Shown here piece by piece: positions 1-64,000 of a stretch of DNA of 64,000 nt. The stretch lies in assembly GCF_003334355.1 (NCBI RefSeq), contig NZ_QOWP01000006.1, one strand, 5' to 3'. How positions within the stretch are numbered: the first letter of the stretch is position 1; each line of letters opens with the position of its first letter. A program made the position numbers and the translations under genes. A model generated the notes under the pieces. That model was not told where the DNA came from, ran no database searches, and saw only the letters and a list, made by a program, of their open reading frames with translations. The DNA is from Escherichia coli. GTDB lineage: Bacteria; Pseudomonadota; Gammaproteobacteria; Enterobacterales; Enterobacteriaceae.

Positions 1-153
1 CCAGCGCATTGGCGGCCCGGCGTGAAGCAGTGTTTTGCCCTCGTTTAGTTCGCTGATAAGTGAAGAAGCCGGTTGCACATCCAGCCAGTGTGGACGAGCG
101 CGACGAATTTGTTCGATAACCGCAGCATTGGCTTGCGCTACTGATGTAAACAT
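1..153 (-). CDS. ylbE: YlbE (DUF1116) N-terminal fragment; gene continues past the window start
   Basis: Minus-strand ATG at 151-153, open to the window edge; translation MFTSVAQANAAVIEQIRRARPHWLDVQPASSL... matches recalled YlbE N-terminus; sits directly downstream of fdrA as in K-12. Confidence 0.6.
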   Translation of the reverse strand, partial: MFTSVAQANAAVIEQIRRARPHWLDVQPASSLISELNEGKTLLHAGPPMRW

Positions 154-162
154 GGGAACCCC

Positions 163-1830
163 TTATTGCAAACGTTCTAATAAACGAGCCAGTTTTTTAT
201 TGCCGCCGGCGACTGGCGACCATTGGTAATGCACAACCGGTTTGCTGGCGCTTTGTAGCTCCAGCGCAAAGCTGCGTAATCCGATGTTAATCACGGCGAC
301 GTTTTCCAGTAATGACGGTGTGTGTTGCTGAGTGGCAGGCGAAAGCGGACGAATCAGTGCCGCCGCCAGCAAGGTGGCTTCCGGCAGCGAACTCACTACC
401 GCGATCCCTGCATCTTCCAGCGTGGCGATTTGCTGCGAGCGGCATTGCGGGTCACGTTCAGTGCCTGTCACCGTGGCAATGGCATACAGTGGTTGATTGT
501 CTGAAAGCGCGGCACATGCTTTTTGCCAGGCGCTTACCAGCGAGGCGGCAGGATCGGCGGTCGCACCGAAGCCAATCACGACATCAAGCAGCAATACGCG
601 CACTTGCGGTTTAGCGCCGAGATCGGCAATTAACTGGTTGCGTAAGGCTGGGTCGATCATCGGATGGGGACGCCCGACGGTGTAGAAATCATCGCCGAGG
701 TCAATAATCTGGTGACCATCAGCGTCGAGCATCATGCCGTGATGATGGGTATCGTCGGCTTCCACGCCAAGGTGTCCAGCAAGTAATCCCGCCGCTTCGG
801 CAGCCAGCGTACCGCCGGTATACAAACCGCAAATAAATCCGCTGCTGACAGGCGCTATTGCGTTACGTCGCGCCGTGACACGTGAAAGCAGGCAAGCCAG
901 GCGTGCGGCCTCATCCAGCGAGGAGGCAAACCAGACATTCTCGTCGCGGGCCACCGCCGGGGTATAACCTAAAAACAGCGCCACCGTCGGTTTGCCGGTT
1001 GCTTTCATGGCATTAACAATTTTCAGACGCACAGCTTCGGCAGGCGGTTTTGAAACAAATGCCAGCACTTCGCTTTTCTCGTCTGCACTGAGCATTTCCA
1101 GCGCCGTCAGCGCACTGATGCCGCCTACTTCACGGCTGAGGTCGCGCCCGCCAAGGCCAATCGCGTGAGTAATTCCCTCCCCTGCCAGCGCAATCTGCGA
1201 GCACAGCTCCTGAATCCCGGTACCGGAAGCGCCAATGACGCCAATGTTGCCTTCCGGCATCACGTTAGCAAAAGCCAGCGGCGTGCCGGCAATCATCGAC
1301 GTACCGCAGTCCGGCCCCATCACCAGCAAGCCTTTTTCTCGCGCGCGGGTTTTAAGTTGGATTTCATCTTCCAGCGTGACGTTATCGGAGAACATCATCA
1401 CGTTGAGGTTGCGATCCAGCGCCTGATTCGCCAGCTCCGCCGCATACTCGCCAGCCACTGAAATCAGCGCCAGACTGGCATCGGGTAATTTCTGACAGGC
1501 GCTGTCCCAGCGACGCACCTGCGTCAACGCCTGGCTGCTGCCTGACCCCTGCGCCAGTTGTTTTAGCGCCTCTTCAAGCTGCTGCATAATCGCCTGCGCG
1601 ATCCCCGCATCCGCCGCTTCGCTACGAATTGCCACGCAAATATCGTTCGGCGTGGCGTTATTAAAATCGTCATGCCAGAAACCTGTGGTATCTAATAACG
1701 CTTTATTGGCGGGCGTACCCATCATTACGGAAACATCATCAACATTTTCTGATTCGCTGAGTTTTCGTGAAATAATCATTAAACTGACCGAATCCTGAAA
1801 ACACCCTTTTTTAATAAAGGCGTGGATCAT
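163..1830 (-). CDS. fdrA: FdrA, acyl-CoA synthetase-like protein (555 aa)
   Basis: 555-aa ORF of K-12 FdrA length; position next to allD; CoA-ligase-like glycine-rich motifs. Confidence 0.9.
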   Translation of the reverse strand: MIHAFIKKGCFQDSVSLMIISRKLSESENVDDVSVMMGTPANKALLDTTGFWHDDFNNATPNDICVAIRSEAADAGIAQAIMQQLEEALKQLAQGSGSSQALTQVRRWDSACQKLPDASLALISVAGEYAAELANQALDRNLNVMMFSDNVTLEDEIQLKTRAREKGLLVMGPDCGTSMIAGTPLAFANVMPEGNIGVIGASGTGIQELCSQIALAGEGITHAIGLGGRDLSREVGGISALTALEMLSADEKSEVLAFVSKPPAEAVRLKIVNAMKATGKPTVALFLGYTPAVARDENVWFASSLDEAARLACLLSRVTARRNAIAPVSSGFICGLYTGGTLAAEAAGLLAGHLGVEADDTHHHGMMLDADGHQIIDLGDDFYTVGRPHPMIDPALRNQLIADLGAKPQVRVLLLDVVIGFGATADPAASLVSAWQKACAALSDNQPLYAIATVTGTERDPQCRSQQIATLEDAGIAVVSSLPEATLLAAALIRPLSPATQQHTPSLLENVAVINIGLRSFALELQSASKPVVHYQWSPVAGGNKKLARLLERLQ

Positions 1831-2067
1831 AACAACTCCTTAAAAATTGCACCCATGGCAATTGCACGAGCAGTGTTAATGTGGCGATTACGGTATCGAT
1901 GACAACGGGTAAATAAGGTGATGAATATCACACAGGGATTATTAACAAAAGAATTCAAATAACCGCCATGCTATTACGTGTTATTTTTTAATAAGCGTGG
2001 TTGTTTTAAAAACCAGGTTAAAAGCGAGCGGATTATCAAATAAATTCTAACTATATTTTTTTGCCTG

Positions 2068-2087
2068 TCTGGATCACATAATCCAGA
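2068..2087. promoter_or_regulatory. Perfect inverted repeat TCTGGAT-N6-ATCCAGA about 60 bp upstream of allD; candidate activator (AllS?) site
   Basis: 7-bp arms with 6-bp spacer read directly in the fdrA-allD divergent intergenic region; the assignment to a regulator is inference. Confidence 0.3.
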
Positions 2088-2146
2088 TATTTTCCCTGTA
2101 TGTTAATTGCAGTCATGCTTCACACCGTCGTTAAAAAGGAAGACAG

Positions 2147-3196
2147 ATGAAAATCAGTCGGGAAACACTCCACCAGCTAATTGAGAATAAACTCTGCCAG
2201 GCTGGGTTAAAACGTGAGCACGCTGCAACCGTGGCTGAAGTATTGGTTTACGCCGATGCCAGAGGGATCCACTCTCATGGCGCGGTGCGCGTGGAATACT
2301 ACGCGGAACGCATTTCAAAAGGCGGCACCAACCGCGAACCGGAGTTTCGTCTTGAGGAAACCGGGCCGTGCTCGGCAATTTTACATGCCGACAATGCCGC
2401 CGGACAGGTCGCGGCGAAAATGGGTATGGAACATGCCATCAAAACCGCCCAGCAAAATGGCGTTGCGGTGGTCGGTATCAGCCGGATGGGTCACAGCGGC
2501 GCAATCTCTTATTTTGTGCAGCAGGCAGCCCGCGCCGGATTCATTGGCATTTCGATGTGCCAGTCCGATCCAATGGTGGTGCCGTTTGGCGGCGCGGAAA
2601 TTTACTACGGTACTAACCCCCTGGCCTTTGCCGCGCCGGGAGAAGGCGACGAGATCCTTACCTTTGATATGGCGACTACCGTACAGGCATGGGGAAAAGT
2701 GCTCGACGCCCGCTCGCGTAATATGTCTATCCCGGATACCTGGGCGGTCGATAAAAACGGTGTACCAACAACCGATCCGTTCGCGGTACATGCTCTGCTC
2801 CCCGCCGCCGGGCCAAAAGGGTATGGCCTGATGATGATGATTGACGTCCTCTCAGGCGTCTTACTCGGCTTACCGTTCGGGCGACAGGTTAGTTCGATGT
2901 ATGACGATTTACACGCAGGGCGTAATTTGGGGCAATTACATATAGTTATTAATCCGAACTTTTTCTCCTCCAGCGAATTATTCCGTCAACATCTTAGCCA
3001 GACCATGCGCGAATTAAATGCCATTACCCCCGCGCCCGGTTTTAACCAAGTTTATTATCCCGGACAGGATCAGGATATTAAACAACGCAAAGCCGCCGTC
3101 GAAGGCATCGAAATTGTTGATGATATTTACCAGTATTTAATTTCCGACGCGCTTTATAACACGTCATACGAAACGAAAAATCCCTTTGCGCAATAA
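2147..3196 (+). CDS. allD: Ureidoglycolate dehydrogenase AllD (349 aa)
   Basis: 349-aa ORF, N-terminus MKISRETLHQLIENKLCQAGL...; first gene of allDC-allE operon. Confidence 0.9.
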   Translation: MKISRETLHQLIENKLCQAGLKREHAATVAEVLVYADARGIHSHGAVRVEYYAERISKGGTNREPEFRLEETGPCSAILHADNAAGQVAAKMGMEHAIKTAQQNGVAVVGISRMGHSGAISYFVQQAARAGFIGISMCQSDPMVVPFGGAEIYYGTNPLAFAAPGEGDEILTFDMATTVQAWGKVLDARSRNMSIPDTWAVDKNGVPTTDPFAVHALLPAAGPKGYGLMMMIDVLSGVLLGLPFGRQVSSMYDDLHAGRNLGQLHIVINPNFFSSSELFRQHLSQTMRELNAITPAPGFNQVYYPGQDQDIKQRKAAVEGIEIVDDIYQYLISDALYNTSYETKNPFAQ

Positions 3197-3217
3197 TTAT
3201 TGAGACAGGACTTTCTT

Positions 3218-4453
3218 ATGATTACACATTTTCGTCAAGCCATAGAAGAAGCGCTGCCCTAGCTTTCCTCATTTGGCGCTGACCCAACGGGTGGGATGAC
3301 CCGTTTACTTTATTCGCCGGAATGGCTGGAAACCCAGCAGCAATTTAAAAAAAGAATGGCAGCAAGCGGGCTGGAAACACGTTTCGATGAAGTGGGGAAT
3401 TTATACGGTCGCCTGAGTGGCACCGAATATCCACAGGAAGTGGTTCTGAGCGGTTCGCATATCGATACCGTGGTTAACGGCGGTAACCTCGACGGGCAAT
3501 TCGGCGCGCTGGCGGCGTGGCTGGCAATTGACTGGTTGAAAACGCAATACGGCGCGCCGCTACGTACGGTCGAAGTGGTGGCGATGGCAGAAGAAGAAGG
3601 CAGCCGCTTCCCGTATGTCTTCTGGGGCAGTAAAAATATCTTTGGGCTGGCGAATCCTGACGACGTGCGGAATATCTGTGATGCCAAAGGAAATAGTTTT
3701 GTCGATGCGATGAAGGCTTGCGGATTTACTCTGCCGGACGCCCCGCTAACTCCGCGTCAGGATATTAAAGCCTTTGTCGAACTGCATATCGAACAGGGCT
3801 GTGTGCTGGAAAGTAATGGGCAATCAATTGGCGTGGTGAATGCAATTGTCGGGCAACGTCGCTATACGGTGACGCTGAACGGCGAATCAAACCATGCAGG
3901 CACCACGCCGATGGGTTATCGTCGTGATACGGTTTACGCTTTCAGTCGCATTTGCCATCAGTCGATCGAAAAAGCGAAAAAGATGGGCGACCCGCTGGTT
4001 CTGACCTTTGGGAAAGTAGAGCCGCGCCCGAATACGGTGAATGTGGTGCCGGGTAAAACCACGTTCACCATTGATTGTCGTCATACCGACGCCGCCGTGC
4101 TGCGTGATTTCACCCAACAGTTAGAAAACGACATGCGGGCGATTTGCGATGAAATGGACATTGGTATTGATATCGATTTATGGATGGACGAAGAACCCGT
4201 GCCGATGAATAAGGACCTGGTCGCCACCCTGACAGAATTGTGTGAAAGTGAAAAACTGAATTACCGGGTGATGCACAGTGGTGCCGGGCACGACGCGCAA
4301 ATTTTCGCGCCTCGCGTGCCGACCTGCATGATTTTCATTCCCAGCATCAACGGGATCAGCCATAACCCGGCGGAACGCACCAATATTACCGACCTTGCCG
4401 AAGGGGTCAAAACGTTGGCACTCATGCTTTATCAACTTGCCTGGCAGAAATAA
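3218..4453 (+). pseudogene. allC: Allantoate amidohydrolase AllC interrupted by an in-frame amber codon at codon 15 (TAG 3260-3262); the uninterrupted reading frame resumes at ATG 3296 and gives 385 aa
   Basis: ATG 3218 with AGGA 7 nt upstream encodes MITHFRQAIEEALP then TAG; the same frame continues through ATG 3296 to the stop at 4451-4453; 3218-4453 is 412 codons, matching 411-aa K-12 AllC, which by recollection has Trp at this codon. Confidence 0.55.
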
Positions 4454-4463
4454 GGAGTCATAA

Positions 4464-5249
4464 ATGGGATATTTAAATAACGTCACCGGTTACCGCGATG
4501 ATTTACTGGCTAACCGTGCGATTGTGAAACACGGTAATTTCGCACTGTTAACCCCGGACGGTCTGGTAAAAAATATTATTCCGGGCTTTGAAAATTGTGA
4601 CGCGACAATCCTCTCCACGCCAAAGCTGGGTGCCTCTTTTGTTGATTATCTGGTCACACTGCATCAAAACGGCGGCAACCAACAGGGCTTCGGTGGCGAA
4701 GGCATTGAAACGTTCCTGTATGTGATCACTGGAAATATCACTGCCAAAGCCGAAGGCAAAACATTTGCCTTAAGCGAAGGTGGCTATCTTTATTGCCCGC
4801 CAGGCTCCTTAATGACGTTTGTTAACGCCCAGGCCGAAGACAGCCAAATCTTTTTATATAAGCGCCGCTATGTTCCGGTAGAAGGCCATGCACCGTGGCT
4901 GGTTTCTGGCAATGCCAGCGAACTGGAACGCATTCACTATGAAGGTATGGATGATGTGATCCTGCTGGATTTTCTGCCCAAAGAGTTAGGTTTTGATATG
5001 AACATGCATATCCTCTCTTTTGCACCAGGTGCCAGCCATGGTTATATCGAAACACATGTTCAGGAACACGGTGCCTATATTCTTTCCGGTCAGGGGGTTT
5101 ATAACCTCGACAATAACTGGATCCCGGTGAAAAAAGGCGATTACATCTTTATGGGCGCTTATTCTTTACAGGCTGGTTATGGTGTAGGGCGTGGTGAAGC
5201 GTTCAGCTATATTTACTCGAAAGATTGCAACCGCGACGTAGAGATTTAA
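4464..5249 (+). CDS. allE: (S)-ureidoglycine aminohydrolase AllE/YlbA (261 aa, cupin)
   Basis: 261-aa ORF directly after allC; matches recalled YlbA. Confidence 0.85.
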   Translation: MGYLNNVTGYRDDLLANRAIVKHGNFALLTPDGLVKNIIPGFENCDATILSTPKLGASFVDYLVTLHQNGGNQQGFGGEGIETFLYVITGNITAKAEGKTFALSEGGYLYCPPGSLMTFVNAQAEDSQIFLYKRRYVPVEGHAPWLVSGNASELERIHYEGMDDVILLDFLPKELGFDMNMHILSFAPGASHGYIETHVQEHGAYILSGQGVYNLDNNWIPVKKGDYIFMGAYSLQAGYGVGRGEAFSYIYSKDCNRDVEI

Positions 5250-5291
5250 GTCATACCACTCGCCTGATTATTTTTAGCTATGTTGGATTTT

Positions 5292-5318
5292 GCCACGGTT
5301 TATACCGTGGCTTTTTTT
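5292..5318 (+). terminator. Rho-independent terminator of allDCE operon
   Basis: GCCACGGT-TTAT-ACCGTGGC hairpin followed by TTTTTTT. Confidence 0.7.
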
Positions 5319-5326
5319 GTAACATT

Positions 5327-5431
5327 GCCTGATGCGCTTCGCTTATCAGGCCTACATGATCTCTGCAATATATAGAATTTGCGCGATTTTCAGGAAGGAT
5401 ATAGTACTCATGCCGCATCCGGCATGAGTAC
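5327..5431. repeat. REP element plus a 12-bp-arm perfect palindrome between allE and glxK
   Basis: GCCTGATGCGCTTCGCTTATCAGGCCTAC REP-like unit; AGTACTCATGCC-GCATCC-GGCATGAGTACT palindrome at 5402-5431. Confidence 0.6.
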
Positions 5432-5476
5432 TGCGCTCTTATACGAAATAAATAGCATCCGCTTTAAAGGCAAGAG

Positions 5477-6622
5477 TCAGTTTTTAATTCCCTGACCTAT
5501 TTTAATGGCGCAGGCAATATTTCGCGCGCTGTTGAAGAGATTGATTTCACCGCTGGCGAGTACTTCGGCTAAAGGTGCCAGACGTGGCAAAATGCTGAAT
5601 ACCGCATCAATGCCATACTGGTGCACCACTTCCACGCCATCACCCAATACGCCAGCAATCCCAATCACCGGTACATTAAACTGCTTCGCCACCGACGCCA
5701 CACCCAGCGGCGCTTTACCGCCTGCCGTTTGCGAGTCGATGCGCCCTTCCCCGGTAATCACCAGTGCTGCGCCCTGCACTGCCTGCGCAAGATTGACCGC
5801 ATTCAACACAATCTCAATACCTGGTTTAATATCCGCATTGAGAAATACCGCCGCCGCAATACCCATACCGCCCGCAGCGCCGCCGCCCGCCATCTGGCAG
5901 ACGTTGATTTCAGTTTGCTGTTGTAAAACACGGGCGTAATTTTGCAGCCCCTGTTCCAGCTCTTCGACCATTTCCGGCGTTGCCCCTTTTTGCGGGCCAA
6001 ACACCGCCGCCGCGCCGCGTGCCCCTACCAGCGGGTTATCAACGTCACATGCTACTTCAATATGGCAATTCGCCAGACGCGGATCGCATTCATCCATCTC
6101 AATGCTTGCCACGCGCGCTAAATTACCGCCGTTAGCCACCAGCACCTGACCGTCGGCATCAAGGAAACGCACACCGAGCGCCTGCGCCATGCCCATACCG
6201 CCGTCGACCGTCGCACTGCCGCCAATGCCGAGAATAATATGGCGAATGCCGTTATCCAGCGCATGACGAATTAACTCCCCCGTACCAAAACTGGAGGCCA
6301 GCAACGGATTACGCTTTTCAGGCGCGACCAGCATCAGGCCACTTGCTGCCGCCATCTCAATCACCGCCGTTTTCCCGTCGCCGGTAAGGCCATAAAAAGC
6401 ATTCACTGTTTCGCCCATCGGCCCGCAGACTTCAAGCGTCACGATGTTGCCGCCCGTCGCGGCGACCATCGCATCCACCGTTCCTTCGCCGCCATCCGCT
6501 ATCGGCAAACAGATATAGTGCGCATCGGGAAAGAGGGTCGAAAACCCGGCTTTAATTGCCTGGCAACATTTTTCTGCACTTAAGCTCTCTTTAAAAGAGT
6601 CTGGCGCAATGACAATCTTCAT
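5477..6622 (-). CDS. glxK: Glycerate 2-kinase GlxK (381 aa)
   Basis: [30 protein letters not shown]...; start trimmed to the Met that gives K-12 length. Confidence 0.9.
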
Positions 6623-6643
6623 TATCAATCCTTTTTCAACAAA

Positions 6644-7945
6644 TTATTCGATGCGTTCCCACGGAATAAGATTATCCATAAGAACAGCCAGTAAAATCCC
6701 GACCAATAAGCCGTTACTGAGCAGAGGACGCAGCGTTAATGGAAGGTCTTGCAGATACACAGGCGGTAATGCCATTAAAAATATGCCGACAAATAACGGC
6801 AATGCGAGTCGATAAATATTGCGAGCGGTAAAGGTTATTTGCTGGCTAAACACCAGCGCGGAAAAGAGTAAAGGCAGATAAGAAACCAGCATGACCGCGC
6901 TACTCACGGGTAAAGGGATACTGCAAAACAGTCGTGTGAGTGCCGGAACCAGCGCCACCAGCAGGCAAATAACGCTGCCATAAATAAACGAACGCCGCGT
7001 GTAATCGCCAGTCTGGGTTAATAAACCAATGGATGAAACAAACGGTGAAAATGGAATTACCGCCAGCGGTACGGTTATCAGCGTCATAAATCCGGTCGCC
7101 ACAAAGCTACGACGATAACGCGTATTCCCCGCGCCCTGCTGCGGATAAAAAACATCCGTGCCCCGAATCGCACCGTAGGTATTGCTGATATTCACCAGAC
7201 CTGTAATCACCGCCGTCAGAATAATTCCCGGCGACAAAGCACCGCCACTGCCGAGCGGGAACCACTGCCAGTGCAACTCACCGGAGAGCGAATGCGAAGA
7301 AGGAAAGCAAAAGTACCACAACAACCAGCCGGTTATCGTACCGACCAGCAGGCCATAACGGGCAAAACGTTGCGGCAGAAAGATAATCATCGCCAGTACC
7401 AGGCACATCACCGCCACCGAGAGCGCGAACGGTGGTAACTGAATTTTAAAATTTGGGTCGGCTATGCCAAACGGCAGCCCGAGCATACCTTTGAAAAAGA
7501 TAGTGGTCAGCTGCGCGCCCAGCATCAACATAAACAAGACCATCACCGACGGCGTAAATAACCGTGCCAGGCGATGGCCTAATCCGCTAAAACCAATCAA
7601 CATCGTCAGCACGCCGGAGAGTGCAATCCCCACCGCCAGACTGGTAGCGATATCGTTGATCGGTGTCCCGCGCGATGCTTCGCCAAGGGTGATAGTAAGG
7701 ATGGTTCCCCACCACAGGCCACCCGGCCCTTCCATAATAGCGCGACGATGACCGCAGAACGCCTGAGCGAAGCAGGCCAGTGCGGTAGCAAGAAAAGCAT
7801 ATTGCGTGAGCGTAAGCAGGCTACTTTGCGGCAACTGAAAAGCAGAAAGTAGCGTAGGAGGAACCACAACCGTGTTGCAAAAAATAAAGAAAAACCACTG
7901 AAATCCTGATAACAGGCTTTCGCGGCTGACTGCAAAATTGAACAT
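6644..7945 (-). CDS. ybbY: Putative purine/allantoin-pathway permease YbbY (433 aa)
   Basis: Polytopic membrane ORF; ATG at 7943-7945 with AAGGTG 5 nt upstream (the track ORF starts at a GTG 2 codons earlier). Confidence 0.85.
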   Translation of the reverse strand: MFNFAVSRESLLSGFQWFFFIFCNTVVVPPTLLSAFQLPQSSLLTLTQYAFLATALACFAQAFCGHRRAIMEGPGGLWWGTILTITLGEASRGTPINDIATSLAVGIALSGVLTMLIGFSGLGHRLARLFTPSVMVLFMLMLGAQLTTIFFKGMLGLPFGIADPNFKIQLPPFALSVAVMCLVLAMIIFLPQRFARYGLLVGTITGWLLWYFCFPSSHSLSGELHWQWFPLGSGGALSPGIILTAVITGLVNISNTYGAIRGTDVFYPQQGAGNTRYRRSFVATGFMTLITVPLAVIPFSPFVSSIGLLTQTGDYTRRSFIYGSVICLLVALVPALTRLFCSIPLPVSSAVMLVSYLPLLFSALVFSQQITFTARNIYRLALPLFVGIFLMALPPVYLQDLPLTLRPLLSNGLLVGILLAVLMDNLIPWERIE

Positions 7946-8001
7946 AAACACACCTTAACCGGAGAATGCCCGCCGCAAGGACGGGCATTGCAGGGGCCAG
8001 A

Positions 8002-9363
8002 TTACTGCTGATGTTTAAGGATAAATTGACCTTTCGGCGCAACAGGGAAGCCCTGTTCAATGTCGTAAATCACATCACCACGTAAGATGGTTTTCGTGAT
8101 ACGCGCGCCAATGGTACGGCCAACATACGGGCTGACTTTGTGGCGATATTCCAGATCGTCATTGGTAAGAACATAGCTGCTATTCGGCTGAATGAAGACG
8201 AAGTCGGCATCTTTTCCTGGGGCGATACGGCCTTTTTGCTGCAGACCGAAAATATCTGCTGCGTTAGTCGCCATTAATTTGCCGAACATTGGCAGAGACA
8301 TTCCGCGTTTCTGTACCGCTTCATCGAACATCACGTCCATACAGTTTTGCAGACCGGCAATACCGCCCCATGCTTCCATGATGTTGCCGGCTTTCATTTC
8401 CGGAGGGCATGGTGAGTGGTCGGAAACCAGGCAGTCGATTTCACCGTTAAACAGTTTTTCCCACATGCCTTTCTGGTTTTCCAGATCGCGGATCGGCGGT
8501 GAACACTTCGCCAGAGTACCGATTTCTTCGAACTGATCGGTATCCAGTACAAAGTAATGCGGGCAGAATTCACAAGTAACATCCTGACCTTCCTGACGTG
8601 CACGAATCACTTCTTCAACACCTTCTGGGCTGCTGATATGGCAAATGTGCAGACGGCAACCGGCAACTTTCGCCAGGTACAGTACGCGGCGAATCGCTTC
8701 CATTTCGGTAAATACCGGACGCGAAGCCACATAGTCATGGGCAGTTACACGACCTTCACTTTTCGCTTCTTCGCCCAGTGCATCACAGATCAGCGCGTTT
8801 TCGCAGTGCACCAGCACCGGCTGCCCCAGTTCGCCCAGCTTCTGCGCACCTTTGAAGAACTGCCAGTCGTTTACATCACGGAAGTCGTTGTCGATACCGC
8901 GATCGCCACAGGTCGCAACGAAGCATTTGAAGCCGACAACGCCCACTTCATCCAACTCATGCAGACGATCAATGTTGTAAGACACCAGGCCACCGAGTTG
9001 TGCCGCATCGATAGTCAGCTTGCCTTTAGCGGCATCGAACTTCAGTTCAATTGAAGCACGGTCAACCGTTGCAGGCAGCTGGTTGAGCGGCATTTCGATC
9101 ATGGTGGTGATACCACCTTTTGCCGCTGCGCGAGTACCGGTTTCATAACCTTCCCAGTGGCTACGACCCGGTTCAGAAATATGGGTGTGCGCATCAACCA
9201 TGCCCGGCGAAACCACCAGACCAGACGCATCCATAACTTCTTTTGCATCGCCCAGATCCTGACCGATAGCAGCAATTTTTCCGCCTTTAACGGCGATATC
9301 TACAACGCGAGCTTCGTTTTCTAAAATAACGGTGCCGTTTTTAATGATTAAATCAAAAGACAT
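8002..9363 (-). CDS. allB: Allantoinase AllB (453 aa)
   Basis: 453-aa amidohydrolase-family ORF with DAHTH metal motif; position in all cluster. Confidence 0.92.
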
Positions 9364-9422
9364 AACAAACTCCTTGTAAAATACAGATTGGTTTTTAACT
9401 CAATGTTCAATATCGGGATTAA

Positions 9423-10877
9423 TTAACCTATGGTTTTTTGCTCTCCTGTTTTTTCTGCTGTTGTACGTTTCTTTAATAAGGCGTAGGCCGCAAAGGCGAC
9501 GATGACGCCGACAAACCATGAAACACGCGATAACGGTTCCATAAAGTGAATAAACTTACCGCCAAGAGATAAAATAACGGCCACCAGAGTTACTGAAAAC
9601 GCAGTGAGGTTAAAACCGTTATCGTAATATTTATAATCGCCAGGTGCGGTATACAGTTCATCAAGATTAATTTGTCCGCGCATCACCACAAAATAATGCG
9701 CCATCATGACACCAATTACCGGACCAAGCATTCCGCCGATAATATCGAGGAAAAGATAAATGCTGTCCTGATTTTCCATTAATTTCCACGGGCAGATCAG
9801 CAAGCTGATAATACTGGCAATCAGTACGCCGTTTTTATAGGTCAGTTTTGTCGGTGCAATGGCGGCAATCTGATAACCGGCTGGAATAATATTACCGGTC
9901 GCGTTAGTGGAGATAGTTGTCATCAGAATAACCAGTACCGCAAAGAACGAGGCGAACAGGCTGTCCCAACGCTGAACAATATCCAGCACGTTCCAGGTAT
10001 CAGCGCCGTAGTGAATACTGACTCCGGCAATAATACATACCCCGGCGACCGCAAACAGAATATAGGCCACAACTAAACCCAGCGTTTGCCCCAGCGCCTG
10101 CTCACGAAACGAGTGGGCGTTTTGCGTAAAGTCGGATGCGCTCACCGCCGGTGCCGCCCAGACCGCAACTACCGCGTTAATCACCACCAGGAACAGGAAG
10201 CCACCGTTTTCTGCTTTCTGAATACCGCTCGGAATGTAGTCAAAGATTGGACCGATCCCGACCAGTGAAATCGCCCAAATCGCCATACCGCCGAAAACGA
10301 TATAGATGCACGGGTTAAGAATGGCAGTGAATTTATTTAAAACTTTGCCACCGCCAAAACCTATACCAACGTTGACCAGCCAGAAGATTAAGAAAGTAAT
10401 TAAGCCCGGTAGAGAAAGGCCTAACAGAGTGAAATCACCACCGAGAGTTAAAAATCCCGGCCAGATTTTGCCAATCAGAATCAAGCAGGCCAGTGACCCC
10501 GCGTAACATTGCAAACCAAACCACATGATGGCGGCAATTCCGCCCCTTAATAATCCGGGAAACAGTGCACCACGTACACCGTAAGAAGCACGCAGGATCA
10601 TGGCAAAAGGCACACCGTATTTACTGCCCGCAGCACCGTTTAATACCATTACCGCGGCAATGAAAAAGGCGCTGAGGATAATTGCCAGCATAATACTAAA
10701 GGTAGACAAGCCGAGAATAAAAAAGCCGCCGACCATCACATAATTGGGAACGTTATGAACCGAACCCATCCATAAGGTAAAATAGTTAAATGTTTTCCAG
10801 GTCCGCTGGCTTTGCGTTTTCGGCAATAGATCTTCGCTATAGCCGCGTTGCTGGAATAGTTTTCTCTGATGTTCCAT
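9423..10877 (-). CDS. ybbW: Allantoin permease YbbW/AllW (484 aa, NCS1 family)
   Basis: 484-aa multi-TM ORF between glxR and allB. Confidence 0.9.
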   Translation of the reverse strand: MEHQRKLFQQRGYSEDLLPKTQSQRTWKTFNYFTLWMGSVHNVPNYVMVGGFFILGLSTFSIMLAIILSAFFIAAVMVLNGAAGSKYGVPFAMILRASYGVRGALFPGLLRGGIAAIMWFGLQCYAGSLACLILIGKIWPGFLTLGGDFTLLGLSLPGLITFLIFWLVNVGIGFGGGKVLNKFTAILNPCIYIVFGGMAIWAISLVGIGPIFDYIPSGIQKAENGGFLFLVVINAVVAVWAAPAVSASDFTQNAHSFREQALGQTLGLVVAYILFAVAGVCIIAGVSIHYGADTWNVLDIVQRWDSLFASFFAVLVILMTTISTNATGNIIPAGYQIAAIAPTKLTYKNGVLIASIISLLICPWKLMENQDSIYLFLDIIGGMLGPVIGVMMAHYFVVMRGQINLDELYTAPGDYKYYDNGFNLTAFSVTLVAVILSLGGKFIHFMEPLSRVSWFVGVIVAFAAYALLKKRTTAEKTGEQKTIG

Positions 10878-11014
10878 AAATCCCTCTTAATTTCACGTAT
10901 CGAATAACGTTGTTTTAATCTAGCTATGAGGAACAAATAAAATAAAAATATTATTTTTAATACTGAAGCAACATCTTTGGCTGCTTTCTTTTTTAATATT
11001 GCTGGCCGATTCAT
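10736..11014 (-). CDS. ybbV: YbbV-like hypothetical 92-aa ORF overlapping the ybbW 5' end; probably not a real gene
   Basis: 92-aa ORF of the size and position recalled for K-12 b0510; heavy overlap with ybbW and no convincing SD. Confidence 0.2.
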   Translation of the reverse strand: MNRPAILKKKAAKDVASVLKIIFLFYLFLIARLKQRYSIREIKRDLWNIRENYSSNAAIAKIYCRKRKASGPGKHLTILPYGWVRFITFPIM

Positions 11015-11045
11015 TTTCTGATATCGGCCATTTTTATTGCGGGTA

Positions 11046-11924
11046 TCAGGCCAGTTTATGGTTAGCCATTAATTCCAGCGCCTGCACTAACGCAGAGTGA
11101 TCCAACTGGCTGCCACCGTTTGCCGCACAGGTATTAAATAACTCCTGGCAGGTCGCAGTGTTTGGCAGGTTCAGCGCAAGTGCTTTCGCACTTTGCAGTG
11201 CCAGGTTGAGATCTTTCTGGTGCAGAGCGATTTTGAAGCCCGGATTAAAGGTGCGTTTAATCATACGCTCGCCATGAACTTCCAGAATACGTGAGGAAGC
11301 AAAGCCGCCCATCAGCGCCTGGCGCACACGTACCGGGTCCGCACCGGCTTTTGAAGCAAATAGCAGGGCTTCAGAAACCGCTTCAATATTGAGCGCCACG
11401 ATAATCTGATTTGCCACTTTGCAGGTTTGACCATCGCCGTTACCGCCCACGAGGGTGATATTTTTACCGAGCAGTTCAAACAGCGGTTTAACACGTTCAA
11501 ATACCGCTTCATCACCGCCAACCATAATCGACAACGTCCCTTCACGCGCACCGATTTCACCGCCGGAGACTGGCGCATCGAGATAATCGCCGCCCAGTTC
11601 ATTCACCTGACGAGCGAAACGCTTAGTTTCAATCGGGGAAATGGAGCTCATATCAACAATGGTTTTGCCCTTCAGCGAGGCTTTGGTACAACCATTTTCA
11701 CCGAACAGAACTTCTTCAACCTGAGGTGTGTCCGGCACCATAATAAAAATGATGTCCGATGCTTCCGTTACCTGGCGAGCAGTTTCAACACTGACGGCAC
11801 CCAGTGACAGTAATTCATCAGCAACCGGTCCAATGGTCGTGACATGTAATTGATGACCGGCACGCGCCAGATTAATGGCCATCGGTGTACCCATAATGCC
11901 TAAGCCAATAAATCCCAGTTTCAT
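11046..11924 (-). CDS. glxR: Tartronate semialdehyde reductase GlxR (292 aa)
   Basis: N-terminal Rossmann motif MKLGFIGLGIMGTPMA; 292 aa. Confidence 0.92.
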   Translation of the reverse strand: MKLGFIGLGIMGTPMAINLARAGHQLHVTTIGPVADELLSLGAVSVETARQVTEASDIIFIMVPDTPQVEEVLFGENGCTKASLKGKTIVDMSSISPIETKRFARQVNELGGDYLDAPVSGGEIGAREGTLSIMVGGDEAVFERVKPLFELLGKNITLVGGNGDGQTCKVANQIIVALNIEAVSEALLFASKAGADPVRVRQALMGGFASSRILEVHGERMIKRTFNPGFKIALHQKDLNLALQSAKALALNLPNTATCQELFNTCAANGGSQLDHSALVQALELMANHKLA

Positions 11925-12023
11925 AATTAACCTCTTTTAAATTTCGCTTTTCCTGAATTCAGACAACACGATCCCCTGCCAACTTAGCGGCCTAAAAAAG
12001 CATTGTCTGAATAGCGTTACGTT

Positions 12024-12800
12024 TTAACGGTACGGATCCATCCAGCGTAAACCGGCTTCCGTGGTGGTTTGGGGTTTATATTCACACCCAACCCAACCGT
12101 TGTAGTCAGAATTTTCGATTACCTTAAAGAGATAATCATAATTAATTTCTCCGGTTCCCGGTTCGCCGCGATGCGGATTATCGGCAATTTGCAGGTGACC
12201 AATTTTATCAGCCCACTGAGTCATGGTGTTGGTTAATTCACCTTCCATCCGCTGCATGTGATAAATGTCATACTGAATTTTCAAATTGCAGCAACCAACA
12301 TCATCAATCAATTTCAGCGCCTGCCGAGTTCCGGTGAGATGGAAACCAGGAATATCAAAATGGTTAATAGGTTCAATCAGTAATAAAATATCTTCTTTCA
12401 TCAGCATATTCGCGGCATAACGCAGGTTTTCTACAAGCGTTGCGTGAATCTGTTCACTGCTGAAACCAGCCGGCGTTTTACCGACCAGACAGTTAATTTT
12501 TTTATTACCCAGCGCACGGGCATAACGAATCGCTGCTGCTACGCCATCCCGAAACTCTTCTTCACGGCCAGGAATACAGGCAATACCGCGCTCCCCCGCC
12601 GCCCAGTCACCCGCCGGTAAATTGTGCAGCGTATGTTCGAGTTTATTACTCGCCAGCACATGTTTTAATTCTTCAATGTCGTAGTCATAAGGAAACATAA
12701 ATTCAACGCCGCGAAAACCACACTGCGCAGCTTTCTCAAAACGGGCGAGAAAATCATATTCTCCAAATAACATCGATAAATTAGCAGAGAAACGTAACAT
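12024..12800 (-). CDS. hyi: Hydroxypyruvate isomerase Hyi (258 aa)
   Basis: 258-aa TIM-barrel isomerase-like ORF between gcl and glxR. Confidence 0.9.
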   Translation of the reverse strand: MLRFSANLSMLFGEYDFLARFEKAAQCGFRGVEFMFPYDYDIEELKHVLASNKLEHTLHNLPAGDWAAGERGIACIPGREEEFRDGVAAAIRYARALGNKKINCLVGKTPAGFSSEQIHATLVENLRYAANMLMKEDILLLIEPINHFDIPGFHLTGTRQALKLIDDVGCCNLKIQYDIYHMQRMEGELTNTMTQWADKIGHLQIADNPHRGEPGTGEINYDYLFKVIENSDYNGWVGCEYKPQTTTEAGLRWMDPYR

Positions 12801-12812
12801 TATTTATCTCCC

Positions 12813-14594
12813 TTATTCATAGTGCATGAAGCAGGTTTCAGTCGGTGCGTCCGCTGCGTTATCGGCGATATCTTCAAATTCCATGACGTTATCCAGTTCG
12901 CTGCCCATCGAAATATTGGTCACACGCTCGAGAATAACTTCCACGACTACCGGTACCCGATATTGCGCCATTAAGGCTTTCGCCTGTTCAAAGGCTGGCG
13001 CAATATCTTCCGGTTTGAAGACCCGAATAGCTTTACAACCTAAACCTTCCGCTACTTTTACGTGGTCAACACCGTAGCCATTCACTTCACTGGAGTTGAT
13101 ATTCTCGAAAGCGAGTTGCACGCAGTAGTCCATGTCAAAAGCGCGTTGTGACTGACGAATCAGGCCGAGATAGGCGTTATTCACCAGCACATGGATGTAC
13201 GGAATGTTGAACTGCGCGCCAACGGCTAACTCTTCAATCAGGAACTGGAAGTCAAAGTCGCCAGAAATCGCCACCACATTGCGTTTCGGATCAGCGGCAC
13301 AAACCCCCAGCGCCGCCGGAATCGTCCAGCCTAACGGACCAGCCTGACCACAGTTGATCCAGTGGCGGTCTTTAAAGACATGCAGCATTTGTGCCGCAGC
13401 GATTTGTGACAAACCAATGGTGGTGACATAGCAAACATCGCGACCAAAGGCTTTGTTCATCTCTTCATACACGCGCTGCGGTTTCACCGGCACGTTGTCG
13501 AAATGGGTTTTGCGCAGCAAAGTGCGTTTGCGCTGCTGGCAGTCGGCGACCCATTCTTTACGACACGGCAGACGACCCGCTTTTTGCATCTCCTGCGCCA
13601 CTTCAACCAGCAGTGTCAGCGCCGCTTTAGCATCAGAGACAATGCCGAGATCCGGACACAGCACGCGACCAATTTGCGTCGGCTCAATATCGATATGAAC
13701 GATTTTGCGCCCTTCGGTGTATTTCTCTACCGAACCGGTATGACGGTTAGCAAAACGGTTACCGATACCAAACACCATGTCGGACGCCAGCAACGTTGCG
13801 TTACCGTAACGATGCGCGGTTTGCAGACCCACCATCCCGGCCATCAGTTCATGATCGTCCGGGATACAGCCCCAGCCCATCAGCGTTGGGATCACCGGAA
13901 CGCTGGTCAGTTCAGCAAACTGTTGTAACAGTGCAGCTGCGTCAGCATTAATTACCCCGCCCCCGGCAACAATCACCGGACGTTCGGCCTGGATTAACAT
14001 TTCTACAGCTTTTTCGATCTGCATACGGCTGGCAGCAGGTTTGTAGACCGGCAGCGGTTCGTACATGTCAGGATCAAACTCGATTTCCGCAACCTGAACG
14101 TCGAACGGTAAATCCACCAGTACCGGACCCGGACGACCAGAACGCATCAGGTGAAATGCCTGTTGCAGCACGCGAGGCACCAGCGCCGCTTCACGAACTG
14201 TAACCGCCATTTTGCTGACCGGTTTAGCAATTGCTTCAATATCTACGGCCTGAAAATCTTCTTTATGCAGACGGGCGCGCGGTGCCTGGCCGGTAATGCA
14301 CAGAATAGGAATGGAATCAGCAGAAGCGGAATAGAGCGCGGTGATCATGTCCGTGCCCGCAGGACCGGAAGTCCCCAGACATACGCCGATATTTCCTGCC
14401 GTTGCGCGGGTATAACCTTCCGCCATGTGCGAAGCACCTTCCACATGACGCGCCAGAATGTGACGAATACCGCCGTGCTTACGCATCGCTGAGTAGAACG
14501 GATTGATTGCAGCTCCCGGAACACCGAAGGCGGTGGTGATACCTTCTTTCTCCAGCACATACATTGCCGCGTCAACGACTCTCATTTTTGCCAT
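12813..14594 (-). CDS. gcl: Glyoxylate carboligase Gcl (593 aa, ThDP enzyme)
   Basis: ORF contains [19 protein letters not shown]...; start placed at the Met that gives 593 aa. Confidence 0.92.
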
Positions 14595-14614
14595 TTTATT
14601 CCTACCTCTATTTA

Positions 14615-14631
14615 TTGGAAAATTTTTCCAA
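14615..14631. promoter_or_regulatory. AllR operator in gcl promoter (TTGGAAAATTTTTCCAA palindrome)
   Basis: Perfect TTGGAA-N5-TTCCAA dyad directly upstream of gcl; a near-identical dyad recurs in the allA-allS intergenic region. Confidence 0.7.
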
Positions 14632-14683
14632 CTTTCAAATTTTGTCAAAAAAACCCGCTCCGCAGAGCGGGATGCGACAGACA

Positions 14684-15499
14684 TTATGGATGTGCTTTCA
14701 GTCCCAACGCCGTGCTGATATCGCGGGCGGTGTCTCTGACCAGCTCACCCTGACTGACAAAACGATCTTCTGTCAGTCTTGATGAAGGCCCGGAGATGGA
14801 GATAGCGGCAACAACACTACCGACATCATCGTAAATTGCTGAAGCTATGCAATTCAGACCTACAACATGCTCTTCTTTATCTACGGTATAGCCCAGTTCA
14901 CGCGCTTGTTCCAGGTCCTTCAGCAAGGTGGGCATATCCACAAGCGTAGTTGGCGTAAACTGCTGCAAACCGGTTTGCAGAATGATGCTCATCAACTCCT
15001 CTTCCGCCAGCGGATAAAGCAGCGCTTTGCCCGCACCGGAAGCATGCAGTGGCAGACGACTGCCCAGTGGCGCACACATCCTGACCATCGATTTACACTC
15101 TAACTGACCAATTAATACCGCTTCATTGCCGTTACGGATCGCGACATTGACCGTTTCGCCGGAAAGTAACATCAGGCGGCGCATAAACGGCCCGGCGACG
15201 GAGAGGACATCGCGGTTATGGATGTACGCCGCACCGACGTTAAAGACACCTAATCCTATATGCCACCAGCCTAATTGACTGTCCTGATAGACAAAATCCG
15301 CTGCCTGTAAAACCTTCAGCAAGCGAAAGGTCGTGGAGAGCGGCAAATCCAGATTGAGAGAAATATCGCTAACCGACGAACTTCCCCCACTTTTTTCCAA
15401 ATATTGCAGAATCGCAATTCCCCGCTCTAACGCCTGTGCGCCCTTCTGTGCCACAGGCTCCGCCTGTCCTGGCCTGCCGCGCCGTCTAACTTCCGTCAT
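14684..15499 (-). CDS. allR: IclR-family allantoin repressor AllR (271 aa)
   Basis: 271-aa ORF with N-terminal HTH and IclR effector domain; between allA and gcl. Confidence 0.92.
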
Positions 15500-15576
15500 A
15501 CCTACGTTAACTCCGACCTACAAGTGAGCATAAACAATGAACAATTAGTTTATCTTATGCAAGTCGGTTGCAGGCG

Positions 15577-16059
15577 TCACGCAAAACAGAGTTCCTGTTC
15601 AGGAATACTTTCAACATCACAGTTGTCACTGCCGCCGCGATCGATGGTCAGAAAATCGGTGACGCGCTGCCAGGCGAAAAGTGGGTGATGCCAGACGTTA
15701 CGATGGTAATTCACTCCCTGTTCGCCGTTGGTGATAAACGCCCGCAGCGTTGACAGGTCTGGTTTGTCGTCACCTAACGCCACGACCACCACAAACACCT
15801 CACCTTTCATCGGGATAAAGGCCTGAGTACCCAGCGGATGACGTTCGAGTTCGTGAATGGTCAGCGGCAGATTCGCCGGTTGCGCGCGGTTAATGCTGAT
15901 AAGCGTACGGTCTTGCTCAAGAATCTCAACCAGCGCCAAATCGTGGTAACGCTCCACCAGGCCATTGTTAATATGGAAAAAATCCCGTTGCTGCGTTTCG
16001 ATTACGTCGCCATAAGCACTAAAGGCTTCCTGACTTAACGGTAATACCTGAAGTTTCAT
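15577..16059 (-). CDS. allA: Ureidoglycolate lyase AllA (160 aa)
   Basis: 160-aa [24 protein letters not shown]... Confidence 0.9.
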
Positions 16060-16164
16060 CTTTTTGTCCTTGTAACATAATTCCGTTCAACCACCGCCGA
16101 CCGGTCAGCTTGGTTTCAATAACAGGCAATCTAAAACCTTAAGAGAACAACATCAATACAAAAG

Positions 16165-16181
16165 TTGGAATATTTTTCCAA
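16165..16181. promoter_or_regulatory. AllR operator in the allA-allS divergent region (TTGGAATATTTTTCCAA)
   Basis: Same dyad as in the gcl promoter. Confidence 0.7.
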
Positions 16182-16288
16182 AACTAGATTTAGTCCACAA
16201 ATTGAACAGGGTTATCATGTAAAAATACTGATAAATCAGAGGATAAGAAAATCACGCAACTTGCGGATTTAAAAGGGGATACCTGAAG

Positions 16289-17215
16289 ATGTTCGATCCA
16301 GAAACCTTGCGGACTTTCATTGCGGTTGCTGAAACAGGAAGTTTTTCAAAAGCGGCAGAACGATTATGTAAAACCACGGCGACGATCAGTTATCGCATTA
16401 AACTTCTGGAAGAGAATACCGGAGTAGCGCTGTTTTTCCGTACGACTCGCAGCGTGACGTTGACAGCGGCTGGCGAGCATCTACTTTCCCAGGCCAGAGA
16501 CTGGCTGAGCTGGCTGGAAAGTATGCCAAGCGAGCTGCAACAGGTGAATGATGGCGTGGAACGCCAGGTGAATATTGTCATCAACAACCTGCTCTACAAC
16601 CCCCAGGCCGTCGCCCAGTTGCTGGCGTGGCTGAATGAGCGTTACCCCTTTACCCAGTTTCACATCTCCCGACAAATCTATATGGGCGTCTGGGACTCGA
16701 TATTGTACGAAGGTTTTTCGCTGGCTATCGGCGTCACGGGAACTGAGGCGCTGGCAAATACCTTTAGTCTTGATCCCTTAGGATCGGTGCAATGGCGCTT
16801 TGTCATGGCGGCGGATCATCCGCTGGCGAACGTTGAAGAGCCGCTAACAGAAGCGCAGTTGCGGCGCTTTCCGGCGGTCAATATTGAAGACAGCGCCCGC
16901 ACCTTAACCAAACGCGTCGCCTGGCGATTGCCAGGGCAAAAAGAGATTATTGTTCCCGATATGGAAACGAAAATCGCCGCCCATCTGGCGGGCGTTGGCA
17001 TTGGTTTTTTGCCAAAATCGCTTTGCCAGTCAATGATCGATAATCAACAACTGGTCAGCCGGGTAATCCCAACGATGCGCCCTCCTTCGCCATTGAGTCT
17101 GGCATGGCGCAAATTTGGCAGCGGCAAAGCGGTAGAAGATATTGTGACCTTGTTTACCCAGCGCAGGCCGGAAATCAGCGGATTTTTAGAAATTTTCGGC
17201 AACCCACGCAGTTAA
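16289..17215 (+). CDS. allS: LysR-type activator AllS (308 aa)
   Basis: 308-aa LTTR with N-terminal HTH; divergent from allA. Confidence 0.9.
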
Positions 17216-17268
17216 AAATCAAGTTTCCTTGCGCGTTGGCGCGTAAAATAGCGCGCAAGCTGATTTGA

Positions 17269-18378
<1,110 letters not shown>

Positions 18379-18441
18379 TGGGCGGTATTCTGAAACGGCG
18401 ATTGTCGTGAGAACAGAATGGTTGCACCAGAATACAGATAT

Positions 18442-18478
18442 AAAAAAACCGACATGACAGTCGGTTTTTTTATTTTTT
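18442..18478. terminator. Bidirectional rho-independent terminator (selU on +; candidate sRNA on -)
   Basis: AAAAAAA-ACCGAC-ATGACA-GTCGGT-TTTTTTTATTTTTT; A-tract before and T-tract after the hairpin. Confidence 0.75.
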
Positions 18479-18530
18479 CCGCCCAAGACTTGGTGGTTCC
18501 GGGCAGAAATGAAACAGTCCTCATCTAGCA
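18442..18530 (-). ncRNA. Candidate antitoxin sRNA (~88 nt); its 5' end is antisense to a 16-nt element that recurs in the toxin leader
   Basis: Minus-strand promoter (-35 TTGAAT, 17-bp spacer, -10 TATAAT) puts the start near 18529-18533; transcript begins with the reverse complement of CAGTCCTCATCTAGCA (18515-18530) and ends at the bidirectional terminator. Confidence 0.4.
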
Positions 18531-18535
18531 AGTGA

Positions 18536-18564
18536 ATTATAAGTCAGGATGCCTACATATTCAA
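18536..18564 (-). promoter_or_regulatory. Predicted sigma-70 promoter of the candidate sRNA
   Basis: Minus-strand -35 TTGAAT (18559-18564), 17-bp spacer, perfect -10 TATAAT (18536-18541). Confidence 0.45.
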
Positions 18565-18680
18565 ACAGCTATGTTGGCGATACAATCCCGACGCTAGTAG
18601 TGATACTGCCTCAAGGGATTACCGCAGTGCGGAAAAGTACTTTTAAGTCCTGGTCAGGATACAGGTGGTGCTGATTCTGG

Positions 18681-18689
18681 TGCTCTAAT
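18681..18689 (+). promoter_or_regulatory. Predicted extended -10 promoter (TGcTCTAAT) for the toxin mRNA
   Basis: TGn + TCTAAT on the plus strand; predicted start near 18696, just 5' of the second 16-nt copy (18701-18716). Confidence 0.3.
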
Positions 18690-18789
18690 TTGGAGAGAGG
18701 CAGTCCTCATCTAGCACATGAAGAAAATCATAGTTACAGGCAACGTAAGGGTAAGCTGTGATTGTCTTTCTCCCTTAAGGGAGCAACGG

Positions 18790-18873
18790 ATGAAAACTTT
18801 TCTCGATAAAGTTCTCATCGTTCTTAAGGCGCTAATCGCGCTGCTGGAACTGATCCGTCAGTTTATTGAATAA
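18790..18873 (+). CDS. Candidate type I toxin: 27-aa hydrophobic peptide MKTFLDKVLIVLKALIALLELIRQFIE (DinQ-like)
   Basis: ATG 18790 with AAGGGAG SD 6 nt upstream; SD lies in a CTCCC/GGGAG hairpin; single predicted TM helix; own terminator downstream; core ALIALLELIR recalled as shared with DinQ. Confidence 0.5.
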   Translation: MKTFLDKVLIVLKALIALLELIRQFIE

Positions 18874-18893
18874 CTGAGGAAACGTAGCTAAGG

Positions 18894-18920
18894 CCGAAGG
18901 TTTACCACCTTCGGTCTTTA
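18894..18920 (+). terminator. Terminator of the small toxin ORF
   Basis: CCGAAGGT-TTACC-ACCTTCGG hairpin followed by TCTTTA. Confidence 0.6.
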
Positions 18921-18944
18921 AAAAAACCGACATGACAGTTGGTT
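18920..18944. repeat. Second copy of the 25-nt selU-terminator motif (one mismatch)
   Basis: AAAAAAACCGACATGACAGTTGGTT versus AAAAAAACCGACATGACAGTCGGTT at 18442-18466. Confidence 0.7.
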
Positions 18945-18976
18945 TCATATTTATTGCCAAAATGCACACTGTTCAT

Positions 18977-19074
<98 letters not shown>

Positions 19075-19090
19075 AATCTAACACCTGTCA

Positions 19091-21505
19091 TCACCCCGCA
19101 AACTGCCTGAACAGCGCCTTACCCTTAACCAGTCTCGCGCCCAGCCAGCCGCCGAAAAGCGACAGCAGCAGCGCACCGCTGCACGGCAGAACAATCCACA
19201 ATCGCCAGTCTGGCTCCCACGGGAAATCAAACACTTTCGCCTGCAACACTGCCAGTGCCGTTTCCGCACCAATTGCGGCCACCAGGCCGGAAACAAACCC
19301 AAGCATGGCGAACTCACACCACAATGTCGTGCGCAGCAGTTTTTTCCCCGCACCGAGTGTGCGCCATACCACCAGCTCCTGATGACGCTGGCGCATTCCC
19401 ACCTGCACCTGTGCCAGCAACAGCAACATACCGCAGGCGGTGACCAGCACCACCATCACCTCCAGCGCCCGACTTACCTGCTCCAGCACCTGACCGACCT
19501 GTTTTAAAATCGCGCCAATATCTAACAGGCTAATGGTCGGGAACTGGCGGTTGAGTTGCGTCAACATGCCGTTGCCATTCTCCCAGCGGAAACTGGTAAG
19601 CCAGCTCTGCGGTTGCCCGTCTAATGCCCCTTCCGGGAAAATAAAATAGAAATTAGGCCGCAGACTTTCCCAGTCCACTTTGCGCAGGCTGGTCACTTTA
19701 GCGCGGAACTCCTGGGTATCGCCCATAAAAGTCACGGTATCACCGAGGGCAACGTTTAAGCGTTTCGCCAGCCCCTCTTCCATCGACACTTCATCGGCTT
19801 TTGGCGGCCAGTTACCGGCGACAATCGGATTATGATCGGGCCGCGTATTTTGCCAGGTAAGATTGAGTTCGCGATTAAGCGCCTCATCTTCATTACCTTC
19901 TGTCGGCTTATCGTTAATCGCCGTCAGCCGCGCCCGCACTACCGGATAAAATGATTCCGGGACTATATGATGTTCCGCGAGGAACGCTTTTAGCGGTGCT
20001 ACCTGTTCTGTGGCGATGTTAATTAAAAAGTAGTTCGGGCTTTCTGGCGGTAGCTGCTGCTGCCAGCGGTCGAGCAGATCGCCACGCAATACCAGCAACA
20101 GCGCCAGCAGCATAAAGGAGAGCGAAAATGCCGAAAGCTGACTTAACGTTGACCACGGCTGACGTAACAGGCGGCTAACCGCCAGGCGCAGAGGCAGCGA
20201 TTTCAGCGTCATGCGGCGAAGTACATTCAGCAGCATCCAGCCCAGCACACCGCACAGCAAAGCCAGTACTACCGCGCCCGCCAGCACCGCCCAAAGCAGC
20301 ATGCTGCCACCCATTAATCCGGCGAGCAGCAGCACAACCACCACACTGACAATCGGCAGATAAAACTTCAGCGGCCAGACGTTCGCTACCACATCATTAC
20401 GTAATACGCGTAAAGGCTGCGTTGCCAGCAACAAGCGATATGGTCGTAGCCCCACCAGCAGCGAGATGACCGTCATGGTGCCAAGCGCCCACAGCCACGG
20501 CCAGAGGCTGGCTGGCGGTAGTGCAGCAGGCAGAACGGGCTTGAGCAGCACCATCAACACGTTTTCGAACAACAGACCTATGGCCCCACCGGTAACGGCT
20601 GAAAGCGTCAGCACCATCAACCACTGACCGACGATTAGCTTACGCAGTTGCGCTCGCCCTGCCCCCAGCGTTTTGAGGATCGCCACCAGATCGTAGCGAC
20701 TGCGACAGTAATGATTCATCGCTACCGCCACCGCTGCCACTGCCAGCAGCAAGGTCAGAAGCGCCGAAAGCAGCAGGAACTGTTGCGAGCGTTCCATCGA
20801 TCGCCCCAGCGCGCCTTCGTCCTGTTCCAGACCGTACCAGCGTTGTTCGGGTTTAAGCTGAGGTAACAACCATTTCTCATAGCCGTCGAGCTGGTTCTCG
20901 TTGCCGCCGAATTTATAACGCCAGGTGACCCGACTCCCCGGCTGCACGGCTCCGGTTTTATCGACATCCGCCAGATTCATCATCAGACGCGGAGCCATCT
21001 GGAAGGGGTTAAAACCGGAATCCGGTTCCTGAATCACTTCTCCGGCAATCCGCAAGGTGGCATCGCCCACGTCAATGGTGTCGCCCGTTTTCAGGTTAAG
21101 CAGTGCCATCAGGCGTGGGGCCAGCAATACGCTGCCCGCCTGCGGTTTCAGGCCAGGGGGATTAGTTTGCAGATCGCCATACATCGGGTAGATATCATCC
21201 ACCGCTTTGACGTTCGCCAGCTGCGGTGTGTCGCCTGCAAAGGTCATTGTGGCGAAAGTCAGCTGCTTGCCGACTTTCAGGCCGCGCTTTTGCGCTTCCT
21301 CCAGCCACGCTTGCGGCACTTCGCGTGAACTGCGCAACGCCCGATCGCCCGCCATAAACTCACGGCTTTGCTGGCTTAAGCCCTTCTCCATGCGATCGCT
21401 GATATTGCCCAGCGCCAGCACGCAGGCCACCGCCAGGCTTAGCGCCAGCCAGACAATTAATAGCGACGGCGAACGCCATTCGCGCCAGAACCAACGTGCA
21501 ATCAT
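19091..21505 (-). CDS. ybbP: ABC transporter permease YbbP (804 aa, FtsX-like)
   Basis: 804-aa ORF, start overlaps ybbA stop. Confidence 0.9.
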   Translation of the reverse strand: MIARWFWREWRSPSLLIVWLALSLAVACVLALGNISDRMEKGLSQQSREFMAGDRALRSSREVPQAWLEEAQKRGLKVGKQLTFATMTFAGDTPQLANVKAVDDIYPMYGDLQTNPPGLKPQAGSVLLAPRLMALLNLKTGDTIDVGDATLRIAGEVIQEPDSGFNPFQMAPRLMMNLADVDKTGAVQPGSRVTWRYKFGGNENQLDGYEKWLLPQLKPEQRWYGLEQDEGALGRSMERSQQFLLLSALLTLLLAVAAVAVAMNHYCRSRYDLVAILKTLGAGRAQLRKLIVGQWLMVLTLSAVTGGAIGLLFENVLMVLLKPVLPAALPPASLWPWLWALGTMTVISLLVGLRPYRLLLATQPLRVLRNDVVANVWPLKFYLPIVSVVVVLLLAGLMGGSMLLWAVLAGAVVLALLCGVLGWMLLNVLRRMTLKSLPLRLAVSRLLRQPWSTLSQLSAFSLSFMLLALLLVLRGDLLDRWQQQLPPESPNYFLINIATEQVAPLKAFLAEHHIVPESFYPVVRARLTAINDKPTEGNEDEALNRELNLTWQNTRPDHNPIVAGNWPPKADEVSMEEGLAKRLNVALGDTVTFMGDTQEFRAKVTSLRKVDWESLRPNFYFIFPEGALDGQPQSWLTSFRWENGNGMLTQLNRQFPTISLLDIGAILKQVGQVLEQVSRALEVMVVLVTACGMLLLLAQVQVGMRQRHQELVVWRTLGAGKKLLRTTLWCEFAMLGFVSGLVAAIGAETALAVLQAKVFDFPWEPDWRLWIVLPCSGALLLSLFGGWLGARLVKGKALFRQFAG

Positions 21506-22188
21506 GCTTCCTCCTGCAACTGCCCGTTCACCAGCCGTAAGCAGCGGTCGCAGCGTGCCGCCAGTTGCAGGTCGTGGGTCACCATAATCAACGTGGTGCC
21601 ATGTTCACGGTTGAGGGAAAACAGCAGGTCGGCAATTTTATCGCCCGTCTGGCGGTCAAGGTTGCCGGTGGGTTCGTCGGCAAACAGCACATCAGGTCGA
21701 CCATTAAAGGCTCGTGCCAGCGCCACTCGTTGCTGTTCACCGCCGGAAAGCTGTGCCGGAAGATGATCCAGACGTTTACCCAGCCCTAACTGTTCGAGCA
21801 ACGCTTTCGCCCCGTTACGACTTTCCGCGCTACTCTCACCGCGCAGCAGAGCCGGAAGCTCGACGTTTTCCAGCGCGTTAAGGGTAGGAATTAACATAAA
21901 TGACTGAAAAACAAAGCCGACGTGCTTCGCGCGCAACTTTGCCCGCGCTTCTTCGTCCATATTATGTAGCGGTTGTCCCACCAGACTCACTTCGCCACTG
22001 CTGCCGTCATCAAGCCCGGCGAGGATCGCCAGCAAGGTTGACTTACCCGATCCCGACTCGCCCACCAGTGCGATGGTCTCGCCACGTTTGACAACCAGCT
22101 CAACTCCGGTGAGGATGGAGAGTTCATGCTCCCCCTGACCGACGGACTTCTTAAGATGATGAACTTCAACAATGTTTTCCGCTGGCAT
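21502..22188 (-). CDS. ybbA: ABC transporter ATP-binding protein YbbA (228 aa)
   Basis: Walker A GESGSGKST and signature LSGGEQQR. Confidence 0.9.
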   Translation of the reverse strand: MPAENIVEVHHLKKSVGQGEHELSILTGVELVVKRGETIALVGESGSGKSTLLAILAGLDDGSSGEVSLVGQPLHNMDEEARAKLRAKHVGFVFQSFMLIPTLNALENVELPALLRGESSAESRNGAKALLEQLGLGKRLDHLPAQLSGGEQQRVALARAFNGRPDVLFADEPTGNLDRQTGDKIADLLFSLNREHGTTLIMVTHDLQLAARCDRCLRLVNGQLQEEA

Positions 22189-22782
22189 TTGCCCTTCCTG
22201 TTCCTGGTCCTGTTAACCTTCCGTGCCGCCGCAGCGGACACGTTATTGATTCTGGGTGATAGCCTGAGCGCCGGGTATCGAATGTCTGCCAGCGCGGCCT
22301 GGCCTGCCTTGTTGAATGATAAGTGGCAGAGTAAAACGTCGGTAGTTAATGCCAGCATCAGCGGCGACACCTCGCAACAAGGACTGGCGCGCCTTCCGGC
22401 TCTGCTGAAACAGCATCAGCCGCGTTGGGTGCTGGTTGAACTGGGCGGCAATGACGGTTTGCGTGGTTTTCAGCCACAGCAAACCGAGCAAACGCTGCGC
22501 CAGATTTTGCAGGATGTCAAAGCCGCCAACGCTGAACCATTGTTAATGCAAATACGTCTGCCTGCAAACTATGGTCGCCGTTATAATGAAGCCTTTAGCG
22601 CCATTTACCCCAAACTCGCCAAAGAGTTTGATGTTCCGCTGCTGCCCTTTTTTATGGAAGAGGTCTACCTCAAGCCACAATGGATGCAGGATGACGGTAT
22701 TCATCCCAACCGCGACGCCCAGCCGTTTATTGCCGACTGGATGGCGAAGCAGTTGCAGCCTTTAGTAAATCATGACTCATAA
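22156..22782 (+). CDS. tesA: Acyl-CoA thioesterase I / lysophospholipase L1 TesA (208 aa)
   Basis: MMNFNNVFRWHLPFLFLVLLTF signal peptide then GDSLSAGY SGNH motif; start placed at the MMNF Met. Confidence 0.9.
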   Translation: MMNFNNVFRWHLPFLFLVLLTFRAAAADTLLILGDSLSAGYRMSASAAWPALLNDKWQSKTSVVNASISGDTSQQGLARLPALLKQHQPRWVLVELGGNDGLRGFQPQQTEQTLRQILQDVKAANAEPLLMQIRLPANYGRRYNEAFSAIYPKLAKEFDVPLLPFFMEEVYLKPQWMQDDGIHPNRDAQPFIADWMAKQLQPLVNHDS

Positions 22783-23581
22783 AGCAACGGAGATCCTGAC
22801 AGGTAAAGTTATGCAAAAATCGGTCTTAATTACCGGATGTTCCAGTGGAATTGGCCTGGAAAGCGCGCTCGAATTAAAACGCCAGGGTTTTCATGTGCTG
22901 GCAGGTTGCCGGAAACCGGATGATGTTGAGCGTATGAACAGCATGGGATTTACCGGCGTGTTGATCGATCTGGATTCGCCAGAAAGTGTTGATCGCGCAG
23001 CCGACGAAGTGATCGCCCTGACCGATAATTGTCTGTATGGGATCTTTAACAATGCCGGATTCGGCATGTATGGCCCCCTTTCCACCATCAGCCGTGCGCA
23101 GATGGAACAGCAGTTTTCCGCCAACTTTTTCGGCGCACACCAGCTCACCATGCGCCTGTTACCCGCGATGTTACCGCACGGTGAAGGGCGTATTGTGATG
23201 ACATCATCGGTGATGGGATTAATCTCCACGCCGGGTCGTGGCGCTTACGCGGCCAGTAAATATGCGCTGGAGGCGTGGTCAGACGCACTGCGCATGGAGC
23301 TGCGCCACAGCGGAATTAAAGTCAGCCTGATCGAACCCGGTCCCATTCGTACTCGCTTCACCGACAACGTCAACCAGACGCAAAGTGATAAACCAGTCGA
23401 AAATCCCGGCATCGCCGCCCGCTTTACGTTGGGACCGGAAGCGGTGGTGGACAAAGTACGCCATGCTTTTATTAGCGAGAAGCCGAAGATGCGCTATCCG
23501 GTAACGCTGGTGACCTGGGCAGTAATGGTGCTCAAGCGCCTGCTGCCGGGGCGCGTGATGGACAAAATATTGCAGGGGTGA
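22772..23581 (+). CDS. ybbO: Short-chain dehydrogenase/reductase YbbO (269 aa)
   Basis: TGCSSGIG cofactor motif and YAASK active-site motif. Confidence 0.88.
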   Translation: MTHKATEILTGKVMQKSVLITGCSSGIGLESALELKRQGFHVLAGCRKPDDVERMNSMGFTGVLIDLDSPESVDRAADEVIALTDNCLYGIFNNAGFGMYGPLSTISRAQMEQQFSANFFGAHQLTMRLLPAMLPHGEGRIVMTSSVMGLISTPGRGAYAASKYALEAWSDALRMELRHSGIKVSLIEPGPIRTRFTDNVNQTQSDKPVENPGIAARFTLGPEAVVDKVRHAFISEKPKMRYPVTLVTWAVMVLKRLLPGRVMDKILQG

Positions 23582-23599
23582 GTTGAAGCGCGCGCTTAA

Positions 23600-24496
<897 letters not shown>

Positions 24497-24526
24497 TATT
24501 CCGTTGATCGGCACATGAACCACAAC

Positions 24527-24552
24527 GCCGGATGCGATGCTGCGCATCCGGC
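24527..24552. terminator. Hairpin between convergent cnoX and fetB (likely bidirectional terminator)
   Basis: GCCGGATGCG-ATGCTG-CGCATCCGGC palindrome. Confidence 0.5.
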
Positions 24553-24558
24553 ATCGCA

Positions 24559-25338
24559 TCATTTCTTCTTCAATTGCGTCACCACCAACTGGTGGCGCGA
24601 ATTATAAAACTTACGATAGGTTAAATAGCAGGCAATAATGGTCGACAAGCTGGCGGTTGAGAGCAGCATAAAGGTCACCATAATCTGATATTTAATCGCC
24701 TTCACCGGATCAATCCCGGCAAATATCAGCCCGGACATCATTCCTGGTAAACTCACTAAGCCAACCGTTTTTGCTGAATCGACCGTCGGAATTAAAGCCG
24801 CGCGAATACTGTCGCGAATCAATATCGCTGAAGCCTGCTTCGGCGTCGCGCCAAGACTCAGTTTCTCCTGAATCTGTTGCTGTTCGCTAATGACCCGTTG
24901 CCCTAAATTGTTGTAACACAACCCCACCGCTACCATGGCGTTACCGGCAATCATCCCGGCGATAGGGATCACCTGCATCGGGATAAATTCAATCGACCCT
25001 GAGAGAATCAGCACCGCCAGGGTAATTCCCGCCCCGACCGTAATGGCAATAAACGATGAGATAAAAGCTTTAGCAATATATTTACTGCGTTTTTGCGCGT
25101 TCCACGCCGCATTAAAGCAGATAAATAACACCATCAATAATGTCAGGCTGGCATCATCCACGCTGAAAATATACTTCAGCACATAGCCGACAATAATCAG
25201 CTGAATTATCGCTCGCCCGACGCTCCAGAGAATATCTTTCTCCAGCGCCAGTTTTTCTTTATGGCTAATTAAGATTGCCACCACCACCAGCATTAATGCC
25301 AGTGCTAATGATTCGTTAGTAATATTATGCGAGTTCAT
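24559..25338 (-). CDS. fetB: Iron export permease FetB/YbbM (259 aa)
   Basis: Multi-TM ORF MNSHNITNESLALALMLVVVAIL... Confidence 0.88.
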   Translation of the reverse strand: MNSHNITNESLALALMLVVVAILISHKEKLALEKDILWSVGRAIIQLIIVGYVLKYIFSVDDASLTLLMVLFICFNAAWNAQKRSKYIAKAFISSFIAITVGAGITLAVLILSGSIEFIPMQVIPIAGMIAGNAMVAVGLCYNNLGQRVISEQQQIQEKLSLGATPKQASAILIRDSIRAALIPTVDSAKTVGLVSLPGMMSGLIFAGIDPVKAIKYQIMVTFMLLSTASLSTIIACYLTYRKFYNSRHQLVVTQLKKK

Positions 25339-26002
25339 AGCGTGCTTCCTGCATTTCTCCGGCATGCGGTTGCAGTGTAATCACTTTATCCGCATGATTA
25401 ATTTCGTCTTTATCGTGTGTCACCCACAGCACGGCAATATTTTGCTCGCGCACATAACGATGGATCATCTCATTGACGTTATGTTTATTACTTTCATCCA
25501 GCGCACTGGTTATTTCATCCAGCAATAAAACCTTCGGCATAAATTGCAGGTTACGAATCAATGAGATGCGTTGTTTTTCACCACCAGATAGCTCGGCGAT
25601 ATCCTTCGTCAAAATGCTGTCCGGCAAAGCGAAGCGTTCGAGAAAATCGAGAAAAATGGCCGGGTCAGGCTGCTGGTTACGGATCTGCCAGGGAAAGATC
25701 AGATTATCGTATACCGTATCGCCAAACAGCGTCGGTGTCTGGGCGCAGTAAGAGACTTGCTGGCGGTAGATTTCTGGCTTTAGTGTGCTGACATCCTCCC
25801 CTTCAAACAGTAACGTTCCGCTGGTTGGGCTGATCAATGAAGCAACTATTTTTAGCAGCGTACTTTTGCCACAACCAGAAGGACCGGTAATTAACTTAAA
25901 TTCGCCAGCACGCAGCGAAAAATTGATGTTATTAAGAATCTTCGTATCACCCGCCAGATATCCTACGTTTTGTAGCTGAAGCAAAGGACTATTTTCCTGC
26001 AT
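25325..26002 (-). CDS. fetA: Iron export ABC ATPase FetA/YbbL (225 aa)
   Basis: Walker A GPSGCGKST and signature LSGGEKQR. Confidence 0.9.
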   Translation of the reverse strand: MQENSPLLQLQNVGYLAGDTKILNNINFSLRAGEFKLITGPSGCGKSTLLKIVASLISPTSGTLLFEGEDVSTLKPEIYRQQVSYCAQTPTLFGDTVYDNLIFPWQIRNQQPDPAIFLDFLERFALPDSILTKDIAELSGGEKQRISLIRNLQFMPKVLLLDEITSALDESNKHNVNEMIHRYVREQNIAVLWVTHDKDEINHADKVITLQPHAGEMQEARYELA

Positions 26003-26147
26003 CGCTGTTCCCTTTTTCTGATTTTTACTAAAAACAGTTTATCCTTCGCAGGAATAAGGGGGAACTCTCTTTCAGTAATCAGGTATAATTTGTTTAATCA
26101 AGCAGCAATTTTGCTGATTATGGACGGTACAACAGGAGGTTTTTCCG

Positions 26148-27065
26148 ATGCTTATCTTTATCCCGATTCTCATTTTTGTCGCGCTGGTCATTGTCGGCGC
26201 GGGCGTCAAAATCGTGCCGCAGGGCTATCAATGGACGGTAGAACGTTTTGGTCGCTATACCAAAACGTTACAGCCGGGGCTCAGTCTGGTGGTGCCGTTT
26301 ATGGATCGCATTGGTCGCAAGATCAATATGATGGAGCAAGTGCTCGATATCCCTTCCCAGGAAGTTATCTCGAAAGATAACGCCAACGTTACCATCGACG
26401 CAGTCTGTTTTATTCAGGTGATTGACGCGCCGCGCGCGGCTTATGAAGTCAGCAATCTGGAGCTGGCGATCATCAACCTGACCATGACTAACATCCGTAC
26501 CGTGTTGGGTTCAATGGAACTTGACGAAATGCTCTCTCAGCGCGACAGCATCAACTCACGCCTGCTGCGTATTGTCGATGAAGCCACCAACCCGTGGGGG
26601 ATTAAAGTCACCCGTATTGAAATTCGCGACGTGCGCCCACCGGCAGAGCTTATCTCTTCAATGAACGCGCAGATGAAAGCGGAACGTACCAAACGCGCTT
26701 ACATTCTTGAAGCGGAAGGGATCCGTCAGGCGGAAATCCTCAAAGCCGAAGGTGAAAAACAGTCGCAAATCCTGAAAGCGGAAGGCGAACGTCAGTCGGC
26801 GTTTTTACAGGCTGAAGCGCGTGAACGTTCCGCCGAAGCAGAAGCCCGCGCCACCAAAATGGTGTCTGAAGCTATCGCCTCCGGTGATATTCAGGCGGTG
26901 AACTACTTCGTAGCGCAGAAATACACCGAAGCGTTACAGCAGATCGGTTCGTCCAGCAACAGCAAAGTAGTGATGATGCCATTAGAGGCCAGCAGCCTGA
27001 TGGGGTCGATTGCCGGGATTGCCGAGCTGGTGAAAGACAGCGCCAACAAGCGGACTCAGCCATGA
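26148..27065 (+). CDS. qmcA: SPFH/band-7 protein QmcA/YbbK (305 aa)
   Basis: N-terminal TM then stomatin-like domain with KAEGEKQ repeats. Confidence 0.9.
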
Positions 27066-27520
27066 TGGAGTTAATGGTCGTTCATCCACATATTTTCTGG
27101 CTCAGTCTCGGCGGTTTGCTGCTGGCAGCCGAGATGCTGGGCGGAAATGGTTATTTGTTGTGGAGCGGCGTGGCAGCGGTGATTACCGGCCTGGTGGTCT
27201 GGCTGGTGCCGCTGGGTTGGGAGTGGCAAGGGGTAATGTTTGCCATCCTGACGCTGCTCGCCGCCTGGCTGTGGTGGAAATGGTTGTCGCGGCGGGTGCG
27301 CGAACAAAAGCACAGCGATAGTCATTTAAACCAGCGCGGGCAGCAGCTGATTGGCCGACGTTTTGTGCTGGAATCTCCGCTGGTCAACGGGCGCGGTCAT
27401 ATGCGCGTCGGTGACAGTTCATGGCCTGTCAGCGCCAGCGAGGATCTCGGTGCAGGTACGCATGTTGAAGTCATTGCGATAGAAGGGATAACCCTACATA
27501 TCCGAGCCGTCTCGTCTTAA
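27062..27520 (+). CDS. ybbJ: NfeD-like inner-membrane protein YbbJ (152 aa)
   Basis: ATGA overlap with qmcA stop; membrane N-terminus. Confidence 0.88.
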
Positions 27521-27928
27521 TCACCCTGCCCGATGATGACAGCAGCCGGAGAGATTTTCGATAATCGGGCAGTCGGCGCTGTCATCGCCAGGGCAGGCAT
27601 TCGCCAGTGCCAGCAGCTGGTCGCGCATGGATTGCAGCTCCTCAATGTGTCGTTCGATCTCCGCCACCTTCTCCAGCGTGCGCCGTTTGACGTCGGCGCT
27701 GTGCCGCTGCGGGTCGTTAAACAGATTCACCAGCTCGCCGCTCTCTTCCAGGTTAAAGCCCACCTGCCGTGCCTGGCGCAGTAAGGTCAGTTCGTTGAGA
27801 TGCTGCTGCGTGTAGGTGCGATAACCGTTTTCGCTGCGCATCGGCGGCGTCACCAGCCCCTTCTCTTCATAGAAGCGAATGGCTTTGCTAGTCAGGCCGG
27901 TAATTTTTGCTACATCGCTGATGTTCAT
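27521..27928 (-). CDS. cueR: MerR-family copper-responsive regulator CueR (135 aa)
   Basis: [25 protein letters not shown]... and C-terminal [10 protein letters not shown] metal loop. Confidence 0.95.
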
Positions 27929-28052
27929 CGTTCGCGCAACGCCTCCTGTGCTTTGTTAAAGGGTTTCAACAGATATTCAAGCACGTTTTTTTGCCAGTGC
28001 GAATATCGACCGCCACCACAATAATACAGGAAGTACTGCGCACAGAGAGATG

Positions 28053-29345
28053 TTATACGGTTTTATTGCGCTTCATGACCATTGCCACAATAAGGCTGAG
28101 TAAGAGTGAGCCAATAATCCATATCAACGCACGGCTACCCTGGGACCACAGACTGTAGATAAAGCCAACGATCACCAACAACATCACCAACGTACCAACG
28201 ATAAGAATCGGCAACGAGGCGTGAATATCATGACGCAGGCGGATCGCCACCACAAACACCGCCAGGTAGCAAATCAAAAAGGTGGCGCTGGCAACACTGG
28301 CGAGTGAGCCTAAATTTAGCGCCGCCGTCATCAGCATAATCAACACCACGACAATAATGTTGCCCCAGGTACTCTGCCGCCACAGGGATTTATTCATTAG
28401 CTTCGGCAGTTCGCGTTCGCTGCCCATGTTGTCCATGATGTTAAACACGGCGAACAGGTTCGCGTTAATGGCTGAAGCCGTCGCCAGTAAAGCGCCGATG
28501 ACGACGATCACATAACCCACATGCCCGAGCAGCGGAGAAGCAGCCTGCGCTACGGCGGTATCGGCATATTTTTCTAACTCTAATGCCGATACATCGCTAA
28601 GCAAAACCAGTGCCAGCGAGATATAAAGCAACGTGGTAACGCCAATCGCCACCAGAAACGCCCGCGGCATAATGACCTGCGGATCTTTCACTTTATCCGC
28701 CGCGTTCGCCATCATGCCAAAGCCCGCATAGGCAAGGAAGGTTATCCCGATACAGGAGAAGAACGCACCGGAGCTGGGGGGCGCAGAGACGGAAATATGC
28801 GCCGGTTGCAGCGACCAGACACCTGCAATGATCAGCAATAACAGGATCATCATTTTAATGCCGACGAGGATCACTTCCAGCCGCCCTACCGCATGGTTGC
28901 TTAAGGAGTTGAAAAGCGTCATCACCGCAATGATCCCCAACGCGTAGAGCAAAATAAGATGCTCCTCCTGGCTGCCTTCATGCAAAAACTGCACGGCATA
29001 AGCGCCAAAAGCACGGGCGACCATGGCGATGCTCACCGCCAGCGTCAACAGGTACAGTAACGAGAGCGCCAGCGAAAAGACGCCGTTACCTAATCCGCGA
29101 CGAAAGAAGTCGATAATGCCGCCATTGCTGGGATAGCTCGCCCCCAGGCGCGCATAGGCATAACCGGAAAACATCGCCACAATACCGCCAAAAGCAAAGG
29201 CGACCCAGGTCGAGGCTTCCATTAGCAATGCAGCCTGCCCCAGCAGCGCGAAGATCCCCGCCCCCACCATTGCCCCAATGCCGATGGAAACGACGTTCCA
29301 TAGACCGAGAGGTTTGTTACCGTTATTACCTTCCGTGTTCATCAT
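28053..29345 (-). CDS. ybaT: Putative amino-acid/polyamine transporter YbaT (430 aa)
   Basis: 430-aa APC-family multi-TM ORF, co-directional with glsA. Confidence 0.88.
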   Translation of the reverse strand: MMNTEGNNGNKPLGLWNVVSIGIGAMVGAGIFALLGQAALLMEASTWVAFAFGGIVAMFSGYAYARLGASYPSNGGIIDFFRRGLGNGVFSLALSLLYLLTLAVSIAMVARAFGAYAVQFLHEGSQEEHLILLYALGIIAVMTLFNSLSNHAVGRLEVILVGIKMMILLLLIIAGVWSLQPAHISVSAPPSSGAFFSCIGITFLAYAGFGMMANAADKVKDPQVIMPRAFLVAIGVTTLLYISLALVLLSDVSALELEKYADTAVAQAASPLLGHVGYVIVVIGALLATASAINANLFAVFNIMDNMGSERELPKLMNKSLWRQSTWGNIIVVVLIMLMTAALNLGSLASVASATFLICYLAVFVVAIRLRHDIHASLPILIVGTLVMLLVIVGFIYSLWSQGSRALIWIIGSLLLSLIVAMVMKRNKTV

Positions 29346-29347
29346 GA

Positions 29348-30280
29348 TCAGCCCTTAAACACGTTATAGCCGAGTTGCTTAGCGACCGATGCCACCATTT
29401 TTTGACCGCGAACACTGTTGCCTTCTTCGTCCAGCGGTGGTGAGAACGCGGCAATTCCCATCACGCCAGGGACGACCGCCAGAATACCGCCACCTACACC
29501 GCTTTTGCCCGGTAAACCAACGCGATACGCCCAATCACCGGAGCGACCATACAGCCCTTCCATCATCATTTCGGCCAGAATGTACGGCACGTTGTCGGCC
29601 TGAAGAACGCGTTTATGCGTCAGCGGATTCACACCACCCGCCGCCAGCGTCGCGCCAAGCGTTGCCAGTTCAACAGTATTGATGAGCGTGGAGCACTGAC
29701 GGGTGTACACGTCACAGGCTTCCATTGCATCACAATAGAGATATCCGGCGGAGTACAGCAGCCAGGCAATGGCCCGGTTATGGAAGTTGGTTGTTTGTTC
29801 CGACTGGTTGACTTCATCAGAGAGCGCTACCTGCTCACCAGCCAGTTGCTGTTGGATATGTAAAATTCGCTGCCAGCGTTGTTCAATATTTTCAGCGTTA
29901 ATCAGGCTGGTGGTGGCAATAGCGCCAGCATTTACCAGTGGCGACAGTGGTTTGCCGCCATGCAACTCTAAGGCGATAACTGAGTTAAAGGGCAATCCGG
30001 TCGGGTCAGCGCCAATTTTGTCCTGTACCGCCTGCGGGCCGACATCTTCTAACGCAAGGGCTAACGTACAGACTTTCGAGATGGATTCCAGCGCAAAGCG
30101 GTAATCACTATCACCCGCGCGATAGATGTTGCCATCGCAGGTCACAATAGCCACTGCTGCCAGTTGACCAGGTACATTCGCCAGAAAGGGAATGTAGTCG
30201 GCATTTTGTCCGCCATTAAGTGAGTGAAATTGGGTGTAAGCCTGATCCACTGCCTGCTGTAATTTGTTTGCATCTAACAT
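29348..30280 (-). CDS. glsA: Glutaminase 1 GlsA/YbaS (310 aa)
   Basis: 310-aa ORF MLDANKLQQAVDQAYTQFHSLNGGQNADYIP... Confidence 0.9.
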   Translation of the reverse strand: MLDANKLQQAVDQAYTQFHSLNGGQNADYIPFLANVPGQLAAVAIVTCDGNIYRAGDSDYRFALESISKVCTLALALEDVGPQAVQDKIGADPTGLPFNSVIALELHGGKPLSPLVNAGAIATTSLINAENIEQRWQRILHIQQQLAGEQVALSDEVNQSEQTTNFHNRAIAWLLYSAGYLYCDAMEACDVYTRQCSTLINTVELATLGATLAAGGVNPLTHKRVLQADNVPYILAEMMMEGLYGRSGDWAYRVGLPGKSGVGGGILAVVPGVMGIAAFSPPLDEEGNSVRGQKMVASVAKQLGYNVFKG

Positions 30281-30471
30281 CTTTTGTTAACTCCTTTTTA
30301 TAGATGCGGGAGGTAATTCCTCACCCCGGTGCCGATTTTCAGGCATCCTGATTTAACTTAGCACCTGCAACTTAACTACAGGAAAACAAAGAGATAAATG
30401 TCTAATCCTGATGCAAATTGAGCCAATTTTTTAATCTTTACGGACTTTTACTCGCCTGGTTTATTAATTTC

Positions 30472-30502
30472 TTGACCTTCCCCTTGCTGGAAGGTTTAAC
30501 CT
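30472..30502 (+). promoter_or_regulatory. copA promoter with CueR operator (-35 TTGACC, 19-bp spacer with ACCTTCC-N7-GGAAGGT dyad, -10 TAACCT)
   Basis: MerR-type 19-bp-spacer promoter read directly; dyad at 30475-30495. Confidence 0.85.
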
Positions 30503-30541
30503 TTATCACAGCCAGTCAAAACTGTCTTAAAGGAGTGTTTT

Positions 30542-33046
30542 ATGTCACAAACTATCGACCTGACCCTGGACGGCCTGTCCTGCGGTCACTGCGTTAAACG
30601 CGTGAAAGAAAGTCTTGAACAGCGCCCGGATGTGGAACAAGCGGATGTGTCTATCACTGAAGCGCACGTTACCGGGACTGCCAGTGCAGAACAGCTGATC
30701 GAAACCATCAAACAAGCGGGTTATGACGCATCTGTAAGCCACCCAAAGGCTAAACCGCTGGCGGAGTCATCAATCCCGTCGGAAGCACTGACAGCGGTTT
30801 CTGAGGCGCTTCCGGCAGCGACCGCCGATGACGATGACAGCCAGCAGTTGCTGCTGAGCGGCATGAGCTGCGCCAGCTGTGTCACCCGCGTACAAAATGC
30901 GCTGCAAAGCGTACCGGGCGTCACTCAGGCACGGGTAAACCTGGCGGAGCGTACTGCGCTGGTGATGGGCAGTGCCTCCCCACAAGATTTAGTGCAGGCG
31001 GTGGAAAAAGCGGGCTACGGTGCGGAAGCGATTGAAGATGACGCTAAACGCCGCGAGCGCCAGCAAGAAACCGCCGTAGCTACGATGAAGCGCTTCCGCT
31101 GGCAGGCAATTGTTGCACTGGCTGTGGGTATCCCGGTAATGGTCTGGGGGATGATCGGCGATAACATGATGGTCACCGCTGACAACCGCAGCTTGTGGTT
31201 AGTTATCGGCCTGATAACCCTGGCAGTGATGGTTTTCGCCGGCGGCCATTTTTACCGCAGTGCATGGAAAAGCCTGCTGAACGGTGCAGCGACGATGGAT
31301 ACGCTGGTGGCGCTGGGAACGGGTGTGGCGTGGCTCTATTCGATGAGCGTCAACCTGTGGCCGCAGTGGTTCCCGATGGAAGCGCGGCATCTTTACTATG
31401 AAGCCAGTGCGATGATTATCGGTCTGATTAATCTCGGCCATATGCTGGAAGCGCGCGCACGTCAGCGTTCTTCTAAGGCGCTGGAGAAATTACTCGATTT
31501 AACCCCACCGACGGCGCGAGTGGTCACCGCAGAGGGTGAAAAAAGCGTGCCGCTGGCGGAAGTTCAGCCAGGGATGTTACTGCGCCTGACGACCGGCGAT
31601 CGCGTGCCGGTAGATGGCGAGATTACCCAGGGCGAAGCATGGCTGGATGAAGCGATGCTGACGGGCGAACCAATCCCACAGCAAAAAGGCGAAGGCGAAA
31701 GCGTCCATGCCGGGACAGTGGTACAGGACGGCAGTGTGCTGTTTCGTGCCAGTGCGGTTGGCAGCCATACCACGCTGTCACGGATCATTCGCATGGTGCG
31801 CCAGGCCCAGAGCAGCAAGCCAGAAATCGGTCAGCTGGCGGATAAAATCTCAGCCGTATTTGTACCTGTGGTGGTGGTGATTGCGCTGGTCAGTGCGGCA
31901 ATCTGGTACTTCTTTGGTCCGGCACCGCAAATTGTTTATACCCTGGTGATTGCCACCACGGTACTGATTATCGCCTGTCCGTGTGCGCTGGGGCTGGCGA
32001 CGCCGATGTCGATTATTTCCGGCGTCGGGCGGGCGGCTGAGTTTGGCGTGCTGGTGCGGGACGCCGACGCGCTGCAACGCGCCAGTACACTCGATACCGT
32101 CGTGTTCGATAAAACCGGGACGCTGACCGAAGGGAAGCCGCAGGTTGTCGCAGTGAAAACGTTTGCTGATGTTGATGAAGCGCAGGCATTGCGTCTGGCG
32201 GCGGCACTGGAGCAAGGTTCCAGCCATCCGCTGGCACGGGCGATCCTCGATAAAGCAGGTGATATGCAGCTGCCGCAGGTCAACGGTTTCCGCACATTGC
32301 GCGGGCTGGGCGTGAGCGGTGAAGCTGAAGGTCATGCGTTATTGCTGGGCAATCAGGCGTTGTTAAATGATCAGCAAGTCGATACTAAAGCGATTGAAGC
32401 CGATATTTCAGCTCAGGCATCGCAAGGGGCAACGCCTGTGCTGCTGGCGGTTGACGGGAAAGCGGTAGCCCTGCTGGCAGTACGCGATCCGTTGCGTAGT
32501 GATAGCGTGGCGGCGCTGCAACGCCTGCATAAAGCGGGATATCGTCTGGTGATGTTGACCGGGGATAACCCAACCACCGCCAATGCGATCGCCAAAGAAG
32601 CCGGGATTGATGAGGTGATAGCCGGGGTGCTGCCGGACGGTAAAGCCGAAGCGATCAAACGTCTGCAAAGTGAAGGACGTCAGGTGGCAATGGTGGGCGA
32701 CGGCATTAACGATGCGCCAGCGCTGGCCCAGGCAGATGTCGGCATTGCAATGGGCGGCGGCAGTGATGTTGCCATTGAAACCGCGGCGATTACCCTGATG
32801 CGCCATAGCCTGATGGGCGTTGCGGATGCGCTCGCTATTTCCCGCGCAACGCTGCGCAACATGAAGCAGAACCTGCTCGGTGCCTTTATCTACAACAGCA
32901 TCGGTATTCCGGTCGCCGCCGGTATTTTGTGGCCGTTTACTGGAACACTGCTTAACCCGGTAGTTGCCGGAGCGGCAATGGCGCTCTCGTCGATTACCGT
33001 AGTGAGTAACGCCAACCGGTTGCTGCGGTTTAAACCGAAGGAATAA
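30542..33046 (+). CDS. copA: Cu(I)-translocating P1B-type ATPase CopA (834 aa)
   Basis: Two N-terminal GxxCxxC metal-binding domains, [16 protein letters not shown] motifs. Confidence 0.97.
30742..30754 (+). other. copA: Programmed -1 ribosomal frameshift site giving 70-aa CopA(Z) copper chaperone
   Basis: Slippery heptamer C CCA AAG at 30742-30748 (codons 68-69); -1 frame reads CCC AAA GGC TAA. Confidence 0.8.
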
Positions 33047-33103
33047 GTACGTCATTGCGGATGCGCTGCTTTAGGGCGGCGCATTTGGCATCGACGCATG
33101 ACT

Positions 33104-33238
33104 GCCGGATGCGGCGTGAACGCCTTATCCGGCCTACGGTTCAGGCACAAGTTTGTAGGCCTGATAAGACGGGTAAGCGTCGCATCAGGCAATGGTGCTC
33201 GGATGCCGGATGCGGCGTGAACGCCTTATCCGGCCTAC
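33104..33238. repeat. BIME cluster: three REP units in alternating orientation between copA and ybaQ
   Basis: GCCGGATGCGGCGTGAACGCCTTATCCGGCCTAC twice, flanking an inverted GTAGGCCTGATAAGACGGGTAAGCGTCGCATCAGGC. Confidence 0.85.
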
Positions 33239-33260
33239 GAGATGAAGCGATGTTTTGGCC

Positions 33261-33602
33261 TTACGCGACCTTTTTTGCACGCTCTTCACGGCGTGCCAAA
33301 TATTCAGCCACTGTTTCAATCCGTCCCAATTCTTCCTGGGTGCGCAGGTTGTTTTCAACTTCCCAAAGATCAACCGCCGCCTGGAGGTTTAGCCAAAAAT
33401 CGACTGTGGTATCAAAAACTTTCGCCAGACGAAATGCCATCTCAGTAGTGAGTTTACGATTGTTATTGATCAGTGCACTGACGCTATTACGATGAACATG
33501 CAGCAACTCTGCTAACTCATTGATTTTCAAATCGAGCGGTTCCAGATATTCATAGAGAAGAATATCTCCGGGTGTCGTCGGTTTTCTTGTTGCCTGTTTC
33601 AT
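33261..33602 (-). CDS. ybaQ: XRE-family HTH protein YbaQ (113 aa; HigA-antitoxin-like)
   Basis: ORF contains MKQATRKPTTPGDILLYEYLEPLDLKINELAELLHV... Confidence 0.85.
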   Translation of the reverse strand: MKQATRKPTTPGDILLYEYLEPLDLKINELAELLHVHRNSVSALINNNRKLTTEMAFRLAKVFDTTVDFWLNLQAAVDLWEVENNLRTQEELGRIETVAEYLARREERAKKVA

Positions 33603-33739
33603 GGTTTTTAACTGTTGCTTCCTTGTGAATAGCGATGCAAGAACATACTGAATCATACAAACACATTAAACAAGTCTCCAACTCCATTTGCGCCATCCCT
33701 CACCGCGCGCTAGCATGATATTTCACAAAGGGAGGTCGT

Positions 33740-34534
33740 ATGGATCTGTTGTACCGGGTAAAAACGCTTTGGGCCGCGCTGCGCGGTAATCATTACACCT
33801 GGCCTGCCATCGATATCACCCTCCCCGGCAATCGCCATTTTCATCTGATTGGCAGTATTCATATGGGTAGCCACGATATGGCTCCCCTGCCCACCCGTTT
33901 GCTCAAAAAGCTCAAAAACGCCGATGCGCTGATCGTCGAGGCGGATGTTTCCACCAGCGATACGCCTTTTGCTAATTTGCCTGCCTGCGAGGCGCTGGAA
34001 GAGCGCATTAGCGAGGAGCAACTCCAAAACCTGCAGCACATTAGCCAGGAGATGGGCATTTCTCCCTCACTCTTTTCTACCCAACCGCTGTGGCAAATCG
34101 CGATGGTTCTTCAGGCGACGCAGGCACAAAAACTGGGGCTGCGGGCAGAATACGGTATCGATTACCAGCTATTGCAGGCGGCGAAGCAACAACATAAACC
34201 CGTGATTGAACTGGAAGGGGCTGAAAACCAGATTGCCATGTTGCTCCAGCTCCCTGACAAAGGACTGGCGCTGCTGGACGATACGCTGACCCACTGGCAT
34301 ACCAACGCACGGTTGCTGCAACAAATGATGAGCTGGTGGCTGAATGCACCGCCGCAAAATAATGATATAACGCTGCCCAATACGTTCAGTCAGTCGCTGT
34401 ACGATGTGCTGATGCATCAGCGAAATCTCGCCTGGCGGGATAAATTACGCGCCATGCCGCCGGGGCGATATGTGGTCGCGGTCGGTGCACTACACCTGTA
34501 TGGAGAAGGGAATTTGCCGCAAATGTTGCGCTAA
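33740..34534 (+). CDS. ybaP: TraB-family protein YbaP (264 aa)
   Basis: 264-aa ORF divergent from ybaQ. Confidence 0.85.
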   Translation: MDLLYRVKTLWAALRGNHYTWPAIDITLPGNRHFHLIGSIHMGSHDMAPLPTRLLKKLKNADALIVEADVSTSDTPFANLPACEALEERISEEQLQNLQHISQEMGISPSLFSTQPLWQIAMVLQATQAQKLGLRAEYGIDYQLLQAAKQQHKPVIELEGAENQIAMLLQLPDKGLALLDDTLTHWHTNARLLQQMMSWWLNAPPQNNDITLPNTFSQSLYDVLMHQRNLAWRDKLRAMPPGRYVVAVGALHLYGEGNLPQMLR

Positions 34535-34616
34535 AAAAATGGCCAATATCGCTATTGGCCCGTCAAAGAGGAATTTCATTTTTTTATTATTATGCCGTCA
34601 CTTTAAGCGACGGTGT
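34533..34616 (-). ncRNA. chiX: ChiX (MicM/SroB) Hfq-dependent sRNA, ~84 nt
   Basis: Minus strand reads ACACCGTCGCTTAAAGTGACGGCATAATAATAAAAAAATGAAATTCCTCTTTGACGGGCCAATAGCGATATTGGCCATTTTTTT, matching recalled ChiX; ybaP-ybaK intergenic as in K-12. Confidence 0.85.
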
Positions 34617-34722
34617 AACTCGATTGTCGCTCAATCTCACCATCCTGCCAATACTCTTAGGCAAGATGACTCTTTTTTTTGGACCGCCATCAGGCGTATG
34701 CTTGCTTCGTTTTTTTGTTTAA

Positions 34723-35217
<495 letters not shown>

Positions 35218-35222
35218 GCATT

Positions 35223-35250
35223 GTGCCGGATGCAAACATCCGGCACTTTC
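35223..35250. terminator. Hairpin between convergent ybaK and ushA
   Basis: GTGCCGGATG-CAAA-CATCCGGCAC followed by TTTCGG. Confidence 0.55.
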
Positions 35251-35253
35251 GGA

Positions 35254-36906
35254 TTACTGCCAGCTCACCTCACCTTTCGGTTCATAAACACTCACATCCA
35301 GCGGCGAGCTTTTCTGGATATACGCTTTCAGCACTTCGGCATCAATAAAGCCGGTATTCACATAGCCCGGTTTGTTATCAAGGCGCGGATATCCATCACC
35401 GCCGGTGGCATTGAAGTTTAATGTCGCCATACGGTAAGTTTTCGCCGGATCGACCGGTTCGCCTTTGATTTTAAGGTCGTTCAGTTTGCCGTCTTTCGCC
35501 ACAAAGCTAACGTTGGCAAATTGCGGGTAGGCACCTGAATCTGGCTTCATCTGCGCGACGGCGGTCAGGTAATCAATCACCTCTTTACCGGTCATGTCGG
35601 CATACACCACCACATTGCCGAATGGCTGCACTTTCAGCACGTTTTTATAGCTGATATCGCCTGCTTCGATAGAATCACGAATTCCGCCTCCGCTCATCAC
35701 CGCAAAGTCGGCACCAGTGCGATCCATTTGGGCTGCCAGAATCAACCGCCCCATATTGGTCTGTACAAAACGCACTTTGTCACGATCGCCTTCCAGACGA
35801 CCATTGGTTTCGCCTATTTTCACTTCCAGCTGCGCTTTGCCTTTGTTCTGGAACGGTGATAACAGCGAGATCATTTGCTGGTTTTCAGCGATTTCAGGAG
35901 TGTAAAGCACGCGCTCGCTTTTCCCGTCTTCCCAGGTCACTTTCTTCTTCAGGTTCACCGGAATCAGCTGGTAGTTAACCATTTTCATTTCGCCATTACG
36001 AAACTCAAAATCAGCCCGTCCCACGTATTTGCCCCACTCATGCGCCTGCACAATCCAGATGCCGTTTTGTTGATCTGGTTTGCATGGCGTACCCGGCACG
36101 TAATCGACCTGTTTTTTGTTTTCTGCCGCCATGCAGACCGGATCTTGCGAGTGACCACCGACGATCATCGCCAGCGATCCGGCAGGCAGCGCGCGTGCCA
36201 TCTCCACATCGCCCGGTGCGTTAGAGCCGTGCTCACCATTATCGTAATGCCCCATATGGGTCGCCGCGATAATAATGTCTGGCTTTTCTGTCTGTTGCAG
36301 CTCCTGAATCACCAGCTTCGCTTCATCGGCGGGCTTACGAAATTCGATATCAGTGAAGTATTCCGGGTTACCAATTTTTGCTGTGTCATCGGTTGTCAGC
36401 CCAATAACGGCAATTTTCAGATCCTGACGCTTAAACAGCGCCCACGGTTTAAACAGGCGCTCGCCAGTACTTTTCTGGTAGATATTCGCGGAAAGCAACG
36501 GGAACTTGGCCCACTTTTCCTGCTGGCGTAATACGGTGAGCGGATTATCAAATTCATGATTACCGATCGCCATCGCGTCATAGCCCACCAGATTCATACC
36601 GCGAAAATCAGGTTCGGCATCCTGTAAGTCAGACTCGGGCACGCCAGTGTTAATGTCGCCACCGGAAAGTAGCAGCACGCTACCGCCTTCAGCCGCAACC
36701 TCTTTGCGGATACCATCCACCAGCGTTTTTTGCGCCGCCAGACCATATTCGCCATATTCATTGCGCCAAAAATGCCCATGATGATCATTGGTATGCAGAA
36801 CTGTAATTTTGTAGGTTTTATCCTGCTCATACGCCAGAGCAGTTTCACTCGCCAGTGTAAATGTGGTTAACAGCGCTAACGCCACGCCCCGCTGCAATAA
36901 TTTCAT
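35254..36906 (-). CDS. ushA: Periplasmic 5'-nucleotidase / UDP-sugar hydrolase UshA (550 aa)
   Basis: Signal peptide then metallophosphatase motifs (NDHHG, GNHEFD). Confidence 0.93.
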   Translation of the reverse strand: MKLLQRGVALALLTTFTLASETALAYEQDKTYKITVLHTNDHHGHFWRNEYGEYGLAAQKTLVDGIRKEVAAEGGSVLLLSGGDINTGVPESDLQDAEPDFRGMNLVGYDAMAIGNHEFDNPLTVLRQQEKWAKFPLLSANIYQKSTGERLFKPWALFKRQDLKIAVIGLTTDDTAKIGNPEYFTDIEFRKPADEAKLVIQELQQTEKPDIIIAATHMGHYDNGEHGSNAPGDVEMARALPAGSLAMIVGGHSQDPVCMAAENKKQVDYVPGTPCKPDQQNGIWIVQAHEWGKYVGRADFEFRNGEMKMVNYQLIPVNLKKKVTWEDGKSERVLYTPEIAENQQMISLLSPFQNKGKAQLEVKIGETNGRLEGDRDKVRFVQTNMGRLILAAQMDRTGADFAVMSGGGIRDSIEAGDISYKNVLKVQPFGNVVVYADMTGKEVIDYLTAVAQMKPDSGAYPQFANVSFVAKDGKLNDLKIKGEPVDPAKTYRMATLNFNATGGDGYPRLDNKPGYVNTGFIDAEVLKAYIQKSSPLDVSVYEPKGEVSWQ

Positions 36907-37123
36907 ACTTCTCTCCCTGACCTGATTTCAACGTGTTGAAAAATAGTATGACGCGACATCATAGACAAGTCTGCGTCCGGTGAAGATAAATCTGCATCCA
37001 GATTAGAAATTCTGTATTCGGCGTTGAGACTTCCTTCAGACGACGCATACAGGTATGTTAGTCTGGTAATAATCACAAATAAGATCATTCTTTACATCGC
37101 AACCCTGAAAAAGTGACTTTCCT

Positions 37124-38344
37124 ATGGCAATGAGTGAACAACCCCAGCCTGTGGCGGGCGCGGCTGCGTCAACGACCAAGGCCCGAACATCGTTTGGTAT
37201 TTTAGGTGCTATCAGCCTCTCACATCTGCTGAACGACATGATCCAATCGCTGATTCTGGCGATTTATCCGCTGCTTCAGTCAGAATTTTCTCTGACATTT
37301 ATGCAGATTGGCATGATAACCCTCACCTTCCAGCTCGCCTCTTCGCTACTGCAACCAGTGGTCGGCTACTGGACCGATAAATATCCGATGCCATGGTCGT
37401 TGCCAATTGGCATGTGCTTTACCTTAAGCGGTCTGGTGCTGCTTGCGCTGGCGGGCAGTTTTGGCGCAGTTCTGCTGGCGGCGGCGCTGGTCGGTACCGG
37501 TTCATCGGTCTTTCATCCGGAATCTTCTCGCGTGGCCCGTATGGCTTCCGGCGGGCGGCATGGCCTGGCGCAATCTATCTTTCAGGTCGGCGGCAACTTT
37601 GGCAGTTCCCTGGGACCCTTGCTGGCGGCGGTGATTATCGCGCCTTATGGCAAAGGCAACGTTGCCTGGTTTGTGCTTGCGGCACTGCTGGCGATCGTGG
37701 TGTTGGCGCAAATCAGCCGTTGGTACTCGGCACAGCACCGAATGAATAAAGGAAAACCCAAAGCGACGATTATCAATCCACTGCCGCGCAATAAAGTTGT
37801 ACTGGCGGTCAGCATTCTGTTAATCCTCATTTTCTCGAAATATTTCTATATGGCGAGCATCAGCAGCTATTACACCTTTTATCTGATGCAAAAATTCGGA
37901 TTATCTATCCAGAATGCTCAGCTTCATCTGTTTGCCTTCCTGTTTGCCGTTGCGGCAGGTACGGTGATCGGCGGGCCTGTAGGGGATAAAATTGGGCGGA
38001 AATATGTGATTTGGGGCTCTATCCTCGGCGTTGCGCCGTTTACGCTGATTTTACCCTACGCCAGCCTGCACTGGACGGGGGTTTTAACGGTGATTATTGG
38101 ATTTATCCTCGCTTCGGCATTCTCTGCCATTCTGGTCTACGCTCAGGAGCTGCTTCCAGGACGTATCGGTATGGTTTCTGGACTCTTTTTCGGTTTTGCT
38201 TTTGGCATGGGAGGTCTGGGAGCGGCAGTTCTGGGGCTTATCGCCGATCACACCAGCATCGAGTTAGTCTATAAAATCTGTGCTTTCCTGCCACTATTGG
38301 GGATGTTGACCATATTCCTGCCTGATAACCGGCATAAAGACTGA
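37124..38344 (+). CDS. fsr: Fosmidomycin resistance MFS transporter Fsr (406 aa)
   Basis: 406-aa 12-TM MFS ORF. Confidence 0.88.
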   Translation: MAMSEQPQPVAGAAASTTKARTSFGILGAISLSHLLNDMIQSLILAIYPLLQSEFSLTFMQIGMITLTFQLASSLLQPVVGYWTDKYPMPWSLPIGMCFTLSGLVLLALAGSFGAVLLAAALVGTGSSVFHPESSRVARMASGGRHGLAQSIFQVGGNFGSSLGPLLAAVIIAPYGKGNVAWFVLAALLAIVVLAQISRWYSAQHRMNKGKPKATIINPLPRNKVVLAVSILLILIFSKYFYMASISSYYTFYLMQKFGLSIQNAQLHLFAFLFAVAAGTVIGGPVGDKIGRKYVIWGSILGVAPFTLILPYASLHWTGVLTVIIGFILASAFSAILVYAQELLPGRIGMVSGLFFGFAFGMGGLGAAVLGLIADHTSIELVYKICAFLPLLGMLTIFLPDNRHKD

Positions 38345-38351
38345 TTTCATT

Positions 38352-38384
38352 GCAGCCAAAGGCAAACTTTGGCTGCATCGTTTT
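38352..38384 (+). terminator. fsr terminator hairpin
   Basis: GCAGCCAAAG-GCAAA-CTTTGGCTGC followed by ATCGTTTT. Confidence 0.5.
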
Positions 38385-38581
38385 ACAGTCGCCATAAGCC
38401 TTTCCTCTGTTAAACCGCCTTCTGTTTTCCGATCCGTGCTTTTTTTGCAGCTAATTCCATTTTTCTGCAAAATTCAATAATTATTCATGAACATCATCAA
38501 TGAAATTGTCATAAACTATTACCTGTAATTTTGGTTTTCCCGGCCAAAAATGGACAATAACCACCAGGAAAAGGAGACGGA

Positions 38582-40258
38582 ATGCATCACGCCACCCCGC
38601 TTATCACCACCATTGTTGGCGGCCTTGTGCTCGCCTTTATCCTCGGCATGCTGGCCAATAAACTACGTATTTCTCCTCTGGTGGGATATCTGTTAGCGGG
38701 TGTGCTGGCAGGACCATTCACTCCGGGCTTTGTTGCCGATACCAAGCTTGCCCCGGAACTGGCTGAACTGGGCGTCATTCTGTTGATGTTTGGCGTCGGT
38801 TTGCACTTTTCGCTGAAGGATTTGATGGCGGTAAAGGCCATCGCCATTCCCGGTGCGATCGCCCAGATAGCCGTGGCGACGCTGCTGGGTATGGCGCTCT
38901 CTGCCGTGCTGGGCTGGTCGTTAATGACCGGTATCGTGTTCGGTTTATGTCTTTCCACCGCCAGTACCGTGGTGTTACTGCGCGCACTTGAAGAACGGCA
39001 ATTAATTGACAGTCAGCGTGGGCAAATCGCCATCGGTTGGTTGATTGTGGAAGACCTGGTAATGGTTCTGACGCTGGTGTTGCTGCCCGCAGTGGCAGGA
39101 ATGATGGAACAGGGCGATGTGGGCTTTGCCACTCTTGCAGTCGATATGGGGATCACCATCGGCAAAGTGATCGCATTTATCGCCATTATGATGCTGGTAG
39201 GTCGCCGTCTGGTGCCGTGGATTATGGCACGCAGCGCGGCAACCGGTTCTCGCGAGCTGTTTACCCTGTCGGTGCTGGCGCTGGCGTTAGGGGTTGCCTT
39301 TGGTGCGGTAGAGCTGTTTGATGTCTCCTTTGCACTCGGTGCGTTCTTTGCCGGGATGGTACTGAACGAGTCTGAACTGAGTCACCGTGCCGCCCACGAT
39401 ACGCTGCCATTGCGCGACGCGTTTGCGGTGCTGTTTTTTGTCTCCGTCGGGATGTTGTTTGATCCGTTAATTCTGATTCAGCAACCGCTGGCAGTGCTGG
39501 CGACGCTGGCGATTATTCTGTTTGGTAAGTCGTTAGCCGCATTTTTCCTGGTGCGACTGTTTGGTCACTCCCAACGTACGGCATTAACCATCGCCGCCAG
39601 CCTGGCGCAGATTGGTGAGTTCGCGTTTATCCTGGCGGGACTGGGAATGGCATTGAATTTACTGCCGCAGGCCGGACAAAACCTGGTACTGGCAGGGGCG
39701 ATCCTGTCGATTATGCTCAACCCGGTACTGTTCGCACTACTGGAGAAATATCTGGCGAAGACCGAAACGCTGGAAGAGCAGACGCTGGAAGAGGCAATCG
39801 AAGAAGAGAAGCAGATCCCAGTGGATATTTGCAACCATGCGCTACTGGTGGGTTACGGTCGTGTAGGCAGCCTGCTGGGGGAGAAATTGCTCGCCTCTGA
39901 TATTCCGCTGGTGGTGATTGAGACGTCACGAACCCGTGTTGATGAGCTGCGAGAGCGCGGGGTCCGCGCAGTATTGGGCAATGCGGCGAACGAAGAAATT
40001 ATGCAACTGGCGCATCTGGAATGTGCAAAATGGCTGATCCTGACGATTCCCAACGGTTATGAAGCGGGTGAGATTGTGGCATCTGCCCGCGCGAAAAATC
40101 CGGATATTGAGATTATTGCCCGCGCCCATTATGACGATGAAGTGGCGTATATCACCGAACGTGGTGCGAATCAGGTAGTGATGGGCGAGCGTGAAATCGC
40201 CCGTACCATGCTGGAACTGCTGGAAACGCCACCGGCGGGTGAGGTGGTGACGGGGTAA
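38582..40258 (+). CDS. ybaL: CPA2-family cation/proton antiporter YbaL (558 aa, C-terminal RCK/TrkA-N)
   Basis: Membrane domain plus GYGRVGSLLG Rossmann motif. Confidence 0.9.
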   Translation: MHHATPLITTIVGGLVLAFILGMLANKLRISPLVGYLLAGVLAGPFTPGFVADTKLAPELAELGVILLMFGVGLHFSLKDLMAVKAIAIPGAIAQIAVATLLGMALSAVLGWSLMTGIVFGLCLSTASTVVLLRALEERQLIDSQRGQIAIGWLIVEDLVMVLTLVLLPAVAGMMEQGDVGFATLAVDMGITIGKVIAFIAIMMLVGRRLVPWIMARSAATGSRELFTLSVLALALGVAFGAVELFDVSFALGAFFAGMVLNESELSHRAAHDTLPLRDAFAVLFFVSVGMLFDPLILIQQPLAVLATLAIILFGKSLAAFFLVRLFGHSQRTALTIAASLAQIGEFAFILAGLGMALNLLPQAGQNLVLAGAILSIMLNPVLFALLEKYLAKTETLEEQTLEEAIEEEKQIPVDICNHALLVGYGRVGSLLGEKLLASDIPLVVIETSRTRVDELRERGVRAVLGNAANEEIMQLAHLECAKWLILTIPNGYEAGEIVASARAKNPDIEIIARAHYDDEVAYITERGANQVVMGEREIARTMLELLETPPAGEVVTG

Positions 40259-40292
40259 ACGGTGGTTGCCGGATGTAAAATATGAAAAATAT

Positions 40293-40376
40293 GTAGGCAT
40301 GATAAGACGCGCCAGCGTCGCATCAGGCATCGAGAGCCAAATGCCAGATGCGGCGTGAACGCCTTATCTGGCCTAC
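40293..40376. repeat. REP pair between convergent ybaL and gsk
   Basis: GTAGGCATGATAAGACGCGCCAGCGTCGCATCAGGC and GCCAGATGCGGCGTGAACGCCTTATCTGGCCTAC. Confidence 0.8.
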
Positions 40377-40390
40377 GAACCGACGATAAC

Positions 40391-41695
40391 TTAACGATCC
40401 CAGTAAGACTCTTCCAGGCTGTCTTCACGCTCCGGCAAGCCGCGCGTTAAACGAGGTGAATGCTGGTTCAGTACCTGATAGCTCACACGGTTAGCATATT
40501 TACACACCTGCGCTAACGATGAATAAGTTAACCAGGTGAATTTATGTTTGCTGGAGTTTGGTACGTTGCTACGATGGTAGCTGTTGGCGGTAATGTCATG
40601 CAGCAACGCTGCCAATGCGCCATCCCCCGCTCCATTAGTGTTCATGATTTTTTCCGGCCCGCCCATGTACGGCGCAATGTGCGAATATACACGCAGCGGA
40701 TTCTGGCAATCCTTGTGGCGCATGGCGCGGCTAAACTCATACTGGTTGAATTCCGCTATAGCGCCCGGCAGCAGCGGATGCTGGGTTTTACGTTTCGCTT
40801 CGTCTTCGGTAAAGCCCGCCATATACAAGCCGATTGGCCCGGCGGTGCACAGCACCAGATCTACCCAGTCCAGCGCCTTGTCAGATGCCAACAACGGATC
40901 GCTTTCTCCGGTCAACGCTTCGGCTTCATCTTCGTTCATCGCAAGGATAGAGACGTGGTCTTTGAGGAATTGCTGCCACCACTGCGGATTCTCGGCAATG
41001 ACAAACTTAGTTCCCAGCGTCAGCACCACCGGTACGTTATATTTCTTCGCGTACTCAATGGCTTTCATGGTTGCTTCCGGCATGGGTTCACCCGGCTTGC
41101 AACGCACCAGATAAGAGGTGAGAACCAGTGCCGAGGCTCCGGCAATCACATCTTCCGGAATACTTTCAGCCCGCAGCTGGTTCATGTGGCCAGGGCTGAT
41201 AGCAAAGGTACGTTCCCCGGACTCGCCAATCAGCGTAAAGCAACGACCAATCGGACCATCCACGCCTTGTAGATAGTTAAGATCGGTACGGCTGGAGGTG
41301 TTACACAGGTAACGATAGGCATAGCTGCCAATTTCAATATTGCTGCACATGACGCCCAGCAGCACCGAACGGTCGTCCGCGAGCACCGAGTAGTTGTGCA
41401 TGGTGTTACCAATAGTGCCACCCGCAAACTGATGGGTAATCAGGTTTTTCTGTTTTAGTTCCTGATAAAGCGCTTCGGCTACGTCATCCTCAATCACCAG
41501 TGAATGCCCGACGCTTAATCCATAACGCTCAATGAATTCGTCATCCACTTTCGCTTCAATATCGACCAGCGTTTGATCGATACCCACTACCCAGGCGGCG
41601 CTGGTTTCGTTTTCTGGCTGGAACTGCTGAAGCAGCGGATCGCGTGCATTTACAGGGAAGTAATGTTTGGATTTACGTTTACCGGGAAATTTCAT
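40391..41695 (-). CDS. gsk: Inosine-guanosine kinase Gsk (434 aa)
   Basis: 434-aa PfkB-family ORF MKFPGKRKSKHYFPVNARDPLLQQF... Confidence 0.92.
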   Translation of the reverse strand: MKFPGKRKSKHYFPVNARDPLLQQFQPENETSAAWVVGIDQTLVDIEAKVDDEFIERYGLSVGHSLVIEDDVAEALYQELKQKNLITHQFAGGTIGNTMHNYSVLADDRSVLLGVMCSNIEIGSYAYRYLCNTSSRTDLNYLQGVDGPIGRCFTLIGESGERTFAISPGHMNQLRAESIPEDVIAGASALVLTSYLVRCKPGEPMPEATMKAIEYAKKYNVPVVLTLGTKFVIAENPQWWQQFLKDHVSILAMNEDEAEALTGESDPLLASDKALDWVDLVLCTAGPIGLYMAGFTEDEAKRKTQHPLLPGAIAEFNQYEFSRAMRHKDCQNPLRVYSHIAPYMGGPEKIMNTNGAGDGALAALLHDITANSYHRSNVPNSSKHKFTWLTYSSLAQVCKYANRVSYQVLNQHSPRLTRGLPEREDSLEESYWDR

Positions 41696-41846
41696 GGTTG
41701 TTTTTACGGGTGGTTAACTGAGCGGCGAATGTTAACACAATCTGACGGGAGCGCGCGAGACGCAGCCAGTTTCAATATCAGCAGGCGGGATCGCATTTTC
41801 ATGGCAGTGGTTCCTTACAATGACGTAATTTGAAAGGAGTTTTTGT

Positions 41847-42806
41847 ATGAAGCCGGAAAACAAATTACCTGTTCTGGACCTTATTTCTGCTGGAATGAAG
41901 ACCGTTGTGAATACTCTTCAGCCGGATTTACCGCCCTGGCCCGCAACGGGAACGATTGCTGAGCAACGACAGTATTACACGCTTGAGCGCCGATTCTGGA
42001 ATGCGGGCGCTCCAGAAATGGCAACCAGAGCTTACATGGTTCCAACAAAATATGGGCAGGTGGAAACACGTCTCTTTTGTCCGCAGCCAGATAGCCCGGC
42101 GACGCTATTTTATTTGCATGGAGGCGGTTTTATTCTCGGCAATCTCGATACCCACGATCGCATCATGCGCCTGCTGGCAAGCTACAGCCAATGTACGGTG
42201 ATTGGTATTGATTACACCCTTTCACCTGAAGCGCGTTTTCCGCAAGCGATAGAGGAAATTGTGGCTGCTTGTTGTTATTTCCACCAGCAGGCGGAGGATT
42301 ATCAAATCAATATGTCCCGCATTGGCTTTGCCGGTGATTCCGCAGGTGCCATGCTGGCGCTCGCCAGTGCGTTGTGGTTGCGTGATAAACAGATCGATTG
42401 CGGTAAAGTTGCGGGCGTTTTGCTGTGGTATGGGCTTTACGGATTACGGGATTCCGTGACTCGTCGTCTGTTGGGCGGTGTCTGGGATGGCTTAACGCAA
42501 CAGGATTTACAGATGTATGAAGAGGCGTATTTAAGCAACGACGCGGACCGCGAGTCGCCGTATTACTGCCTGTTTAATAATGATCTCACTCGCGAAGTTC
42601 CGCCCTGTTTTATTGCCGGGGCGGAGTTCGATCCGCTGCTGGATGACAGCCGTCTGCTTTACCAGACGTTAGCGGCGCATCAGCAGCCCTGTGAGTTCAA
42701 ACTCTACCCAGGCACGCTGCACGCCTTTTTGCATTATTCACGGATGATGAAAACCGCCGACGAGGCTCTTCGCGACGGCGCTCAGTTCTTTACCGCTCAG
42801 CTTTAG
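41847..42806 (+). CDS. aes: Acetyl esterase Aes (319 aa)
   Basis: HGGGF oxyanion motif and GDSAG catalytic serine motif. Confidence 0.93.
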
Positions 42807-43765
42807 CGATACGCGGCAACAAGATTAGCCATCATTTCAATATGTTCCGGCGTGGCATTAAGCGCTGGAATATATTCATATTTTTTCCCGCCGGCACCGA
42901 GGAAGACCTCACGGTTTTGCTCGGCAATCTCTTCCAGCGTCTCCAGACAATCCGCAGCAAAGCCCGGGCACATCACCTGTATATGACCTACGCCTTTTTC
43001 TCCGAGCATTTTCAGCGTTTCGTCGGTATAAGGCATCAGCCAGGGTTCCCGGCCAAAGCGCGACTGAAAGGTCATCATCACTTTTTCCGGTGCCATCCCC
43101 AGTGCGGAAGCCAGTTCGCGAGTCGTTGTGCGGCAACGTTGCGGGTAATCATCGCCTTCATCTGCATAACGCTGGGGAATGCCATGATAAGAGAGCAGCA
43201 GCAGATCCGGTTCGCCATGTTTGGCAAAAGAAGCGCGTACGCTGTTCGCCAGTGCATTAATGTAATCGTGGTTATCGGCGTAATCACGAATAAACGATAT
43301 CCCCGGAATGCTACGTTTGCGCGCCAGAATGCGTGCCAGTTCATCCCATACCGCACCGACCGTAGAACAGGAGAATTGCGGATAAAGCGGCAGCACCACA
43401 ATATGATCTACATGCTCTGCCAGGAGTTCATCGACGGCGCTTTCCAGTGATGGCGAGCCGTAGCTCATGCCCAGCGCCACTGGCGTATCCGGTAAACGTT
43501 GTGCCAACGCCTGCTGTTGCTGGCGGCTGTAAACCATCAGCGGCGAGCCGTCTTCCATCCAGACCGAGGCGTACAGCTTCGCCACACGCGGCGAGCGCAG
43601 CGGCAAAATCACGCCGCGCAGCAACGGCCACCATAACAACCGTGAGGTATCAACCACGCGTCTGTCGCTTAAAAATTGTTTCAGATAGCGTTTTACCGCT
43701 TCAGGTGTGGGGGCATCGGGCGTACCCAGGTTTGCCAGCAGGATACCGGTTTTAGTCTGACGCAT
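42803..43765 (-). CDS. hemH: Ferrochelatase HemH (320 aa)
   Basis: 320-aa [35 protein letters not shown]...; 3' end overlaps aes by 4 nt. Confidence 0.93.
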
Positions 43766-43896
43766 TACCGCCTCTTATCGATTCAACTTGTTGATAATTG
43801 TAGCGGAAAAGTGAGGAAGAAGAACTAATTGCTGTGAGAGGTATTGCCTGAGGAGGATGAGCAGACCTGCCCGAAAGCAGATCTGCTGCGGCTTGA

Positions 43897-44613
<717 letters not shown>

Positions 44614-44679
44614 TCAAGAAAGGCACCTGAGGCTGAAACGGTTAATGGCGAGATAATTTGCGGAAAGTGCAGATGATGA

Positions 44680-44716
44680 AAAGAAAAATGCCGGATGACA
44701 CAAAGGTCATCCGGCA
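44680..44716 (-). terminator. htpG rho-independent terminator
   Basis: Minus-strand hairpin TGCCGGATGAC/GTCATCCGGCA (11 bp) followed by U-tract (plus-strand A-run 44681-44688). Confidence 0.7.
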
Positions 44717-44721
44717 TGACA

Positions 44722-46596
44722 TCAGGAAACCAGCAGCTGGTTCATACGACGAATAAACAGGTTCGGATCTTCCAGCGTGCCGCGTTCTGCCAGCAGCGCC
44801 TGATCCAGCAGCAGTTCTACCCACTCGCTGAACTTCGCTTCATCTTCAGTATCTGCCGCACGTTTCACCAGTACGTGATCCGGGTTCAGTTCGAAGATGT
44901 ATTTCACTTCTGGCACTTTCTGGCCCGCCGCAGCGAACAGTTTCGCCATCTGAGTGCTCATTTCGTCCGCGTCGGTCGAAACGATCGCTGGCGTATCGGT
45001 CAGACGGTGAGTCAGACGGACATCTTTCACGCGCTCGCCGAGCAGGGCTTTCACACGGTCGATGAACGGAGTCAGTGCTTTCTCCGCTTCTTTCGCGCTC
45101 TCATCAACTTCGTCAGCCAGTTTTTCAAGCGACTCGTCAACTTTAGACACCGACTGGAACGGTTTACCGTCGAACTCAGTCAGATAGTTCATCATCCACT
45201 CATCGATGCGGTCGGAAAGCAGCAGAACTTCGATGCCTTTCTTACGCAGCAGTTCCAGGTGCGGGCTGCTCTTCGCTGCCGCATAGCTGTCTGCGGTGAT
45301 GTAGTAGATTTTCTCCTGCCCTTCTTTCATGCGGGAAACGTAGTCTTCCAGAGATACGGTCTGCGCAGAAGAATCGGTATGGGTAGAAGCAAAACGCAGC
45401 AGTTTGGCGATCGCTTCCTGGTTAGCGAAATCTTCCGCCGGACCTTCTTTCAGTACCAGGCCAAACTGTTGCCAGAAGGTCTGGTATTTTTCCGCGTCGT
45501 CTTTCGCCAGTTTTTCCAGCATTTGCAGCACACGCTTGGTCAGCGCATTGCGCAGGTTACGCGTTACCGTGCTGTCCTGGAGGATTTCACGGGAAACGTT
45601 CAGCGGCAGATCGCTGGAGTCAATCAGACCACGCACGAAGCGCAGATAGTTCGGCATGAACTGTTCTGCGTCGTCCATGATGAACACACGCTGAACATAC
45701 AGTTTCAGGCCGTGTTTATGATCGCGGTTCCACATATCCCACGGAGCCTGGGACGGGATGTACAGCAGGCTGGTGTACTCCTGCTTACCTTCAACACGGT
45801 TGTGGCTCCAGGTCAGCGGATCATTAAAGTCGTGGGCGATGTGTTTGTAGAACTCTTTGTACTCTTCATCGGTGATTTCCGACTTGTTACGAGTCCACAA
45901 CGCCTGCGCTTTGTTGATTTTCTCCCAGGAGATAACGGTTTCGCCGTCTTTCTCTTCGCGTTTTTCGATCTCTACCGGCAGCGCGATATGGTCGGAGTAT
46001 TTGCTGATGATGGAACGCACGCGCCAGTCATCGAGGAACTCGTCTTCGCCTTCACGCAGATGCAGGGTGATTTCAGTACCACGATCTTCTTTGGTGATGT
46101 CGGCAACGGTATATTCACCTTCGCCAGCCGATTCCCAGAAGACGCCGTTTTCTGGTTTTTCGCCTGCCGCGCGAGTACGCACGGTCACTTTGTCGGCCAC
46201 GATAAACGCAGAGTAGAAACCAACACCAAACTGACCGATCAGCTGGCTGTCTTTCGCCTGGTCAGAACCCAGGGATTCGAGGAATGATTTGGTACCGGAT
46301 TTAGCGATAGTCCCCAGATGGTCAATCACTTCGTCGCGGGTCATCCCCACGCCGTTATCGGAGATGGTCAGCGTACGCTTGTCTTTATCGAAAGAGACAC
46401 GAACGCGTAGTTCGCCATCACCTTCGTACAGGTCCGGGTTAGAGAGCGCACGGAAACGCAGCTTGTCCGCCGCATCGGAGGCGTTAGAGATAAGCTCACG
46501 CAGGAAGATTTCTTTATTGGAATAGAGAGAATGGATCATCAGGTGCAGAAGCTGTTTCACTTCTGACTGAAAACCACGAGTTTCTTGTCCTTTCAT
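44722..46596 (-). CDS. htpG: Hsp90-family chaperone HtpG (624 aa)
   Basis: [46 protein letters not shown] ATPase motifs. Confidence 0.97.
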
Positions 46597-46647
46597 GTAG
46601 GTCTACCTCAATAATGCCATTTTAAGGTTAAAAACAGGATGTGGGAG

Positions 46648-46676
46648 AGATGGGGACAAGGGAGAATAATTTCAAG
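46648..46676 (-). promoter_or_regulatory. Sigma-32 heat-shock promoter of htpG
   Basis: Minus strand CTTGAAA (46670-46676), 14-nt spacer, CCCCATCT (46648-46655). Confidence 0.7.
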
Positions 46677-46705
46677 CGAGAGCAGGTGATCCTGCTCTCG
46701 TTTGC

Positions 46706-47310
46706 TTAAAAACGAATCTTATGACGCCCGGCAAGGGAGTGTGACAACGTGGTGCCGTCGACCATTTCCAGCTCGCCGCCAACCGGAACGCCATGAGCGA
46801 TTCGGCTGGCTTCCACGTCATATTGCGCGCAAAGCTCGGCAATGTAGTTAGCGGTAGCTTCACCTTCAACCGTGGGGTTGGTGGCGAGGATCACTTCAGT
46901 GATTTTTTCCTCTGCCAGACGCTGTTCCAGACGATCAAGCCCGATATCATCCGGACCGATGCCGTCCAGCGGTGACAGATGCCCCATCAACACAAAATAA
47001 CGACCTGAAAACTGCCCCGTCTGCTCAATGGCGTAGATGTCCGCCGGACTCTCCACCACGCAGATTTGACCGTTTTCCTGACGACGCGGATTCGAACAGA
47101 TGTTACAGACTTCCTGTTCGGTGAAAGTGCGGCAATCGGCGCAGTGGCCGATTTCCGACATCGCCCGGGTGAGCGCCTGCGCCAGACGCATCCCGCCGCT
47201 ACGATCGCGCTGAAGCAGCGTGAACGCCATACGCTGCGCCGACTTCGGGCCAACGCCCGGCAGACAGCGCAGTGCTTCCATAAGCTGTGTTAACAGCGGG
47301 CTGGTTTGCA

Positions 47311-47311
<1 letters not shown>
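46706..47311 (-). CDS. recR: Recombination protein RecR (201 aa)
   Basis: C4 zinc finger CRHCGN...C and Toprim domain. Confidence 0.95.
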
Positions 47312-47655
<344 letters not shown>

Positions 47656-47692
47656 TCACGTTAAGGATGACGAACGTAAGCTGTGCTTACGA

Positions 47693-49624
47693 TCAAATGG
47701 GGCGGATACTGTCTTCATCCAGCTCCGCATCGAAGAATCGACGCAGGGTCTGAATATTATTATCCGCAATAATGGACTCGCGCGCCTGCGCAAGTTTTTC
47801 TTCGTATATCGCCTGACGCCATTCCAGCGGCGTACGCACCGCGGGATTATCATCTTCAACGATAGTCAGTTCAACCGTTGAACCTTTTAACGTGCTCAAC
47901 GCTTCAGCCAGTTTTTGCTGTGCACCGCGGTTGTTCAAATGCCGCTGAGAGGTGCGCAAATGCAGACATACTGCGTTGTCGCTCTCCTCTTTCCAGGCAT
48001 TTAAGGCCACCTGTTCGACCAGTTTTGGTAGCGAAAGTTGGCTAACCTGTGCCGCCCACGCGTCGCGCTCAATGGCTTCTGCCGCCAGCTTCGCCGCCAG
48101 TTCCGGCGTTTTTTCATGTTCCAGCGCTTTTTTCAGCGCCTTCGGCGTGGCGACCACTTCTTTTTGCTGCATCACCGGAGTGGTCGCCTTCCAGCGATAC
48201 GCTTCTTTTTTAGCTGGCGCTTTTTCCAGCGCCGATGGCACCGGACGCGCCTGAACGCGATCGGTGACCGAAGCCAGTCTTTCCAGCGCAGCGTTATTCA
48301 CCGGCCGCGCGCGGGTAGCGGCTGCCGGTTCACTCTTTTTTGCTTTGGTTGCTCCCTGCACGCGCTGCAACTGCTGGCGCGCCGCCAGCACCTGGCTGGT
48401 GGTTTCCGGGAGCGGTACAGTCGGAGCCTGCTGCGGCGCTGATTGCGGTTGCGGCGGCACCTGGGTTGGCGTCATTACTGCCGTTGGTGCGACAGGTGCA
48501 AAGGACTGGCGTGGCACTTCTGGCTCAGGCAGCGGCATACGCGGATGGAATGCCAGCGCGCGCAGCAGCGTCATCTCAACGCCCATGCGGCGGTCCGGCG
48601 CATACGGTAATTCTTTGCGACCAATCAACAGCGTCTGATAGTAAAGCTGAATATCCGTCGGCGGTATGGTGCGCGCCAGTTCACGCATCCGCAGCTCGAT
48701 GGCGGCCATGTCGTTGCCAAGTGCAGCAGGCGAAAGTTGTACCATCGCAATACGATGCAACAGACCGAGCATTTCCACCAGCAACGCTTCCCACTCGATA
48801 CCACGGGCAGCGGCTTCATTAATCAGCGCCATTACGCGCTCGCCGTTGGCCTCGACCATCGCTTCAACCAGCGACAGCGCCTGATCGTCGTCAAGCGTAC
48901 CCAGCATCGCACTGACCGCCTGGGTTGAAACCTGGCCGTCACCGCTGGCAATCGCCTGGTCGGTCAGACTTAAGGCATCTCGCAGGCTGCCTTCAGCGGC
49001 GCGCGCCAGCAATTGCAACGCCCGCGGCTCGTGAGCGATATGTTCTTCGTTGAGGATGTGCTCAAGCTGATGGCGAATTTGCTCGACATCCAGCGCCTTG
49101 AGATGAAATTGCAGACAGCGTGACAAAATCGTCACCGGCAATTTCTGTGGATCGGTCGTCGCCAGCAGAAACTTAACGTGCTCCGGCGGCTCTTCAAGGG
49201 TTTTTAACAGTGCGTTAAAGCTGTGGCGCGACAGCATATGCACTTCGTCGATCAGATAAACTTTGAAACGACCACGCGCCGGAGCGTACTGGACGTTATC
49301 CAGCAGGTCGCGGGTATCTTCAACTTTGGTGCGCGAGGCGGCGTCGATTTCAATCAGATCGACAAAGCGCCCCTGCTCGATTTCACGACAGTTATCGCAC
49401 ACGCCGCACGGCGTCGCGGTAATGCCGGTTTCGCAGTTTAGCCCCTTCGCCAGCAGTCGGGCGATAGAGGTTTTTCCGACGCCACGGGTGCCGGAAAAAA
49501 GATAAGCATGATGAATACGCCCTAACGACAAGCCGTTCGCCAGTGCGGTCAGCACATGTTCCTGGCCGACGACGTCAGCAAAGGTTTGTGGGCGCCATTT
49601 TCGGGCTAAGACCTGATAACTCAT
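47693..49624 (-). CDS. dnaX: DNA polymerase III tau subunit DnaX (643 aa); gamma made by frameshift
   Basis: AAA+ Walker A GTRGVGKTS; 643 aa. Confidence 0.97.
   Translation of the reverse strand: MSYQVLARKWRPQTFADVVGQEHVLTALANGLSLGRIHHAYLFSGTRGVGKTSIARLLAKGLNCETGITATPCGVCDNCREIEQGRFVDLIEIDAASRTKVEDTRDLLDNVQYAPARGRFKVYLIDEVHMLSRHSFNALLKTLEEPPEHVKFLLATTDPQKLPVTILSRCLQFHLKALDVEQIRHQLEHILNEEHIAHEPRALQLLARAAEGSLRDALSLTDQAIASGDGQVSTQAVSAMLGTLDDDQALSLVEAMVEANGERVMALINEAAARGIEWEALLVEMLGLLHRIAMVQLSPAALGNDMAAIELRMRELARTIPPTDIQLYYQTLLIGRKELPYAPDRRMGVEMTLLRALAFHPRMPLPEPEVPRQSFAPVAPTAVMTPTQVPPQPQSAPQQAPTVPLPETTSQVLAARQQLQRVQGATKAKKSEPAAATRARPVNNAALERLASVTDRVQARPVPSALEKAPAKKEAYRWKATTPVMQQKEVVATPKALKKALEHEKTPELAAKLAAEAIERDAWAAQVSQLSLPKLVEQVALNAWKEESDNAVCLHLRTSQRHLNNRGAQQKLAEALSTLKGSTVELTIVEDDNPAVRTPLEWRQAIYEEKLAQARESIIADNNIQTLRRFFDAELDEDSIRPI
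48301..48354 (-). other. dnaX: dnaX programmed -1 frameshift cassette (A AAA AAG, downstream stem-loop, upstream AGGGAG)
   Basis: Plus strand shows CTTTTTT at 48335-48341; palindrome CCGGCCGCGCGCGGGTAGCGGCTGCCGG at 48301-48328; -1 frame gives ...KKE then UGA. Confidence 0.85.
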
Positions 49625-49752
49625 TGGCAGGCTCTGAAACGCTGGAAGGTGGATTCACGAAGGGGTAATGCTAACACAGCCCCGTCAGAACGGCGAGGCT
49701 GAATGCACATCTTGTGCTGTCCGTAGCGTGGGCAGCACAAGACTGGCGATAA

Positions 49753-50304
49753 TTAATGGCCCGGGAACGGGACAAGGCTGTAGCTGGTAATGCCCTGTTT
49801 TTCGAGACGCTGTTCGCCGCCGAGATCGAACAGGTTGATAATGAACGCAGCGTCAGCCACTTCACCACCCAGACGACGGATCAGTTTAACGGTCGCTTCG
49901 ATAGTGCCGCCGGTTGCCAGCAGATCGTCCACCACCAGAACTTTGTCGCCCGGTTTGATGGCATCAACGTGGATCTCCAGCTGATCGGTGCCGTATTCCA
50001 GATCGTAAGTTTCACTGATAGTTTCACGCGGCAGTTTGCCCGGTTTACGGACCGGCACAAAGCCAACGCCCAGACCCAGAGCTACCGGAGCGCCAAACAA
50101 GAAGCCACGCGCTTCGGTGCCGACAACTTTGGTAATGCCCGCATTTTTGTAACGCTCAACCAGCAAGTCGATGCTGAGAGCGTAAGCTTTCGGGTCTTCC
50201 AGTAAGCTGGTGACATCGCGGAAAAGAATGCCGGGTTTTGGGTAGTCCTGAATGCTTTTGATGCTATTTTTGAGATACTCAAGCTGCTGTGCAGTCGCGG
50301 TCAT
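49753..50304 (-). CDS. apt: Adenine phosphoribosyltransferase Apt (183 aa)
   Basis: PRPP-binding motif [13 protein letters not shown]; start trimmed to [11 protein letters not shown]. Confidence 0.93.
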
Positions 50305-50456
50305 AAGTGTATGCCTGCTTGTTACGGTGGTACTCACGGCGCGTTTTAAACGTATCAAAAGTAACAGTTGTTTAACCTTTGACCGCCTGCGCCTGTGCTC
50401 GAAAACGCCAGAATGTACTGGCTGTACGCAATAATTGCAACTGCGATTGTTGTGCT

Positions 50457-50834
50457 TCAGTGCTTTTCTTGCTTTTCATCAATCACCGGAATTCGCCACA
50501 TATAGAAAAGCAAACAGGCGAGAATTACCAGCAACATGATGCGCACCCATGGCATCTGGACGAACCACAGAGAAATGGCAAACGTGAGCAAAATAAGCAA
50601 AATCGCCCGCGGTTTGACGCCGCGCGGCATCGCATGATGTTTCTGCCAGAAACGTAGATAGCTGCCAAACCATGAGCGGTACAGCAACCAGGCGTGAAAG
50701 CGCGGGGAAGAACGGGCAAAGCACCAGGCCGCCAGCAGGATAAACGGCGTCGTCGGTAATACCGGTAATACCACGCCCAGCGTACCCAGCACTACCGCCA
50801 GCCAGCCAATGATGATTAAAATGATTCGTTGCAT
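50457..50834 (-). CDS. ybaN: DUF454 inner-membrane protein YbaN (125 aa)
   Basis: 125-aa hydrophobic ORF divergent from priC. Confidence 0.85.
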
Positions 50835-50903
50835 ATTGAGTGTTGTCAGCTTACAGAGTGGCTACTTTAGCATAACAATTATCATTTTCATTGAGGTCTT
50901 ATC

Positions 50904-51431
50904 GTGAAAACCGCCCTGCTGCTGGAAAAACTGGAAGGACAGCTCGCTACGCTGCGTCAGCGTTGTGCCCCGGTGTCACAGTTCGCCACGCTAAGTGCTC
51001 GTTTCGACAGGCATCTTTTTCAGACTCGTGCGACAACACTACAGGCTTGTCTCGACGAGGCGGGCGATAATCTGGCTGCGCTTCGTCATGCAGTTGAGCA
51101 GCAACAGCTGCCGCAAGTGGCCTGGCTGGCGGAACATCTGGCGGCACAACTGGAAGCCATCGCGCGTGAAGCCTCCGCCTGGTCATTGCGCGAGTGGGAC
51201 AGTGCGCCACCGAAAATTGCCCGCTGGCAGCGTAAACGTATTCAGCATCAGGATTTTGAGCGGCGGCTACGTGAGATGGTTGCCGAACGCAGAGCCCGCC
51301 TGGTGCGGGTGACCGATCTCGTGGAACAGCAAACGCTGCATCGTGAAGTGGAAGCCTATGAAGCGCGCCTGGCACGCTGCCGCCATGCGCTGGAAAAAAT
51401 CGAAAACAGGCTAGCGCGCTTAACCCGCTAG
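50904..51431 (+). CDS. priC: Primosomal replication protein N'' PriC (175 aa)
   Basis: 175-aa basic [23 protein letters not shown]... Confidence 0.88.
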
Positions 51432-51444
51432 CAATGGAGAGAGT

Positions 51445-51606
51445 ATGTCACTTGAAAATGCCCCTGACGATGTCAAACTGGCTGTCGATTTGATTGTGCT
51501 GCTGGAAGAAAATCAGATCCCAGCCCGCACCGTGCTGCGCGCGCTGGATATTGTAAAACGCGATTATGAAAAGAAATTAACGCGCGATGATGAGGCGGAA
51601 AAGTGA
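51445..51606 (+). CDS. ybaM: Small protein YbaM (53 aa, DUF2496)
   Basis: ATG 51445 encodes [53 protein letters not shown]; below the 60-aa track cutoff. Confidence 0.75.
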
Positions 51607-51659
51607 GAAATAAATGGGGCCGCTAAATGTCCCCTAAGATTGTGGGCAAACGCAAAACT

Positions 51660-51758
51660 GCCTGATGCGCTACGCTTATCAGGCCTACACCGCTCCTGCA
51701 ATATATTGAATTCTTGCGGTTTCGTAGGCCGGATAAGGCGGTCACGCCGCATCCGGCA
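51660..51758. repeat. REP pair between convergent ybaM and mscK
   Basis: GCCTGATGCGCTACGCTTATCAGGCCTAC and GTAGGCCGGATAAGGCGGTCACGCCGCATCCGGCA. Confidence 0.8.
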
Positions 51759-51817
51759 TGAACAACGCGCACTTTGTCAGTAATCTCGGGGCAACTAAAT
51801 GTCGCCCCCTTTGGTTA

Positions 51818-54800
51818 TTACCCAACCGCTGGTGTCGGATCGTCGCCTTTGTAGTCGCGTTTTACTTCCGTCACCTCATCGCCCTTCTCGTTGTGCAGAT
51901 GCACTTCAAGCTGGTTAAAGGCAATGTTGATGTCGTTTTCACGGCACAGCTGATCGATAGTACGGTTCAGCTCATCGACAGTACGACTACGGTCACGCAG
52001 TTCACGCACATACAGACGCAGCTCATGATCCAACGTGCTGGCACCAAACGCCGTAAAGAAGACTTCCGGCATTGGTTCGTGCATCACTCTTGGGTGCTCA
52101 GTCGCCGCCTTCAGTAACACTTTACGCACTTTTTCCAGATCGGAGCCATAGGCTACGCCGAGACGGATCACCAGACGCGTAGTAGTGTCAGTCAACGACC
52201 AGTTGATCAGACGCTCGGTAACAAACGCTTTGTTCGGGATGATCACTTCTTTGCGATCGAAATCGGTAATCGTTGTCGCACGAATACGGATCTTACTTAC
52301 CGTCCCCGAGAAGCTACCAATGGTTACCGTATCGCCAATACGCACCGGACGTTCGAATAGAATGATCAAACCGGAGACGAAGTTACCGAAAATTTCTTGT
52401 AAACCAAAACCAAGACCTACGGATAATGCTGCGGCCAGCCACTGGAGTTTATCCCAAGAGACGCCCAGCGATCCGAACACCGTCATCGCACCAACAGCAA
52501 TAATGATGTAGTTAAGGATGGTAGTAATGGCATACGACGCGCCCTGGCGCATATTCAGTCGCGAGAGCACCAGCACTTCCAGTAAACCAGGCAGGTTGCG
52601 AATCAACGCCCAGGCCACCATTGAGGCGATAATCGCAAACAACAGACTGCCCATGGTGACGTTTTTCACCACCGCAGCGCCAGCTTCAGTGCCGTTGTAA
52701 TGCCAGAGCGTGATGCTGTCGAGATAGCTGAACACGGTGATCAAATCGGACCAAATTGCCCAGAACATGACACCGAACAGCGCAAACATCAGCAACATGG
52801 TAATACGCAGCGTCTGCTGGTTAACTTGCTCCAGTGCAATGGTGGGTTCTTCCGGCGGTTCAGCACCTTCTGCGCCCTCTTTCACCAGATTCTGCCGACG
52901 CGCCAGCGCACGACGCCAGGCGATACGCCGCGCCGCTACGCTTAAGCCACGCAGTACCGTCTGGTACAGCAGGTTCCAGATGATCACCAGATAAACGGTT
53001 TCAATCCAGCGTCCTGCCAGACGCAGCGTAGTGTAGAAGTAGCCTGTAGCAGTCAGCACCATCAGCGCAATCGGGATTATCGACAGCACGGTAATGGTGA
53101 CCAGTCGCATGGTGTGCGACTCTTTATCACGCCAGCTTTCGCGGCACATCGGCCATACCAGGAAGGCAATCAGCAGCAGGTTGAAGAAAATCATCGCTTG
53201 CCCCAGCACATCATCCATCAGATGCAGCGGGGAAAGTTCTGCCACCACAGACCAGAAATGGATAGGCAGCAATGCGAGACTGATGCGGACAATTTGCCGA
53301 CGCCAGTGGCTGGTCTGCTGTTCCGGCATGCCGAAGTGACGTACGGCAACGCCGTTTTTCTCCAGTACCTTCCAGCACAGGCCAAACACCAGCCAGAATA
53401 TCGCCAGTTTTTTGCTGAACGACCATAGCAGTTCGCTGATGTTGAGCTGCATGGTCAACAGAATCAGGCCAACCGCGAGAATAATCAGGCACACCGGCAG
53501 CGCACGGATCAGGTCGATAAGGATCGCTTTTGGTGTGTTGAGCTGGCTGTCGTTACGCAGGGAACCCACAGCGGAAGCCAGTTTTTGTTGATACGCTTTC
53601 AGCCAGCCCAGACGCCAGTGGATCAGCCCGGCAATCAACAGCAGCGGCAAACCAGCGAGGAAAGCGATAAAAACGGCGGGCCAGGCTTTTTGCCAGTTCA
53701 CCGTGATTTTCATCGACTTAAATTCATCTTTCAGGCTTTGCGGGAACGCTTTGATCCAGTCCCAGTCCATTGGACGGTTACTGTTCACCCAAAAGATTTG
53801 CTGAGTCAGGATGGATTTCAGGTTTTTCGACACACTCATTAACTGCTGCTGGTTGATTTGCAGGTTAATGGCCATCATCAGCTGGTTACCCAACTGTTTG
53901 TTGAGTTGATCCAGCAATTCGCGACGCATATCAACCACTTGCAATAACGCATCGTGAACTTCGCTGTTGACTTCGTTGGTGTGACCTTCTTCCAGTTTGT
54001 TGACGAACGCATCGCTCTGGAAGAGTGCATCACGCTGCTGGTTAACTTCAAACTGTTCGAGACGCAAATCCGCGATGCGGTTGGTCATGTTTTCCAGTTC
54101 ATCCGCCGAGGGCAGCGTTTGTTGTTGCTGGTAAAGGATACGAGACAACAGCAGGCTGCCCTTCAGGACGGCAATCTGCTCTTTAATATTGCGTTCCGAT
54201 TGCAGCGCCCGCTCCAGCCAGTTTTTGACTTTAATGTTTTGCTGCATCAACTGATTACCGTTTTCAGTCGCGGTAATCAGACGCTGACTTAACTGCTGGT
54301 TAATTTCCAGTTCCTGCTTCACCAGCGGATTAGCCTGAATACGCGCGGCTTCATCCGGGGAGACGGCTTCCTGCGCCGTTTTTTCGGTTAAAGTCAGGCG
54401 CTTGCTGTTTACCGCTTCTTGCAACAGTTGTAACTGGTGCTCCAGACGAGCGCTGTTCGCCGTCACGTAATCACGTTGCTTTTGCAAGGTATCCTGCAAG
54501 ACGGTGTTCCCTTCCAGGCTTTTACGCTGCTGGTCAATCTCCGCATTCAGCAACGCCTGCTGGGCCTGCATTAACACTTTCTGGCTGGGACGTAAGGCTG
54601 TCTCGCCGACATCAGTCCCATCCAGACGACTGCGAATTTGTTGCAGCTGCTGCGAAGCGTTATACATCGCATTTTGCACGCGTTCGGGCTGCGTCTGTAA
54701 CGAAACCAGCTGGCTGTTATAAGACGCCAGATCGTTTTGTGCGTTTTGCAAATCGTCCAGCGCCTGGGCAACGCGAGTTTCCAGCTGGCGCAACGAAAGC

Positions 54801-55180
54801 GTGCTCAGAATTTTGCGCGTTTCTTCGTCGTTATCGACATCGCTAAGTGCTGTTAACGCCGCGGTCGCCTGGCGCATTTTTTCCGGCGCTTCAGCGACTT
54901 TTTGCCGTAGCTGAACTGTCTCTTCTTTTATGCGATCGATTTTATCGAGGGTGGCTAATGTATCTGTCAGATCCTGCTGCACCAGTTTGTCCTGAGCAGA
55001 AAGATCTTTTTGTTTATTTAGTGAGTCAAGTTGCGCCTGCAGGTCCGCTTTTGTCGGCAGATCACCATTCGATGACGCCCGCGCAAACGCCGTGTTCTGG
55101 CATAACAAGACAAAAACAAAAGCAATAAATGCTGAAAAAACAAAATGCCGTGATCGTTTGTAATACTGGAACATAGTCAT
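51818..55180 (-). CDS. mscK: Potassium-dependent mechanosensitive channel MscK/KefA (1120 aa)
   Basis: Signal peptide, long coiled-coil periplasmic domain, multi-TM region and MscS-like C-terminus. Confidence 0.95.
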   Translation of the reverse strand: MTMFQYYKRSRHFVFSAFIAFVFVLLCQNTAFARASSNGDLPTKADLQAQLDSLNKQKDLSAQDKLVQQDLTDTLATLDKIDRIKEETVQLRQKVAEAPEKMRQATAALTALSDVDNDEETRKILSTLSLRQLETRVAQALDDLQNAQNDLASYNSQLVSLQTQPERVQNAMYNASQQLQQIRSRLDGTDVGETALRPSQKVLMQAQQALLNAEIDQQRKSLEGNTVLQDTLQKQRDYVTANSARLEHQLQLLQEAVNSKRLTLTEKTAQEAVSPDEAARIQANPLVKQELEINQQLSQRLITATENGNQLMQQNIKVKNWLERALQSERNIKEQIAVLKGSLLLSRILYQQQQTLPSADELENMTNRIADLRLEQFEVNQQRDALFQSDAFVNKLEEGHTNEVNSEVHDALLQVVDMRRELLDQLNKQLGNQLMMAINLQINQQQLMSVSKNLKSILTQQIFWVNSNRPMDWDWIKAFPQSLKDEFKSMKITVNWQKAWPAVFIAFLAGLPLLLIAGLIHWRLGWLKAYQQKLASAVGSLRNDSQLNTPKAILIDLIRALPVCLIILAVGLILLTMQLNISELLWSFSKKLAIFWLVFGLCWKVLEKNGVAVRHFGMPEQQTSHWRRQIVRISLALLPIHFWSVVAELSPLHLMDDVLGQAMIFFNLLLIAFLVWPMCRESWRDKESHTMRLVTITVLSIIPIALMVLTATGYFYTTLRLAGRWIETVYLVIIWNLLYQTVLRGLSVAARRIAWRRALARRQNLVKEGAEGAEPPEEPTIALEQVNQQTLRITMLLMFALFGVMFWAIWSDLITVFSYLDSITLWHYNGTEAGAAVVKNVTMGSLLFAIIASMVAWALIRNLPGLLEVLVLSRLNMRQGASYAITTILNYIIIAVGAMTVFGSLGVSWDKLQWLAAALSVGLGFGLQEIFGNFVSGLIILFERPVRIGDTVTIGSFSGTVSKIRIRATTITDFDRKEVIIPNKAFVTERLINWSLTDTTTRLVIRLGVAYGSDLEKVRKVLLKAATEHPRVMHEPMPEVFFTAFGASTLDHELRLYVRELRDRSRTVDELNRTIDQLCRENDINIAFNQLEVHLHNEKGDEVTEVKRDYKGDDPTPAVG

Positions 55181-55307
55181 GATGAATGAAGGTTTCTGAA
55201 CCTGAAGAACGACCTGAAAAAGTCAAACCGCAAGAATATCACGACGCAGTGAACCAGAATAGCAACGACGAAAATGTCCAGGAAAAATCCTGGAGTCAGA
55301 TTCAGGG

Positions 55308-55955
55308 TTATTCGTTAGTGGCAGGATTACGAAGCGTGGGGCACAGGAGATACATCTCCAGTAAGATGGCAACGTAATCGCGGGCTTCTTTTTTAAGATC
55401 AAAAGATTGCGGGGCAAAGAGCCAGTTTTCCATCAGGCCGGAAATATAGCCGCGCATAATAATTGCTGCGCGACGCGTCATTAAATCCGCAGGCAACATT
55501 TTCGCTTCAATACAATGTTTTAACGTTTGTTCTATACGGTCATAACTTTCCAGACAGAGATTACGTTGTGCCTGTTGCACAACAGCCATTTCTCCGACAA
55601 ATTCGCATTTGTGGAATATAATCTCCATCAATAATCGACGCCGTTCTTCTGTCACCGTGGATTCAAGAACATGAATTAATATCTCTCTTAATACTGAGAG
55701 TGGATCGCCAGGGAATTTTGCCTGATACTCAAGCTCTAGTTCACCAATATTGGATTCTGACAGTTCCCAGATCTCACTGAACAAATCCGACTTGTCTTTA
55801 AAATGCCAGTAGATTGCACCGCGCGTAACGCCAGCTGCTTTTGCAATCTCGCCCAGCGAGGTGGATGATACCCCCTGCTGTGAGAAAAGACGTAGAGCCA
55901 CATCGAGGATGTGTTGGCGCGTTTCTTGCGCTTCTTGTTTGGTTTTTCGTGCCAT
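55308..55955 (-). CDS. acrR: TetR-family repressor AcrR (215 aa)
   Basis: [52 protein letters not shown]. Confidence 0.95.
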
Positions 55956-55983
55956 ATGTTCGTGAATTTACAGGCGTTAGATT

Positions 55984-56007
55984 TACATACATTTGTGAAT
56001 GTATGTA
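55984..56007. promoter_or_regulatory. AcrR operator (24-bp palindrome TACATACATTTGTGAATGTATGTA) in acrR-acrAB promoter region
   Basis: Near-perfect inverted repeat in the divergent intergenic region. Confidence 0.8.
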
Positions 56008-56096
56008 CCATAGCACGACGATAATATAAACGCAGCAATGGGTTTATTAACTTTTGACCATTGACCAATTTGAAATCGGACACTCGAGGTTTACAT

Positions 56097-57290
56097 ATGA
56101 ACAAAAACAGAGGGTTTACGCCTCTGGCGGTCGTTCTGATGCTCTCAGGCAGCTTAGCCCTAACAGGATGTGACGACAAACAGGCCCAACAAGGTGGCCA
56201 GCAGATGCCCGCCGTTGGCGTAGTAACAGTCAAAACTGAACCTCTGCAGATCACAACCGAGCTTCCGGGTCGCACCAGTGCCTACCGGATCGCAGAAGTT
56301 CGTCCTCAAGTTAGCGGGATTATCCTGAAGCGTAATTTCAAAGAAGGTAGCGACATCGAAGCAGGTGTCTCTCTCTATCAGATTGATCCTGCGACCTATC
56401 AGGCGACATACGACAGTGCGAAAGGTGATCTGGCGAAAGCCCAGGCTGCAGCCAATATCGCGCAATTGACGGTGAATCGTTATCAGAAACTGCTCGGTAC
56501 TCAGTACATCAGTAAGCAAGAGTACGATCAGGCTCTGGCTGATGCGCAACAGGCGAATGCTGCGGTAACTGCGGCGAAAGCTGCCGTTGAAACTGCGCGG
56601 ATCAATCTGGCTTACACCAAAGTCACCTCTCCGATTAGCGGTCGCATTGGTAAGTCGAACGTGACGGAAGGCGCATTGGTACAGAACGGTCAGGCGACTG
56701 CGCTGGCAACCGTGCAGCAACTTGATCCGATCTACGTTGATGTGACCCAGTCCAGCAACGACTTCCTGCGCCTGAAACAGGAACTGGCGAATGGCACGCT
56801 GAAACAAGAGAACGGCAAAGCCAAAGTGTCACTGATCACCAGTGACGGCATTAAGTTCCCGCAGGACGGTACGCTGGAATTCTCTGACGTTACCGTTGAT
56901 CAGACCACTGGGTCTATCACCCTACGCGCTATCTTCCCGAACCCGGATCACACTCTGCTGCCGGGTATGTTCGTGCGCGCACGTCTGGAAGAAGGGCTTA
57001 ATCCAAACGCTATTTTAGTCCCGCAACAGGGCGTAACCCGTACGCCGCGTGGCGATGCCACCGTACTGGTAGTTGGCGCGGATGACAAAGTGGAAACCCG
57101 TCCGATCGTTGCAAGCCAGGCTATTGGCGATAAGTGGCTGGTGACAGAAGGTCTGAAAGCAGGCGATCGCGTAGTAATAAGTGGGCTGCAGAAAGTGCGT
57201 CCTGGTGTCCAGGTAAAAGCACAAGAAGTTACCGCTGATAATAACCAGCAAGCCGCAAGCGGTGCTCAGCCTGAACAGTCCAAGTCTTAA
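56097..57290 (+). CDS. acrA: Multidrug efflux membrane fusion lipoprotein AcrA (397 aa)
   Basis: MNKNRGFTPLAVVLMLSGSLALTGC lipobox; start trimmed to this Met. Confidence 0.97.
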   Translation: MNKNRGFTPLAVVLMLSGSLALTGCDDKQAQQGGQQMPAVGVVTVKTEPLQITTELPGRTSAYRIAEVRPQVSGIILKRNFKEGSDIEAGVSLYQIDPATYQATYDSAKGDLAKAQAAANIAQLTVNRYQKLLGTQYISKQEYDQALADAQQANAAVTAAKAAVETARINLAYTKVTSPISGRIGKSNVTEGALVQNGQATALATVQQLDPIYVDVTQSSNDFLRLKQELANGTLKQENGKAKVSLITSDGIKFPQDGTLEFSDVTVDQTTGSITLRAIFPNPDHTLLPGMFVRARLEEGLNPNAILVPQQGVTRTPRGDATVLVVGADDKVETRPIVASQAIGDKWLVTEGLKAGDRVVISGLQKVRPGVQVKAQEVTADNNQQAASGAQPEQSKS

Positions 57291-57309
57291 CTTAAACAGG
57301 AGCCGTTAA

Positions 57310-60462
<3,153 letters not shown>

Positions 60463-60480
60463 TACAACGTGTAATCACTA

Positions 60481-60504
60481 AGGCCGCGTAAGCGGCCTTT
60501 TTTA
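60481..60504 (+). terminator. acrAB rho-independent terminator
   Basis: AGGCCGC-GTAA-GCGGCCT followed by TTTTTT. Confidence 0.85.
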
Positions 60505-61007
60505 TGCATAACCTACGAACATTAAGGAGTAATTGAACCACCAACTCAGGATCTCATACGAAAACCAGTATTAACCACGGATAAAATTCATAAAAAATAC
60601 TGATTGTTAGTTAATTTATATTAAGTAGCGCTAATAGATTTAATAATCCATAATCATTTAGAGGCTATTCTTAATTATTTGCGGTAATTCTTTATTCATT
60701 CCTCGGTTATTACGTCATATTCAGAGCAATCCTGGTATTAGTGTCACCAATTTCATCTGGCGATAATCCTGAAATGTTATGAATAGTTCGAGCAAACTGC
60801 TTTTACCTGCTGCGGGTTAGTGCTAGTATGAAAAAGTGAGTCCTGTCCCGCTTCCTTCCTAATTGTAATTTTTCGTAATAATGCGATGAAAACCTGCAAA
60901 GAGTGGCTTATAGTTAAGCTAACAAACGAGAGGGCAAGTCCAGGTCAGTAAGTTTTTTCCATCCCGAAAGGTGTCCGTTAGTTCAACCGCTAAGAAGGGG
61001 ACGCGTT

Positions 61008-61382
61008 ATGGATGAATACTCACCCAAAAGACATGATATCGCACAGCTTAAGTTTCTCTGTGAAACCCTGTATCATGACTGCCTTGCAAACCTTGAAGAA
61101 AGCAATCATGGCTGGGTAAACGACCCAACCTCGGCGATCAACCTCCAGTTGAATGAACTGATTGAGCATATTGCGACCTTCGCACTTAATTACAAAATTA
61201 AGTATAATGAAGACAATAAGCTCATTGAGCAGATCGACGAATATCTGGATGACACCTTTATGTTGTTCAGTAGTTATGGTATTAATATGCAGGATCTTCA
61301 GAAATGGCGGAAGTCAGGTAATCGACTATTCCGTTGTTTTGTCAATGCGACGAAAGAGAATCCTGCGAGTTTATCTTGTTAG
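61008..61382 (+). CDS. tomB: Hha toxicity modulator TomB/YbaJ (124 aa)
   Basis: 124-aa [34 protein letters not shown]... directly upstream of hha. Confidence 0.93.
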
Positions 61383-61407
61383 AATTATTACAACCATGGG
61401 TAGAAGT

Positions 61408-61626
61408 ATGTCCGAAAAACCTTTAACGAAAACCGATTATTTAATGCGTTTACGTCGTTGCCAGACAATTGACACGCTGGAGCGTGTTATCGAGAAAAAT
61501 AAATACGAATTATCAGATAATGAACTGGCGGTATTTTACTCAGCCGCAGATCACCGCCTCGCCGAATTGACCATGAATAAACTGTACGACAAGATCCCTT
61601 CCTCAGTTTGGAAATTTATTCGCTAA
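61408..61626 (+). CDS. hha: Hemolysin expression modulator Hha (72 aa)
   Basis: ATG 61408 encodes [72 protein letters not shown]. Confidence 0.95.
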
Positions 61627-61797
61627 TAAATAATTCGCTTTCGGAGCTATAACCGGCTGTTTATTAAGAATTTTATACTTTTTCGCCATGAAGACATACC
61701 CTATGTGATCTTTATCACACAGATGTAATGGGAACGTTCTCTTCACTGACTTTTCGTCTTACTGTGTTGCCGCATTTTCAGCAACCGGAGGTCAGTA

Positions 61798-62349
61798 ATG
61801 AGCACAGAAAAAGAAAAGATGATTGCTGGTGAGTTGTATCGCTCGGCAGATGAGACGTTATCTCGCGATCGCCTGCGCGCTCGTCAGCTTATTCACCGAT
61901 ACAATCATTCCCTGGCGGAAGAGCACACATTACGCCAGCAAATTCTCGCTGATCTATTCGGTCAGGTGACAGAGGCTTATATTGAGCCAACGTTTCGCTG
62001 TGACTATGGCTATAACATTTTTCTCGGTAATAATTTTTTCGCCAACTTCGATTGCGTGATGCTTGATGTCTGCCCTATTCGCATCGGTGATAACTGTATG
62101 TTGGCACCAGGCGTTCATATCTACACGGCAACACATCCCATCGACCCTGTAGCACGTAATAGCGGTGCTGAACTGGGGAAACCCGTCACCATCGGTAATA
62201 ACGTCTGGATTGGCGGACGCGCGGTCATTAACCCTGGTGTGACCATTGGTGATAACGTCGTGGTAGCCTCAGGTGCAGTTGTCACAAAAGATGTCCCGGA
62301 CAACGTTGTCGTGGGCGGTAATCCAGCCAGAATAATTAAAAAATTGTAA
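61798..62349 (+). CDS. maa: Maltose O-acetyltransferase Maa (183 aa)
   Basis: Hexapeptide-repeat left-handed beta-helix acetyltransferase ORF. Confidence 0.93.
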
Positions 62350-62464
62350 TCGGTTTTTCGCAACTGTTATGCAAAATTGTGGTAGATCTGTTACTTCCCC
62401 TCTACTATTCCCACGTTAAAATAGGGTGTTCCCTGGAAAGTTGCAGATACCACGAAGGCAAACG

Positions 62465-62935
62465 ATGACCGAAATACAACGCCTGCTGACCGAAACGATT
62501 GAGTCTCTGAATACCCGCGAAAAACGCGACAACAAACCCCGCTTTAGTATCAGTTTTATCCGTAAACATCCGGGGCTGTTTATCGGTATGTACGTTGCTT
62601 TTTTTGCCACCCTGGCGGTGATGTTGCAGTCCGAAACGCTGTCAGGCTCTGTCTGGCTACTGGTTGTATTATTTATCCTGCTTAATGGTTTCTTCTTTTT
62701 CGATGTCTACCCACGCTACCGCTATGAAGATATCGACGTGCTGGATTTCCGCGTTTGCTATAACGGCGAATGGTACAACACGCGCTTTGTACCTGCCGCG
62801 CTGGTTGAAGCCATCTTGAACTCTCCGCGTGTCGCGGATGTTCATAAGGAACAACTGCAAAAAATGATCGTCCGTAAAGGTGAACTGTCTTTTTACGATA
62901 TTTTTACCCTCGCTCGCGCCGAATCAACATCTTAA
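62465..62935 (+). CDS. ylaC: Inner-membrane protein YlaC (156 aa)
   Basis: ORF contains [27 protein letters not shown]...; start trimmed to give 156 aa. Confidence 0.8.
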
Positions 62936-63092
62936 GTTAGGGTTACATACCAGGCGTAAAGCTCTGCGCCTGGTCAAATGACAATGATCGTTTCCACCCA
63001 TCACTTCATGAAATACCAGCTCTACCTCCTTATCTCCAGCCAGCCTTTTTCCACAATCAGATATACTTTCCCTACACTGTGTTAATAAGGAT

Positions 63093-64000
63093 ATGCTGGT
63101 GAGAACACGACATCTGGTCGGCCTTATTTCGGGAGTACTGATTCTTTCAGTATTGCTGCCTGTCGGCTTAAGCATCTGGCTGGCCCATCAGCAGGTAGAA
63201 ACATCGTTTATTGAAGAGCTGGATACCTATTCCTCCCGCGTCGCTATTCGAGCCAATAAGGTGGCGACACAAGGGAAAGATGCGCTGCAGGAGCTGGAAA
63301 GATGGCAAGGCGCTGCCTGTAGCGAAGCCCATCTCATGGAAATGCGTCGGGTATCTTACAGTTATCGCTATATTCAGGAAGTGGCTTATATCGATAACAA
63401 CGTTCCCCAGTGTTCGTCTCTGGAGCATGAAAGTCCGCCCGATACCTTCCCCGAGCCAGGTAAAATTTCGAAAGATGGTTATCGTGTCTGGTTAACATCG
63501 CATAACGATTTAGGCATTATCCGTTACATGGTCGCCATGGGAACGGCACATTATGTCGTCATGATCGACCCCGCTTCCTTTATTGATGTCATTCCCTATA
63601 GCTCATGGCAAATTGATGCCGCCATTATTGGCAATGCCCATAACGTTGTCATAACCAGCAGCGATGAAATTGCTCAGGGAATTATTACCAGGCTACAAAA
63701 AACACCCGGTGAGCATATCGAAAATAATGGAATCATTTACGATATCCTGCCCTTACCGGAGATGAATATTTCGATCATCACATGGGCTTCAACGAAAATG
63801 TTGCAGAAAGGCTGGCATCGGCAAGTCTTTATTTGGTTACCGCTCGGGTTGGTGATTGGCCTGCTGGCAGCGATGTTTGTGCTGCGTATTTTGCGCCGTA
63901 TTCAGTCACCGCATCATCGGCTGCAGGATGCTATCGAAAATCGTGATATTTGCGTGCACTATCAGCCGATTGTCTCCTTAGCCAATGGCAAAATTGTCGG
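63093..64000 (+). CDS. pdeB: c-di-GMP phosphodiesterase PdeB/YlaB, 5' portion (CSS-motif sensor domain); runs off window end
   Basis: ATG 63093 opens a frame with no stop to 64000 (so absent from the track); N-terminal TM, CSS-domain cysteines, second TM. Confidence 0.85.
   Translation, partial: MLVRTRHLVGLISGVLILSVLLPVGLSIWLAHQQVETSFIEELDTYSSRVAIRANKVATQGKDALQELERWQGAACSEAHLMEMRRVSYSYRYIQEVAYIDNNVPQCSSLEHESPPDTFPEPGKISKDGYRVWLTSHNDLGIIRYMVAMGTAHYVVMIDPASFIDVIPYSSWQIDAAIIGNAHNVVITSSDEIAQGIITRLQKTPGEHIENNGIIYDILPLPEMNISIITWASTKMLQKGWHRQVFIWLPLGLVIGLLAAMFVLRILRRIQSPHHRLQDAIENRDICVHYQPIVSLANGKIV

Follow-up and report, generated by a model that had tools for sequence, protein, structure and literature searches.

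A G-to-A transition at a former Dcm site converts Trp15 of allC into an amber codon and probably makes the gene a pseudogene in an Escherichia coli clone

Analysis of a 64,000-nt stretch of Escherichia coli DNA that includes the allantoin cluster (hereafter, the window) indicates that allC is very probably a genuine pseudogene in this clone, generated by one G:C-to-A:T change at position 3261 that converted Trp15 into an amber codon and that likely arose by deamination of 5-methylcytosine. The features discussed below are listed in Table 1. From position 3218, the plus strand reads ATG ATT ACA CAT TTT CGT CAA GCC ATA GAA GAA GCG CTG CCC TAG; the N-terminal translation is therefore MITHFRQAIEEALP, followed by the amber at 3260 to 3262. 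Downstream of this codon the frame stays open until the normal TAA (4451 to 4453), the TAG being its sole internal stop, and the ORF list gives just a 385-codon ORF from ATG 3296 for the gene. The initial annotation had reported an ATG at 3218 preceded by a Shine-Dalgarno (SD) sequence and followed by TAG at codon 15, which the sequence bears out, and 397 further codons, a figure reached only by counting the terminator, as 396 sense codons follow the TAG. Its placing of a Trp at codon 15 of K-12 AllC was correct: TGG is found at this position in K-12 and in each relative compared, so that the window has an in-frame stop where intact orthologues carry a sense codon. The ancestral protein aligns over the entire length of the AllC equivalog models and also with the solved E. 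coli AllC structures 1Z2L, 2IMO, and 4PXD, whose sequence across this site is ...LPWLSSFG... Gene order also identifies the locus as allC, with allD-allC-allE lying in an allantoin cluster collinear with those of PSS-12 and K-12. The proposal that allC is a pseudogene is thus supported by a derived, private G-to-A change, by PGAP calls of an internal stop for the same codon-15 TAG in two RefSeq genomes, and by the conservation of the 26 N-terminal residues. This nonsense pseudogene is an ordinary event of an already known kind.

Table 1. Coordinates of the features in and around allC (window numbering)
Feature	Position	Strand	Remarks
allC (allantoate amidohydrolase/deiminase), pseudogene	3218..4453	+	411-codon frame, interrupted at codon 15; orthologues at matching coordinates in PSS-12 and K-12 (b0516); assignment also based on NCBIfam NF006768/TIGR03176
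TAG amber replacing Trp15 (TGG)	3260..3262	+	Derived base is A at 3261
Native allC Shine-Dalgarno sequence AGGA	3207..3210	+	7 nt 5′ of ATG 3218; unaltered
Candidate restart, GGGTGGG (3289-3295) abutting ATG (codon 27)	3289..3298	+	Gap of 0-1 nt; predicted hairpin
Residual 385-codon ORF, AllC minus residues 1-26	3296..4453	+	Reported by gene callers for the TAG allele
Former Dcm site, ancestral CCTGG now CCTAG	3258..3262	.	From context scan and recurrence in an unrelated allC allele
allD, first gene of the allD-allC-allE unit	2147..3196	+	Intact, same as in relatives
allE, with its own strong SD sequence AAGGAG	4464..5249	+	Intact; possible polarity from the early stop (predicted)
allB patch: S266F, T253I, V221M, and synonymous R205, within 183 bp	8567..8749	-	Clade specific
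fdrA A370	721	-	Clade-derived synonymous G-to-A change
gcl L395 (synonymous) and A6V	13412..14578	-	Two clade-derived G-to-A changes
allS L138I	16700	+	Clade-derived C-to-A change

Comparison of window positions 3100 to 4500 with 5,426 complete E. coli genomes placed the closest of them a single base away. Over positions 2057 to 5227, which span allD-allC-allE, MLI023K1 differs from the window at 3261 only (G versus A), and the human faecal isolate PSS-12 is collinear with the whole 64-kb window, with 19 SNPs and no indels. Allele polarity was set with 1297KP, FCI56, K-12, MLI023K1, and O121; against these genomes and PSS-12, TGG is the ancestral and TAG the derived state of codon 15. The alignment with other E. 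coli allC genes proposed in the initial annotation accordingly returned TGG in the relatives and a one-base derived difference in the window. The codon-15 TAG is therefore a specific single-base change, not a chance pattern. The amber allele is fixed in a small clone that is close kin of PSS-12.

The mutated base belongs to a Dcm recognition sequence. Opposite position 3261 is the inner cytosine of a minus-strand CCAGG, the position methylated by Dcm, and the change, G to A on the plus strand, is C to T on the strand of that cytosine, as expected of a hotspot event. In E. coli, CCWGG is a hotspot of G:C-to-A:T mutation at the methylated base (PMC13250602). The window holds 176 Dcm sites, Dcm 5-methylcytosine positions making up about 1% of its G:C pairs, and none of the nine other window-derived SNPs falls on one of these positions. 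Single-base changes could create a stop in allC in 125 ways, only two of which are at Dcm positions (W15 and W409, the latter three residues from the C-terminus of AllC); the same two account for 2 of the 31 nonsense routes of the G:C-to-A:T type. In the route that we propose, the 5-methylcytosine opposite 3261 would have deaminated to thymine and escaped very-short-patch repair, changing TGG into TAG. Dcm is assumed to be active in this strain, dcm and vsr lying outside the window. The classical amber hotspots of lacI reportedly lie at Dcm sites and were ascribed by Coulondre and Miller to 5-methylcytosine deamination. Those hotspots and the allC mutation are alike in that a G:C-to-A:T change at the inner cytosine of CCWGG creates a TAG. 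However, the lacI hotspots are CAG-to-TAG changes in CCAGG on the coding strand, whereas in allC the cytosine at the methylated position is on the template strand and the change is TGG to TAG. Elsewhere in the window, codon 197 of pdeB (63689, synonymous) shows an unpolarized C/T difference from PSS-12 at a Dcm 5-methylcytosine position, which would be another CCWGG transition if T is the derived base in PSS-12.

A search for further TAG carriers relied on 40-nt probes in which every 28-nt seed included the A of the TAG. The TAG probe for the window-type allC allele found no carrier among complete E. coli genomes, and the one for the K-12-type allele found two, FDAARGOS_1287 (NZ_CP070071.1) and CH4793 (NZ_CM166350.1), in both of which PGAP annotates an allC pseudogene with an internal stop. 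In these two genomes, of approximately 5.1 Mb, the TAG at codon 15 arises at the same CCTGG by the same TGG-to-TAG change and is the only internal stop of allC, but the allele is a different one, with 34 of 1,236 nt (2.75%) distinguishing it from the window allC. Over 15.1 kb, CH4793 departs from its TGG relatives 13P477T and 2009C-3133 at the TAG base alone; its amber is an isolated change, whereas that of the window clone is accompanied by 11 further derived substitutions in the cluster. The same W15 amber has thus arisen independently on an unrelated allC allele. Two independent origins were all that about 5,400 genomes yielded, so the allele does not often arise through this hotspot. FDAARGOS_1287 additionally carries two same-strand G-to-A changes just upstream of allC (L041 positions 7682 and 8768, in the fdrA-allD intergenic region and allD), which are absent from CH4793 and the TGG relatives.

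Because the other SNPs lie off Dcm positions, few stop routes involve a Dcm site, and the mutation recurred independently, deamination of 5-methylcytosine, with methylation assumed, is the most likely origin of the W15 amber. G:C-to-A:T is nevertheless the commonest spontaneous change (6 of the 7 polarized SNPs derived in the PSS-12 lineage are of this type), so an ordinary replication error could have had the same outcome. An alternative in which the stop is real but stems from such an error, or from a regional burst of mutation, and the Dcm context is coincidental gains from the finding that the clone has 12 derived substitutions in a 20-kb cluster, 10 of them G:C to A:T and all but the amber off Dcm positions, and from the prevalence of the same transition among the recent SNPs of the sister lineage. 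We nonetheless consider coincidence unlikely, given that both independent ambers struck the same one of so few Dcm positions and that the CH4793 amber arose with no other change in 15 kb.

The substitutions that accompany the amber have an uneven distribution of their own. The initial annotation had regarded the rest of the regulon as intact, and this holds for the reading frames, all 54 other annotated CDS of the window being intact, but not for the sequence as a whole, as the cluster has 11 further derived substitutions, 7 of them missense. The comparison was extended 12.8 kb leftwards with the clone's own contig, and changes were polarized against PSS-12, 1297KP, and K-12 over coordinates -9,999 to 64,000. 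Thirteen clone-derived substitutions were found in this interval. Twelve lie between -2739 (ybcF) and 16700 (allS), i.e., exactly within the 20-kb allantoin cluster, and the 54 kb of flanks contain one (45900, synonymous, in htpG); chance alone would place at least 12 of 13 in that 27% of the sequence with a probability of 1.5e-6. By comparison, the SNPs derived in the sister strain, PSS-12, are evenly spread (1 in the cluster and 6 to 8 in the flanks), and a Fisher test of region by lineage gives p = 2e-4 to 1e-3. The changes are R271C in YbcF; T256 (synonymous) and A78T in YlbF; A370 (synonymous) in FdrA; W15* in AllC; S266F, T253I, V221M, and R205 (synonymous) in AllB; L395 (synonymous) and A6V in Gcl; and L138I in AllS. 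Those inside the window are at 721, 3261, 8567, 8606, 8703, 8749, 13412, 14578, and 16700. Neutral G:C-to-A:T mutation in the same genes would give 35% synonymous, 60% missense, and 4% nonsense changes, and the observed numbers (4, 7, and 1, respectively) agree with this. Ten of the 12 are G:C to A:T, 8 of which are G to A on the plus strand, but strand coordination of the transitions (8 G to A versus 2 C to T) was not significant (two-sided binomial p about 0.11). The gcl ORF (12813 to 14684, minus strand) runs 30 codons upstream of the annotated start at 14594 to an in-frame ATG at 14684; this extension is probably a mere open frame, and the A6V change is close to the annotated start.

Several explanations of this excess were considered. 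The whole 12-change haplotype is present in all carriers seen, and a search of 5,341 complete E. coli genomes did not find the four-SNP allB patch, the best match having 4 mismatches. Public contigs with single alleles of the haplotype do not represent intermediates, as the Gcl A6V, AllS L138I, and YbcF R271C backgrounds are unrelated (45 to 289 mismatches); these alleles recur on 18, 21, and 18 unrelated contigs, respectively. Relaxed selection is insufficient as a cause: synonymous changes are enriched too, the excess is approximately 30-fold over the flank rate of the clone, and the recent SNPs of the sister lineage are likewise mostly nonsynonymous. Obvious damage by the missense changes was not apparent either, since the AllB, Gcl, and AllS variants lose just 1 to 6 bits against curated models (approximately 6 bits on the equivalog model for the AllB patch). 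Simple recombinational import does not suffice, in view of the 12 derived changes of the clone versus 1 of PSS-12 on the segment (binomial p=0.0017) and the absence of the allB patch from the complete genomes. What is left is the tentative idea, to which we attach low confidence, of a natural, regionally confined mutation shower that coincided with one catabolic cluster, rather than drift or relaxed selection. Such a shower might have resulted from a damaged long single-stranded intermediate, from break-repair mutagenesis, or from a fragment acquired from a hypermutating donor. The amber and the substitution burst are in any case separable, as the second TAG lineage (CH4793) lacks the burst.

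Translation from the native allC start would end after 14 residues, and the first in-frame start beyond the TAG is ATG 3296 (Met27), 33 nt downstream. Anti-SD pairing is predicted to be stronger at the GGGUGGG in front of this codon (-6.4 kcal/mol) than at the native site (-4.0). A close downstream in-frame start is thus available, but a workable spacing and an accessible ribosome binding site are not: in agreement with the poor reinitiation anticipated in the initial annotation, the SD-like element leaves a gap of only 0 to 1 nt before the ATG and is predicted to sit within a hairpin. Against NF006768 and TIGR03176, the residual ORF of 385 aa reaches 788 bits (cut-off 532) and 736 bits (cut-off 597.75), respectively, and the ancestral AllC 830.9 and 767.6 bits; over the family profiles, the Met27-start form loses 25 to 43 bits. 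By its score of 788 bits, well above the AllC cut-off, the catalytic core of the residual ORF is predicted to be undamaged. The residual ORF nevertheless spans profile positions 27 to 411 and 23 to 406 only, short of a full-length frame, and truncated AllC matches the family profiles only from position 21 to 27 on. The TIGR01879 subfamily profile starts at AllC residue 7, and distant solved homologues align from residues 10 to 13 and share the motif L-S-F-G-x-x-P-x-G-G just before Met27. As the 26 N-terminal residues belong to the conserved family profile, the Met27 start is not a natural isoform. Relatives whose AllC starts at this Met, which would have spoken against a pseudogene, did not come to light, a Met27 start being annotated in none of those examined.

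These features bear on how much AllC the clone may still make. Ribosomes are known to restart after early nonsense codons in lacI and T4 rIIB, and a leaky rather than null allele, in which restart at ATG 3296 yields AllC minus residues 1 to 26 with some activity, would profit from the nearness of the in-frame start, the favourable GGGUGGG pairing, and a product that keeps the whole catalytic core at 788 bits on the AllC equivalog model. We judge this reading quite improbable, because the gap between the SD-like element and the ATG is far off the optimum at a site sequestered in the predicted hairpin, the segment lost is present in every family profile and conserved in distant solved homologues, and none of the relatives has a Met27 start in its annotation. 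Reinitiation at Met27 would provide at most a little AllC without the conserved N-terminal segment. By sequence criteria, the product state of this pseudogene is most likely null or severely hypomorphic, and some AllC activity could persist through reinitiation or through low-level near-cognate readthrough.

Full-length AllC could also be made if an amber suppressor tRNA of the supE or supF type inserted a residue at codon 15. Distant homologues do not conserve Trp15 (the aligned Arabidopsis UAH and 3n5f have Glu instead), so Gln or Tyr would probably be tolerated and the suppressed product would probably work; furthermore, a C after UAG makes for relatively weak termination. Amber suppressors are, however, uncommon outside laboratory strains, the 64-kb window contains no tRNA gene and thus no positive evidence for one, the second, unrelated TAG lineage would need a suppressor of its own, and PGAP handles the allele as a pseudogene, all of which makes suppression very improbable. 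Programmed readthrough or recoding was rejected, as the TAG is derived and rare and orthologues carry TGG instead of a conserved stop. Our search found no useful literature on an E. coli allC pseudogene or on natural amber suppressors.

The amber is reproducible across independent data sets. Identity to the window is 100% for the NCBI assembly GCA_014464935.1 (contig DABRFP010000002.1) over positions 1 to 19363 and for Logan assemblies of ERR4578542 (a contig common to 6 samples) and SRR3823860 over positions 1 to 5353, the TAG included in each case. In the gene table of GCA_014464935.1, allE and allD have no called protein between them, as expected if allC was called a pseudogene; public gene calls do include a 385-residue allC product. 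A third putative carrier, SRR35867423, was discarded as uninformative on codon 15, because its contig (SRR35867423_117153) begins exactly at the Met27 codon. Such a contig edge can yield false carriers of truncation alleles in exact-protein look-ups. The sequencing or assembly error entertained in the initial annotation, to which the one-base difference from all close complete genomes might have pointed, can be dismissed, since the identical TAG haplotype, with 11 other clade-specific SNPs in each carrier seen, recurs in GCA_014464935.1 and in the Logan assemblies of separate runs.

Two other features of the window and its relatives were recorded. The rhsD-ybbC-ylbH-ybbD-ylbG island of K-12 is absent from both the window and PSS-12 at 18379 to 19090, between mnmH/selU and ybbP, where the PSS-12 annotation instead has a small dinQ-like toxin gene (18790 to 18873). 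The ushA gene, intact in the window, has an internal stop in the annotation of the close relative 1297KP (L005 35658 to 37310) and is given there as a pseudogene.

In the established order of the pathway, AllB, AllC, and AllE act before AllA or AllD. AllC therefore acts second, and not last as initially proposed, in the three-step route from allantoin to ureidoglycolate, and its loss is expected to block the conversion of allantoate to ureidoglycine, so that allantoin would give neither nitrogen nor energy. Expression of allE may also fall through polarity, as about 1.2 kb of allC mRNA would be left untranslated. The same operon is disrupted in other E. coli strains with otherwise intact allantoin clusters, there by insertion sequences instead of a point nonsense mutation: ATCC 8739 and relatives have an IS5 inside allC (L040 1619 to 4053), and O121 strain 201805972 has an IS1 inside allD (L002 1271 to 3097). 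In host-restricted Salmonella (ST313 lineage II, Typhi, Paratyphi A, and Gallinarum), allantoin genes such as allB and gcl have become pseudogenes, likewise through lineage-specific point mutations (PMC4372345). These losses concern a different genus and different genes and are part of genome-wide decay, whereas the other 54 CDS of the window clone are intact; host restriction is known for the Salmonella lineages and none is known for this clone.

Taken together, these results indicate that allC should be annotated as a pseudogene in this clone and not as a 385-residue protein, as in the Logan gene calls. From the position of the stop, the clone is predicted to be unable to use allantoin as a nitrogen source. 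The locus also adds, from natural E. coli, a case of an amber hotspot at a Dcm site that has mutated independently on two occasions. Should a genome-wide comparison confirm it, the regional excess of substitutions would represent clustered mutation in a natural isolate and be of greater interest than the amber itself.

Follow-up and report, generated by a model that had tools for sequence, protein, structure and literature searches.

The perfect palindrome between allE and glxK of Escherichia coli is a locus-specific relic of a decayed REP/BIME-1 element

Genes, terminators and a palindrome in the allE-glxK spacer

The palindrome described here is located between two convergent genes, allE (4464-5249, + strand) and glxK (5477-6628, − strand), in a window of 64 kb of E. 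coli DNA (the whole stretch that was analysed, to which all window positions refer). The gene coordinates come from the RefSeq annotation of the identical stretch in strain 214-4 and from that of K-12 (97% identical over the stretch), and they agree with the location proposed in an earlier note on this DNA. The same note had reported the perfect dyad AGTACTCATGCCGCATCCGGCATGAGTACT at positions 5402-5431, with 12-bp arms and a 6-nt loop. The dyad is present and perfect, but it lies one base further to the right (5403-5432), and the bases G5415 and C5420 pair as well, thereby generating two arms of 13 bp (5403-5415 and 5420-5432; 100% complementary according to the repeat finder; no strand assigned) separated by a loop of only 4 nt (5416-5419). 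In the glxK-sense RNA (− strand), the dyad reads AGUACUCAUGCCG-GAUG-CGGCAUGAGUACU. It lies between the stop codons of both genes and begins 45 nt past that of glxK on the − strand, i.e. it had been correctly placed in the glxK 3' UTR.

The dyad is real and not a chance match. First, its sequence was matched in none of 100 dinucleotide shuffles. Second, only one perfect inverted repeat of the 64-kb window exceeds it in length, and we observed 11 such repeats with arms of at least 10 bp there, versus 0-3 in each of 20 shuffles. Its fold energy is −23.6 kcal/mol as − strand RNA and −22.9 kcal/mol as + strand RNA (z about −6), and the minimum-energy fold of the 5385-5437 region is the 13-bp dyad hairpin itself (−23.6 kcal/mol, as compared to −15.1 kcal/mol for the canonical y REP of yhaC-rnpB). 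No other copy of the dyad occurs inside the window when up to three mismatches are allowed.

Other palindromes of the window are worth mentioning. The longest perfect inverted repeat (18440-18473; 14-bp arms ATAAAAAAACCGAC...GTCGGTTTTTTTAT with A/T runs on both sides) overlaps an Rfam AgrB match (18440-18528, − strand) and looks like a bidirectional terminator. Furthermore, perfect palindromes derived from REPs recur at 44688-44717, 35223-35246 and 24527-24552 (arms of 12, 10 and 10 bp, respectively), with the REP head GCCGGATG/CATCCGGC.

On the + strand, the dyad is located beyond the strong intrinsic terminator of allE (5292-5318, + strand; GCCACGGTTTATACCGTGGC followed by T7), which is separate from it and forms the left neighbor of the repeat element described in the next section. 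The dyad is not followed by a T-run, as judged from both the sequence and a terminator scan, in agreement with the earlier statement that it has no U-tract on either strand. On the − strand, the intrinsic-terminator scan was blank, and none of its + strand sites falls at the dyad. The relic of a glxK intrinsic-terminator hairpin was recognized at 5440-5460 (− strand) through alignments with K-12 and with the short form of the spacer; its U-tract is lost, and its stem, intact in K-12, carries three substitutions in the window. In the long form of the spacer, to which the window belongs, the glxK 3' UTR comprises, in that order, the stable U-less hairpin (dyad), a z1 REP and the antisense of the allE terminator. 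A 46-aa open reading frame (5278-5418, − strand) that starts in the dyad loop was dismissed, for it runs through REP sequence and is absent from the short-form genomes.

The hairpin downstream of allE, TTTAGCTATGTTGGATTTT-GCCACGG-loop-CCGTGGC-TTTTTTT (5273-5318, + strand), was found after allE at 20 loci, 31-190 nt from the stop codon, in Escherichia, Citrobacter, Klebsiella, Raoultella, Buttiauxella, Izhakiella and others, with an invariant stem and a variable loop. It looks like an allE 3'-UTR sRNA or terminator, because of its U-tract and of the conserved upstream stretch on the plus strand. The Rfam family STnc480 matches there on the minus strand (5256-5322; 87.6 bits), and the strand of this family may merit checking. 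Our literature search on STnc480, and on the REP annotation of glxK, returned nothing.

A single BIME-1 with a degenerate y-type REP

Throughout its length, the 5326-5440 region is colinear with the canonical BIME-1 elements of three places (local BLAST and multiple alignment), namely those of yhaC-rnpB (82.6% identity over 115 nt), window 51659-51774 (77.8%) and window 18973-19077 (79.2%). A BIME-1 associates a z1 REP with a y REP in inverse orientation, through a long conserved L linker that often harbors an IHF site, and occurs in single copy (PMC3333891). Similarly, the allE-glxK spacer of the window holds one BIME-1 unit and no tandem array.

The REP beside which the dyad had been noticed is confirmed at 5327-5355 (+ strand). 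It is a z1-type REP in the iREP orientation, GCCTGATGCGCTTCGCTTATCAGGCCTAC, as defined by the alignment and by the published REP definition (PMC3333891). It is near-intact, with one substitution relative to the three canonical BIME-1 copies, and has kept its CTAC at 5352-5355. It is followed by the long (L) linker (5356-5390; no strand assigned), which aligns with the CTGCAATATATTGAATTTGCG...TTTT stretch found in the canonical linkers. The IHF consensus of this linker is weakened by a T>A change (TATATAGAAT): the canonical copies match the consensus WATCAANNNNTTR with zero or one mismatch, whereas the allE-glxK copy has no match to it at one mismatch or fewer.

The next part is a degenerate y-type REP, CAGGAAGGATATAGTACTCATGCCGCATCCGGCA (5391-5424, + strand; alignment with the BIME-1 copies). 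Its GTAG is reduced to CAG (5391-5393), one base being missing, and its foot GCCGG is turned into GAAGG by two C>A changes, which break the canonical foot pairing GCCGGAT/ATCCGGC; this y REP does not fold as the canonical imperfect palindrome. Its head is intact, the sequence TCATGCCGGATGCGGC being identical at 16 of 16 bases to the REPs at window 18973 and 51762, and a base-by-base hand count gave 29 identical bases out of 34 with the y REP of rhaD-rhaA. The last part (5425-5441, + strand) is a truncated remnant of the BIME-1 right extension, which reads TGAGTACTGCGCTCTTA here, as aligned to the consensus TGAACAACGCGCACTTTGTCAG... of the three canonical copies; the orthologous element of E. 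whittamii retains AAACAACACGCACGTTGTCAGCAATCTGAAGCAG in this extension. The first 8 bases of the remnant form the outer right arm of the dyad. The left arm of the dyad thus corresponds to the interior of the y REP, its loop and inner right arm to the REP head, and the five to eight bases at its right end to the flank of the element.

Together, these data show that the dyad is a locus-specific, decayed REP/BIME-1 relic and not a new kind of signal. The earlier description of it as not a canonical REP stands for its fold and its uniqueness, but it had overlooked that the dyad is the degenerate y-type partner of the adjacent REP. As for the reading as a whole, namely that the dyad represents the y-type REP, now decayed, of one BIME-1 element, that its two arms have changed in concert and that its transcript plays the generic role of a REP, we consider that it likely holds.

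Other REPs are recognizable in the dyad. Its 16-nt core ATGCCGCATCCGGCAT matches the REP heads at window 18975, 33102, 33203, 40341 and 51744. Over both strands, it has nine matches versus 0.08 expected, of which the dyad and a non-REP site at 23052 account for two each. The y REP located between rhaD and rhaA, GTAGGCCGGATAAGGCACTCATGCCGCATCCGGCA, is identical to dyad positions 4-22 (19 of the 30 dyad bases), a degenerate REP located between ycjW and ompG, GGATAAAGTACTCGTGCCGCATCCGGCA, matches positions 1-22 with one mismatch, and the yhaC-rnpB BIME-1 matches positions 6-28. The site at 23052-23067, ATGCCGGATTCGGCAT, is a small palindrome that resembles a REP head with no REP sequence around it, a resemblance that is probably due to chance.

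For binding and cleavage in vitro, the REP transposase TnpA-REP needs two features of the canonical REPs, namely the 2-nt mismatch in the stem of their imperfect palindrome and the GTAG on its 5' side (PMC3333891). Because both features are required, the y REP of the allE-glxK copy is presumably no longer a substrate of TnpA-REP, and this copy is presumably immobile.

We found no Rfam family for the dyad, either in the region at a permissive threshold or in the whole window at the gathering threshold. A match to ES036 (CssrF), listed as an "sRNA" (5348-5390, − strand; 38.1 bits for a gathering score of 37.6), coincides with the BIME-1 L linker; hence, this Rfam family matches repeat sequence here. 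The match to BTnc201 (27.7 bits for a gathering score of 105) was attributed to chance.

Spacer dimorphism and the making of a perfect palindrome

In a set of 5,426 complete E. coli genomes, 2,077 contain an exact word of at least 28 nt of the 30-mer, at a median of one place each, and all the places inspected were at allE-glxK. A sensitive BLAST extended the full-length dyad to 2,368 of these 5,426 genomes, again at the single allE-glxK locus, the other E. coli loci giving only partial matches to ordinary REPs. Consequently, the possibility raised earlier, that the dyad is a common REP variant found at many loci, proved right with regard to its derivation from a REP, but not with regard to the variant itself, which is unique to allE-glxK in the 5,426 genomes. 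Among 2,078 exact dyad matches, one belongs to a plasmid record, and a single genome contains the dyad twice. In E. coli EC0026B_R4, an isolate of laboratory origin (NZ_OX460316.1, 201-257), exactly 19 central dyad bases are missing (CATGCCGCATCCGGCATGA), leaving AGTACTGTACT, a gap that may be a palindrome-tip deletion or an assembly artefact at the hairpin.

The allE-glxK spacer exists in two forms. The long form (227 bp) occurs in about 2,360 genomes, including K-12, BL21, O157:H7, E24377A and 042, while the short form (128 bp, i.e. 99 bp less) occurs in the remaining genomes (O111:H8 and many others). The short form is devoid of the adjacent REP, the dyad and all the sequence between them; the E. 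coli genomes without the element number about 3,060. On the − strand, the short form presents GGATGCGATTTATTTCGCATCT followed by TTTTTTACCT, which scores as a glxK intrinsic terminator, whereas the scan found no glxK terminator-like site left in the long-form alleles, in which the repeat element stands in place of the U-tract of this terminator. The difference between the two forms is a replacement (about 118 nt for 20 nt) rather than a clean insertion. We also considered a two-insertion reading, in which MAFFT pairs AAATTCAGGTAAAAAAAG of the short form with ATTTTCAGGAAGGATAT of the long form, but this pairing is probably spurious, the long-form stretch being homologous to the foot of the BIME-1 y REP.

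The outgroups conflict as to the ancestral form. In Citrobacter, the element is absent, there is no such spacer and the glxK stop codon abuts the allE terminator, whereas two other Escherichia representatives, E. whittamii and Escherichia sp. E1V33, possess the BIME-1. In addition, the spacer of E. coli E69 combines the left part of the short form with a remnant of the BIME-1 extension. As judged from these sequences, the dimorphism could result either from the insertion of a BIME-1 into a terminator, or from the loss of the BIME-1 together with the gain of a terminator. The E69 spacer (CP089930.1, about 2870-3010) also displays two glxK terminator-like hairpins around an insert that bears a BoxC-like motif, CCCCTCGCCCCTTTGGGGAGAGGGGG, together with what is left of the right extension of the BIME-1. 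The allE-glxK spacer is a hotspot of repeat turnover.

How the palindrome became perfect can be traced by comparing alleles and repeat copies. In the register of the dyad, other y REPs pair at 5-9 of the 13 positions and BIME-1 copies at 8-9, while the allE-glxK alleles pair at 12-13. The 8-9 pairs of the BIME-1 copies reflect a quasi-palindrome that already exists between the REP interior TTCACGCCG and the head with its flank CGGCATGAA. As compared to the BIME-1 consensus, the allele of the window differs at nine arm positions. Three changes repair mismatches (5411 C>T, 5405 C>T and 5431 A>C), and three pairs are changed on both sides (5407/5428, T-A to C-G; 5406/5429, G-C to A-T; and 5403/5432, G-C to A-T). 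Starting from the BIME-1 consensus, nine random substitutions would yield 13 pairs out of 13 with P = 1.5e-6 and at least 12 pairs with P = 1.9e-5, both values presupposing independent substitutions.

Intermediates are present in natural alleles. First, Escherichia sp. E1V33 and E. coli SM107 have kept G-C at 5406/5429, in an allele that also bears the pairing-disrupting C5414A. Second, 042, E24377A and HS, which represent the main allele of a 299-genome class (95-99% identical to the window over 76 nt), have A.C at 5406/5429. Third, the K-12 and O157:H7 type (about 1,800 genomes) has G.T at 5403/5432. Fourth, the fully paired allele of the window occurs in 223 genomes, including BL21 derivatives. 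It is worth noting that the intermediate at 5406/5429 is a G.U wobble in the glxK-sense RNA, whereas that at 5403/5432 forms a G.U wobble in the antisense RNA alone and leaves a C.A mismatch in the glxK-sense RNA. The orthologous element of E. whittamii, which has decayed differently, has a consensus-like flank (GGCATAAACAACACGCAC...), thereby supporting the conversion of the E. coli flank. Covariation across the five distinct alleles was not significant, 203 of 500 shuffles of these few sequences scoring as high, and the dyad has 4 variable sites in 30 nt, a conservation no better than that of its flanks.

We conclude from these comparisons that the two arms of the dyad have evolved in concert. 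We propose the following scenario. The BIME-1 sits where the short allele has the U-tract of the glxK terminator, and the y REPs of BIME-1 elements carry a built-in second quasi-palindrome, formed by their interior with their head and flank. At allE-glxK, this alternative hairpin became perfect while the GTAG and the foot stem decayed, both arms changing together, most economically by intramolecular template switching during replication. Template switching is known to perfect inverted repeats in E. coli, and a role of this mechanism in the maintenance of short, perfect inverted repeats of proteobacteria has been put forward (PMC5941160). We regard it as the probable mechanism because clustered, two-sided changes that perfect a quasi-palindrome are its signature, even though a selection for pairing would also account for the present sequences.

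Such a selection would be expected in the case of an adaptive replacement, in which, after the loss of the U-tract to the BIME-1, selection at the RNA level perfected and lengthened the hairpin as a new stabiliser of the glxK 3' end. We view this explanation as rather unlikely. The old terminator stem has indeed decayed (three substitutions) in the window/042 lineage while the dyad stays perfect there, but one allele bears the disrupting C5414A, and neither the conservation nor the covariation described above distinguishes the dyad as a selected structure. Likewise, G5403A extends the stem from 12 to 13 bp, and the 5406/5429 pair has a G.U wobble of the glxK-sense strand as its intermediate, but the wobble of the K-12 type at 5403/5432 exists only on the opposite strand, so that no strand is favored. 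Finally, the dyad exceeds a normal y REP in stability by 8 kcal/mol, yet the element is missing from more than half of the E. coli genomes. The wobbles on opposite strands, the C5414A allele and the non-significant covariation, in this small sample, make us lean towards a strand-symmetric process at the DNA level, such as template switching, and against selection at the RNA level.

Possible role in the glxK RNA and comparison with known systems

Once transcribed, the dyad would act like any REP, i.e. as a very stable U-less stem-loop in the glxK 3' UTR. This stem-loop should stall 3'-5' exonucleases, thereby marking the steady-state 3' end of glxK, while the long-form glxK transcript would have to terminate further downstream, probably through Rho. 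For the Rho-dependent transcripts of E. coli, 3' ends are both defined and protected by stable U-less stem-loops, with 24% of them at REPs (PMC6061677), and terminators can change class merely by the gain or the loss of downstream uridines (PMC6061677). By analogy, the effect of the dyad is likely generic, namely the protection of glxK 3' ends by a stable U-less stem-loop. In the long-form strains, the dyad is the best candidate for the mature glxK 3' end, because it would be the first strong barrier met by a returning 3' exonuclease. The glxK gene is absent from the E. coli 3'-end tables that were searched (Adams 2021 supplements), presumably owing to its low expression in the absence of glyoxylate or allantoin.

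A more ambitious proposal, which we put forward only tentatively, is that the BIME-1 displaced the U-tract, and that the dead REP was reshaped, by template switching and/or selection, into a stronger hairpin that defines the glxK 3' end under Rho. The ancestral, intermediate and derived states would then all be segregating in E. coli, as a case of natural terminator turnover.

The other functions that can be envisaged for the dyad fare worse. The earlier note had suggested an RNase III or RNase E target, or a protein-binding site, and neither suggestion is supported. More than half of the E. coli genomes do without the element. A specific processing of the glxK 3' UTR by RNase III or RNase E at the dyad appears very improbable: what speaks for it is only that the hairpin is stable and flanked by AU-rich single strands in the glxK-sense RNA, but RNase III substrates typically span roughly two helical turns, well above the 13-bp stem of the dyad, and the element is a REP derivative that varies in presence among strains and has no matching RNA family in Rfam. 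We give hardly any credit to an operator bound by a dimeric protein that would regulate the convergent all/glx genes: in spite of the perfect dyad symmetry, the site stands between the two stop codons, downstream of either gene, its REP ancestry accounts for its sequence, its half-sites drift between alleles, and it is absent from the short-form E. coli genomes and from Citrobacter. A mere coincidence, one REP of hundreds having by chance a matching flank, is just as hard to believe, since, although 8 bp of pairing are inherent to y REPs with the CTCATGCC interior and a TGA flank, three pairs were changed on both sides and the above probability for 13 of 13 pairs stays below 1e-3 when multiplied by several hundred copies. 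The K-12 genome has about 584 REPs (PMC3333891).

We therefore retain the decayed y-type REP of a BIME-1 as our preferred reading. With this conspicuous palindrome of a well-studied genome explained as a REP/BIME relic, it should not be mistaken for a regulatory site; in this respect, its import beyond annotation is small. It also offers a clean natural case of an imperfect, repeat-borne palindrome perfected by coordinated changes of its arms, with the intermediates still in the population. Furthermore, a canonical terminator is present at allE-glxK in some strains and absent in others, over thousands of sequenced strains, which makes this locus an inexpensive natural experiment for comparing the intrinsic and the Rho-dependent formation of 3' ends.

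The allE-glxK copy can be compared with five known systems. First, it resembles the BIME-1 elements (RIP-type mosaics) in the order, orientation and spacing of its parts, in its single copy and in the shared right extension, with 78-83% identity over about 115 nt. It differs from them in that its y REP lacks the GTAG and the foot stem, its IHF consensus is weaker, its extension is truncated and its y REP folds in another register. Second, it resembles the y-type REPs, with an identical head and an interior, CTCATGCC, that matches the rhaD-rhaA subfamily, but it forms a perfect palindrome in another register, without the GTAG. Third, similarly to the quasi-palindrome template-switch hotspots of thyA and rpsL, it shows clustered, two-sided substitutions by which an imperfect inverted repeat is made perfect (PMC5941160); the mutations of these hotspots were observed in the laboratory, whereas the allE-glxK event is deduced from natural alleles and repeat copies. 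Fourth, like an intrinsic (Rho-independent) terminator, it provides a stable hairpin just downstream of a gene, but the dyad has no U-tract on either strand, and the long forms, unlike the short form, have no glxK terminator in the scan. Fifth, it is comparable to the protective 3'-end stem-loops of Rho-dependent transcripts, as a stable, GC-rich, REP-derived hairpin located past a stop codon and devoid of a U-tract; the 3' ends and the Rho dependence of these stem-loops are experimental, whereas the dyad is likened to them on the basis of its sequence and predicted fold.

Follow-up and report, generated by a model that had tools for sequence, protein, structure and literature searches.

Two TTGGAA-N5-TTCCAA dyads in the allantoin cluster of an Escherichia coli strain as very probable operators of AllR

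The two dyads and the published AllR sites

Two near-identical 17-bp dyads in the allantoin cluster of this E. coli strain almost certainly serve as operators of AllR, an IclR-family repressor whose gene lies between them. In the window, the whole 64-kb stretch of DNA analysed here, TTGGAA-N5-TTCCAA has two exact matches, site 1 in the gcl promoter (TTGGAAAATTTTTCCAA) and site 2 in the divergent region between allA and allS (TTGGAATATTTTTCCAA); their coordinates are given in Table 1. On the plus strand the sites differ at 1 of 17 positions, and a tolerance of two mismatches in the dyad brought no extra site across the 64-kb window. At gcl the dyad forms a perfect 8-1-8 palindrome, TTGGAAAA-T-TTTTCCAA, and the arms of the allA/allS site agree at 7 of 8 positions. 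Site 1 follows the allR terminator and precedes gcl, whose start codon (ATG at 14594, minus strand) is 20 bp downstream. Site 2 sits midway in the 229 bp that separate allA from allS, with the start codons of the two genes 114 bp (allA) and 116 bp (allS) away. A sequence-only reading of this DNA had described two near-identical dyads at these places and assigned them to AllR. The description was accurate in sequence and coordinates; gene positions, colinearity with K-12 and RefSeq names confirmed the locations, and the assignment is supported by identity with K-12, the published motif, a 37-bp site from the literature and conservation.

The first 18,380 bp of the window (1-18380) are the E. 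coli allantoin cluster, colinear in reverse orientation with NC_000913.3 530130-548509 and aligned to K-12 MG1655 by megablast with no gaps at 98.8% identity. Gene identities were taken from open reading frames and their translations, from megablast against annotated K-12 MG1655 and from the RefSeq names under the match, and the structure of the gcl-hyi-glxR-allW-allB-ybbY-glxK operon follows PMC12535856. The region was found in 5405 of 5426 complete E. coli genomes. AllR scored 619 bits against the NCBIfam equivalog NF007548 (cut-off 406), and its effector domain corresponds to PDB 1TF1; AllS scored 643 bits against NF007501 (cut-off 372). With these scores and the few or absent differences from K-12 listed in Table 1, allR and allS are intact, as the earlier reading had stated.

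The control DNA is equally close to that of K-12. All three spacers, allS-allA (229 bp), allA-allR (77 bp) and allR-gcl (89 bp), match K-12 MG1655 at 100% identity; in that genome the two operators lie at 532329-532345 and 533879-533895 of NC_000913.3. The 19-nt E. coli AllR motif KTTGGAAWAWTWTTCCAAC, which PMC8222616 ascribes to Rintoul 2002 and to its own comparative analysis, matched site 2 on the minus strand with 0 mismatches and site 1 with one mismatch, at the outermost base; no further match with up to three mismatches occurs in the 64-kb window. A 37-bp "AllR recognition site", quoted from Rintoul 2002 in PMC13300388, matched the window exactly and only once, over site 2. PMC12535856 and PMC11323563 report binding of AllR to the control region between allS and allA and to the gcl promoter, with weaker binding in the presence of glyoxylate; allantoin is a reported co-repressor. 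A ChIP-seq and modelling study regards AllR as highly specific, with one or few strong sites.

Since operator DNA and repressor are identical to those of K-12, the K-12 results on binding and effectors transfer directly. Binding and effector response at the dyads are accordingly taken from the literature, for the gcl site from secondary statements together with the motif. Set beside their K-12 counterparts (Rintoul et al. 2002, J Mol Biol 324:599), the operators here show no difference in sequence, in position or in the genes around them; the strain differs elsewhere, by an amber codon in allC, by lacking the RhsD element beside selU and by about 1.2% nucleotide divergence across the cluster. 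The dyads are already known, at textbook level for E. coli, and nothing about them is new. What was found is that this strain carries the standard AllR control hardware, which has little significance beyond correct annotation.

Table 1. Coordinates of genes and control elements in the window, with the basis of each assignment.
Feature	Position	Strand	Basis or remark
fdrA	163-1830	-	
allD	2147-3196	+	
allC with amber codon	3218-4453	+	W15*, TGG>TAG at 3260-3262, G>A at 3261 (window against K-12 translations)
allE	4464-5249	+	
gcl-hyi-glxR-allW-allB-ybbY-glxK operon	5477-14594	-	seven genes intact, colinear with K-12
AllR operator (very probable), gcl promoter (site 1)	14615-14631	.	exact dyad, motif, K-12 identity, conservation, matrix 36.3 bits
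Putative gcl -35 hexamer TTGACA	14643-14648	-	read from sequence, TTGAC conserved
allR intrinsic terminator	14647-14671	-	7-bp GC-rich stem followed by T-run
allR, IclR-family repressor	14684-15499	-	0 nucleotide differences from K-12 b0506
allA, ureidoglycolate lyase	15577-16059	-	160 aa, one substitution against K-12; RefSeq annotation
Putative allA promoter TTGATG-17-TAGATT	16128-16156	-	both hexamers conserved in Escherichia, Citrobacter and Superficieibacter
37-bp "AllR recognition site"	16155-16191	-	sequence quoted in PMC13300388, exact match, sole match in window
AllR operator (very probable), allA-allS divergent region (site 2)	16165-16181	.	exact dyad, motif, conservation, matrix 33.3 bits
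Putative allS extended -10 element TGTAAAAAT	16218-16226	+	TGnAAAAAT conserved in seven Enterobacteriaceae, n position variable
allS, LysR-type activator of allD/allF	16289-17215	+	308 aa, one substitution against K-12 (L138I)
selU	17284-18378	+	

Conservation of the dyads and competing readings

Short palindromes of this kind might be chance products of A/T-rich DNA, or mere promoter elements (UP-like or -10-like) that serve no dedicated regulator. E. coli intergenic DNA is indeed A/T-rich, and a cross-genus scan with the DNA pattern TTGGAAWAWTWTTCCAAC, in which each species was represented by one genome, returned at least 120 loci, of which 112 of the 120 listed were chance matches in unrelated, mostly A/T-rich taxa with no allantoin-cluster synteny. 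However, the chance expectation for TTGGAA-N5-TTCCAA in the window was 0.01 in dinucleotide-preserving shuffles, two or more matches appeared in 0 of 100 such shuffles, and the two copies fall in the two promoter regions known to be under AllR control. Synteny of the scanned loci was assessed by tblastn with the proteins of the window. Among the matches listed, eight loci carry allS-allA-allR-gcl, and these are every Enterobacterales match listed: three Citrobacter, two Superficieibacter, Enterobacteriaceae RIT691, Serratia marcescens and a Providencia metagenome-assembled genome. In 8 of these 8 loci a dyad occupies each of the two equivalent places, the allS-allA spacer and the stretch from the allR terminator to gcl; the loci were recruited by exact motif match, so that species with diverged operators lie outside the sample.

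In the eight loci the gcl dyad stands 13-20 bp upstream of the start codon of gcl (20 bp in E. coli), and both dyads persist in species whose AllR shares as little as 65-68% identity; in Serratia, the site between allS and allA carries one mismatch. In the aligned spacers the dyads are islands of identity: four genera and an unclassified isolate of the Enterobacteriaceae retain them at both positions, amid diverged flanks. Because of this cross-genus conservation and the low shuffle expectation, the chance reading can be regarded as excluded.

Within E. coli, six divergent genomes were compared, and the hexamers of the two sites were invariant throughout. Changes within the gcl dyad were confined to the central 5 bp, with one or two positions altered per genome: the middle base of the palindrome showed a T/A flip in all six, and one further spacer position was changed in 2 of 6. 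The other substitutions lay in the flanks. In the beach-water isolate E. coli WEM25 (NZ_CP061530.1, 1-2058), gcl is annotated as frameshifted and hyi as interrupted by an internal stop; its gcl operator spacer (AAACT) is the most altered among the sampled genomes, with both hexamers intact. In another genome, PSS-04, an IS1 transposase is among the annotated features under the match, alongside allA.

A symmetrised weight matrix was built from the 16 foreign sites only, with a maximum of 38.1 bits. Applied to the window, it gave 36.3 bits for the gcl site and 33.3 bits for the allA/allS site, against 10.0 bits for the next best site and 5.6 bits for the best of 20 shuffles. A scan with an AllR matrix had been proposed by the sequence-only reading as a check, and its outcome supports the operator assignment. 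The 10.0-bit site, at 28561-28577 inside ybaT, is the sole other site of the window above shuffle level; given its place within a gene and a score far below those of the operators, it is probably non-functional.

Each palindrome, once transcribed, can form a short stem, and the dyads might then act at the RNA level, for example by attenuation or through an effect on RNA stability, whether in the leader of gcl or in transcripts that read through. Such hairpins would be weak, with folding energies of -4.4 to -6.5 kcal/mol and z-scores of -0.95 to -1.75, and 13-35 of 200 shuffles folded equally well, in contrast to the neighbouring allR terminator. No U-run follows the dyads; the terminators reported by a scan were that of allR and a single one within allS, and no Rfam match was found at the dyads. 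Across genera the arms are invariant and show no co-variation, and the allA/allS dyad lies upstream of both putative promoters. We therefore regard an RNA function as extremely improbable.

A more substantial competitor is IclR, the paralogous glyoxylate-sensing repressor of aceBAK, which could bind the dyads exclusively or alongside AllR. The IclR box of the aceBAK and iclR promoters, with the published consensus TGGAAATNATTTCCA, shares with the dyads the TGGAA-N5-TTCCA core and its spacing (PMC8222616), and its regulator is likewise glyoxylate-responsive. The two dyads are the best matches of the window to this consensus (2 and 3 mismatches of 14 specified positions), and at window 14616 and 16166 they come nearer the IclR SELEX consensus than anything in the K-12 aceB upstream region. 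AllR itself scored 248 bits on the IclR equivalog model, indicating that AllR and IclR are close paralogues.

Against this, AllR binding and AllR-dependent repression at gcl and allA/allS are established in the literature, and a literature search found no IclR data for the gcl and allA/allS promoters. The AllR sites differ from the IclR box in their additional outer T/A, in their centre and in lying beside allR instead of aceB; the conserved outer T/A (TTGGAA/TTCCAA) and the position beside allR in every species favour AllR over IclR. The natural IclR operator region scored below 0 on the AllR matrix, so the two sets of sites are distinguishable. We rejected the dyads as IclR boxes, the mismatches to the IclR consensus being central and neither aceB nor iclR being adjacent. 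Some IclR occupancy may occur, and nothing supports it as the main function of the dyads; we consider a role of IclR, whether sole or shared, quite unlikely. If IclR did bind here, the glyoxylate shunt would be cross-wired to allantoin and glyoxylate catabolism.

Predicted promoter geometry and proposed repression by AllR

With the dyads read as AllR operators, the surrounding control DNA suggests how repression might work. The 89-bp allR-gcl spacer (window 14595-14683) reads on the minus strand, in order, as allR terminator, TTGACA, an 11-bp gap, operator, Shine-Dalgarno sequence and the ATG of gcl. The terminator has its stem at 14671-14654 and a U-run that ends at 14647 and adjoins the putative gcl -35 hexamer, and the terminator fold is stable (-18.4 kcal/mol, z -3.3). 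In most aligned species TTGAC stands at a fixed distance from the dyad. Given a spacer of 16-17 bp, the gcl -10 element (AAAATT/AAATTT, 14626-14620) would lie inside the operator, with a predicted start site near 14613. A promoter-scan match, TTTCCA-17-TAAAAT with its end at 14593, was rejected because it runs into the gcl start codon.

Two further elements have been described near this spacer. The small RNA AllZ (b4831), from the 3' end of allR and verified by northern blot (PMC8175672), maps from K-12 533629-533863 to window 14881-14647 on the minus strand and is identical to K-12; the allR terminator forms its 3' end, and the gcl operator follows 16 bp downstream. A RutR site has been placed upstream of the gcl operon (PMC10163214), and no RutR box TTGACCANNTGGTCAA with up to three mismatches was found within 14594-16300, from gcl to allS.

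In the allA-allS region, the best-conserved candidate for the allA promoter is TTGATG-17-TAGATT, with hexamers at 16156-16151 and 16133-16128, which begins 8 bp downstream of the operator. An alternative, TTGTGG (16200-16195)-17-AAAAAT (16177-16172), would place the allA -10 element inside the operator. The TGTG block at 16195-16200 on the minus strand, about 24 bp from the operator centre, is invariant in 9 of 9 aligned species including Serratia and Providencia, and it could be a -35-like element (TTGTGG) of allA or the site of another factor. On the best-conserved candidate promoters, the operator centre would fall near -52 for allA and near -60 for allS, which is not the classic position for occlusion.

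We propose that the helix-turn-helix domains of AllR read the TTGGAA and TTCCAA half-sites, which with 11 bp from centre to centre lie on the same face of the helix. At gcl, the operator would cover the putative -10 element and start site, so that bound AllR would exclude RNA polymerase from the gcl-hyi-glxR-allW-allB-ybbY-glxK operon. Between allA and allS, a single central operator would serve both divergent promoters; the quoted 37-bp site extends to the candidate allA -35 hexamer and would also cover DNA upstream of the candidate allS extended -10 element. According to the literature, glyoxylate releases AllR from DNA, leading to derepression of the genes of the glycerate branch and of allS, and AllS in turn activates allD and allF. 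The promoter hexamers and the repression geometry in this scheme are read from sequence and are to be taken as predictions.

The sequence-only reading had also held that the two operators define the allantoin regulon. This stands for the direct AllR targets, namely allS, allA and the gcl-glxK operon, and it is overstated for the rest, as the allD and allF operons are controlled via AllS and ArcA, with ArcA acting together with AllS at allF (PMC12535856).

The oligomeric state of the repressor invites a further, more speculative arrangement. Walker's work of 2006 is said to have found that active AllR is a tetramer, a dimer of dimers being the reported form, and that tetramerisation mutants are inactive in vivo. 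Only one strong dyad is present per AllR operator here, so a single tetramer could bridge both operators, looping out about 1.55 kb of DNA with allA and allR, so that gcl, allA and allS would be repressed cooperatively. In 9 of 9 species the two operators are separated by 1548-1647 bp. At the gcl dyad, the best candidates for a second dyad scored -1.5 bits at +18 bp (14633-14649) and -1.9 bits at -27 bp, both below the shuffle maximum of 5.6, and beside the allA/allS operator the foreign-site matrix gave no candidate.

The single strong dyad would set these operators apart from the TtgV-type operators of the IclR family, which are tandem palindromes with sites 18-22 bp apart and are bound by a tetrameric regulator; the two types are alike in that palindromic half-sites are read by a dimer, and members of the family bind as dimers or tetramers (PMC8222616). 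A literature search found no report of operator looping or of IclR occupancy at AllR dyads. Judged jointly with the weaker variant in which IclR also sits on the dyads, we think the looped arrangement unlikely.

The interrupted allC gene and the DNA beyond selU

The regulation of the cluster had been described as normal by the sequence-only reading, which set it against an interrupted allC. In this sequence allC is indeed interrupted, by a single amber codon, W15*, and not by an insertion. The 121-bp allC haplotype around it was matched by 0 of 5319 matching complete E. coli genomes, with a best identity of 99.2%; against the nearest genome, the 121-bp query differs at position 3261 alone. As no complete E. 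coli genome has this haplotype, the G>A change would seem to be one of two things, either private to this strain or a sequencing error. The next in-frame ATG of allC, at 3296, would give a protein without the 26 N-terminal residues.

Judged from the pathway, a cell that has lost the allantoate amidohydrolase encoded by allC should be unable to make the inducer glyoxylate from allantoin. The description of regulation as normal therefore holds for the cis and trans hardware, which is intact, and falls short for the signal, since with the amber codon in allC allantoin should no longer yield glyoxylate. External glyoxylate should still induce the cluster, a minor physiological prediction for this strain.

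The segment that follows selU also departs from K-12. At 18381-19084 the window lacks the RhsD element of about 7.3 kb (ylbG-ybbD-rhsD) that K-12 and NCTC122 have between selU and ybbP. About 700 bp stand in its place, annotated by RefSeq in strains that include ATCC 8739 and HS as a dinQ-like type I toxin. An Rfam match to the AgrB antisense RNA was found at 18440-18528 on the minus strand (53.6 bits), and the segment 18381-19084 includes a repeat with a median of about 38 copies per genome.

Follow-up and report, generated by a model that had tools for sequence, protein, structure and literature searches.

A probable dinQ/agrB-type module between mnmH and ybbP

The spacer between mnmH (selU) and ybbP in the window, a 64,000-nt stretch of an Escherichia coli genome (contig NZ_QOWP01000006.1), holds a small toxin open reading frame (ORF) on the plus strand and, upstream of it, a divergent and nonoverlapping gene for a small RNA (sRNA) with its own promoter and terminator, which is the arrangement of AgrB genes (Table 1). 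The starts of the sRNA and of the predicted toxin mRNA lie 65 nt apart, back to back, and the −35 regions of the two promoters overlap.

The initial annotation had proposed that this site holds a type I toxin-antitoxin module resembling dinQ, whose antitoxin RNA is divergent and acts in trans. This central claim is borne out by matches of the toxin to a protein profile and of the sRNA to an RNA model and by covariation in the sRNA-target duplex. Judged by these comparisons, the module is very probably a complete accessory paralogue of E. coli dinQ/agrB that belongs to the dinQ-like (dql) family described in 2016 in a paper that covers 14 dql genes (PMC5066626). The locus shares ~70% DNA identity with the K-12 dinQ leader and ORF (blastn, 218 nt) and 72 to 73% with K-12 agrA/agrB.

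The same annotation knew of no annotated gene here, which is incorrect for RefSeq: the ORF is already named dinQ, and of 5426 complete E. coli genomes, 1315 have it at this site under the product name “damage-inducible type I toxin DinQ.” The antitoxin sRNA is without annotation in the RefSeq carrier records examined. Our literature search for this exact locus or for dqlA returned nothing past the 2016 family paper, whose peptide alignment and supplements lay outside the search. The module is already known, and its discovery value is small, since RefSeq names the toxin, an existing Rfam model detects the RNA, and both the family and its mode of action have been published.

Table 1. Features of the mnmH-ybbP spacer, in window coordinates.
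Feature	Position	Strand	Basis or remark
Segment of 570 bp holding the whole module	18393..18962		Absent from the 58-bp UTI89 mnmH-ybbP spacer
Bidirectional intrinsic terminator, perfect 14-bp stem	18440..18473		Ends sRNA (−) and mnmH/selU (+)
AgrB-family antitoxin sRNA gene, ~87 nt	18442..18528	−	Rfam RF02891; K-12 agrB homology
sRNA promoter TTGAAT-17-TATAAT	18536..18564	−	Promoter scan, 10/12 matches
Predicted toxin −10 box TACAAT	18581..18586	+	Aligned with TATAAT/TATGAT of 14 other dinQ/dql loci
Predicted primary toxin mRNA, ~333 nt	18593..18925	+	MAFFT alignment, 15 loci; blastn to K-12 dinQ
Putative leader element 1 equivalent, ACUGCCUC	18605..18612	+	Minimum free energy (MFE) fold of full-length RNA
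Putative counterpart of the +44 processing region in dinQ, UUUUAAGUCCUGGUC	18641..18655	+	Block AAGTCCTGG aligned in all loci
sRNA target site in toxin leader	18691..18714	+	In-register pairing; covariation
Leader element 2, GGAGAGAGG	18692..18700 (element to 18705)	+	Overlaps sRNA target site
Leader elements 3 (18760..18774) and 4 (18779..18783)	18760..18783	+	Palindrome; aligned with dinQ 3:4 hairpin
Toxin ORF, DinQ family, 27 aa, MKTFLDKVLIVLKALIALLELIRQFIE	18790..18873	+	NF041472; RefSeq (WP_349808740.1, name dinQ); K-12 DinQ identity
Toxin mRNA terminator hairpin, CUUUAA tail	18890..18918	+	Aligned with GGCC...GGCCTTTAA terminators, all loci
Right copy of 40-nt direct repeat	18919..18958		83% identical to 18441-18480

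The toxin peptide and its relatives

The 27-codon ORF put forward in the initial annotation is real and forms the 3′ portion of a longer in-frame ORF (18718-18873). The Shine-Dalgarno (SD) sequence AAGGGAG assigned to it is present at 18777-18783, 6 nt ahead of the ATG. The peptide scored 40.9 bits against the NCBIfam profile NF041472 (toxin_DinQ; curated cutoff, 30 bits), and all profile positions (1 to 22 of 22) were matched. The core ALIALLELIR, named in the initial annotation as a DinQ feature, is indeed common to both peptides, and the window peptide agrees with K-12 DinQ at 15 of 19 residues. Like other members of the DinQ family, which are helical hydrophobic peptides of ~26 to 29 aa with the core (A/V)LIALLELIR, the 27-aa window peptide can be aligned with family peptides from six genera.

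In K-12, dinQ-agrA-agrB lies between gor and arsR (Weel-Sneve 2013, PMC3567139; Kristiansen 2016, PMC5066626) and shares with the window locus a 27-aa peptide, the ALIALLELIR core, and a divergent upstream sRNA of the AgrB type. In contrast to K-12 DinQ, the window peptide has an ATG start and a four-residue N-terminal extension, MKTF; it ends in RQFIE, where K-12 DinQ ends in RFLLQLLN. K-12 has two agr genes, whereas the window has one.

The closest relatives found were chromosomal dinQ-like loci in Serratia oryzae (L018) and Serratia sp. H1w (L022), with peptides (V)KTLIDKVLIVLKALVALLELIRQFID and METFIDKVLIVLKALVALLELIRRFIDR. Their mRNAs are ~66% identical to that of the window, the best value among all loci, and their sRNA seed resembles that of the window (GGACTG..TTCAT); they differ in belonging to another genus and in having longer, near-perfect sRNA-target duplexes (−56 to −67 kcal/mol). 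The two Serratia loci are probably members of the “dqlA” group already in the literature, and from the Serratia-like peptide our guess would be that the window locus falls into the DqlA subgroup as well (Kristiansen 2016, Fig. 3B).

Membership in DqlB was rejected: the peptide scored 24.5 bits against NCBIfam NF041473 (DqlB), under the cutoff of 35, and it has 27 rather than 31 aa and is missing the inserted AVAALANALIA segment of DqlB. The plasmid dqlB/agrB modules (pOXA-48 and IncX3) match the window locus in architecture and leader and have an AgrB-family sRNA that pairs with the leader, but they are plasmid-borne addiction modules with only ~55 to 70% DNA identity to the window. For these modules, toxicity and rescue by agrB through base pairing have been demonstrated experimentally (pOXA-48, PMC12365149; IncX3, PMC12317039). 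The tisB/istR-1, zorO/orzO, and shoB/ohsC systems resemble the module in general layout, with long structured leaders, sRNA pairing upstream of the ribosome binding site (RBS), and activating 5′ processing (PMC5066626); their peptides and RNAs are unrelated to those of the window.

The antitoxin sRNA

The minus-strand sRNA predicted in the initial annotation was recovered by the Rfam AgrB model RF02891 (gathering score, 40 bits), which matched 18528-18440 with 53.6 bits over model positions 1 to 84 of 84. The sRNA, whose 5′ end was set by homology to the annotated 5′ end of K-12 agrB, runs from 18528 to 18442; a single-stranded 5′ tail available for pairing is followed by an internal stem-loop and then by the hairpin of the terminator. 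Its predicted fold has an energy of −31.4 kcal/mol (z = −4.8 versus shuffles). The Rfam OrzO-P model reached 24 bits on the window, against a gathering score of 60.

The promoter scan returned the TTGAAT-17-TATAAT promoter that had been assigned to this RNA. Taken alone, this promoter is not above chance (1 site versus 1.0 ± 1.2 expected). Its −10 box ends 7 nt from the predicted sRNA 5′ end, and K-12 agrB has a matching layout: TTGCAA-17-TAGTAT, 7 nt, then TTAGAT. The bidirectional selU terminator, also anticipated in the initial annotation, is, by the Rfam alignment, a homologue of the AgrB terminator and is at the same time the left copy of a 40-nt direct repeat (18441-18480).

Pairing of the sRNA with the toxin leader

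The duplication of CAGTCCTCATCTAGCA at 18515-18530 and 18701-18716, on which the initial annotation had based the pairing, is present, and the repeat stretches to 22 nt at 91% identity. Nucleotides 1 to 18 of the sRNA form an unbroken duplex with 18714-18697 (16 Watson-Crick and 2 G-U pairs); past one mismatch, 4 more pairs are gained (23 with one mismatch). As in AgrB, the 5′ end of the sRNA is complementary to the leader upstream of the RBS at a conserved position, with 76 nt between the end of the target site and the toxin ATG both here and in K-12.

When the 15 family loci are compared, both partners have changed, with pairing kept, at 19 of the 24 pairs of the duplex. Overall, 92.8% of duplex cells were paired, compared to ~40% when the partners were slid, and none of 500 shuffles reached the observed values. 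Against the proposed reading counts the duplex itself, which with 18 uninterrupted pairs and −46 kcal/mol ranks near the bottom of the sample in both length and strength; most other sampled loci have 30 to 36 bp and −55 to −67 kcal/mol. The window duplex spans 18 to 23 bp versus ~32 to 34 bp in K-12. The K-12 AgrA-dinQ duplex has an energy of −44 kcal/mol, and AgrA reportedly does not repress dinQ (PMC5066626).

An active locus whose main role is other than addiction is unlikely. The sRNA could act on other targets or engage in cross-talk with canonical dinQ, or the peptide at its native level could modulate the membrane, as has been suggested for DinQ, which is described as modulating membrane-dependent activities (PMC3567139). 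The window sRNA can pair with the K-12 dinQ target (−28 kcal/mol, 12-bp run), and canonical dinQ-agrAB is also present in sampled carriers. However, in the same cross-pair comparison the cognate duplex (−34 kcal/mol, 18-bp run) was stronger than every cross pair, and the energy of the cross pair equals that of AgrA on dinQ, a pairing that is reportedly ineffective (PMC5066626). Cross-talk with canonical AgrA/AgrB was rejected, the cross duplexes being weaker than the cognate ones.

SOS control

A search for the LexA box consensus CTGT-N8-ACAG with at most one mismatch returned no site within 18380-19090. The K-12 LexA box TACTGTATGATTATCCAGT aligns to GGCGATACAATCCCGACG in the window. The window locus, unlike K-12 dinQ, is thus without a LexA box over the −10 region, and by this consensus search it lacks the LexA operator over the promoter that marks DinQ proper. 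With no LexA operator, the window copy is probably not SOS-induced despite its RefSeq product name, and SOS control was ruled out within the limits of the consensus search. The designation “damage-inducible” is therefore probably wrong for this paralogue.

Distribution and variation of the module

The mnmH-ybbP site exists in three states: with the module, with an RhsD element (K-12), or as an empty 58-bp spacer (UTI89). The alternation with RhsD suggested in the initial annotation was confirmed, as K-12 carries the rhsD element in place of 18381-19084; no remnants of the module were found in K-12, where homology ends at 18380 and restarts at 19085. The module is present in 24% of genomes (1315/5426 complete E. 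coli) and is accessory, whereas the canonical dinQ-type sequence is nearly universal (5416/5426). Sampled carrier genomes also retain canonical dinQ-agrAB. Given that roughly one in four complete E. coli genomes has the module and that sampled carriers keep canonical dinQ, it matters for work with non-K-12 strains on type I toxins, on persistence, and on cross-talk between sRNAs. A plasmid source was rejected: PLSDB matches of at least 99% occurred only in records of 1.2 to 4.9 Mb, which are chromosomes filed as plasmids, and true plasmids in PLSDB reached ~70% identity to the module at most.

Most sampled strains match the window at every position of the sRNA and leader (100% identity), while their flanking genes diverge from it by as much as 3 to 5%. 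The toxin ORF of E2348/69 has two synonymous changes only, and the module of this strain is split by an IS481-family insertion. A toxin-null allele with a 108-bp deletion was found in two unrelated isolates. Since such natural toxin-null alleles exist, the toxin is dispensable, which counts against the reading of the module as a dinQ/agrB paralogue.

We put forward only tentatively, as a doubtful reading, that the 570-bp cassette is an accessory type I toxin-antitoxin unit, free of SOS control, whose spread is recent and which moves between E. coli lineages by recombining into the mnmH-ybbP hotspot, where it alternates with RhsD or the empty site. If this were so, the near-zero diversity of the module between flanks that diverge by 3 to 5% would mean a recent sweep rather than constraint, and the short seed and missing LexA box would point to a regulation, and possibly a role (hotspot stabilization or phage defense), that differ from those of canonical dinQ. 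The three-state site and the unusually low diversity of the module make a small, tractable case for the spread of chromosomal type I systems.

Another reading, a decaying relic with recognizable DinQ and AgrB genes, whose toxin expression or sRNA control is broken and which is kept by hitchhiking, is distinctly improbable. It would fit the sRNA-target duplex, which is shorter than at other family loci and has an energy near that of nonrepressing AgrA, the missing LexA box, the weak toxin −35 region, a terminator stem that has G-U in place of the G-C pair of other strains, the 108-bp deletion in two unrelated isolates, and the IS481-family insertion in E2348/69. However, the signals in the window are all intact (both −10 boxes, SD, start codon, anti-SD, both terminators, and the 18-bp seed), and the peptide is identical despite the 3 to 5% divergence of the flanks, with only synonymous ORF changes seen. 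Furthermore, complementarity of 18 to 21 bp is typical of other systems, namely OhsC/ShoB, OrzO/ZorO, and IstR-1/TisB.

The toxin mRNA and its leader

Returning to the reading of the module as a dinQ/agrB paralogue, we located the toxin mRNA by a MAFFT alignment of 15 loci (the window and 14 other dinQ/dql loci), with the K-12 +1 taken from published numbering (PMC5066626). The mRNA is predicted to start near G18593 (+) and to have a 5′ UTR of ~197 nt. It is collinear with the 14 other loci with respect to the −10 box, +44 block, target site, SD hairpin, and terminator, and K-12 dinQ likewise has a leader of ~195 nt with the +44 block, elements 1 to 4, an SD hairpin, and a homologous terminator. 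Against this assignment count the poor toxin −35 region and the promoter scan, which called no plus-strand promoter.

The initial annotation had placed the toxin promoter at TGcTCTAAT (18681-18689) and the second repeat copy at the 5′ end of the mRNA. The string exists but was not confirmed as the toxin promoter: it aligns with a conserved leader motif, GGTGCTCTGG, found in all 14 other loci inside the 5′ UTR, which ruled it out as the main promoter. The second repeat copy is therefore internal and lies at ~+99 to +122 of the leader. That toxin mRNA starts at ~18696 from this string, with the sRNA target at the 5′ extremity of a ~95-nt leader, is highly unlikely: TGcTCTAAT is a good extended −10 box and its K-12 counterpart TGCTCTGGC is not, so a window-specific internal promoter is conceivable, but the −10 box, +1 region, and element 1 are conserved ~100 nt upstream, and a transcript from 18696 would be without half of element 2 and the 18691-18695 part of the sRNA site and, upon folding, would hold the SD hairpin closed.

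The leader has the layout described for dinQ by Kristiansen 2016, i.e., four elements with mutually exclusive 1:2, 2:3, and 3:4 pairings and an SD hairpin. The element 1 equivalent, at +13 to +20, corresponds to dinQ element 1 (U16-C28); when the full-length RNA is folded, the MFE structure pairs it with GAGGCAGU (18697-18704). A hairpin with a UUAA loop joins the anti-SD CUCCC (18770-18774) to the SD GGGAG (18779-18783); in the alternative fold, 18760-18773 pairs with 18692-18705, which would release the SD. The MFE folds combine 1:2 with 3:4 in the full-length RNA and form 2:3 in the 5′-truncated RNA. The block at 18641-18655 is a likely counterpart of the K-12 +44 processing region, whose position was derived from sequence and published numbering.

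A possible mechanism of toxin control

All functional steps are inferred by homology with dinQ/agrB (PMC3567139 and PMC5066626) and with plasmid dqlB/agrB. Transcription from a sigma-70 promoter with the predicted −10 box would yield the primary mRNA. With its 5′ end paired to 18697-18704, this mRNA would hold the SD in the CUCCC/GGGAG hairpin and so would not be translated. Once ~48 nt had been taken off the 5′ end, GGAGAGAGG... (from 18692) could pair with ...CUUUCUCC (to 18773); this pairing would open the SD and the peptide would be made, enter the inner membrane, and be toxic if overproduced. The sRNA would bind 18691-18714 and displace the activating pairing, so that the SD hairpin re-forms, and the sRNA-mRNA duplex may be a substrate for RNase III. 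Predicted SD accessibilities of the full-length, truncated, and sRNA-blocked RNA were 0.11, 0.23, and 0.19; in the validated K-12 control, the differences were equally small (0.38, 0.45, and 0.40).

The 3′ end of the module

The hairpin proposed as the toxin’s own terminator lies 3′ of the ORF and aligns with the conserved terminator of the family. Position 18915 is a T in the window and a C in other strains, which gives a G-U pair in the terminator stem. The right copy of the direct repeat, immediately downstream, probably derives from a second AgrB copy of which only the 3′ end is left. On the minus strand, it is a potential terminator after ybbP. In Citrobacter amalonaticus (L028), an AgrB copy is located downstream of the toxin and two are located upstream.

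A dinQ/agrB-family module in the mnmH-ybbP spacer

On the E. coli chromosome, the spacer between mnmH (selU; 17284–18378, plus strand) and ybbP (19091–21505, minus strand) carries a dinQ/agrB-family type I toxin-antitoxin module, whose anatomy is firm. The DinQ-like interpretation offered in the initial annotation proved essentially right when assessed with curated toxin-family and sRNA-family models. The encoded peptide scored 40.9 bits against NCBIfam NF041472 (toxin_DinQ; cutoff, 30) and 24.5 bits against NF041473 (DqlB), below the cutoff of 35. In both the local and the whole-window scan, the Rfam AgrB model (RF02891; gathering score, 40) matched over its full length at 18528–18440 on the minus strand with 53.6 bits. 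For the predicted 87-nt RNA, the computed fold (−31.4 kcal/mol, z = −4.8) has a tail at the 5′ end followed by an internal stem-loop and the terminator. When compared by blastn to the K-12 dinQ-agrA-agrB locus, the module was 70% identical over 218 nt of leader and ORF and 72 to 73% identical to each agr gene. The ALIALLELIR core, initially given as common with DinQ, was recovered in an alignment with K-12 DinQ, where 15 of 19 residues are identical. The ORF, Shine-Dalgarno sequence (SD), 16-nt repeat, minus-strand promoter string, and bidirectional terminator listed initially were all found in the sequence, the promoter match being by itself at chance level (one site versus 1.0 expected).

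Features of the module and the evidence for them
Feature	Position	Strand	Remarks
Toxin ORF, 27 codons	18790–18873	+	Read in sequence; SD AAGGGAG 6 nt before ATG
16-nt element, two copies	18515–18530, 18701–18716		Repeat reaches 22 nt at 91% identity
sRNA promoter TTGAAT-17-TATAAT	18564–18536	−	Read in sequence
Bidirectional terminator, perfect 14-bp	18440–18473		Read in sequence
Direct repeat, 40 nt, flanking module	18441–18480, 18919–18958		83% identity; absent from initial annotation
Toxin −10 box TACAAT, predicted	18581–18586	+	Aligned with family TATAAT/TATGAT −10 boxes
Toxin mRNA +1, predicted	~G18593	+	6 nt past −10 box (alignment)
dinQ +44 processing region	~18641	+	Marked by conserved block AAGTCCTGG

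The right copy of the 40-nt repeat matches the final 40 nt of the AgrB gene and runs in the same direction as the left one. In Citrobacter amalonaticus there are three AgrB copies, two upstream of the toxin gene and one downstream (7749–7836 of its locus, L028); the downstream copy pairs poorly with the toxin leader (−27 kcal/mol). The right repeat is therefore probably a relic of a second AgrB copy. On the minus strand, it can also serve to terminate ybbP transcription. A cluster of REP-type palindromes (18963–19075) separates the module from ybbP and has sub-threshold Rfam matches to naRNA4 and ES036; these palindromes account for the 185,451 matching places of a megablast search. Further above-threshold Rfam matches in the window, to the DnaX frameshift element (48296–48360), sroB (34533–34616), and STnc480 (5256–5322), are expected for the region.

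Family comparison and anatomy of the toxin mRNA

A pattern scan of one genome per species yielded 18 loci, one of them a chance match within a long ORF, and the Rfam AgrB model placed an sRNA gene next to nearly every locus. The peptides form three groups: DinQ proper (Escherichia, Pantoea, and Serratia), the 31-aa DqlB, and a group extended at the N terminus by K/E-T-F/L-I/L-D-K-V-L-I-V-L-K, found in Serratia oryzae and Serratia sp. H1w. The window peptide is nearest to the S. oryzae/Serratia sp. H1w group, whose mRNA is ~66% identical, the best value among the loci. A 2.6-kb contig of the Haemophilus sputorum CCUG 13788 assembly carries a dqlB/AgrB module of the type seen on enterobacterial plasmids; it may be a plasmid fragment or contamination.

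In a MAFFT alignment of 15 toxin transcripts, the window was collinear with the family from the −10 box through the terminator, the order after AAGTCCTGG being GGTGGTGC, the sRNA site, GTGACAGGCA, the anti-SD/SD hairpin, the ORF, and the terminator GGAAACGTAGCTAAGGCC...GGCCTTTAA. Aligned in this way, the TGcTCTAAT string (18681–18689) initially taken for an extended −10 promoter corresponds to a conserved motif of the leader, GGTGCTCTGG. The sRNA site, which had been placed at the 5′ end of the toxin mRNA, would therefore be internal, at approximately +99 to +122 of a predicted ~197-nt leader. This position resembles that in dinQ, where the site is G88–A119. At 18915, within the toxin terminator stem, a T present in the window and strain 214-4 (C in five other strains) changes a G-C pair to G-U.

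The module differs from canonical dinQ. It contains one agr gene, whereas the K-12 locus contains two. In K-12 dinQ, a LexA operator covers the −10 box, a feature restricted to Escherichia dinQ sequences in the alignment, while a consensus search (CTGT-N8-ACAG, up to one mismatch) across 18380–19090 revealed no LexA box. LexA control, the one feature that makes DinQ “damage-inducible,” is probably missing from this copy.

The published numbering (PMC5066626) of the +1, the +44 site, and the alternatively pairing leader elements 1 to 4 was set onto the K-12 sequence. In the predicted fold of the full-length window RNA, ACUGCCUC (18605–18612) pairs with GAGGCAGU (18697–18704), and the SD is shut in the hairpin CUCCC-UUAA-GGGAG. 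When the RNA is truncated at 18641, GGAGAGAGGCAGUC (18692–18705) is predicted to pair with GAUUGUCUUUCUCC (18760–18773); blocking the sRNA site in folding restores the SD hairpin. These folds reproduce the published model (PMC5066626) qualitatively. Computed SD accessibility shifts little between window RNA forms, and equally little in the K-12 control.

Predicted pairing between sRNA and toxin leader

With the sRNA 5′ end set at 18528 by homology, sRNA nucleotides 1 to 24 pair in register with 18714–18691, forming 18 unbroken pairs (16 Watson-Crick and 2 G-U), a mismatch, and 4 further pairs. The distance from the end of the site to the start codon is 76 nt, exactly the K-12 spacing, and in every locus the site is similarly positioned, ending 73 to 79 nt before the start codon. 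We joined sRNA 5′ ends to their cognate targets from 15 loci in one alignment. At 19 of 24 pairs, both sides had changed with pairing kept; 92.8% of cells were paired versus ~40% when the partners were slid by 1 to 3 columns, and none of 500 shuffles matched the observed values, although the target sites were found by duplex search, a method biased toward pairing. The window duplex (−46 kcal/mol) ranks with the shortest and weakest of those sampled (most loci, −55 to −67 kcal/mol); K-12 AgrA is at −44 kcal/mol and two dqlB loci at ~−42 kcal/mol. Cross pairs (window sRNA with K-12 dinQ, and AgrA or AgrB with the window leader) were weaker than cognate ones. By homology and from the covariation of the duplex, the module would be expected to work like dinQ/agrB.

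Distribution and alternative states of the site

Of 5426 complete E. coli genomes, 1315 contain the full module and 5416 a dinQ-type match. Sampled carrier records matched in two places, one of which is the canonical dinQ locus. In K-12, an rhsD-ybbC-ylbH-ybbD-ylbI-ylbG element replaces 18381–19084, with no module remnant at this site. The K-12–type ybbP-rhsD junction is present in 2867 genomes, and the spacer is uninterrupted between mnmH and ybbP in the 1315 module carriers; module and RhsD are thus alternative occupants of the site, as had been suspected. The ybbP-mnmH spacer of UTI89 is “empty”: it is 58 bp long (6083–6140 of locus L006) and connects 18392 directly with 18963. The intervening 570 bp (18393–18962), which hold the module, are therefore a presence/absence segment. 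The site thus has at least three states: the module (1315 genomes), the RhsD element (2867), and empty or other (~1240). UTI89 lacks the REP-type cluster and has unrelated sequence there. In strain HS-02, a noisy, G/C-homopolymer–rich spacer (6055–6426 of locus L008) with faint AgrB-region similarity and a truncated ybbP looks like an assembly artefact.

Sequence diversity and variant alleles

Strain 214-4 is 100% identical to the window across the spacer. In six other carriers (L003, L004, L007, L031, L032, and L033), 18379–18962 diverged from the window by 0 to 0.7%, while the flanking mnmH (17284–18378) and ybbP (19091–20400) regions of the same strains diverged by up to 3 to 5%, with a sharp step at the stop codon of mnmH. 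All six match the window at 100% across the 62-nt left spacer, and nearly all have an identical sRNA gene and 197-nt leader; the exceptions are one sRNA-gene SNP in AHB30 (L031) and a deletion allele in L004 and L031. The near-invariance of the module reflects either strong constraint or recent horizontal spread.

In the EPEC E2348/69 derivative (L003), the ORF has two changes that leave the encoded protein unchanged. An IS481-family element (L003 1397–2443), flanked by a 7-bp target duplication (AACAGCT), separates the two back-to-back promoters at 18564–18570. It leaves the sRNA promoter intact but shifts the −35 region of the predicted toxin promoter out of place. A 108-bp deletion (18702–18809) is common to two unrelated isolates, NMBU-W13E19 (L004) and AHB30, one source being Norwegian surface water and one a UK blood culture. 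The sRNA gene survives this deletion, but the toxin gene loses its SD, its start codon, and its first six codons, and the sRNA site is partly lost. In one of the two isolates, PGAP nevertheless annotates a 25-aa “dinQ.”

Annotation and published family

This is not a new module: more than 1000 genomes have the ORF annotated, and the family is published. Contrary to the initial impression that no gene was annotated here, RefSeq (PGAP) has WP_349808740.1, “dinQ: damage-inducible type I toxin DinQ,” at exactly this site. Public protein databases contain the 27-aa product and an over-extended 51-aa form, named “hypothetical protein” in older records and “DinQ” in newer ones, on at least 1000 contigs, Shigella included. 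The RefSeq carrier records examined have no antitoxin RNA annotation.

According to Kristiansen et al. 2016 (PMC5066626), which lists 14 dql genes, the dinQ-like (dql) family comprises the groups dqlA and dqlB, occurs on Enterobacteriaceae chromosomes and plasmids, and in some strains accompanies dinQ. Antisense RNAs for dql loci were later predicted by T1TAdb (PMC8594479), and toxicity of plasmid dqlB and its neutralization by agrB via base-pairing were shown experimentally (PMC12365149; PMC12317039). A literature search found no paper devoted to this particular locus, which may be one of the 14 dql genes of the 2016 article.

Several database entries are inconsistent. RefSeq ORF calls disagree across loci L032 to L035: the same gene is given as 27 aa (WP_349808740.1) or 51 aa (WP_001308457.1), and 26-aa DinQ-type toxins on IncX7 and IncFII plasmids of Citrobacter and Erwinia appear as 78-aa ORFs spanning the whole leader. 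PLSDB records CP061270.1, NZ_CP141089.1, and NZ_CP134663.1 (1.2 to 4.9 Mb) carry the chromosomal locus but are filed as plasmids.

Follow-up and report, generated by a model that had tools for sequence, protein, structure and literature searches.

The dinQ/agrB locus (with agrA), situated in the arsR–gor intergenic region of E. coli K-12, is a type I toxin–antitoxin locus (PMC3567139; PMC5066626). In 2016 its regulation was dissected by Kristiansen et al. by means of SHAPE, S30 in vitro translation and mutations that either destabilised the structure or were compensatory (PMC5066626). The primary (+1) dinQ mRNA is inert, its Shine-Dalgarno (SD) sequence being shut in the “hairpin 3:4” (SL5, C173–G187); in the +44 form, from which 43 nt have been removed at the 5′ end, the upstream element 2 is freed and pairs with element 3, where the anti-SD lies, and the SD opens (PMC5066626). 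AgrB binds element 2 of dinQ, recloses the hairpin and triggers cleavage by RNase III (PMC5066626). A standby mechanism for dinQ was considered not excludable by these authors (PMC5066626), who also described a family of 14 dinQ-like (dql) genes, chromosomal as well as plasmid-borne, and proposed the same mechanism for them (PMC5066626). For the plasmid-borne dqlB/agrB pair of pOXA-48, toxicity and rescue experiments have validated a toxin–antitoxin addiction module (PMC12365149), in which the antitoxin base-pairs with the toxin 5′ UTR, as shown by compensatory mutations (PMC12365149).

Here we analyse a DinQ/Agr module which sits between mnmH and ybbP of E. coli, using a 64,000-nt stretch of one contig (NZ_QOWP01000006.1), hereafter the window. 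Its alignment with the K-12 arsR–gor region shows homology running from the terminator of agr up to and including that of dinQ. Judged by these similarities, the mnmH–ybbP copy is a chromosomal DinQ-family paralogue with its own Agr-like RNA, accessory to dinQ. The perfect palindrome located just upstream of its toxin ORF very probably forms the SD stem-loop in the mRNA of a DinQ-family type I toxin and represents one arm of a dinQ-like four-element RNA switch. The coordinates of all features are collected in Table 1.

The accessory module is about 570 bp in size. Its full form was found in 1,186–1,315 of the 5,426 complete E. coli genomes (~22–24%), and the genomes with the mnmH–ybbP module always have the second, canonical dinQ place as well. 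In strain 214-4 the locus is 100% identical, and its ORF is annotated by PGAP as dinQ. Full-text literature searches returned no paper on a dinQ paralogue at mnmH–ybbP; the gene may figure, possibly as “dqlA”, among the 14 dql genes of Kristiansen 2016.

Table 1. Features of the mnmH–ybbP module (positions in the 64,000-nt window)
Feature	Position	Strand	Basis
Sigma-70-like promoter of the Agr-like RNA, TTGAAT-17-TATAAT	18536–18564	−	Promoter scan, 10/12 matches
AgrB-type antisense sRNA (putative antitoxin), ~90 nt, 5′ end ~18529	18440–18529	−	Rfam RF02891
Terminator hairpin of the Agr-like RNA	18473..18440	−	Terminator scan
Putative −10 TACAAT (18581–86) and transcription start G18593 of the toxin mRNA	18581–18593	+	Homology only
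Element 1, 5′ strand of the S1-like “lock” stem: GCUAG, GUGA, ACUGCCUC	18593–18612	+	Pairs with 18697–18715
Homologue of the dinQ +44 processing site, K-12 CGC/UUUCAAAGUCCUGGUCAG, window UAC/UUUUAAGUCCUGGUCAG; putative cleavage	18641	+	K-12 alignment, coordinates of PMC5066626
Element 2, SD mimic GGAGAGAGGCAGUC (18692–18705) and target of the Agr-like RNA	18692–18715	+	Folds, covariation
Element 3, containing the anti-SD CUCCC (18770–18774)	18760–18774	+	Partner switching in folds, covariation in both helices
Palindrome CTCCCTTAAGGGAG = SD stem-loop CUCCC-UUAA-GGGAG	18770–18783	+	Homologous to dinQ SL5, “hairpin 3:4”
Shine-Dalgarno GGGAG (element 4)	18779–18783	+	6 nt before ATG
Hairpin burying the start codon, counterpart of dinQ SL6 (G194–C215)	18789–18819	+	Folds
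DinQ-family type I toxin ORF, 27 aa, MKTFLDKVLIVLKALIALLELIRQFIE	18790–18873	+	NF041472 match, RefSeq annotation
Probable intrinsic terminator of the toxin mRNA, AAGGCCGAAGGU-uuacc-ACCUUCGGUCUU	18890–18921	+	Inverted repeat I5; present in all folds

The 27-aa ORF matches the NCBIfam profile NF041472 (toxin_DinQ) with 40.9 bits (curated cutoff 30, E = 1.8e-10), and the profile of DqlB (NF041473) gives 24.5 bits with the same peptide, below its cutoff of 35. The 7-residue insertion of DqlB is missing from the window peptide in the peptide alignment, and the ALI-LLELIR core is invariant throughout the family alignment, the window peptide included. In RefSeq the ORF is named dinQ by PGAP (WP_349808740.1). 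At the level of homology, these matches confirm that the ORF is a true type I toxin gene, coding for a peptide of predicted toxicity, and that its antitoxin RNA accompanies it. A previous reading of the letters alone (the sequence-only reading) had already called the small ORF a type I toxin, and the call is upheld both by the NF041472 score and by an adjoining AgrB match. Downstream of the ORF, the putative terminator has a short U tract, like that of K-12 dinQ; the terminator scan made no call at 18890–18921 because the U-run is short.

The AgrB family model of Rfam (RF02891) matches the minus strand at 18440–18528 over its full length (model positions 1–84) with 53.6 bits, the gathering score being 40 (E = 8.8e-8). 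A start placed 7 nt past the Agr promoter corresponds to 18529, in agreement with the start of the Rfam match, and the Agr-like region aligns with agrA and agrB of K-12. The sRNA gene is divergent from the toxin gene, lies 5′ of it and does not overlap it; the putative starts of the two transcripts are ~64 bp apart, versus 81 bp in K-12. Nucleotides 1–24 of the Agr-like RNA can form with 18692–18715 a duplex consisting of 19 bp, one mismatch and 4 bp. For the whole molecules, the predicted duplex with the mRNA has an energy of −78.4 kcal/mol, compared to −46.8 ± 4.1 kcal/mol for shuffled Agr sequences. The direct repeat D2 (18515–36 and 18701–22) also supports the complementarity between Agr and the mRNA. 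In RefSeq the antitoxin RNA at mnmH–ybbP has no annotation, and an antisense RNA relocking the hairpin was missing from the sequence-only reading.

The local sequence around the palindrome reads ...gtctttCTCCCTTAAGGGAGcaacggATGaaa..., where the spacer caacgg (18784–18789) separates GGGAG from the ATG at 18790–18792. Hence the positions that the sequence-only reading gave for the 14-nt palindrome and for an SD placed 6 nt before the ATG agree with the sequence. The pairing of CTCCCTT with AAGGGAG that it proposed is correct in its essence, since the SD is sequestered by an adjacent anti-SD, but only 5 of the 7 palindromic pairs can form in a folded RNA: the hairpin is CUCCC-UUAA-GGGAG with a UUAA tetraloop and a predicted energy of −6.5 to −7.0 kcal/mol. 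Perfect palindromy by itself is within chance expectation, because 5 perfect 14-nt palindromes occur in the 64-kb window versus 5.2 ± 2.2 expected from first-order Markov simulations. Hairpins of 5 bp with a loop of 3–6 nt and GGAG in the 3′ arm are rare, with one per strand in the 64-kb window. The significance of the hairpin is derived from its homology and covariation and not from palindromy as such.

The homology is given by the alignment of the palindrome with the K-12 SL5 region (...CUCCAU-cgc-AUGGAG-aaaacgg-GUG). For the comparative analysis, we collected 7 plasmid loci (by BLAST against plasmids) and 38 chromosomal loci (by a contig scan of species-representative genomes and peptide alignment), representing plasmids as well as Escherichia, Photorhabdus, Xenorhabdus, Pantoea, Citrobacter, Kosakonia, Serratia and Leminorella. 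In 31 of the 33 distinct upstream sequences, the SD belongs to the 3′ arm of a hairpin formed locally (−4.4 to −9.7 kcal/mol), the two lacking a local SD hairpin being Xenorhabdus loci (L034 and L036). Loop length ranges between 3 and 7 nt, and the stems are variable with compensatory changes, while the SD–start spacing and the aacgg-ATG/GTG context are kept across the family. Aligned simply with MAFFT, the 38-nt SD regions had several arms out of register, the window's among them, and core-anchored pseudo-alignments were used instead. In these alignments, which are anchored on the CUCC/GGAG cores and so are fitted to the structure, 80.7% of the SD hairpin cells are paired versus 35–46% after sliding of the 3′ partners by 1–3 columns, and the covariation score is 0.183 versus 0.082 ± 0.021 after shuffling (reached by 0 of 500 shuffles). 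The loop-proximal pair adjoining the CUCC:GGAG core is AU in 9 cases, CG in 3, UA in 3, GU in 1 and UG in 1.

Two other explanations of the palindrome were considered. The palindrome might be a functionless chance occurrence, in accordance with the number of such palindromes in the window and with the modest fold z-score of the segment 18696–18800 (−1.44; 19 of 200 shuffles are equally or more stable). For this segment, proposed as the leader by the sequence-only reading, the hairpin does appear in the minimum free energy (MFE) structure, but the overall stability is unremarkable. However, the palindrome is the positional homologue of an experimentally characterised dinQ hairpin, an SD hairpin is preserved in nearly all family members, and the covariation is higher than in the shuffled controls as well as in the slid ones. 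Because of this homology and covariation, chance is effectively refuted, and we assign it a negligible probability. It is also extremely improbable that the palindrome works as DNA, being an operator for a dimeric regulator or a restriction/modification-type site (CTTAAG) which overlaps the SD incidentally. Although its perfect 7+7 symmetry exceeds the 5 bp usable by the RNA hairpin, both the sequence and the length of the palindrome vary among homologues, and perfect palindromes of this length arise in the window at the chance rate. In addition, the loops range over 3–7 nt, the stems vary with compensation, and several homologous loci (for example, L012, L029 and L035) use G:U pairs, which make sense only in RNA.

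Most likely, the toxin transcript starts near G18593 and has a 197-nt 5′ UTR (194 nt in dinQ). This position is suggested by the similarity of the 100 nt preceding 18696, where elements 1 and 2 lie, to the dinQ UTR, by the spacing of the TACAAT motif and by the pairing GCUAG:CUAGC. The start regions have the same layout: TATGAT-tatcca-G(+1)TTAGC in K-12 and TACAAT-cccgac-GCTAGT in the window. The a/a′ pairing GCUAG:CUAGC (the latter at 18711–15) is a compensatory variant of GUUAG:CUAAC in K-12. In the promoter scan, no plus-strand sigma-70-like site was called for the toxin mRNA, and the −35 region is poor.

Two other starts were considered. The sequence-only reading began the leader at 18696, and in our analysis an extended −10-like motif TGcTCTAAT was recognised by eye at 18681–89; this start was rejected since the 100 nt upstream of it align with the dinQ 5′ UTR, and since such an end would delete the co-varying SD mimic GGAG (18692–95) and thereby remove regulatory elements. 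A start at ~18614, suggested by GATACT (18602–07), was rejected because it loses the a/a′ pairing and the pairing of the element with 18697–18715.

An exact LexA box (CTG-N10-CAG) is absent from 18400–18800, and the position homologous to the K-12 LexA box reads CGA-TACAATCCCG-ACG in the window. For this reason, the label “damage-inducible” is unsupported for the mnmH–ybbP copy.

Within the leader, three competing helices can be compared with those of K-12. The predicted energy of helix 3:4 (the SD hairpin) is −7.0 kcal/mol in the window and −6.2 kcal/mol in K-12. Helix 2:3 is predicted to comprise 14 bp (18692–18705 : 18760–18773) with −22.2 kcal/mol, versus 9 bp with −16.9 kcal/mol in K-12, and helix 1:2 has −17.4 kcal/mol versus −30.4 kcal/mol. 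The element 1 pairing is seen in both MFE and partition-function folds when the 5′ end is set at 18591 or 18593. The potential for this S1 lock (18593–18612 : 18697–18715) is present in the sequence, and its relevance hinges on the putative start at ~18593. In the folds, element 3 has alternative partners, either the SD or element 2.

Partition-function folds were calculated with the 5′ end at 18593 or 18641 and the 3′ end at 18815 or 18926 (values below are given in this order of 3′ ends), and Agr binding was mimicked by blocking 18692–18715. For the primary transcript (5′ end 18593), the probability of the SD hairpin is 0.99/0.72, and that of the 2:3 helix is 0.00; the three core C:G pairs of the hairpin have P ~0.97 or above. 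For the processed-like form (5′ end 18641), the hairpin falls to 0.12/0.27, and the 2:3 helix rises to 0.87/0.66, this range of 0.66–0.87 being that of the anti-SD pairing with element 2 in 5′-shortened transcripts. Blocking of the Agr target in the same form returns the hairpin to 0.95/0.87 and the 2:3 helix to 0.00. Thus, the predicted folding reproduces the three published states of dinQ: primary locked, 5′-shortened switched and Agr-bound relocked. The start codon is predicted to be paired in the full-length folds (G18789–G18792 : C18816–C18819, P ~1.0), as it is in the K-12 dinQ control fold (G194:C215, P 0.98).

We suppose that the module would operate as follows. In the primary transcript, starting at the putative G18593, the segment 18593–18612 would pair with 18697–18715 and occupy the SD mimic GGAGAGAGG (element 2). 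The anti-SD CUCCC (18770–74) would thus be free to close the SD GGGAG (18779–83), and with the start codon held in the 18789–18819 hairpin, the locked primary mRNA would be stable and untranslatable. Loss of ~45–50 nt from the 5′ end, presumably at the homologous site ~18641, would free element 2, which could form with 18760–73 the longer 14-bp helix and pull the anti-SD away from the SD. Finally, the Agr-like RNA (18529 to 18440, minus strand) would pair by its 5′ 24 nt with 18692–18715 and recapture element 2, so that the SD hairpin would re-form and an RNase III substrate would probably be created.

By analogy with K-12 dinQ, we infer that processing, translational inertness and Agr repression also apply to the mnmH–ybbP copy. 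The idea of an inert primary transcript under tight post-transcriptional control, put forward in the sequence-only reading, gains support by analogy from the homology to SL5 (PMC5066626) and from the covariation within the family. The 5′ processing that it anticipated is a part of the dinQ model, but the part expected to be lost is an upstream element and not the CUCCC arm, and the anti-SD would swap to GGAG at 18692–95.

The switch helix was analysed comparatively as well. Element 2, whose SD-mimic GGAG core lies at 18692–95 in the window, usually falls between −97 and −103 relative to the start codon in an ungapped register scan, and a duplex search puts the best upstream partner of the anti-SD region at −98 to −102 in nearly every locus. 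In a fixed register, using 30 distinct sequences in the same kind of core-anchored alignment, 87.7% of the cells of the 2:3 helix are paired versus 38–57% in slid controls. The covariation score is 0.437 versus 0.216 ± 0.022, and cells with double changes number 35 versus 11.7 ± 3.5; in either case 0 of 500 shuffles reach the observed value. A swap control with a free register and the CUCC core excluded does not discriminate (7.70 versus 7.43 pairs); with G:U permitted, pairing between segments rich in purines and segments rich in pyrimidines is promiscuous. The argument for the 2:3 helix therefore rests on the fixed-register test.

In the folds the SD is never well exposed. Its predicted partner in the processed-like forms is another anti-SD, GCUCU (18682–86), and it is unpaired with a probability of only 0.14–0.18; in a scan of 5′ ends, none opens the SD past ~0.22. 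However, in the K-12 control ViennaRNA recovers the +1 dinQ structure but not the published +44 structure as MFE, and the thermodynamic predictions are thus of limited discriminating power. Since the control under-predicts the opening, we interpret the poor predicted exposure of the SD as a limitation of the method, although it could hint at an extra lock in the paralogue.

One may suggest from these folds that the SD hairpin is real but represents a constitutive lock, with translation depending on a standby ribosome (as in tisB), on a second cleavage downstream of ~18687 or on breathing of a weak hairpin, or with the copy being essentially silent. This would correspond to an SD which is at least 82% paired for every 5′ end tested and predicted to be captured by GCUCU in the processed-like forms, to a start codon buried separately (P ~1.0) and to the standby mechanism left possible for dinQ by Kristiansen et al. 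(PMC5066626). We nevertheless find such a lock quite improbable: covariation of the 2:3 helix is seen in different genera and would be expected only with selection for the exchange of partners, and the +44 processing-site context is conserved between K-12 dinQ and the window in the alignment. Furthermore, in K-12 the folding program under-predicts an SD opening which was proven by SHAPE and in vitro translation.

Perhaps, the paralogue has been rewired relative to dinQ through the loss of LexA control and the gain of a double SD lock provided by the second anti-SD GCUCU (18682–86), although we consider this combination rather unlikely. If the double lock were true, the SD would be handed to GCUCU after the first 5′ processing event, and translation would need a further step, for example, another cut beyond ~18687 or a ribosome on standby. 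If the rewiring were true, roughly a quarter of E. coli strains would possess, alongside dinQ, a non-SOS toxin which is triggered differently.

The presented analysis adds no new principle; the mechanism was already published in 2016. It shows that the four-element dinQ switch, with both of its competing helices co-varying, is conserved from E. coli to Photorhabdus and Xenorhabdus as well as on plasmids. In some 1,200–1,300 of the 5,426 complete E. coli genomes, another DinQ-type module exists beside dinQ, and RefSeq labels it “damage-inducible DinQ” despite the lack of a LexA box.

Among the known systems, K-12 dinQ is similar to the window locus in its 27-aa hydrophobic peptide with the ALIALLELIR core, in the divergent upstream Agr sRNA, in the ~195-nt 5′ UTR with elements in identical order and in the terminator with a short U tract. 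The shared order comprises a 5′-end lock (putative in the window, like the start of the UTR), the SD mimic/Agr target ~98 nt before the start, the anti-SD, the SD hairpin and the start-codon hairpin. The two loci differ in their site (mnmH–ybbP versus arsR–gor), in the number of agr genes (one versus the tandem agrA and agrB) and in the LexA box CTG-N10-CAG, which overlaps the K-12 dinQ promoter and has no counterpart in the window. The start codon is ATG in the window and GUG in K-12, and the hairpin is CUCCC-UUAA-GGGAG versus CUCCAU-CGC-AUGGAG. Relative to K-12 dinQ, the window has a longer predicted 2:3 helix and a weaker putative 1:2 lock, and the termini of its peptide (MKTFLDKV..., ...RQFIE) are unlike those of DinQ.

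The dql genes, including dqlB/agrB of the IncX, IncL/M and IncI plasmids, belong to the same family and share with the window the SD-hairpin/SD-mimic architecture, and the C-terminal RQFI(D/E) of the window peptide resembles that of DqlB. However, the DqlB peptides have 31 aa with an AVxAxAN insertion, whereas the window peptide has 27 aa without this insertion and is encoded on the chromosome. The peptides closest to that of the window (VKAFIDTAIIVLKALIALLELIRAFLK, 63–72% identity) are found in the chromosomal DinQ-like loci of Photorhabdus and Xenorhabdus, with which it shares the pattern MK.F.D..IIVLKALIALLELIR. In these loci, the SD hairpin is formed by GCUCC-loop-GGAGC, after which come aaacgg and the start codon; they differ from the window in having an extra closing G:C pair in the hairpin and, often, AGAGCGCG as element 2.

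The tisB/istR-1, shoB/ohsC, zorO/orzO and hok/sok systems are not homologous to the window locus, although tisB, shoB, zorO and hok share its proposed logic: a long structured 5′ UTR, a full-length mRNA which is inert and becomes activated by processing, and an antisense RNA which acts away from the SD. In tisB, a ribosome standby site is used, and the SD is still closed after processing, while hok relies on a 5′–3′ fold-back and on 3′ trimming.

The predicted duplex between the toxin leader of the window and its cognate Agr-like RNA is the strongest of the three considered (-78.4 kcal/mol, versus -69.1 for K-12 AgrA and -63.6 for K-12 AgrB). For the leader (Agr target 18692-18715), AgrA, taken from the K-12 agrA locus (L002 1564-1645), is a somewhat better predicted partner than AgrB. 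In K-12 itself, AgrA does not regulate dinQ. Cross-talk between the canonical and the mnmH-ybbP modules might occur in strains having both.

A LexA box (CTG-N10-CAG) was not found in or around the inferred toxin promoter (18553-18600); the best candidates, such as CTACATATTCAAACAG at 18553, each have an invariant triplet with a mismatch. For the mnmH-ybbP copy, the product name given by RefSeq (“damage-inducible type I toxin DinQ”) is therefore probably a misnomer. An upstream ATG at 18718, in frame with the toxin, opens a 51-aa ORF (MKKIIVTGNVRVSCDCLSPLREQR followed by the toxin), and this longer reading is without family support; the DinQ profile covers its residues 29-50 only. Dql peptides are frequently mis-annotated with long N-termini (Kristiansen et al., PMC5066626).

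A peptide 100% identical to the window toxin is encoded in Escherichia sp. E1V33, which also possesses the canonical dinQ (collected loci L010 and L043). Outside Escherichia, the toxin is closest to peptides of Photorhabdus and Xenorhabdus (L011-L030, 63-72% identity), several of them occurring as two copies per genome, rather than to E. coli DinQ. The loci of Xenorhabdus griffiniae (L034) and Xenorhabdus sp. BG5 (L036) are the sole family members lacking the local CUCC-loop-GGAG hairpin; they carry a U-rich stretch 5' of the SD (AGGAG) and an ACUCU about 30 nt upstream, which may represent a longer-range anti-SD, or the arrangement may differ in these loci. Three short contigs with dinQ or dqlB, assigned to “Lachnospiraceae bacterium” MAGs or to “uncultured bacterium” (L039, L040, and L046), have upstream sequences identical to those of E. 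coli K-12 or enterobacterial plasmids, and most likely represent mis-binned enterobacterial DNA.

At the mnmH-ybbP site, the entire agr-like/dinQ-like module corresponds to an indel of ~570 bp (18388-18960), lying between the stop codon of mnmH and the REP element before ybbP. The “empty” site of E. coli ATCC 25922 has an mnmH-ybbP distance of only 140 bp, and in other strains, e.g., EH01-18-02, ylbG together with IS3 and Rhs remnants is found in place of the module.

Repeats and alternative reading associated with the module
Feature	Position	Location	Description
Direct repeat, upstream copy	18441-18480	flanks module	40 nt, 83% identity between copies; TAAAAAAACCGACATGACAGT[C/T]GGTTT...
Direct repeat, downstream copy	18919-18958	flanks module	as above
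REP-type palindromic elements	18965-19062	between module and ybbP	inverted repeats I1 and I4
51-aa ORF	18718-18873		in frame with toxin
GCUCU	18682-18686	directly 5' of SD mimic	

The upstream copy of the direct repeat constitutes a bidirectional terminator for mnmH and the Agr-like RNA, whereas a degenerate hairpin immediately 3' of the toxin terminator makes up the downstream copy, which could be a scar left by recombination or what remains of a second agr gene. The REP region gave sub-threshold Rfam matches to naRNA4 and ES036, and its REP-type elements explain why megablast found tens of places in each genome.

In 5'-shortened transcripts, GCUCU is predicted to pair with the SD (G18780-C18784; P 0.63-0.94), thereby extending the helix between the SD mimic (element 2) and the anti-SD region past an internal loop. 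In K-12 dinQ, GCUCU is likewise located 5' of element 2, and despite its presence the SD is open by SHAPE (PMC5066626).

Follow-up and report, generated by a model that had tools for sequence, protein, structure and literature searches.

A genuine head-to-head coding overlap between tesA and ybbA of Escherichia coli, probably derived from an ancient spacer-less layout

Divergent overlaps constitute the rarest class of overlapping genes and are often mis-annotations. The divergent pair tesA/ybbA, for which 5' coding ends overlapping on opposite strands had been predicted, raises the question whether the shared segment is truly translated from both strands and, if so, where the two genes keep the signals that are needed for their expression. 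We analysed a stretch of 64,000 nucleotides that contains the pair (the window; positions are given in its numbering). The tesA/ybbA divergent overlap is not a mis-annotation. With a probability of roughly 80%, we consider it a genuine and obligatory head-to-head overlap of two translated genes, representing the derived enterobacterial form of an ancient tesA/ybbA layout without spacer.

The identity of the window is that of the E. coli chromosome: 1.5 kb spanning the junction matches many E. coli chromosomes at 100% identity, and this region was found in 5419 of the 5426 complete E. coli genomes. In the RefSeq annotation the minus strand carries ybbP and ybbA, and the plus strand carries tesA, ybbO and cnoX. 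The genes and the shared segment are the following.

19091..21505, minus strand: ybbP, permease; its start overlaps the ybbA stop by 4 nt
21502..22188, minus strand: ybbA coding sequence, 228 aa, ATP-binding subunit of the YbbAP type VII ABC transporter (ORF and RefSeq/K-12 annotation)
22156..22782, plus strand: tesA coding sequence (thioesterase I / protease I / lysophospholipase L1), 208 aa (ATG 22156) or 207 aa (ATG 22159)
22772..23581, plus strand: ybbO; overlaps the tesA 3' end by 11 nt and forms the tesA-ybbO operon
22156..22188, both strands: dual-coding overlap, tesA codons 1-11 (MMNFNNVFRWH) antisense to ybbA codons 1-11 (MPAENIVEVHH)

Both genes encode real proteins, since TesA and YbbA match the structures 1IVN, 9GE8_T and 9GE6_B with an identity of 100% or close to it. 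The same-strand junctions also overlap: the stop of ybbA and the start of ybbP share 21502-21505 (ATGA on the minus strand), and the stop of tesA and the start of ybbO share 22772-22782, with the sequence ATGACTCATAA. To judge from their sequence, these overlaps suggest translational coupling inside each of the two operons. A search for Rfam families at 21400-22900 returned none, even at E<=1.

At the divergent junction the window reads cttaagATGATGaacttcaacaatgttttccgctggCATttg at 22150-22191 (...cttaagATGATGaacttcaacaatgttttccgctggCATttgccc...), with plus-strand ATG codons at 22156 and 22159 and the minus-strand ATG of ybbA visible as CAT at 22186-22188. The two codon registers are exactly antisense, such that the ATG of either gene is a His CAT codon in its partner: M1 and M2 of tesA are the reverse complement of H11 and H10 of ybbA, and the ATG of ybbA is H11 of tesA. 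The 11 codons that the original prediction derived from starts at 22156 (+) and 22188 (-) match the 33-nt overlap in MG1655 (NC_000913.3; tesA complement(519139..519765), ybbA 519733..520419), whereas RefSeq PGAP takes tesA from the second ATG (22159), which yields 30 nt or 10 codons. The left boundary of 22126 in that prediction did not hold, as it is merely where the open tesA frame (a 218-aa ORF) has its first ATG, which is probably not the functional start.

On the side of ybbA there is no ambiguity. ATG 22188 is the sole usable start: an in-frame stop lies 9 codons upstream, and there is no other ATG, GTG or TTG between this stop and the ATG, or downstream before codon 42, which adjoins the Walker A motif. 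The protein is identical to the YbbA chains of PDB 9GE6/7/8 from residue M1 onward, the construct of 9GE6-8 beginning with MPAENIVEV... The ribosome-binding site is located within tesA:

22192..22199, minus strand: ybbA Shine-Dalgarno sequence AGGAAGGG, within tesA codons 13-15; anti-SD duplex -7.0 kcal/mol

For the comparison between species the junctions of 17 Enterobacterales were aligned, drawn from 80 reference-genome loci that were fetched with TesA as alignment query. The TTCCT core of the ybbA Shine-Dalgarno sequence is kept across this alignment. Moreover, the conservation of both N-termini, proposed earlier as a check, was confirmed in that the tesA ATG pair is kept and ybbA has a single candidate start. 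More specifically, at least one ATG of the pair is always present, the first being absent in L008, L009 and L012, and the second in the Photorhabdus loci L017 and L018. Several species (e.g. L004, L017, L019) do not have any tesA start that avoids the overlap, and every usable start in the tesA frame of several species overlaps ybbA by at least 30 nt.

A clear signature of dual coding was found in the synonymous variation. The third-position entropy of ybbA in the 17 Enterobacterales is 0.29 for codons 1-11, 0.88 for codons 12-21, 1.02 for codons 22-42 and 1.31 for codons 43-87; for tesA it is 0.30 for codons 1-11 versus 1.36 for codons 12-26, where the whole-gene means are 1.21 (ybbA) and 1.23 (tesA). 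The overlap is the 11-codon window of lowest entropy in both genes (rank 1 of 218 in ybbA and rank 1 of 198 in tesA), and the edges of low synonymous variation coincide with the start codon of the partner. At codon 3 of ybbA, the change that is seen affects the first position and alters YbbA, while Arg9 of TesA remains CGC or CGT. In addition, the residues that mirror the tesA ATGs are not His in YbbA proteins from outside the Enterobacterales. Taken together, the collapse of entropy, its boundaries, the change at codon 3 and the His10/His11 pattern indicate that tesA is translated through the overlap segment.

The N-terminus of TesA, MMNFNNVFRWH-LPFLFLVLLTF-RAAAA/ADT (the slash marking the cleavage site), comprises a charged n-region, a hydrophobic core and an A-x-A site, and mature chains start at A27.

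22156..22233, plus strand: TesA signal peptide, residues 1-26, removed on export; mature ADTLLILGDS from 22234

Indeed, the PDB chains 1IVN and 9GE8_T (mature TesA) begin at residue 27, and the overlapping tesA codons thus encode the n-region of a cleaved signal peptide. The ybbA side of the overlap comprises the first 11 residues, ahead of the first conserved strand of the ATPase. Both shared segments are sequence-tolerant N-terminal stretches. Considering that the overlap is obligatory in relatives without another usable start and carries a strong signature of dual-coding conservation, the comparison argues that it is more than an accident of ORF calling.

A consequence of the layout is that the promoter of tesA has to be sought within ybbA. 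A weight-matrix scan over the whole 64-kb window gave its top promoter score to TTGACA-17-GAGGAT, with a predicted start near 22123. A strict consensus scan at 21800-22600 yielded no promoter; it missed this one because the -10 matches at only 3 of 6 positions. The prediction agrees with the published start of tesA, which Table S1 of Kim et al. 2012 (PMC3415461) places 32 nt upstream of the ATG.

22088..22093, plus strand: tesA promoter -35, TTGACA, inside ybbA codons 32-34
22111..22116, plus strand: tesA promoter -10, GAGGAT, 17-bp spacer, inside ybbA codons 25-27
22124, plus strand: tesA transcription start site, 45 reads; 32-nt leader 22124-22155 (Kim et al. 2012, PMC3415461, tabulated start sites)

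The published '-50+TSS' string of tesA equals window 22074-22124 exactly; the start thus lies 64 nt inside ybbA, and the sigma-70 hexamers, at 17-bp spacing, are found 7-8 nt upstream of the mapped 5' end. The promoter appears in the conservation as well. The third positions of ybbA codons 32-33, under the -35, are invariant in the alignment, positions A2, A5 and T6 of the -10 are kept among relatives (GAGGAT / AAGGAT / CAATAT), and the 11-codon windows starting at ybbA codons 22-27, which span the promoter, have the second-lowest synonymous variation in the gene. The hexamers are written in conserved YbbA codons, the -10 in Ile-Leu (xAGGAT) and the -35 in Val-Lys (TTGACx). The combination TTGAC(A/T)-17-xAGGAT recurs in Pectobacterium, an Enterobacterales MAG, Aeromonas and Shewanella (loci L013, L023, L028, L054 and L070), and was not seen in that form in Pseudomonas.

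For ybbA, the candidates in the opposite direction are weaker.

22343..22377, minus strand: weak ybbA promoter inside tesA; -35 TTGCGA 22377-22372, -10 TGGCAT 22354-22349, start 22343
22530..22575, minus strand: further weak start sites in the ybbA direction inside tesA; Cappable-seq (about 22530) and Kim et al. (22575), from the published lists of sites

The tabulated data of Kim et al. (PMC3415461) contain a ybbA start at 518802(+) with 2 reads and a 155-nt leader, corresponding to window 22343, and another at 518570(+), also with 2 reads, 387 nt upstream of the ATG and corresponding to window 22575. The TTGCGA-17-TGGCAT element belonging to the start at 22343 was a joint top minus-strand candidate in the weight-matrix scan. 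Among the Cappable-seq sites on the genome plus strand (the ybbA direction) up to about 1 Mb, 518615(+), with a score of 2.45 and at about window 22530, is the one closest to ybbA, and the 2-read sites of Kim et al. do not coincide with it. An attempt to map the 5' end of ybbA specifically yielded no product (PMC2760140). The weak sites inside tesA are therefore only candidates for the main ybbA promoter. Hence, when the mapped start sites in the published tables are consulted, as had been suggested (45 reads at 22124 for tesA, 2 reads each at 22343 and 22575 for ybbA), the proposition that each promoter lies inside the other gene stands firmly for tesA, whose start at 22124 is within ybbA, and only weakly for ybbA, with its 2-read sites.

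The two promoters face each other, with starts about 220 bp apart (22124 on the plus strand versus 22343 or further on the minus strand). A bidirectional back-to-back promoter was rejected, as the start sites of tesA and ybbA point toward one another. Given the published starts at 22124(+) and at 22343 and 22575(-), the mRNAs of tesA and ybbA are mutually antisense over at least 220 nt, a stretch that covers both translation-initiation regions. In fact, tesA-ybbA is among the 16 divergent excludons that ExcludonFinder reported for E. coli MG1655 on the basis of RNA-seq coverage in at least 50% of 58 samples (NAR 2025, PMC12288877).

The way in which the layout could act on expression can be pictured as follows. 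As there is no intergenic DNA, all initiation signals reside within the partner gene: the sigma-70 promoter of tesA in ybbA codons 25-34, the ribosome-binding site of ybbA in tesA codons 13-15 and the weak, putative ybbA promoters 155-387 nt into tesA. The promoters would fire at each other, and each mRNA would be antisense to the translation-initiation region of the other, so that interference through collision of RNA polymerases and through antisense pairing could be expected. The stronger tesA promoter would then hold ybbAP low, which is excludon-type behaviour and not co-induction. Moreover, a promoter embedded in the partner gene would lock tesA and ybbA together, which would explain their near-universal synteny.

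Because the promoters are convergent and the mRNAs mutually antisense, any coupling between the expression of tesA and ybbA, as had been proposed, would probably be interference and not co-expression. The start-site reads in the tables of Kim et al. (PMC3415461; 45 for tesA versus 2 for each ybbA start) fit this model, as does the response to an inhibitor of LolCDE, although both should be taken as hints only. In that study ybbA is found in the table of induced genes, at 4.2- and 6.6-fold for two doses (PMC5105897), and the main text mentions neither tesA nor ybbP. The same data hint at an envelope-stress response of ybbA that is independent of tesA (PMC5105897). On the other hand, TesA and YbbAP form a physical complex (PMC12646458), and positive co-regulation might therefore have been expected.

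The position of the E. coli overlap in a wider context follows from a comparison across the Gammaproteobacteria. In essentially all of the 80 loci, a divergent ybbA-ybbP pair immediately precedes tesA. To describe the junction independently of annotation, we used the anchor distance D between the glycine codon of the tesA GDS motif and the Walker-A glycine codon of ybbA. D equals 193 in Enterobacteriaceae, 196 in Yersinia, Photorhabdus, Providencia and Acerihabitans, 241 in Pectobacterium (all 1 mod 3), and ranges from 194 to 312 elsewhere. When the start of each gene was chosen by rules that take no account of its partner, an overlap of exactly 2 nt was obtained in 21 loci from 11 non-enterobacterial genera, where a single CATG provides both start codons. 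These include Vibrio, Photobacterium, Psychromonas, Rheinheimera, Halomonas, Oceanisphaera, Marinobacterium, Nitrincola, Cycloclasticus and Dokdonella, plus gammaproteobacterial MAGs.

Junction at about 2430-2500 in each locus, shared CATG, part 1: L021, L022, L024, L026, L027, L029-L031, L035-L039
Junction at about 2430-2500 in each locus, shared CATG, part 2: L042, L048, L057, L058, L064, L074, L079, L081

The TesA peptides that are read from the shared ATG resemble textbook signal peptides. The shared CATG is kept despite many in-frame insertions and deletions on both sides. In six loci the overlap is -3 to 0 nt, and Pseudomonas has a gap of 10 nt that contains the tesA Shine-Dalgarno sequence. 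Considering the near-zero spacing across the Gammaproteobacteria, the enterobacterial overlap of 30/33 nt is best seen as a derived variant of an old zero-spacer layout. The literature searched contained no description of the shared-CATG architecture or of its conservation in divergent genes. In Candidatus Pantoea persica (L020) only fragments of ybbA (residues 140-190) and ybbP (210-285) accompany a partial tesA match, which would fit a decay of the entire locus in the reduced genome of this symbiont.

The overlap could be real and nevertheless have no regulatory role. The start codons may have drifted neutrally into two permissive N-terminal segments and subsequently have been frozen, since the signals of each gene came to lie inside the other and the arrangement could not be undone cheaply; we take this as a serious possibility, albeit one with less than even odds. 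The overlap length indeed differs by lineage, from 2 nt in many, -10 in Pseudomonas and 30/33 in Enterobacterales to 75 in Pectobacterium, and twelve loci have spacers of 19-109 nt. Moreover, only a cleaved signal-peptide n-region and an N-terminus ahead of the first strand are affected, and in Pectobacterium (L013, L014) an insertion of 48 nt between the anchors, read in both frames and leading to an overlap of 75-78 nt, has been tolerated. In that genus YbbA has acquired an N-terminal extension of 15 residues through loss of the ancestral ATG, and the TesA signal peptide is longer. However, the near-zero spacing has been kept across orders despite many insertions and deletions on either side, 17 of the 28 distinct D values outside the Enterobacterales equal 2 mod 3 (binomial P=0.003, the lineages not being independent), and the spike at +2 is found in 11 genera. 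The spacing pattern argues for active maintenance, though a ratchet could produce the same, and the RNA-seq classification of tesA-ybbA as an excludon (PMC12288877) likewise speaks against the absence of a role. It is conceivable, if somewhat unlikely, that the E. coli overlap belongs to an interlock of tesA and ybbAP that is ancient and actively maintained, and in which all promoters and ribosome-binding sites of either gene are written in the codons of the other. If that is true, a periplasmic lipid hydrolase and the ABC transporter to which it docks would be ratio-fixed or reciprocally expressed, and the pair would be inseparable by rearrangement.

The reading of an obligatory overlap of 30/33 nt depends on the start of tesA, for which the public gene calls disagree: TesA is given as 194, 197, 204, 207, 208 or 218-220 aa, and even as more than 300 aa. 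Many database entries have 230-400 aa (e.g. P0002, P0003, P0038, P0039 and P0121), with an ORF that was stretched into the antisense strand of ybbA. The N-terminal extensions of these entries are almost certainly artefacts. Two other codons deserve attention.

22126..22128, plus strand: upstream in-frame ATG (218-aa ORF) after an SD-like GGAGAG (both within 22117-22128); probably not a functional start
22189..22191, plus strand: TTG, the tesA start picked by overlap-avoiding callers (197-aa form); rejected

A start at ATG 22126 would produce a precursor of 218 aa and an overlap of 63 nt (21 codons). It has the strongest anti-SD pairing among the candidates (-8.4 kcal/mol) owing to the GGAGAG in front of it, the tesA frame is open from there, gene calls in several genera give 218-220 aa, and the synonymous suppression in ybbA codons 12-21 is intermediate (0.88). 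However, with transcription starting at 22124 the GGAGAG is outside the mRNA and the AUG has a leader of 2 nt. Furthermore, the codon is replaced by CTG in L003 and L005, TTG in L015, ATT in L017 and GTT in L040, and the synonymous constraint loosens at ybbA codons 13-14 and 19-21. As main start of tesA, ATG 22126 was rejected because of the position of GGAGAG upstream of the mapped start site and the loss of the ATG in five genomes, and we regard it as improbable. Minor initiation may occur there, and even then the same mature enzyme would result.

That tesA starts at TTG 22189, right after the ybbA start codon, with 197 aa and no coding overlap, so that the conserved 33 nt would merely be leader and ribosome-binding region of tesA, is very improbable: although many automatic calls give a TesA of 194 or 197 aa beginning with MPFLFL..., the K. 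pneumoniae annotation in the tables of Kim et al. (PMC3415461) carries a tesA of 594 nt, and Shine-Dalgarno pairing is nearly absent at ATG 22156 and 22159 (-3.2 kcal/mol), that of the TTG is weaker still (-1.5 kcal/mol), the codon is not conserved (TGG in L004, CTT in L015, TTA in L017-19, TTT in L040), in those species no start downstream of the ybbA ATG would give a workable signal peptide, the signal peptide resulting from a TTG start would lack a charged n-region, and the conserved Arg9 is situated in the overlap, where the changes that preserve it are synonymous in the tesA frame and non-synonymous in that of ybbA. The TTG was rejected on account of its lack of conservation and the uncharged n-region.

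The evidence thus supports a TesA of 207/208 aa that starts at the ATG pair 22156/22159. Either of the two codons may be the initiator, as cleavage of the signal peptide hides the initiator Met from direct observation. The literature searched contained no initiation-site ribosome profiling or N-terminomics data on tesA or ybbA and nothing relevant on promoters of tesA or ybbO, and Table S7 of Kim et al. 2012 (PMC3415461) lists no revision of tesA.

The overlap in E. coli is in itself already known, from the K-12 annotation, the YbbAP-TesA structure paper, the excludon catalogue and the published start site of tesA. Only the conservation of the CATG and the zero spacer across species is possibly new. 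Nevertheless, the interlocked signals have practical implications. Deletion or re-engineering of tesA, common in fatty-acid engineering, removes the ribosome-binding site and promoters of ybbA, and deletion of ybbA removes the promoter of tesA; single-gene phenotypes at this locus are therefore likely confounded. Moreover, as the TesA-YbbAP complex is known, it is a concrete and testable question whether the interlocked layout sets the TesA:YbbAP stoichiometry.

The arrangement can be compared with several known systems. The study of the YbbAP-TesA complex (PLoS Biol 2025, PMC12646458; PDB 9GE6-9GE8) concerns the same genes and notes their overlap, where the linkage serves as evidence for the protein interaction. 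Its main text uses neither 'promoter' nor 'signal peptide' and apparently leaves start codons, promoters and the conservation of the junction aside. With the divergent excludons (PMC12288877) tesA-ybbA shares the opposite strands, the facing promoters and the overlapping 5' regions of the transcripts. However, in most divergent excludons only untranslated regions overlap, whereas here the coding sequences do so and intergenic DNA is absent. Like other antisense overlapping genes of bacteria, tesA and ybbA have experimentally supported proteins that are encoded by the same 30-33 nt, with suppressed synonymous variation; unlike long embedded antisense genes, their overlap is limited to short N-terminal segments in which change is tolerated. 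Finally, as in bidirectional promoters, two opposite transcription units run from one short stretch of DNA, but where the starts of a bidirectional promoter point away from a shared core, those of tesA and ybbA point toward each other.
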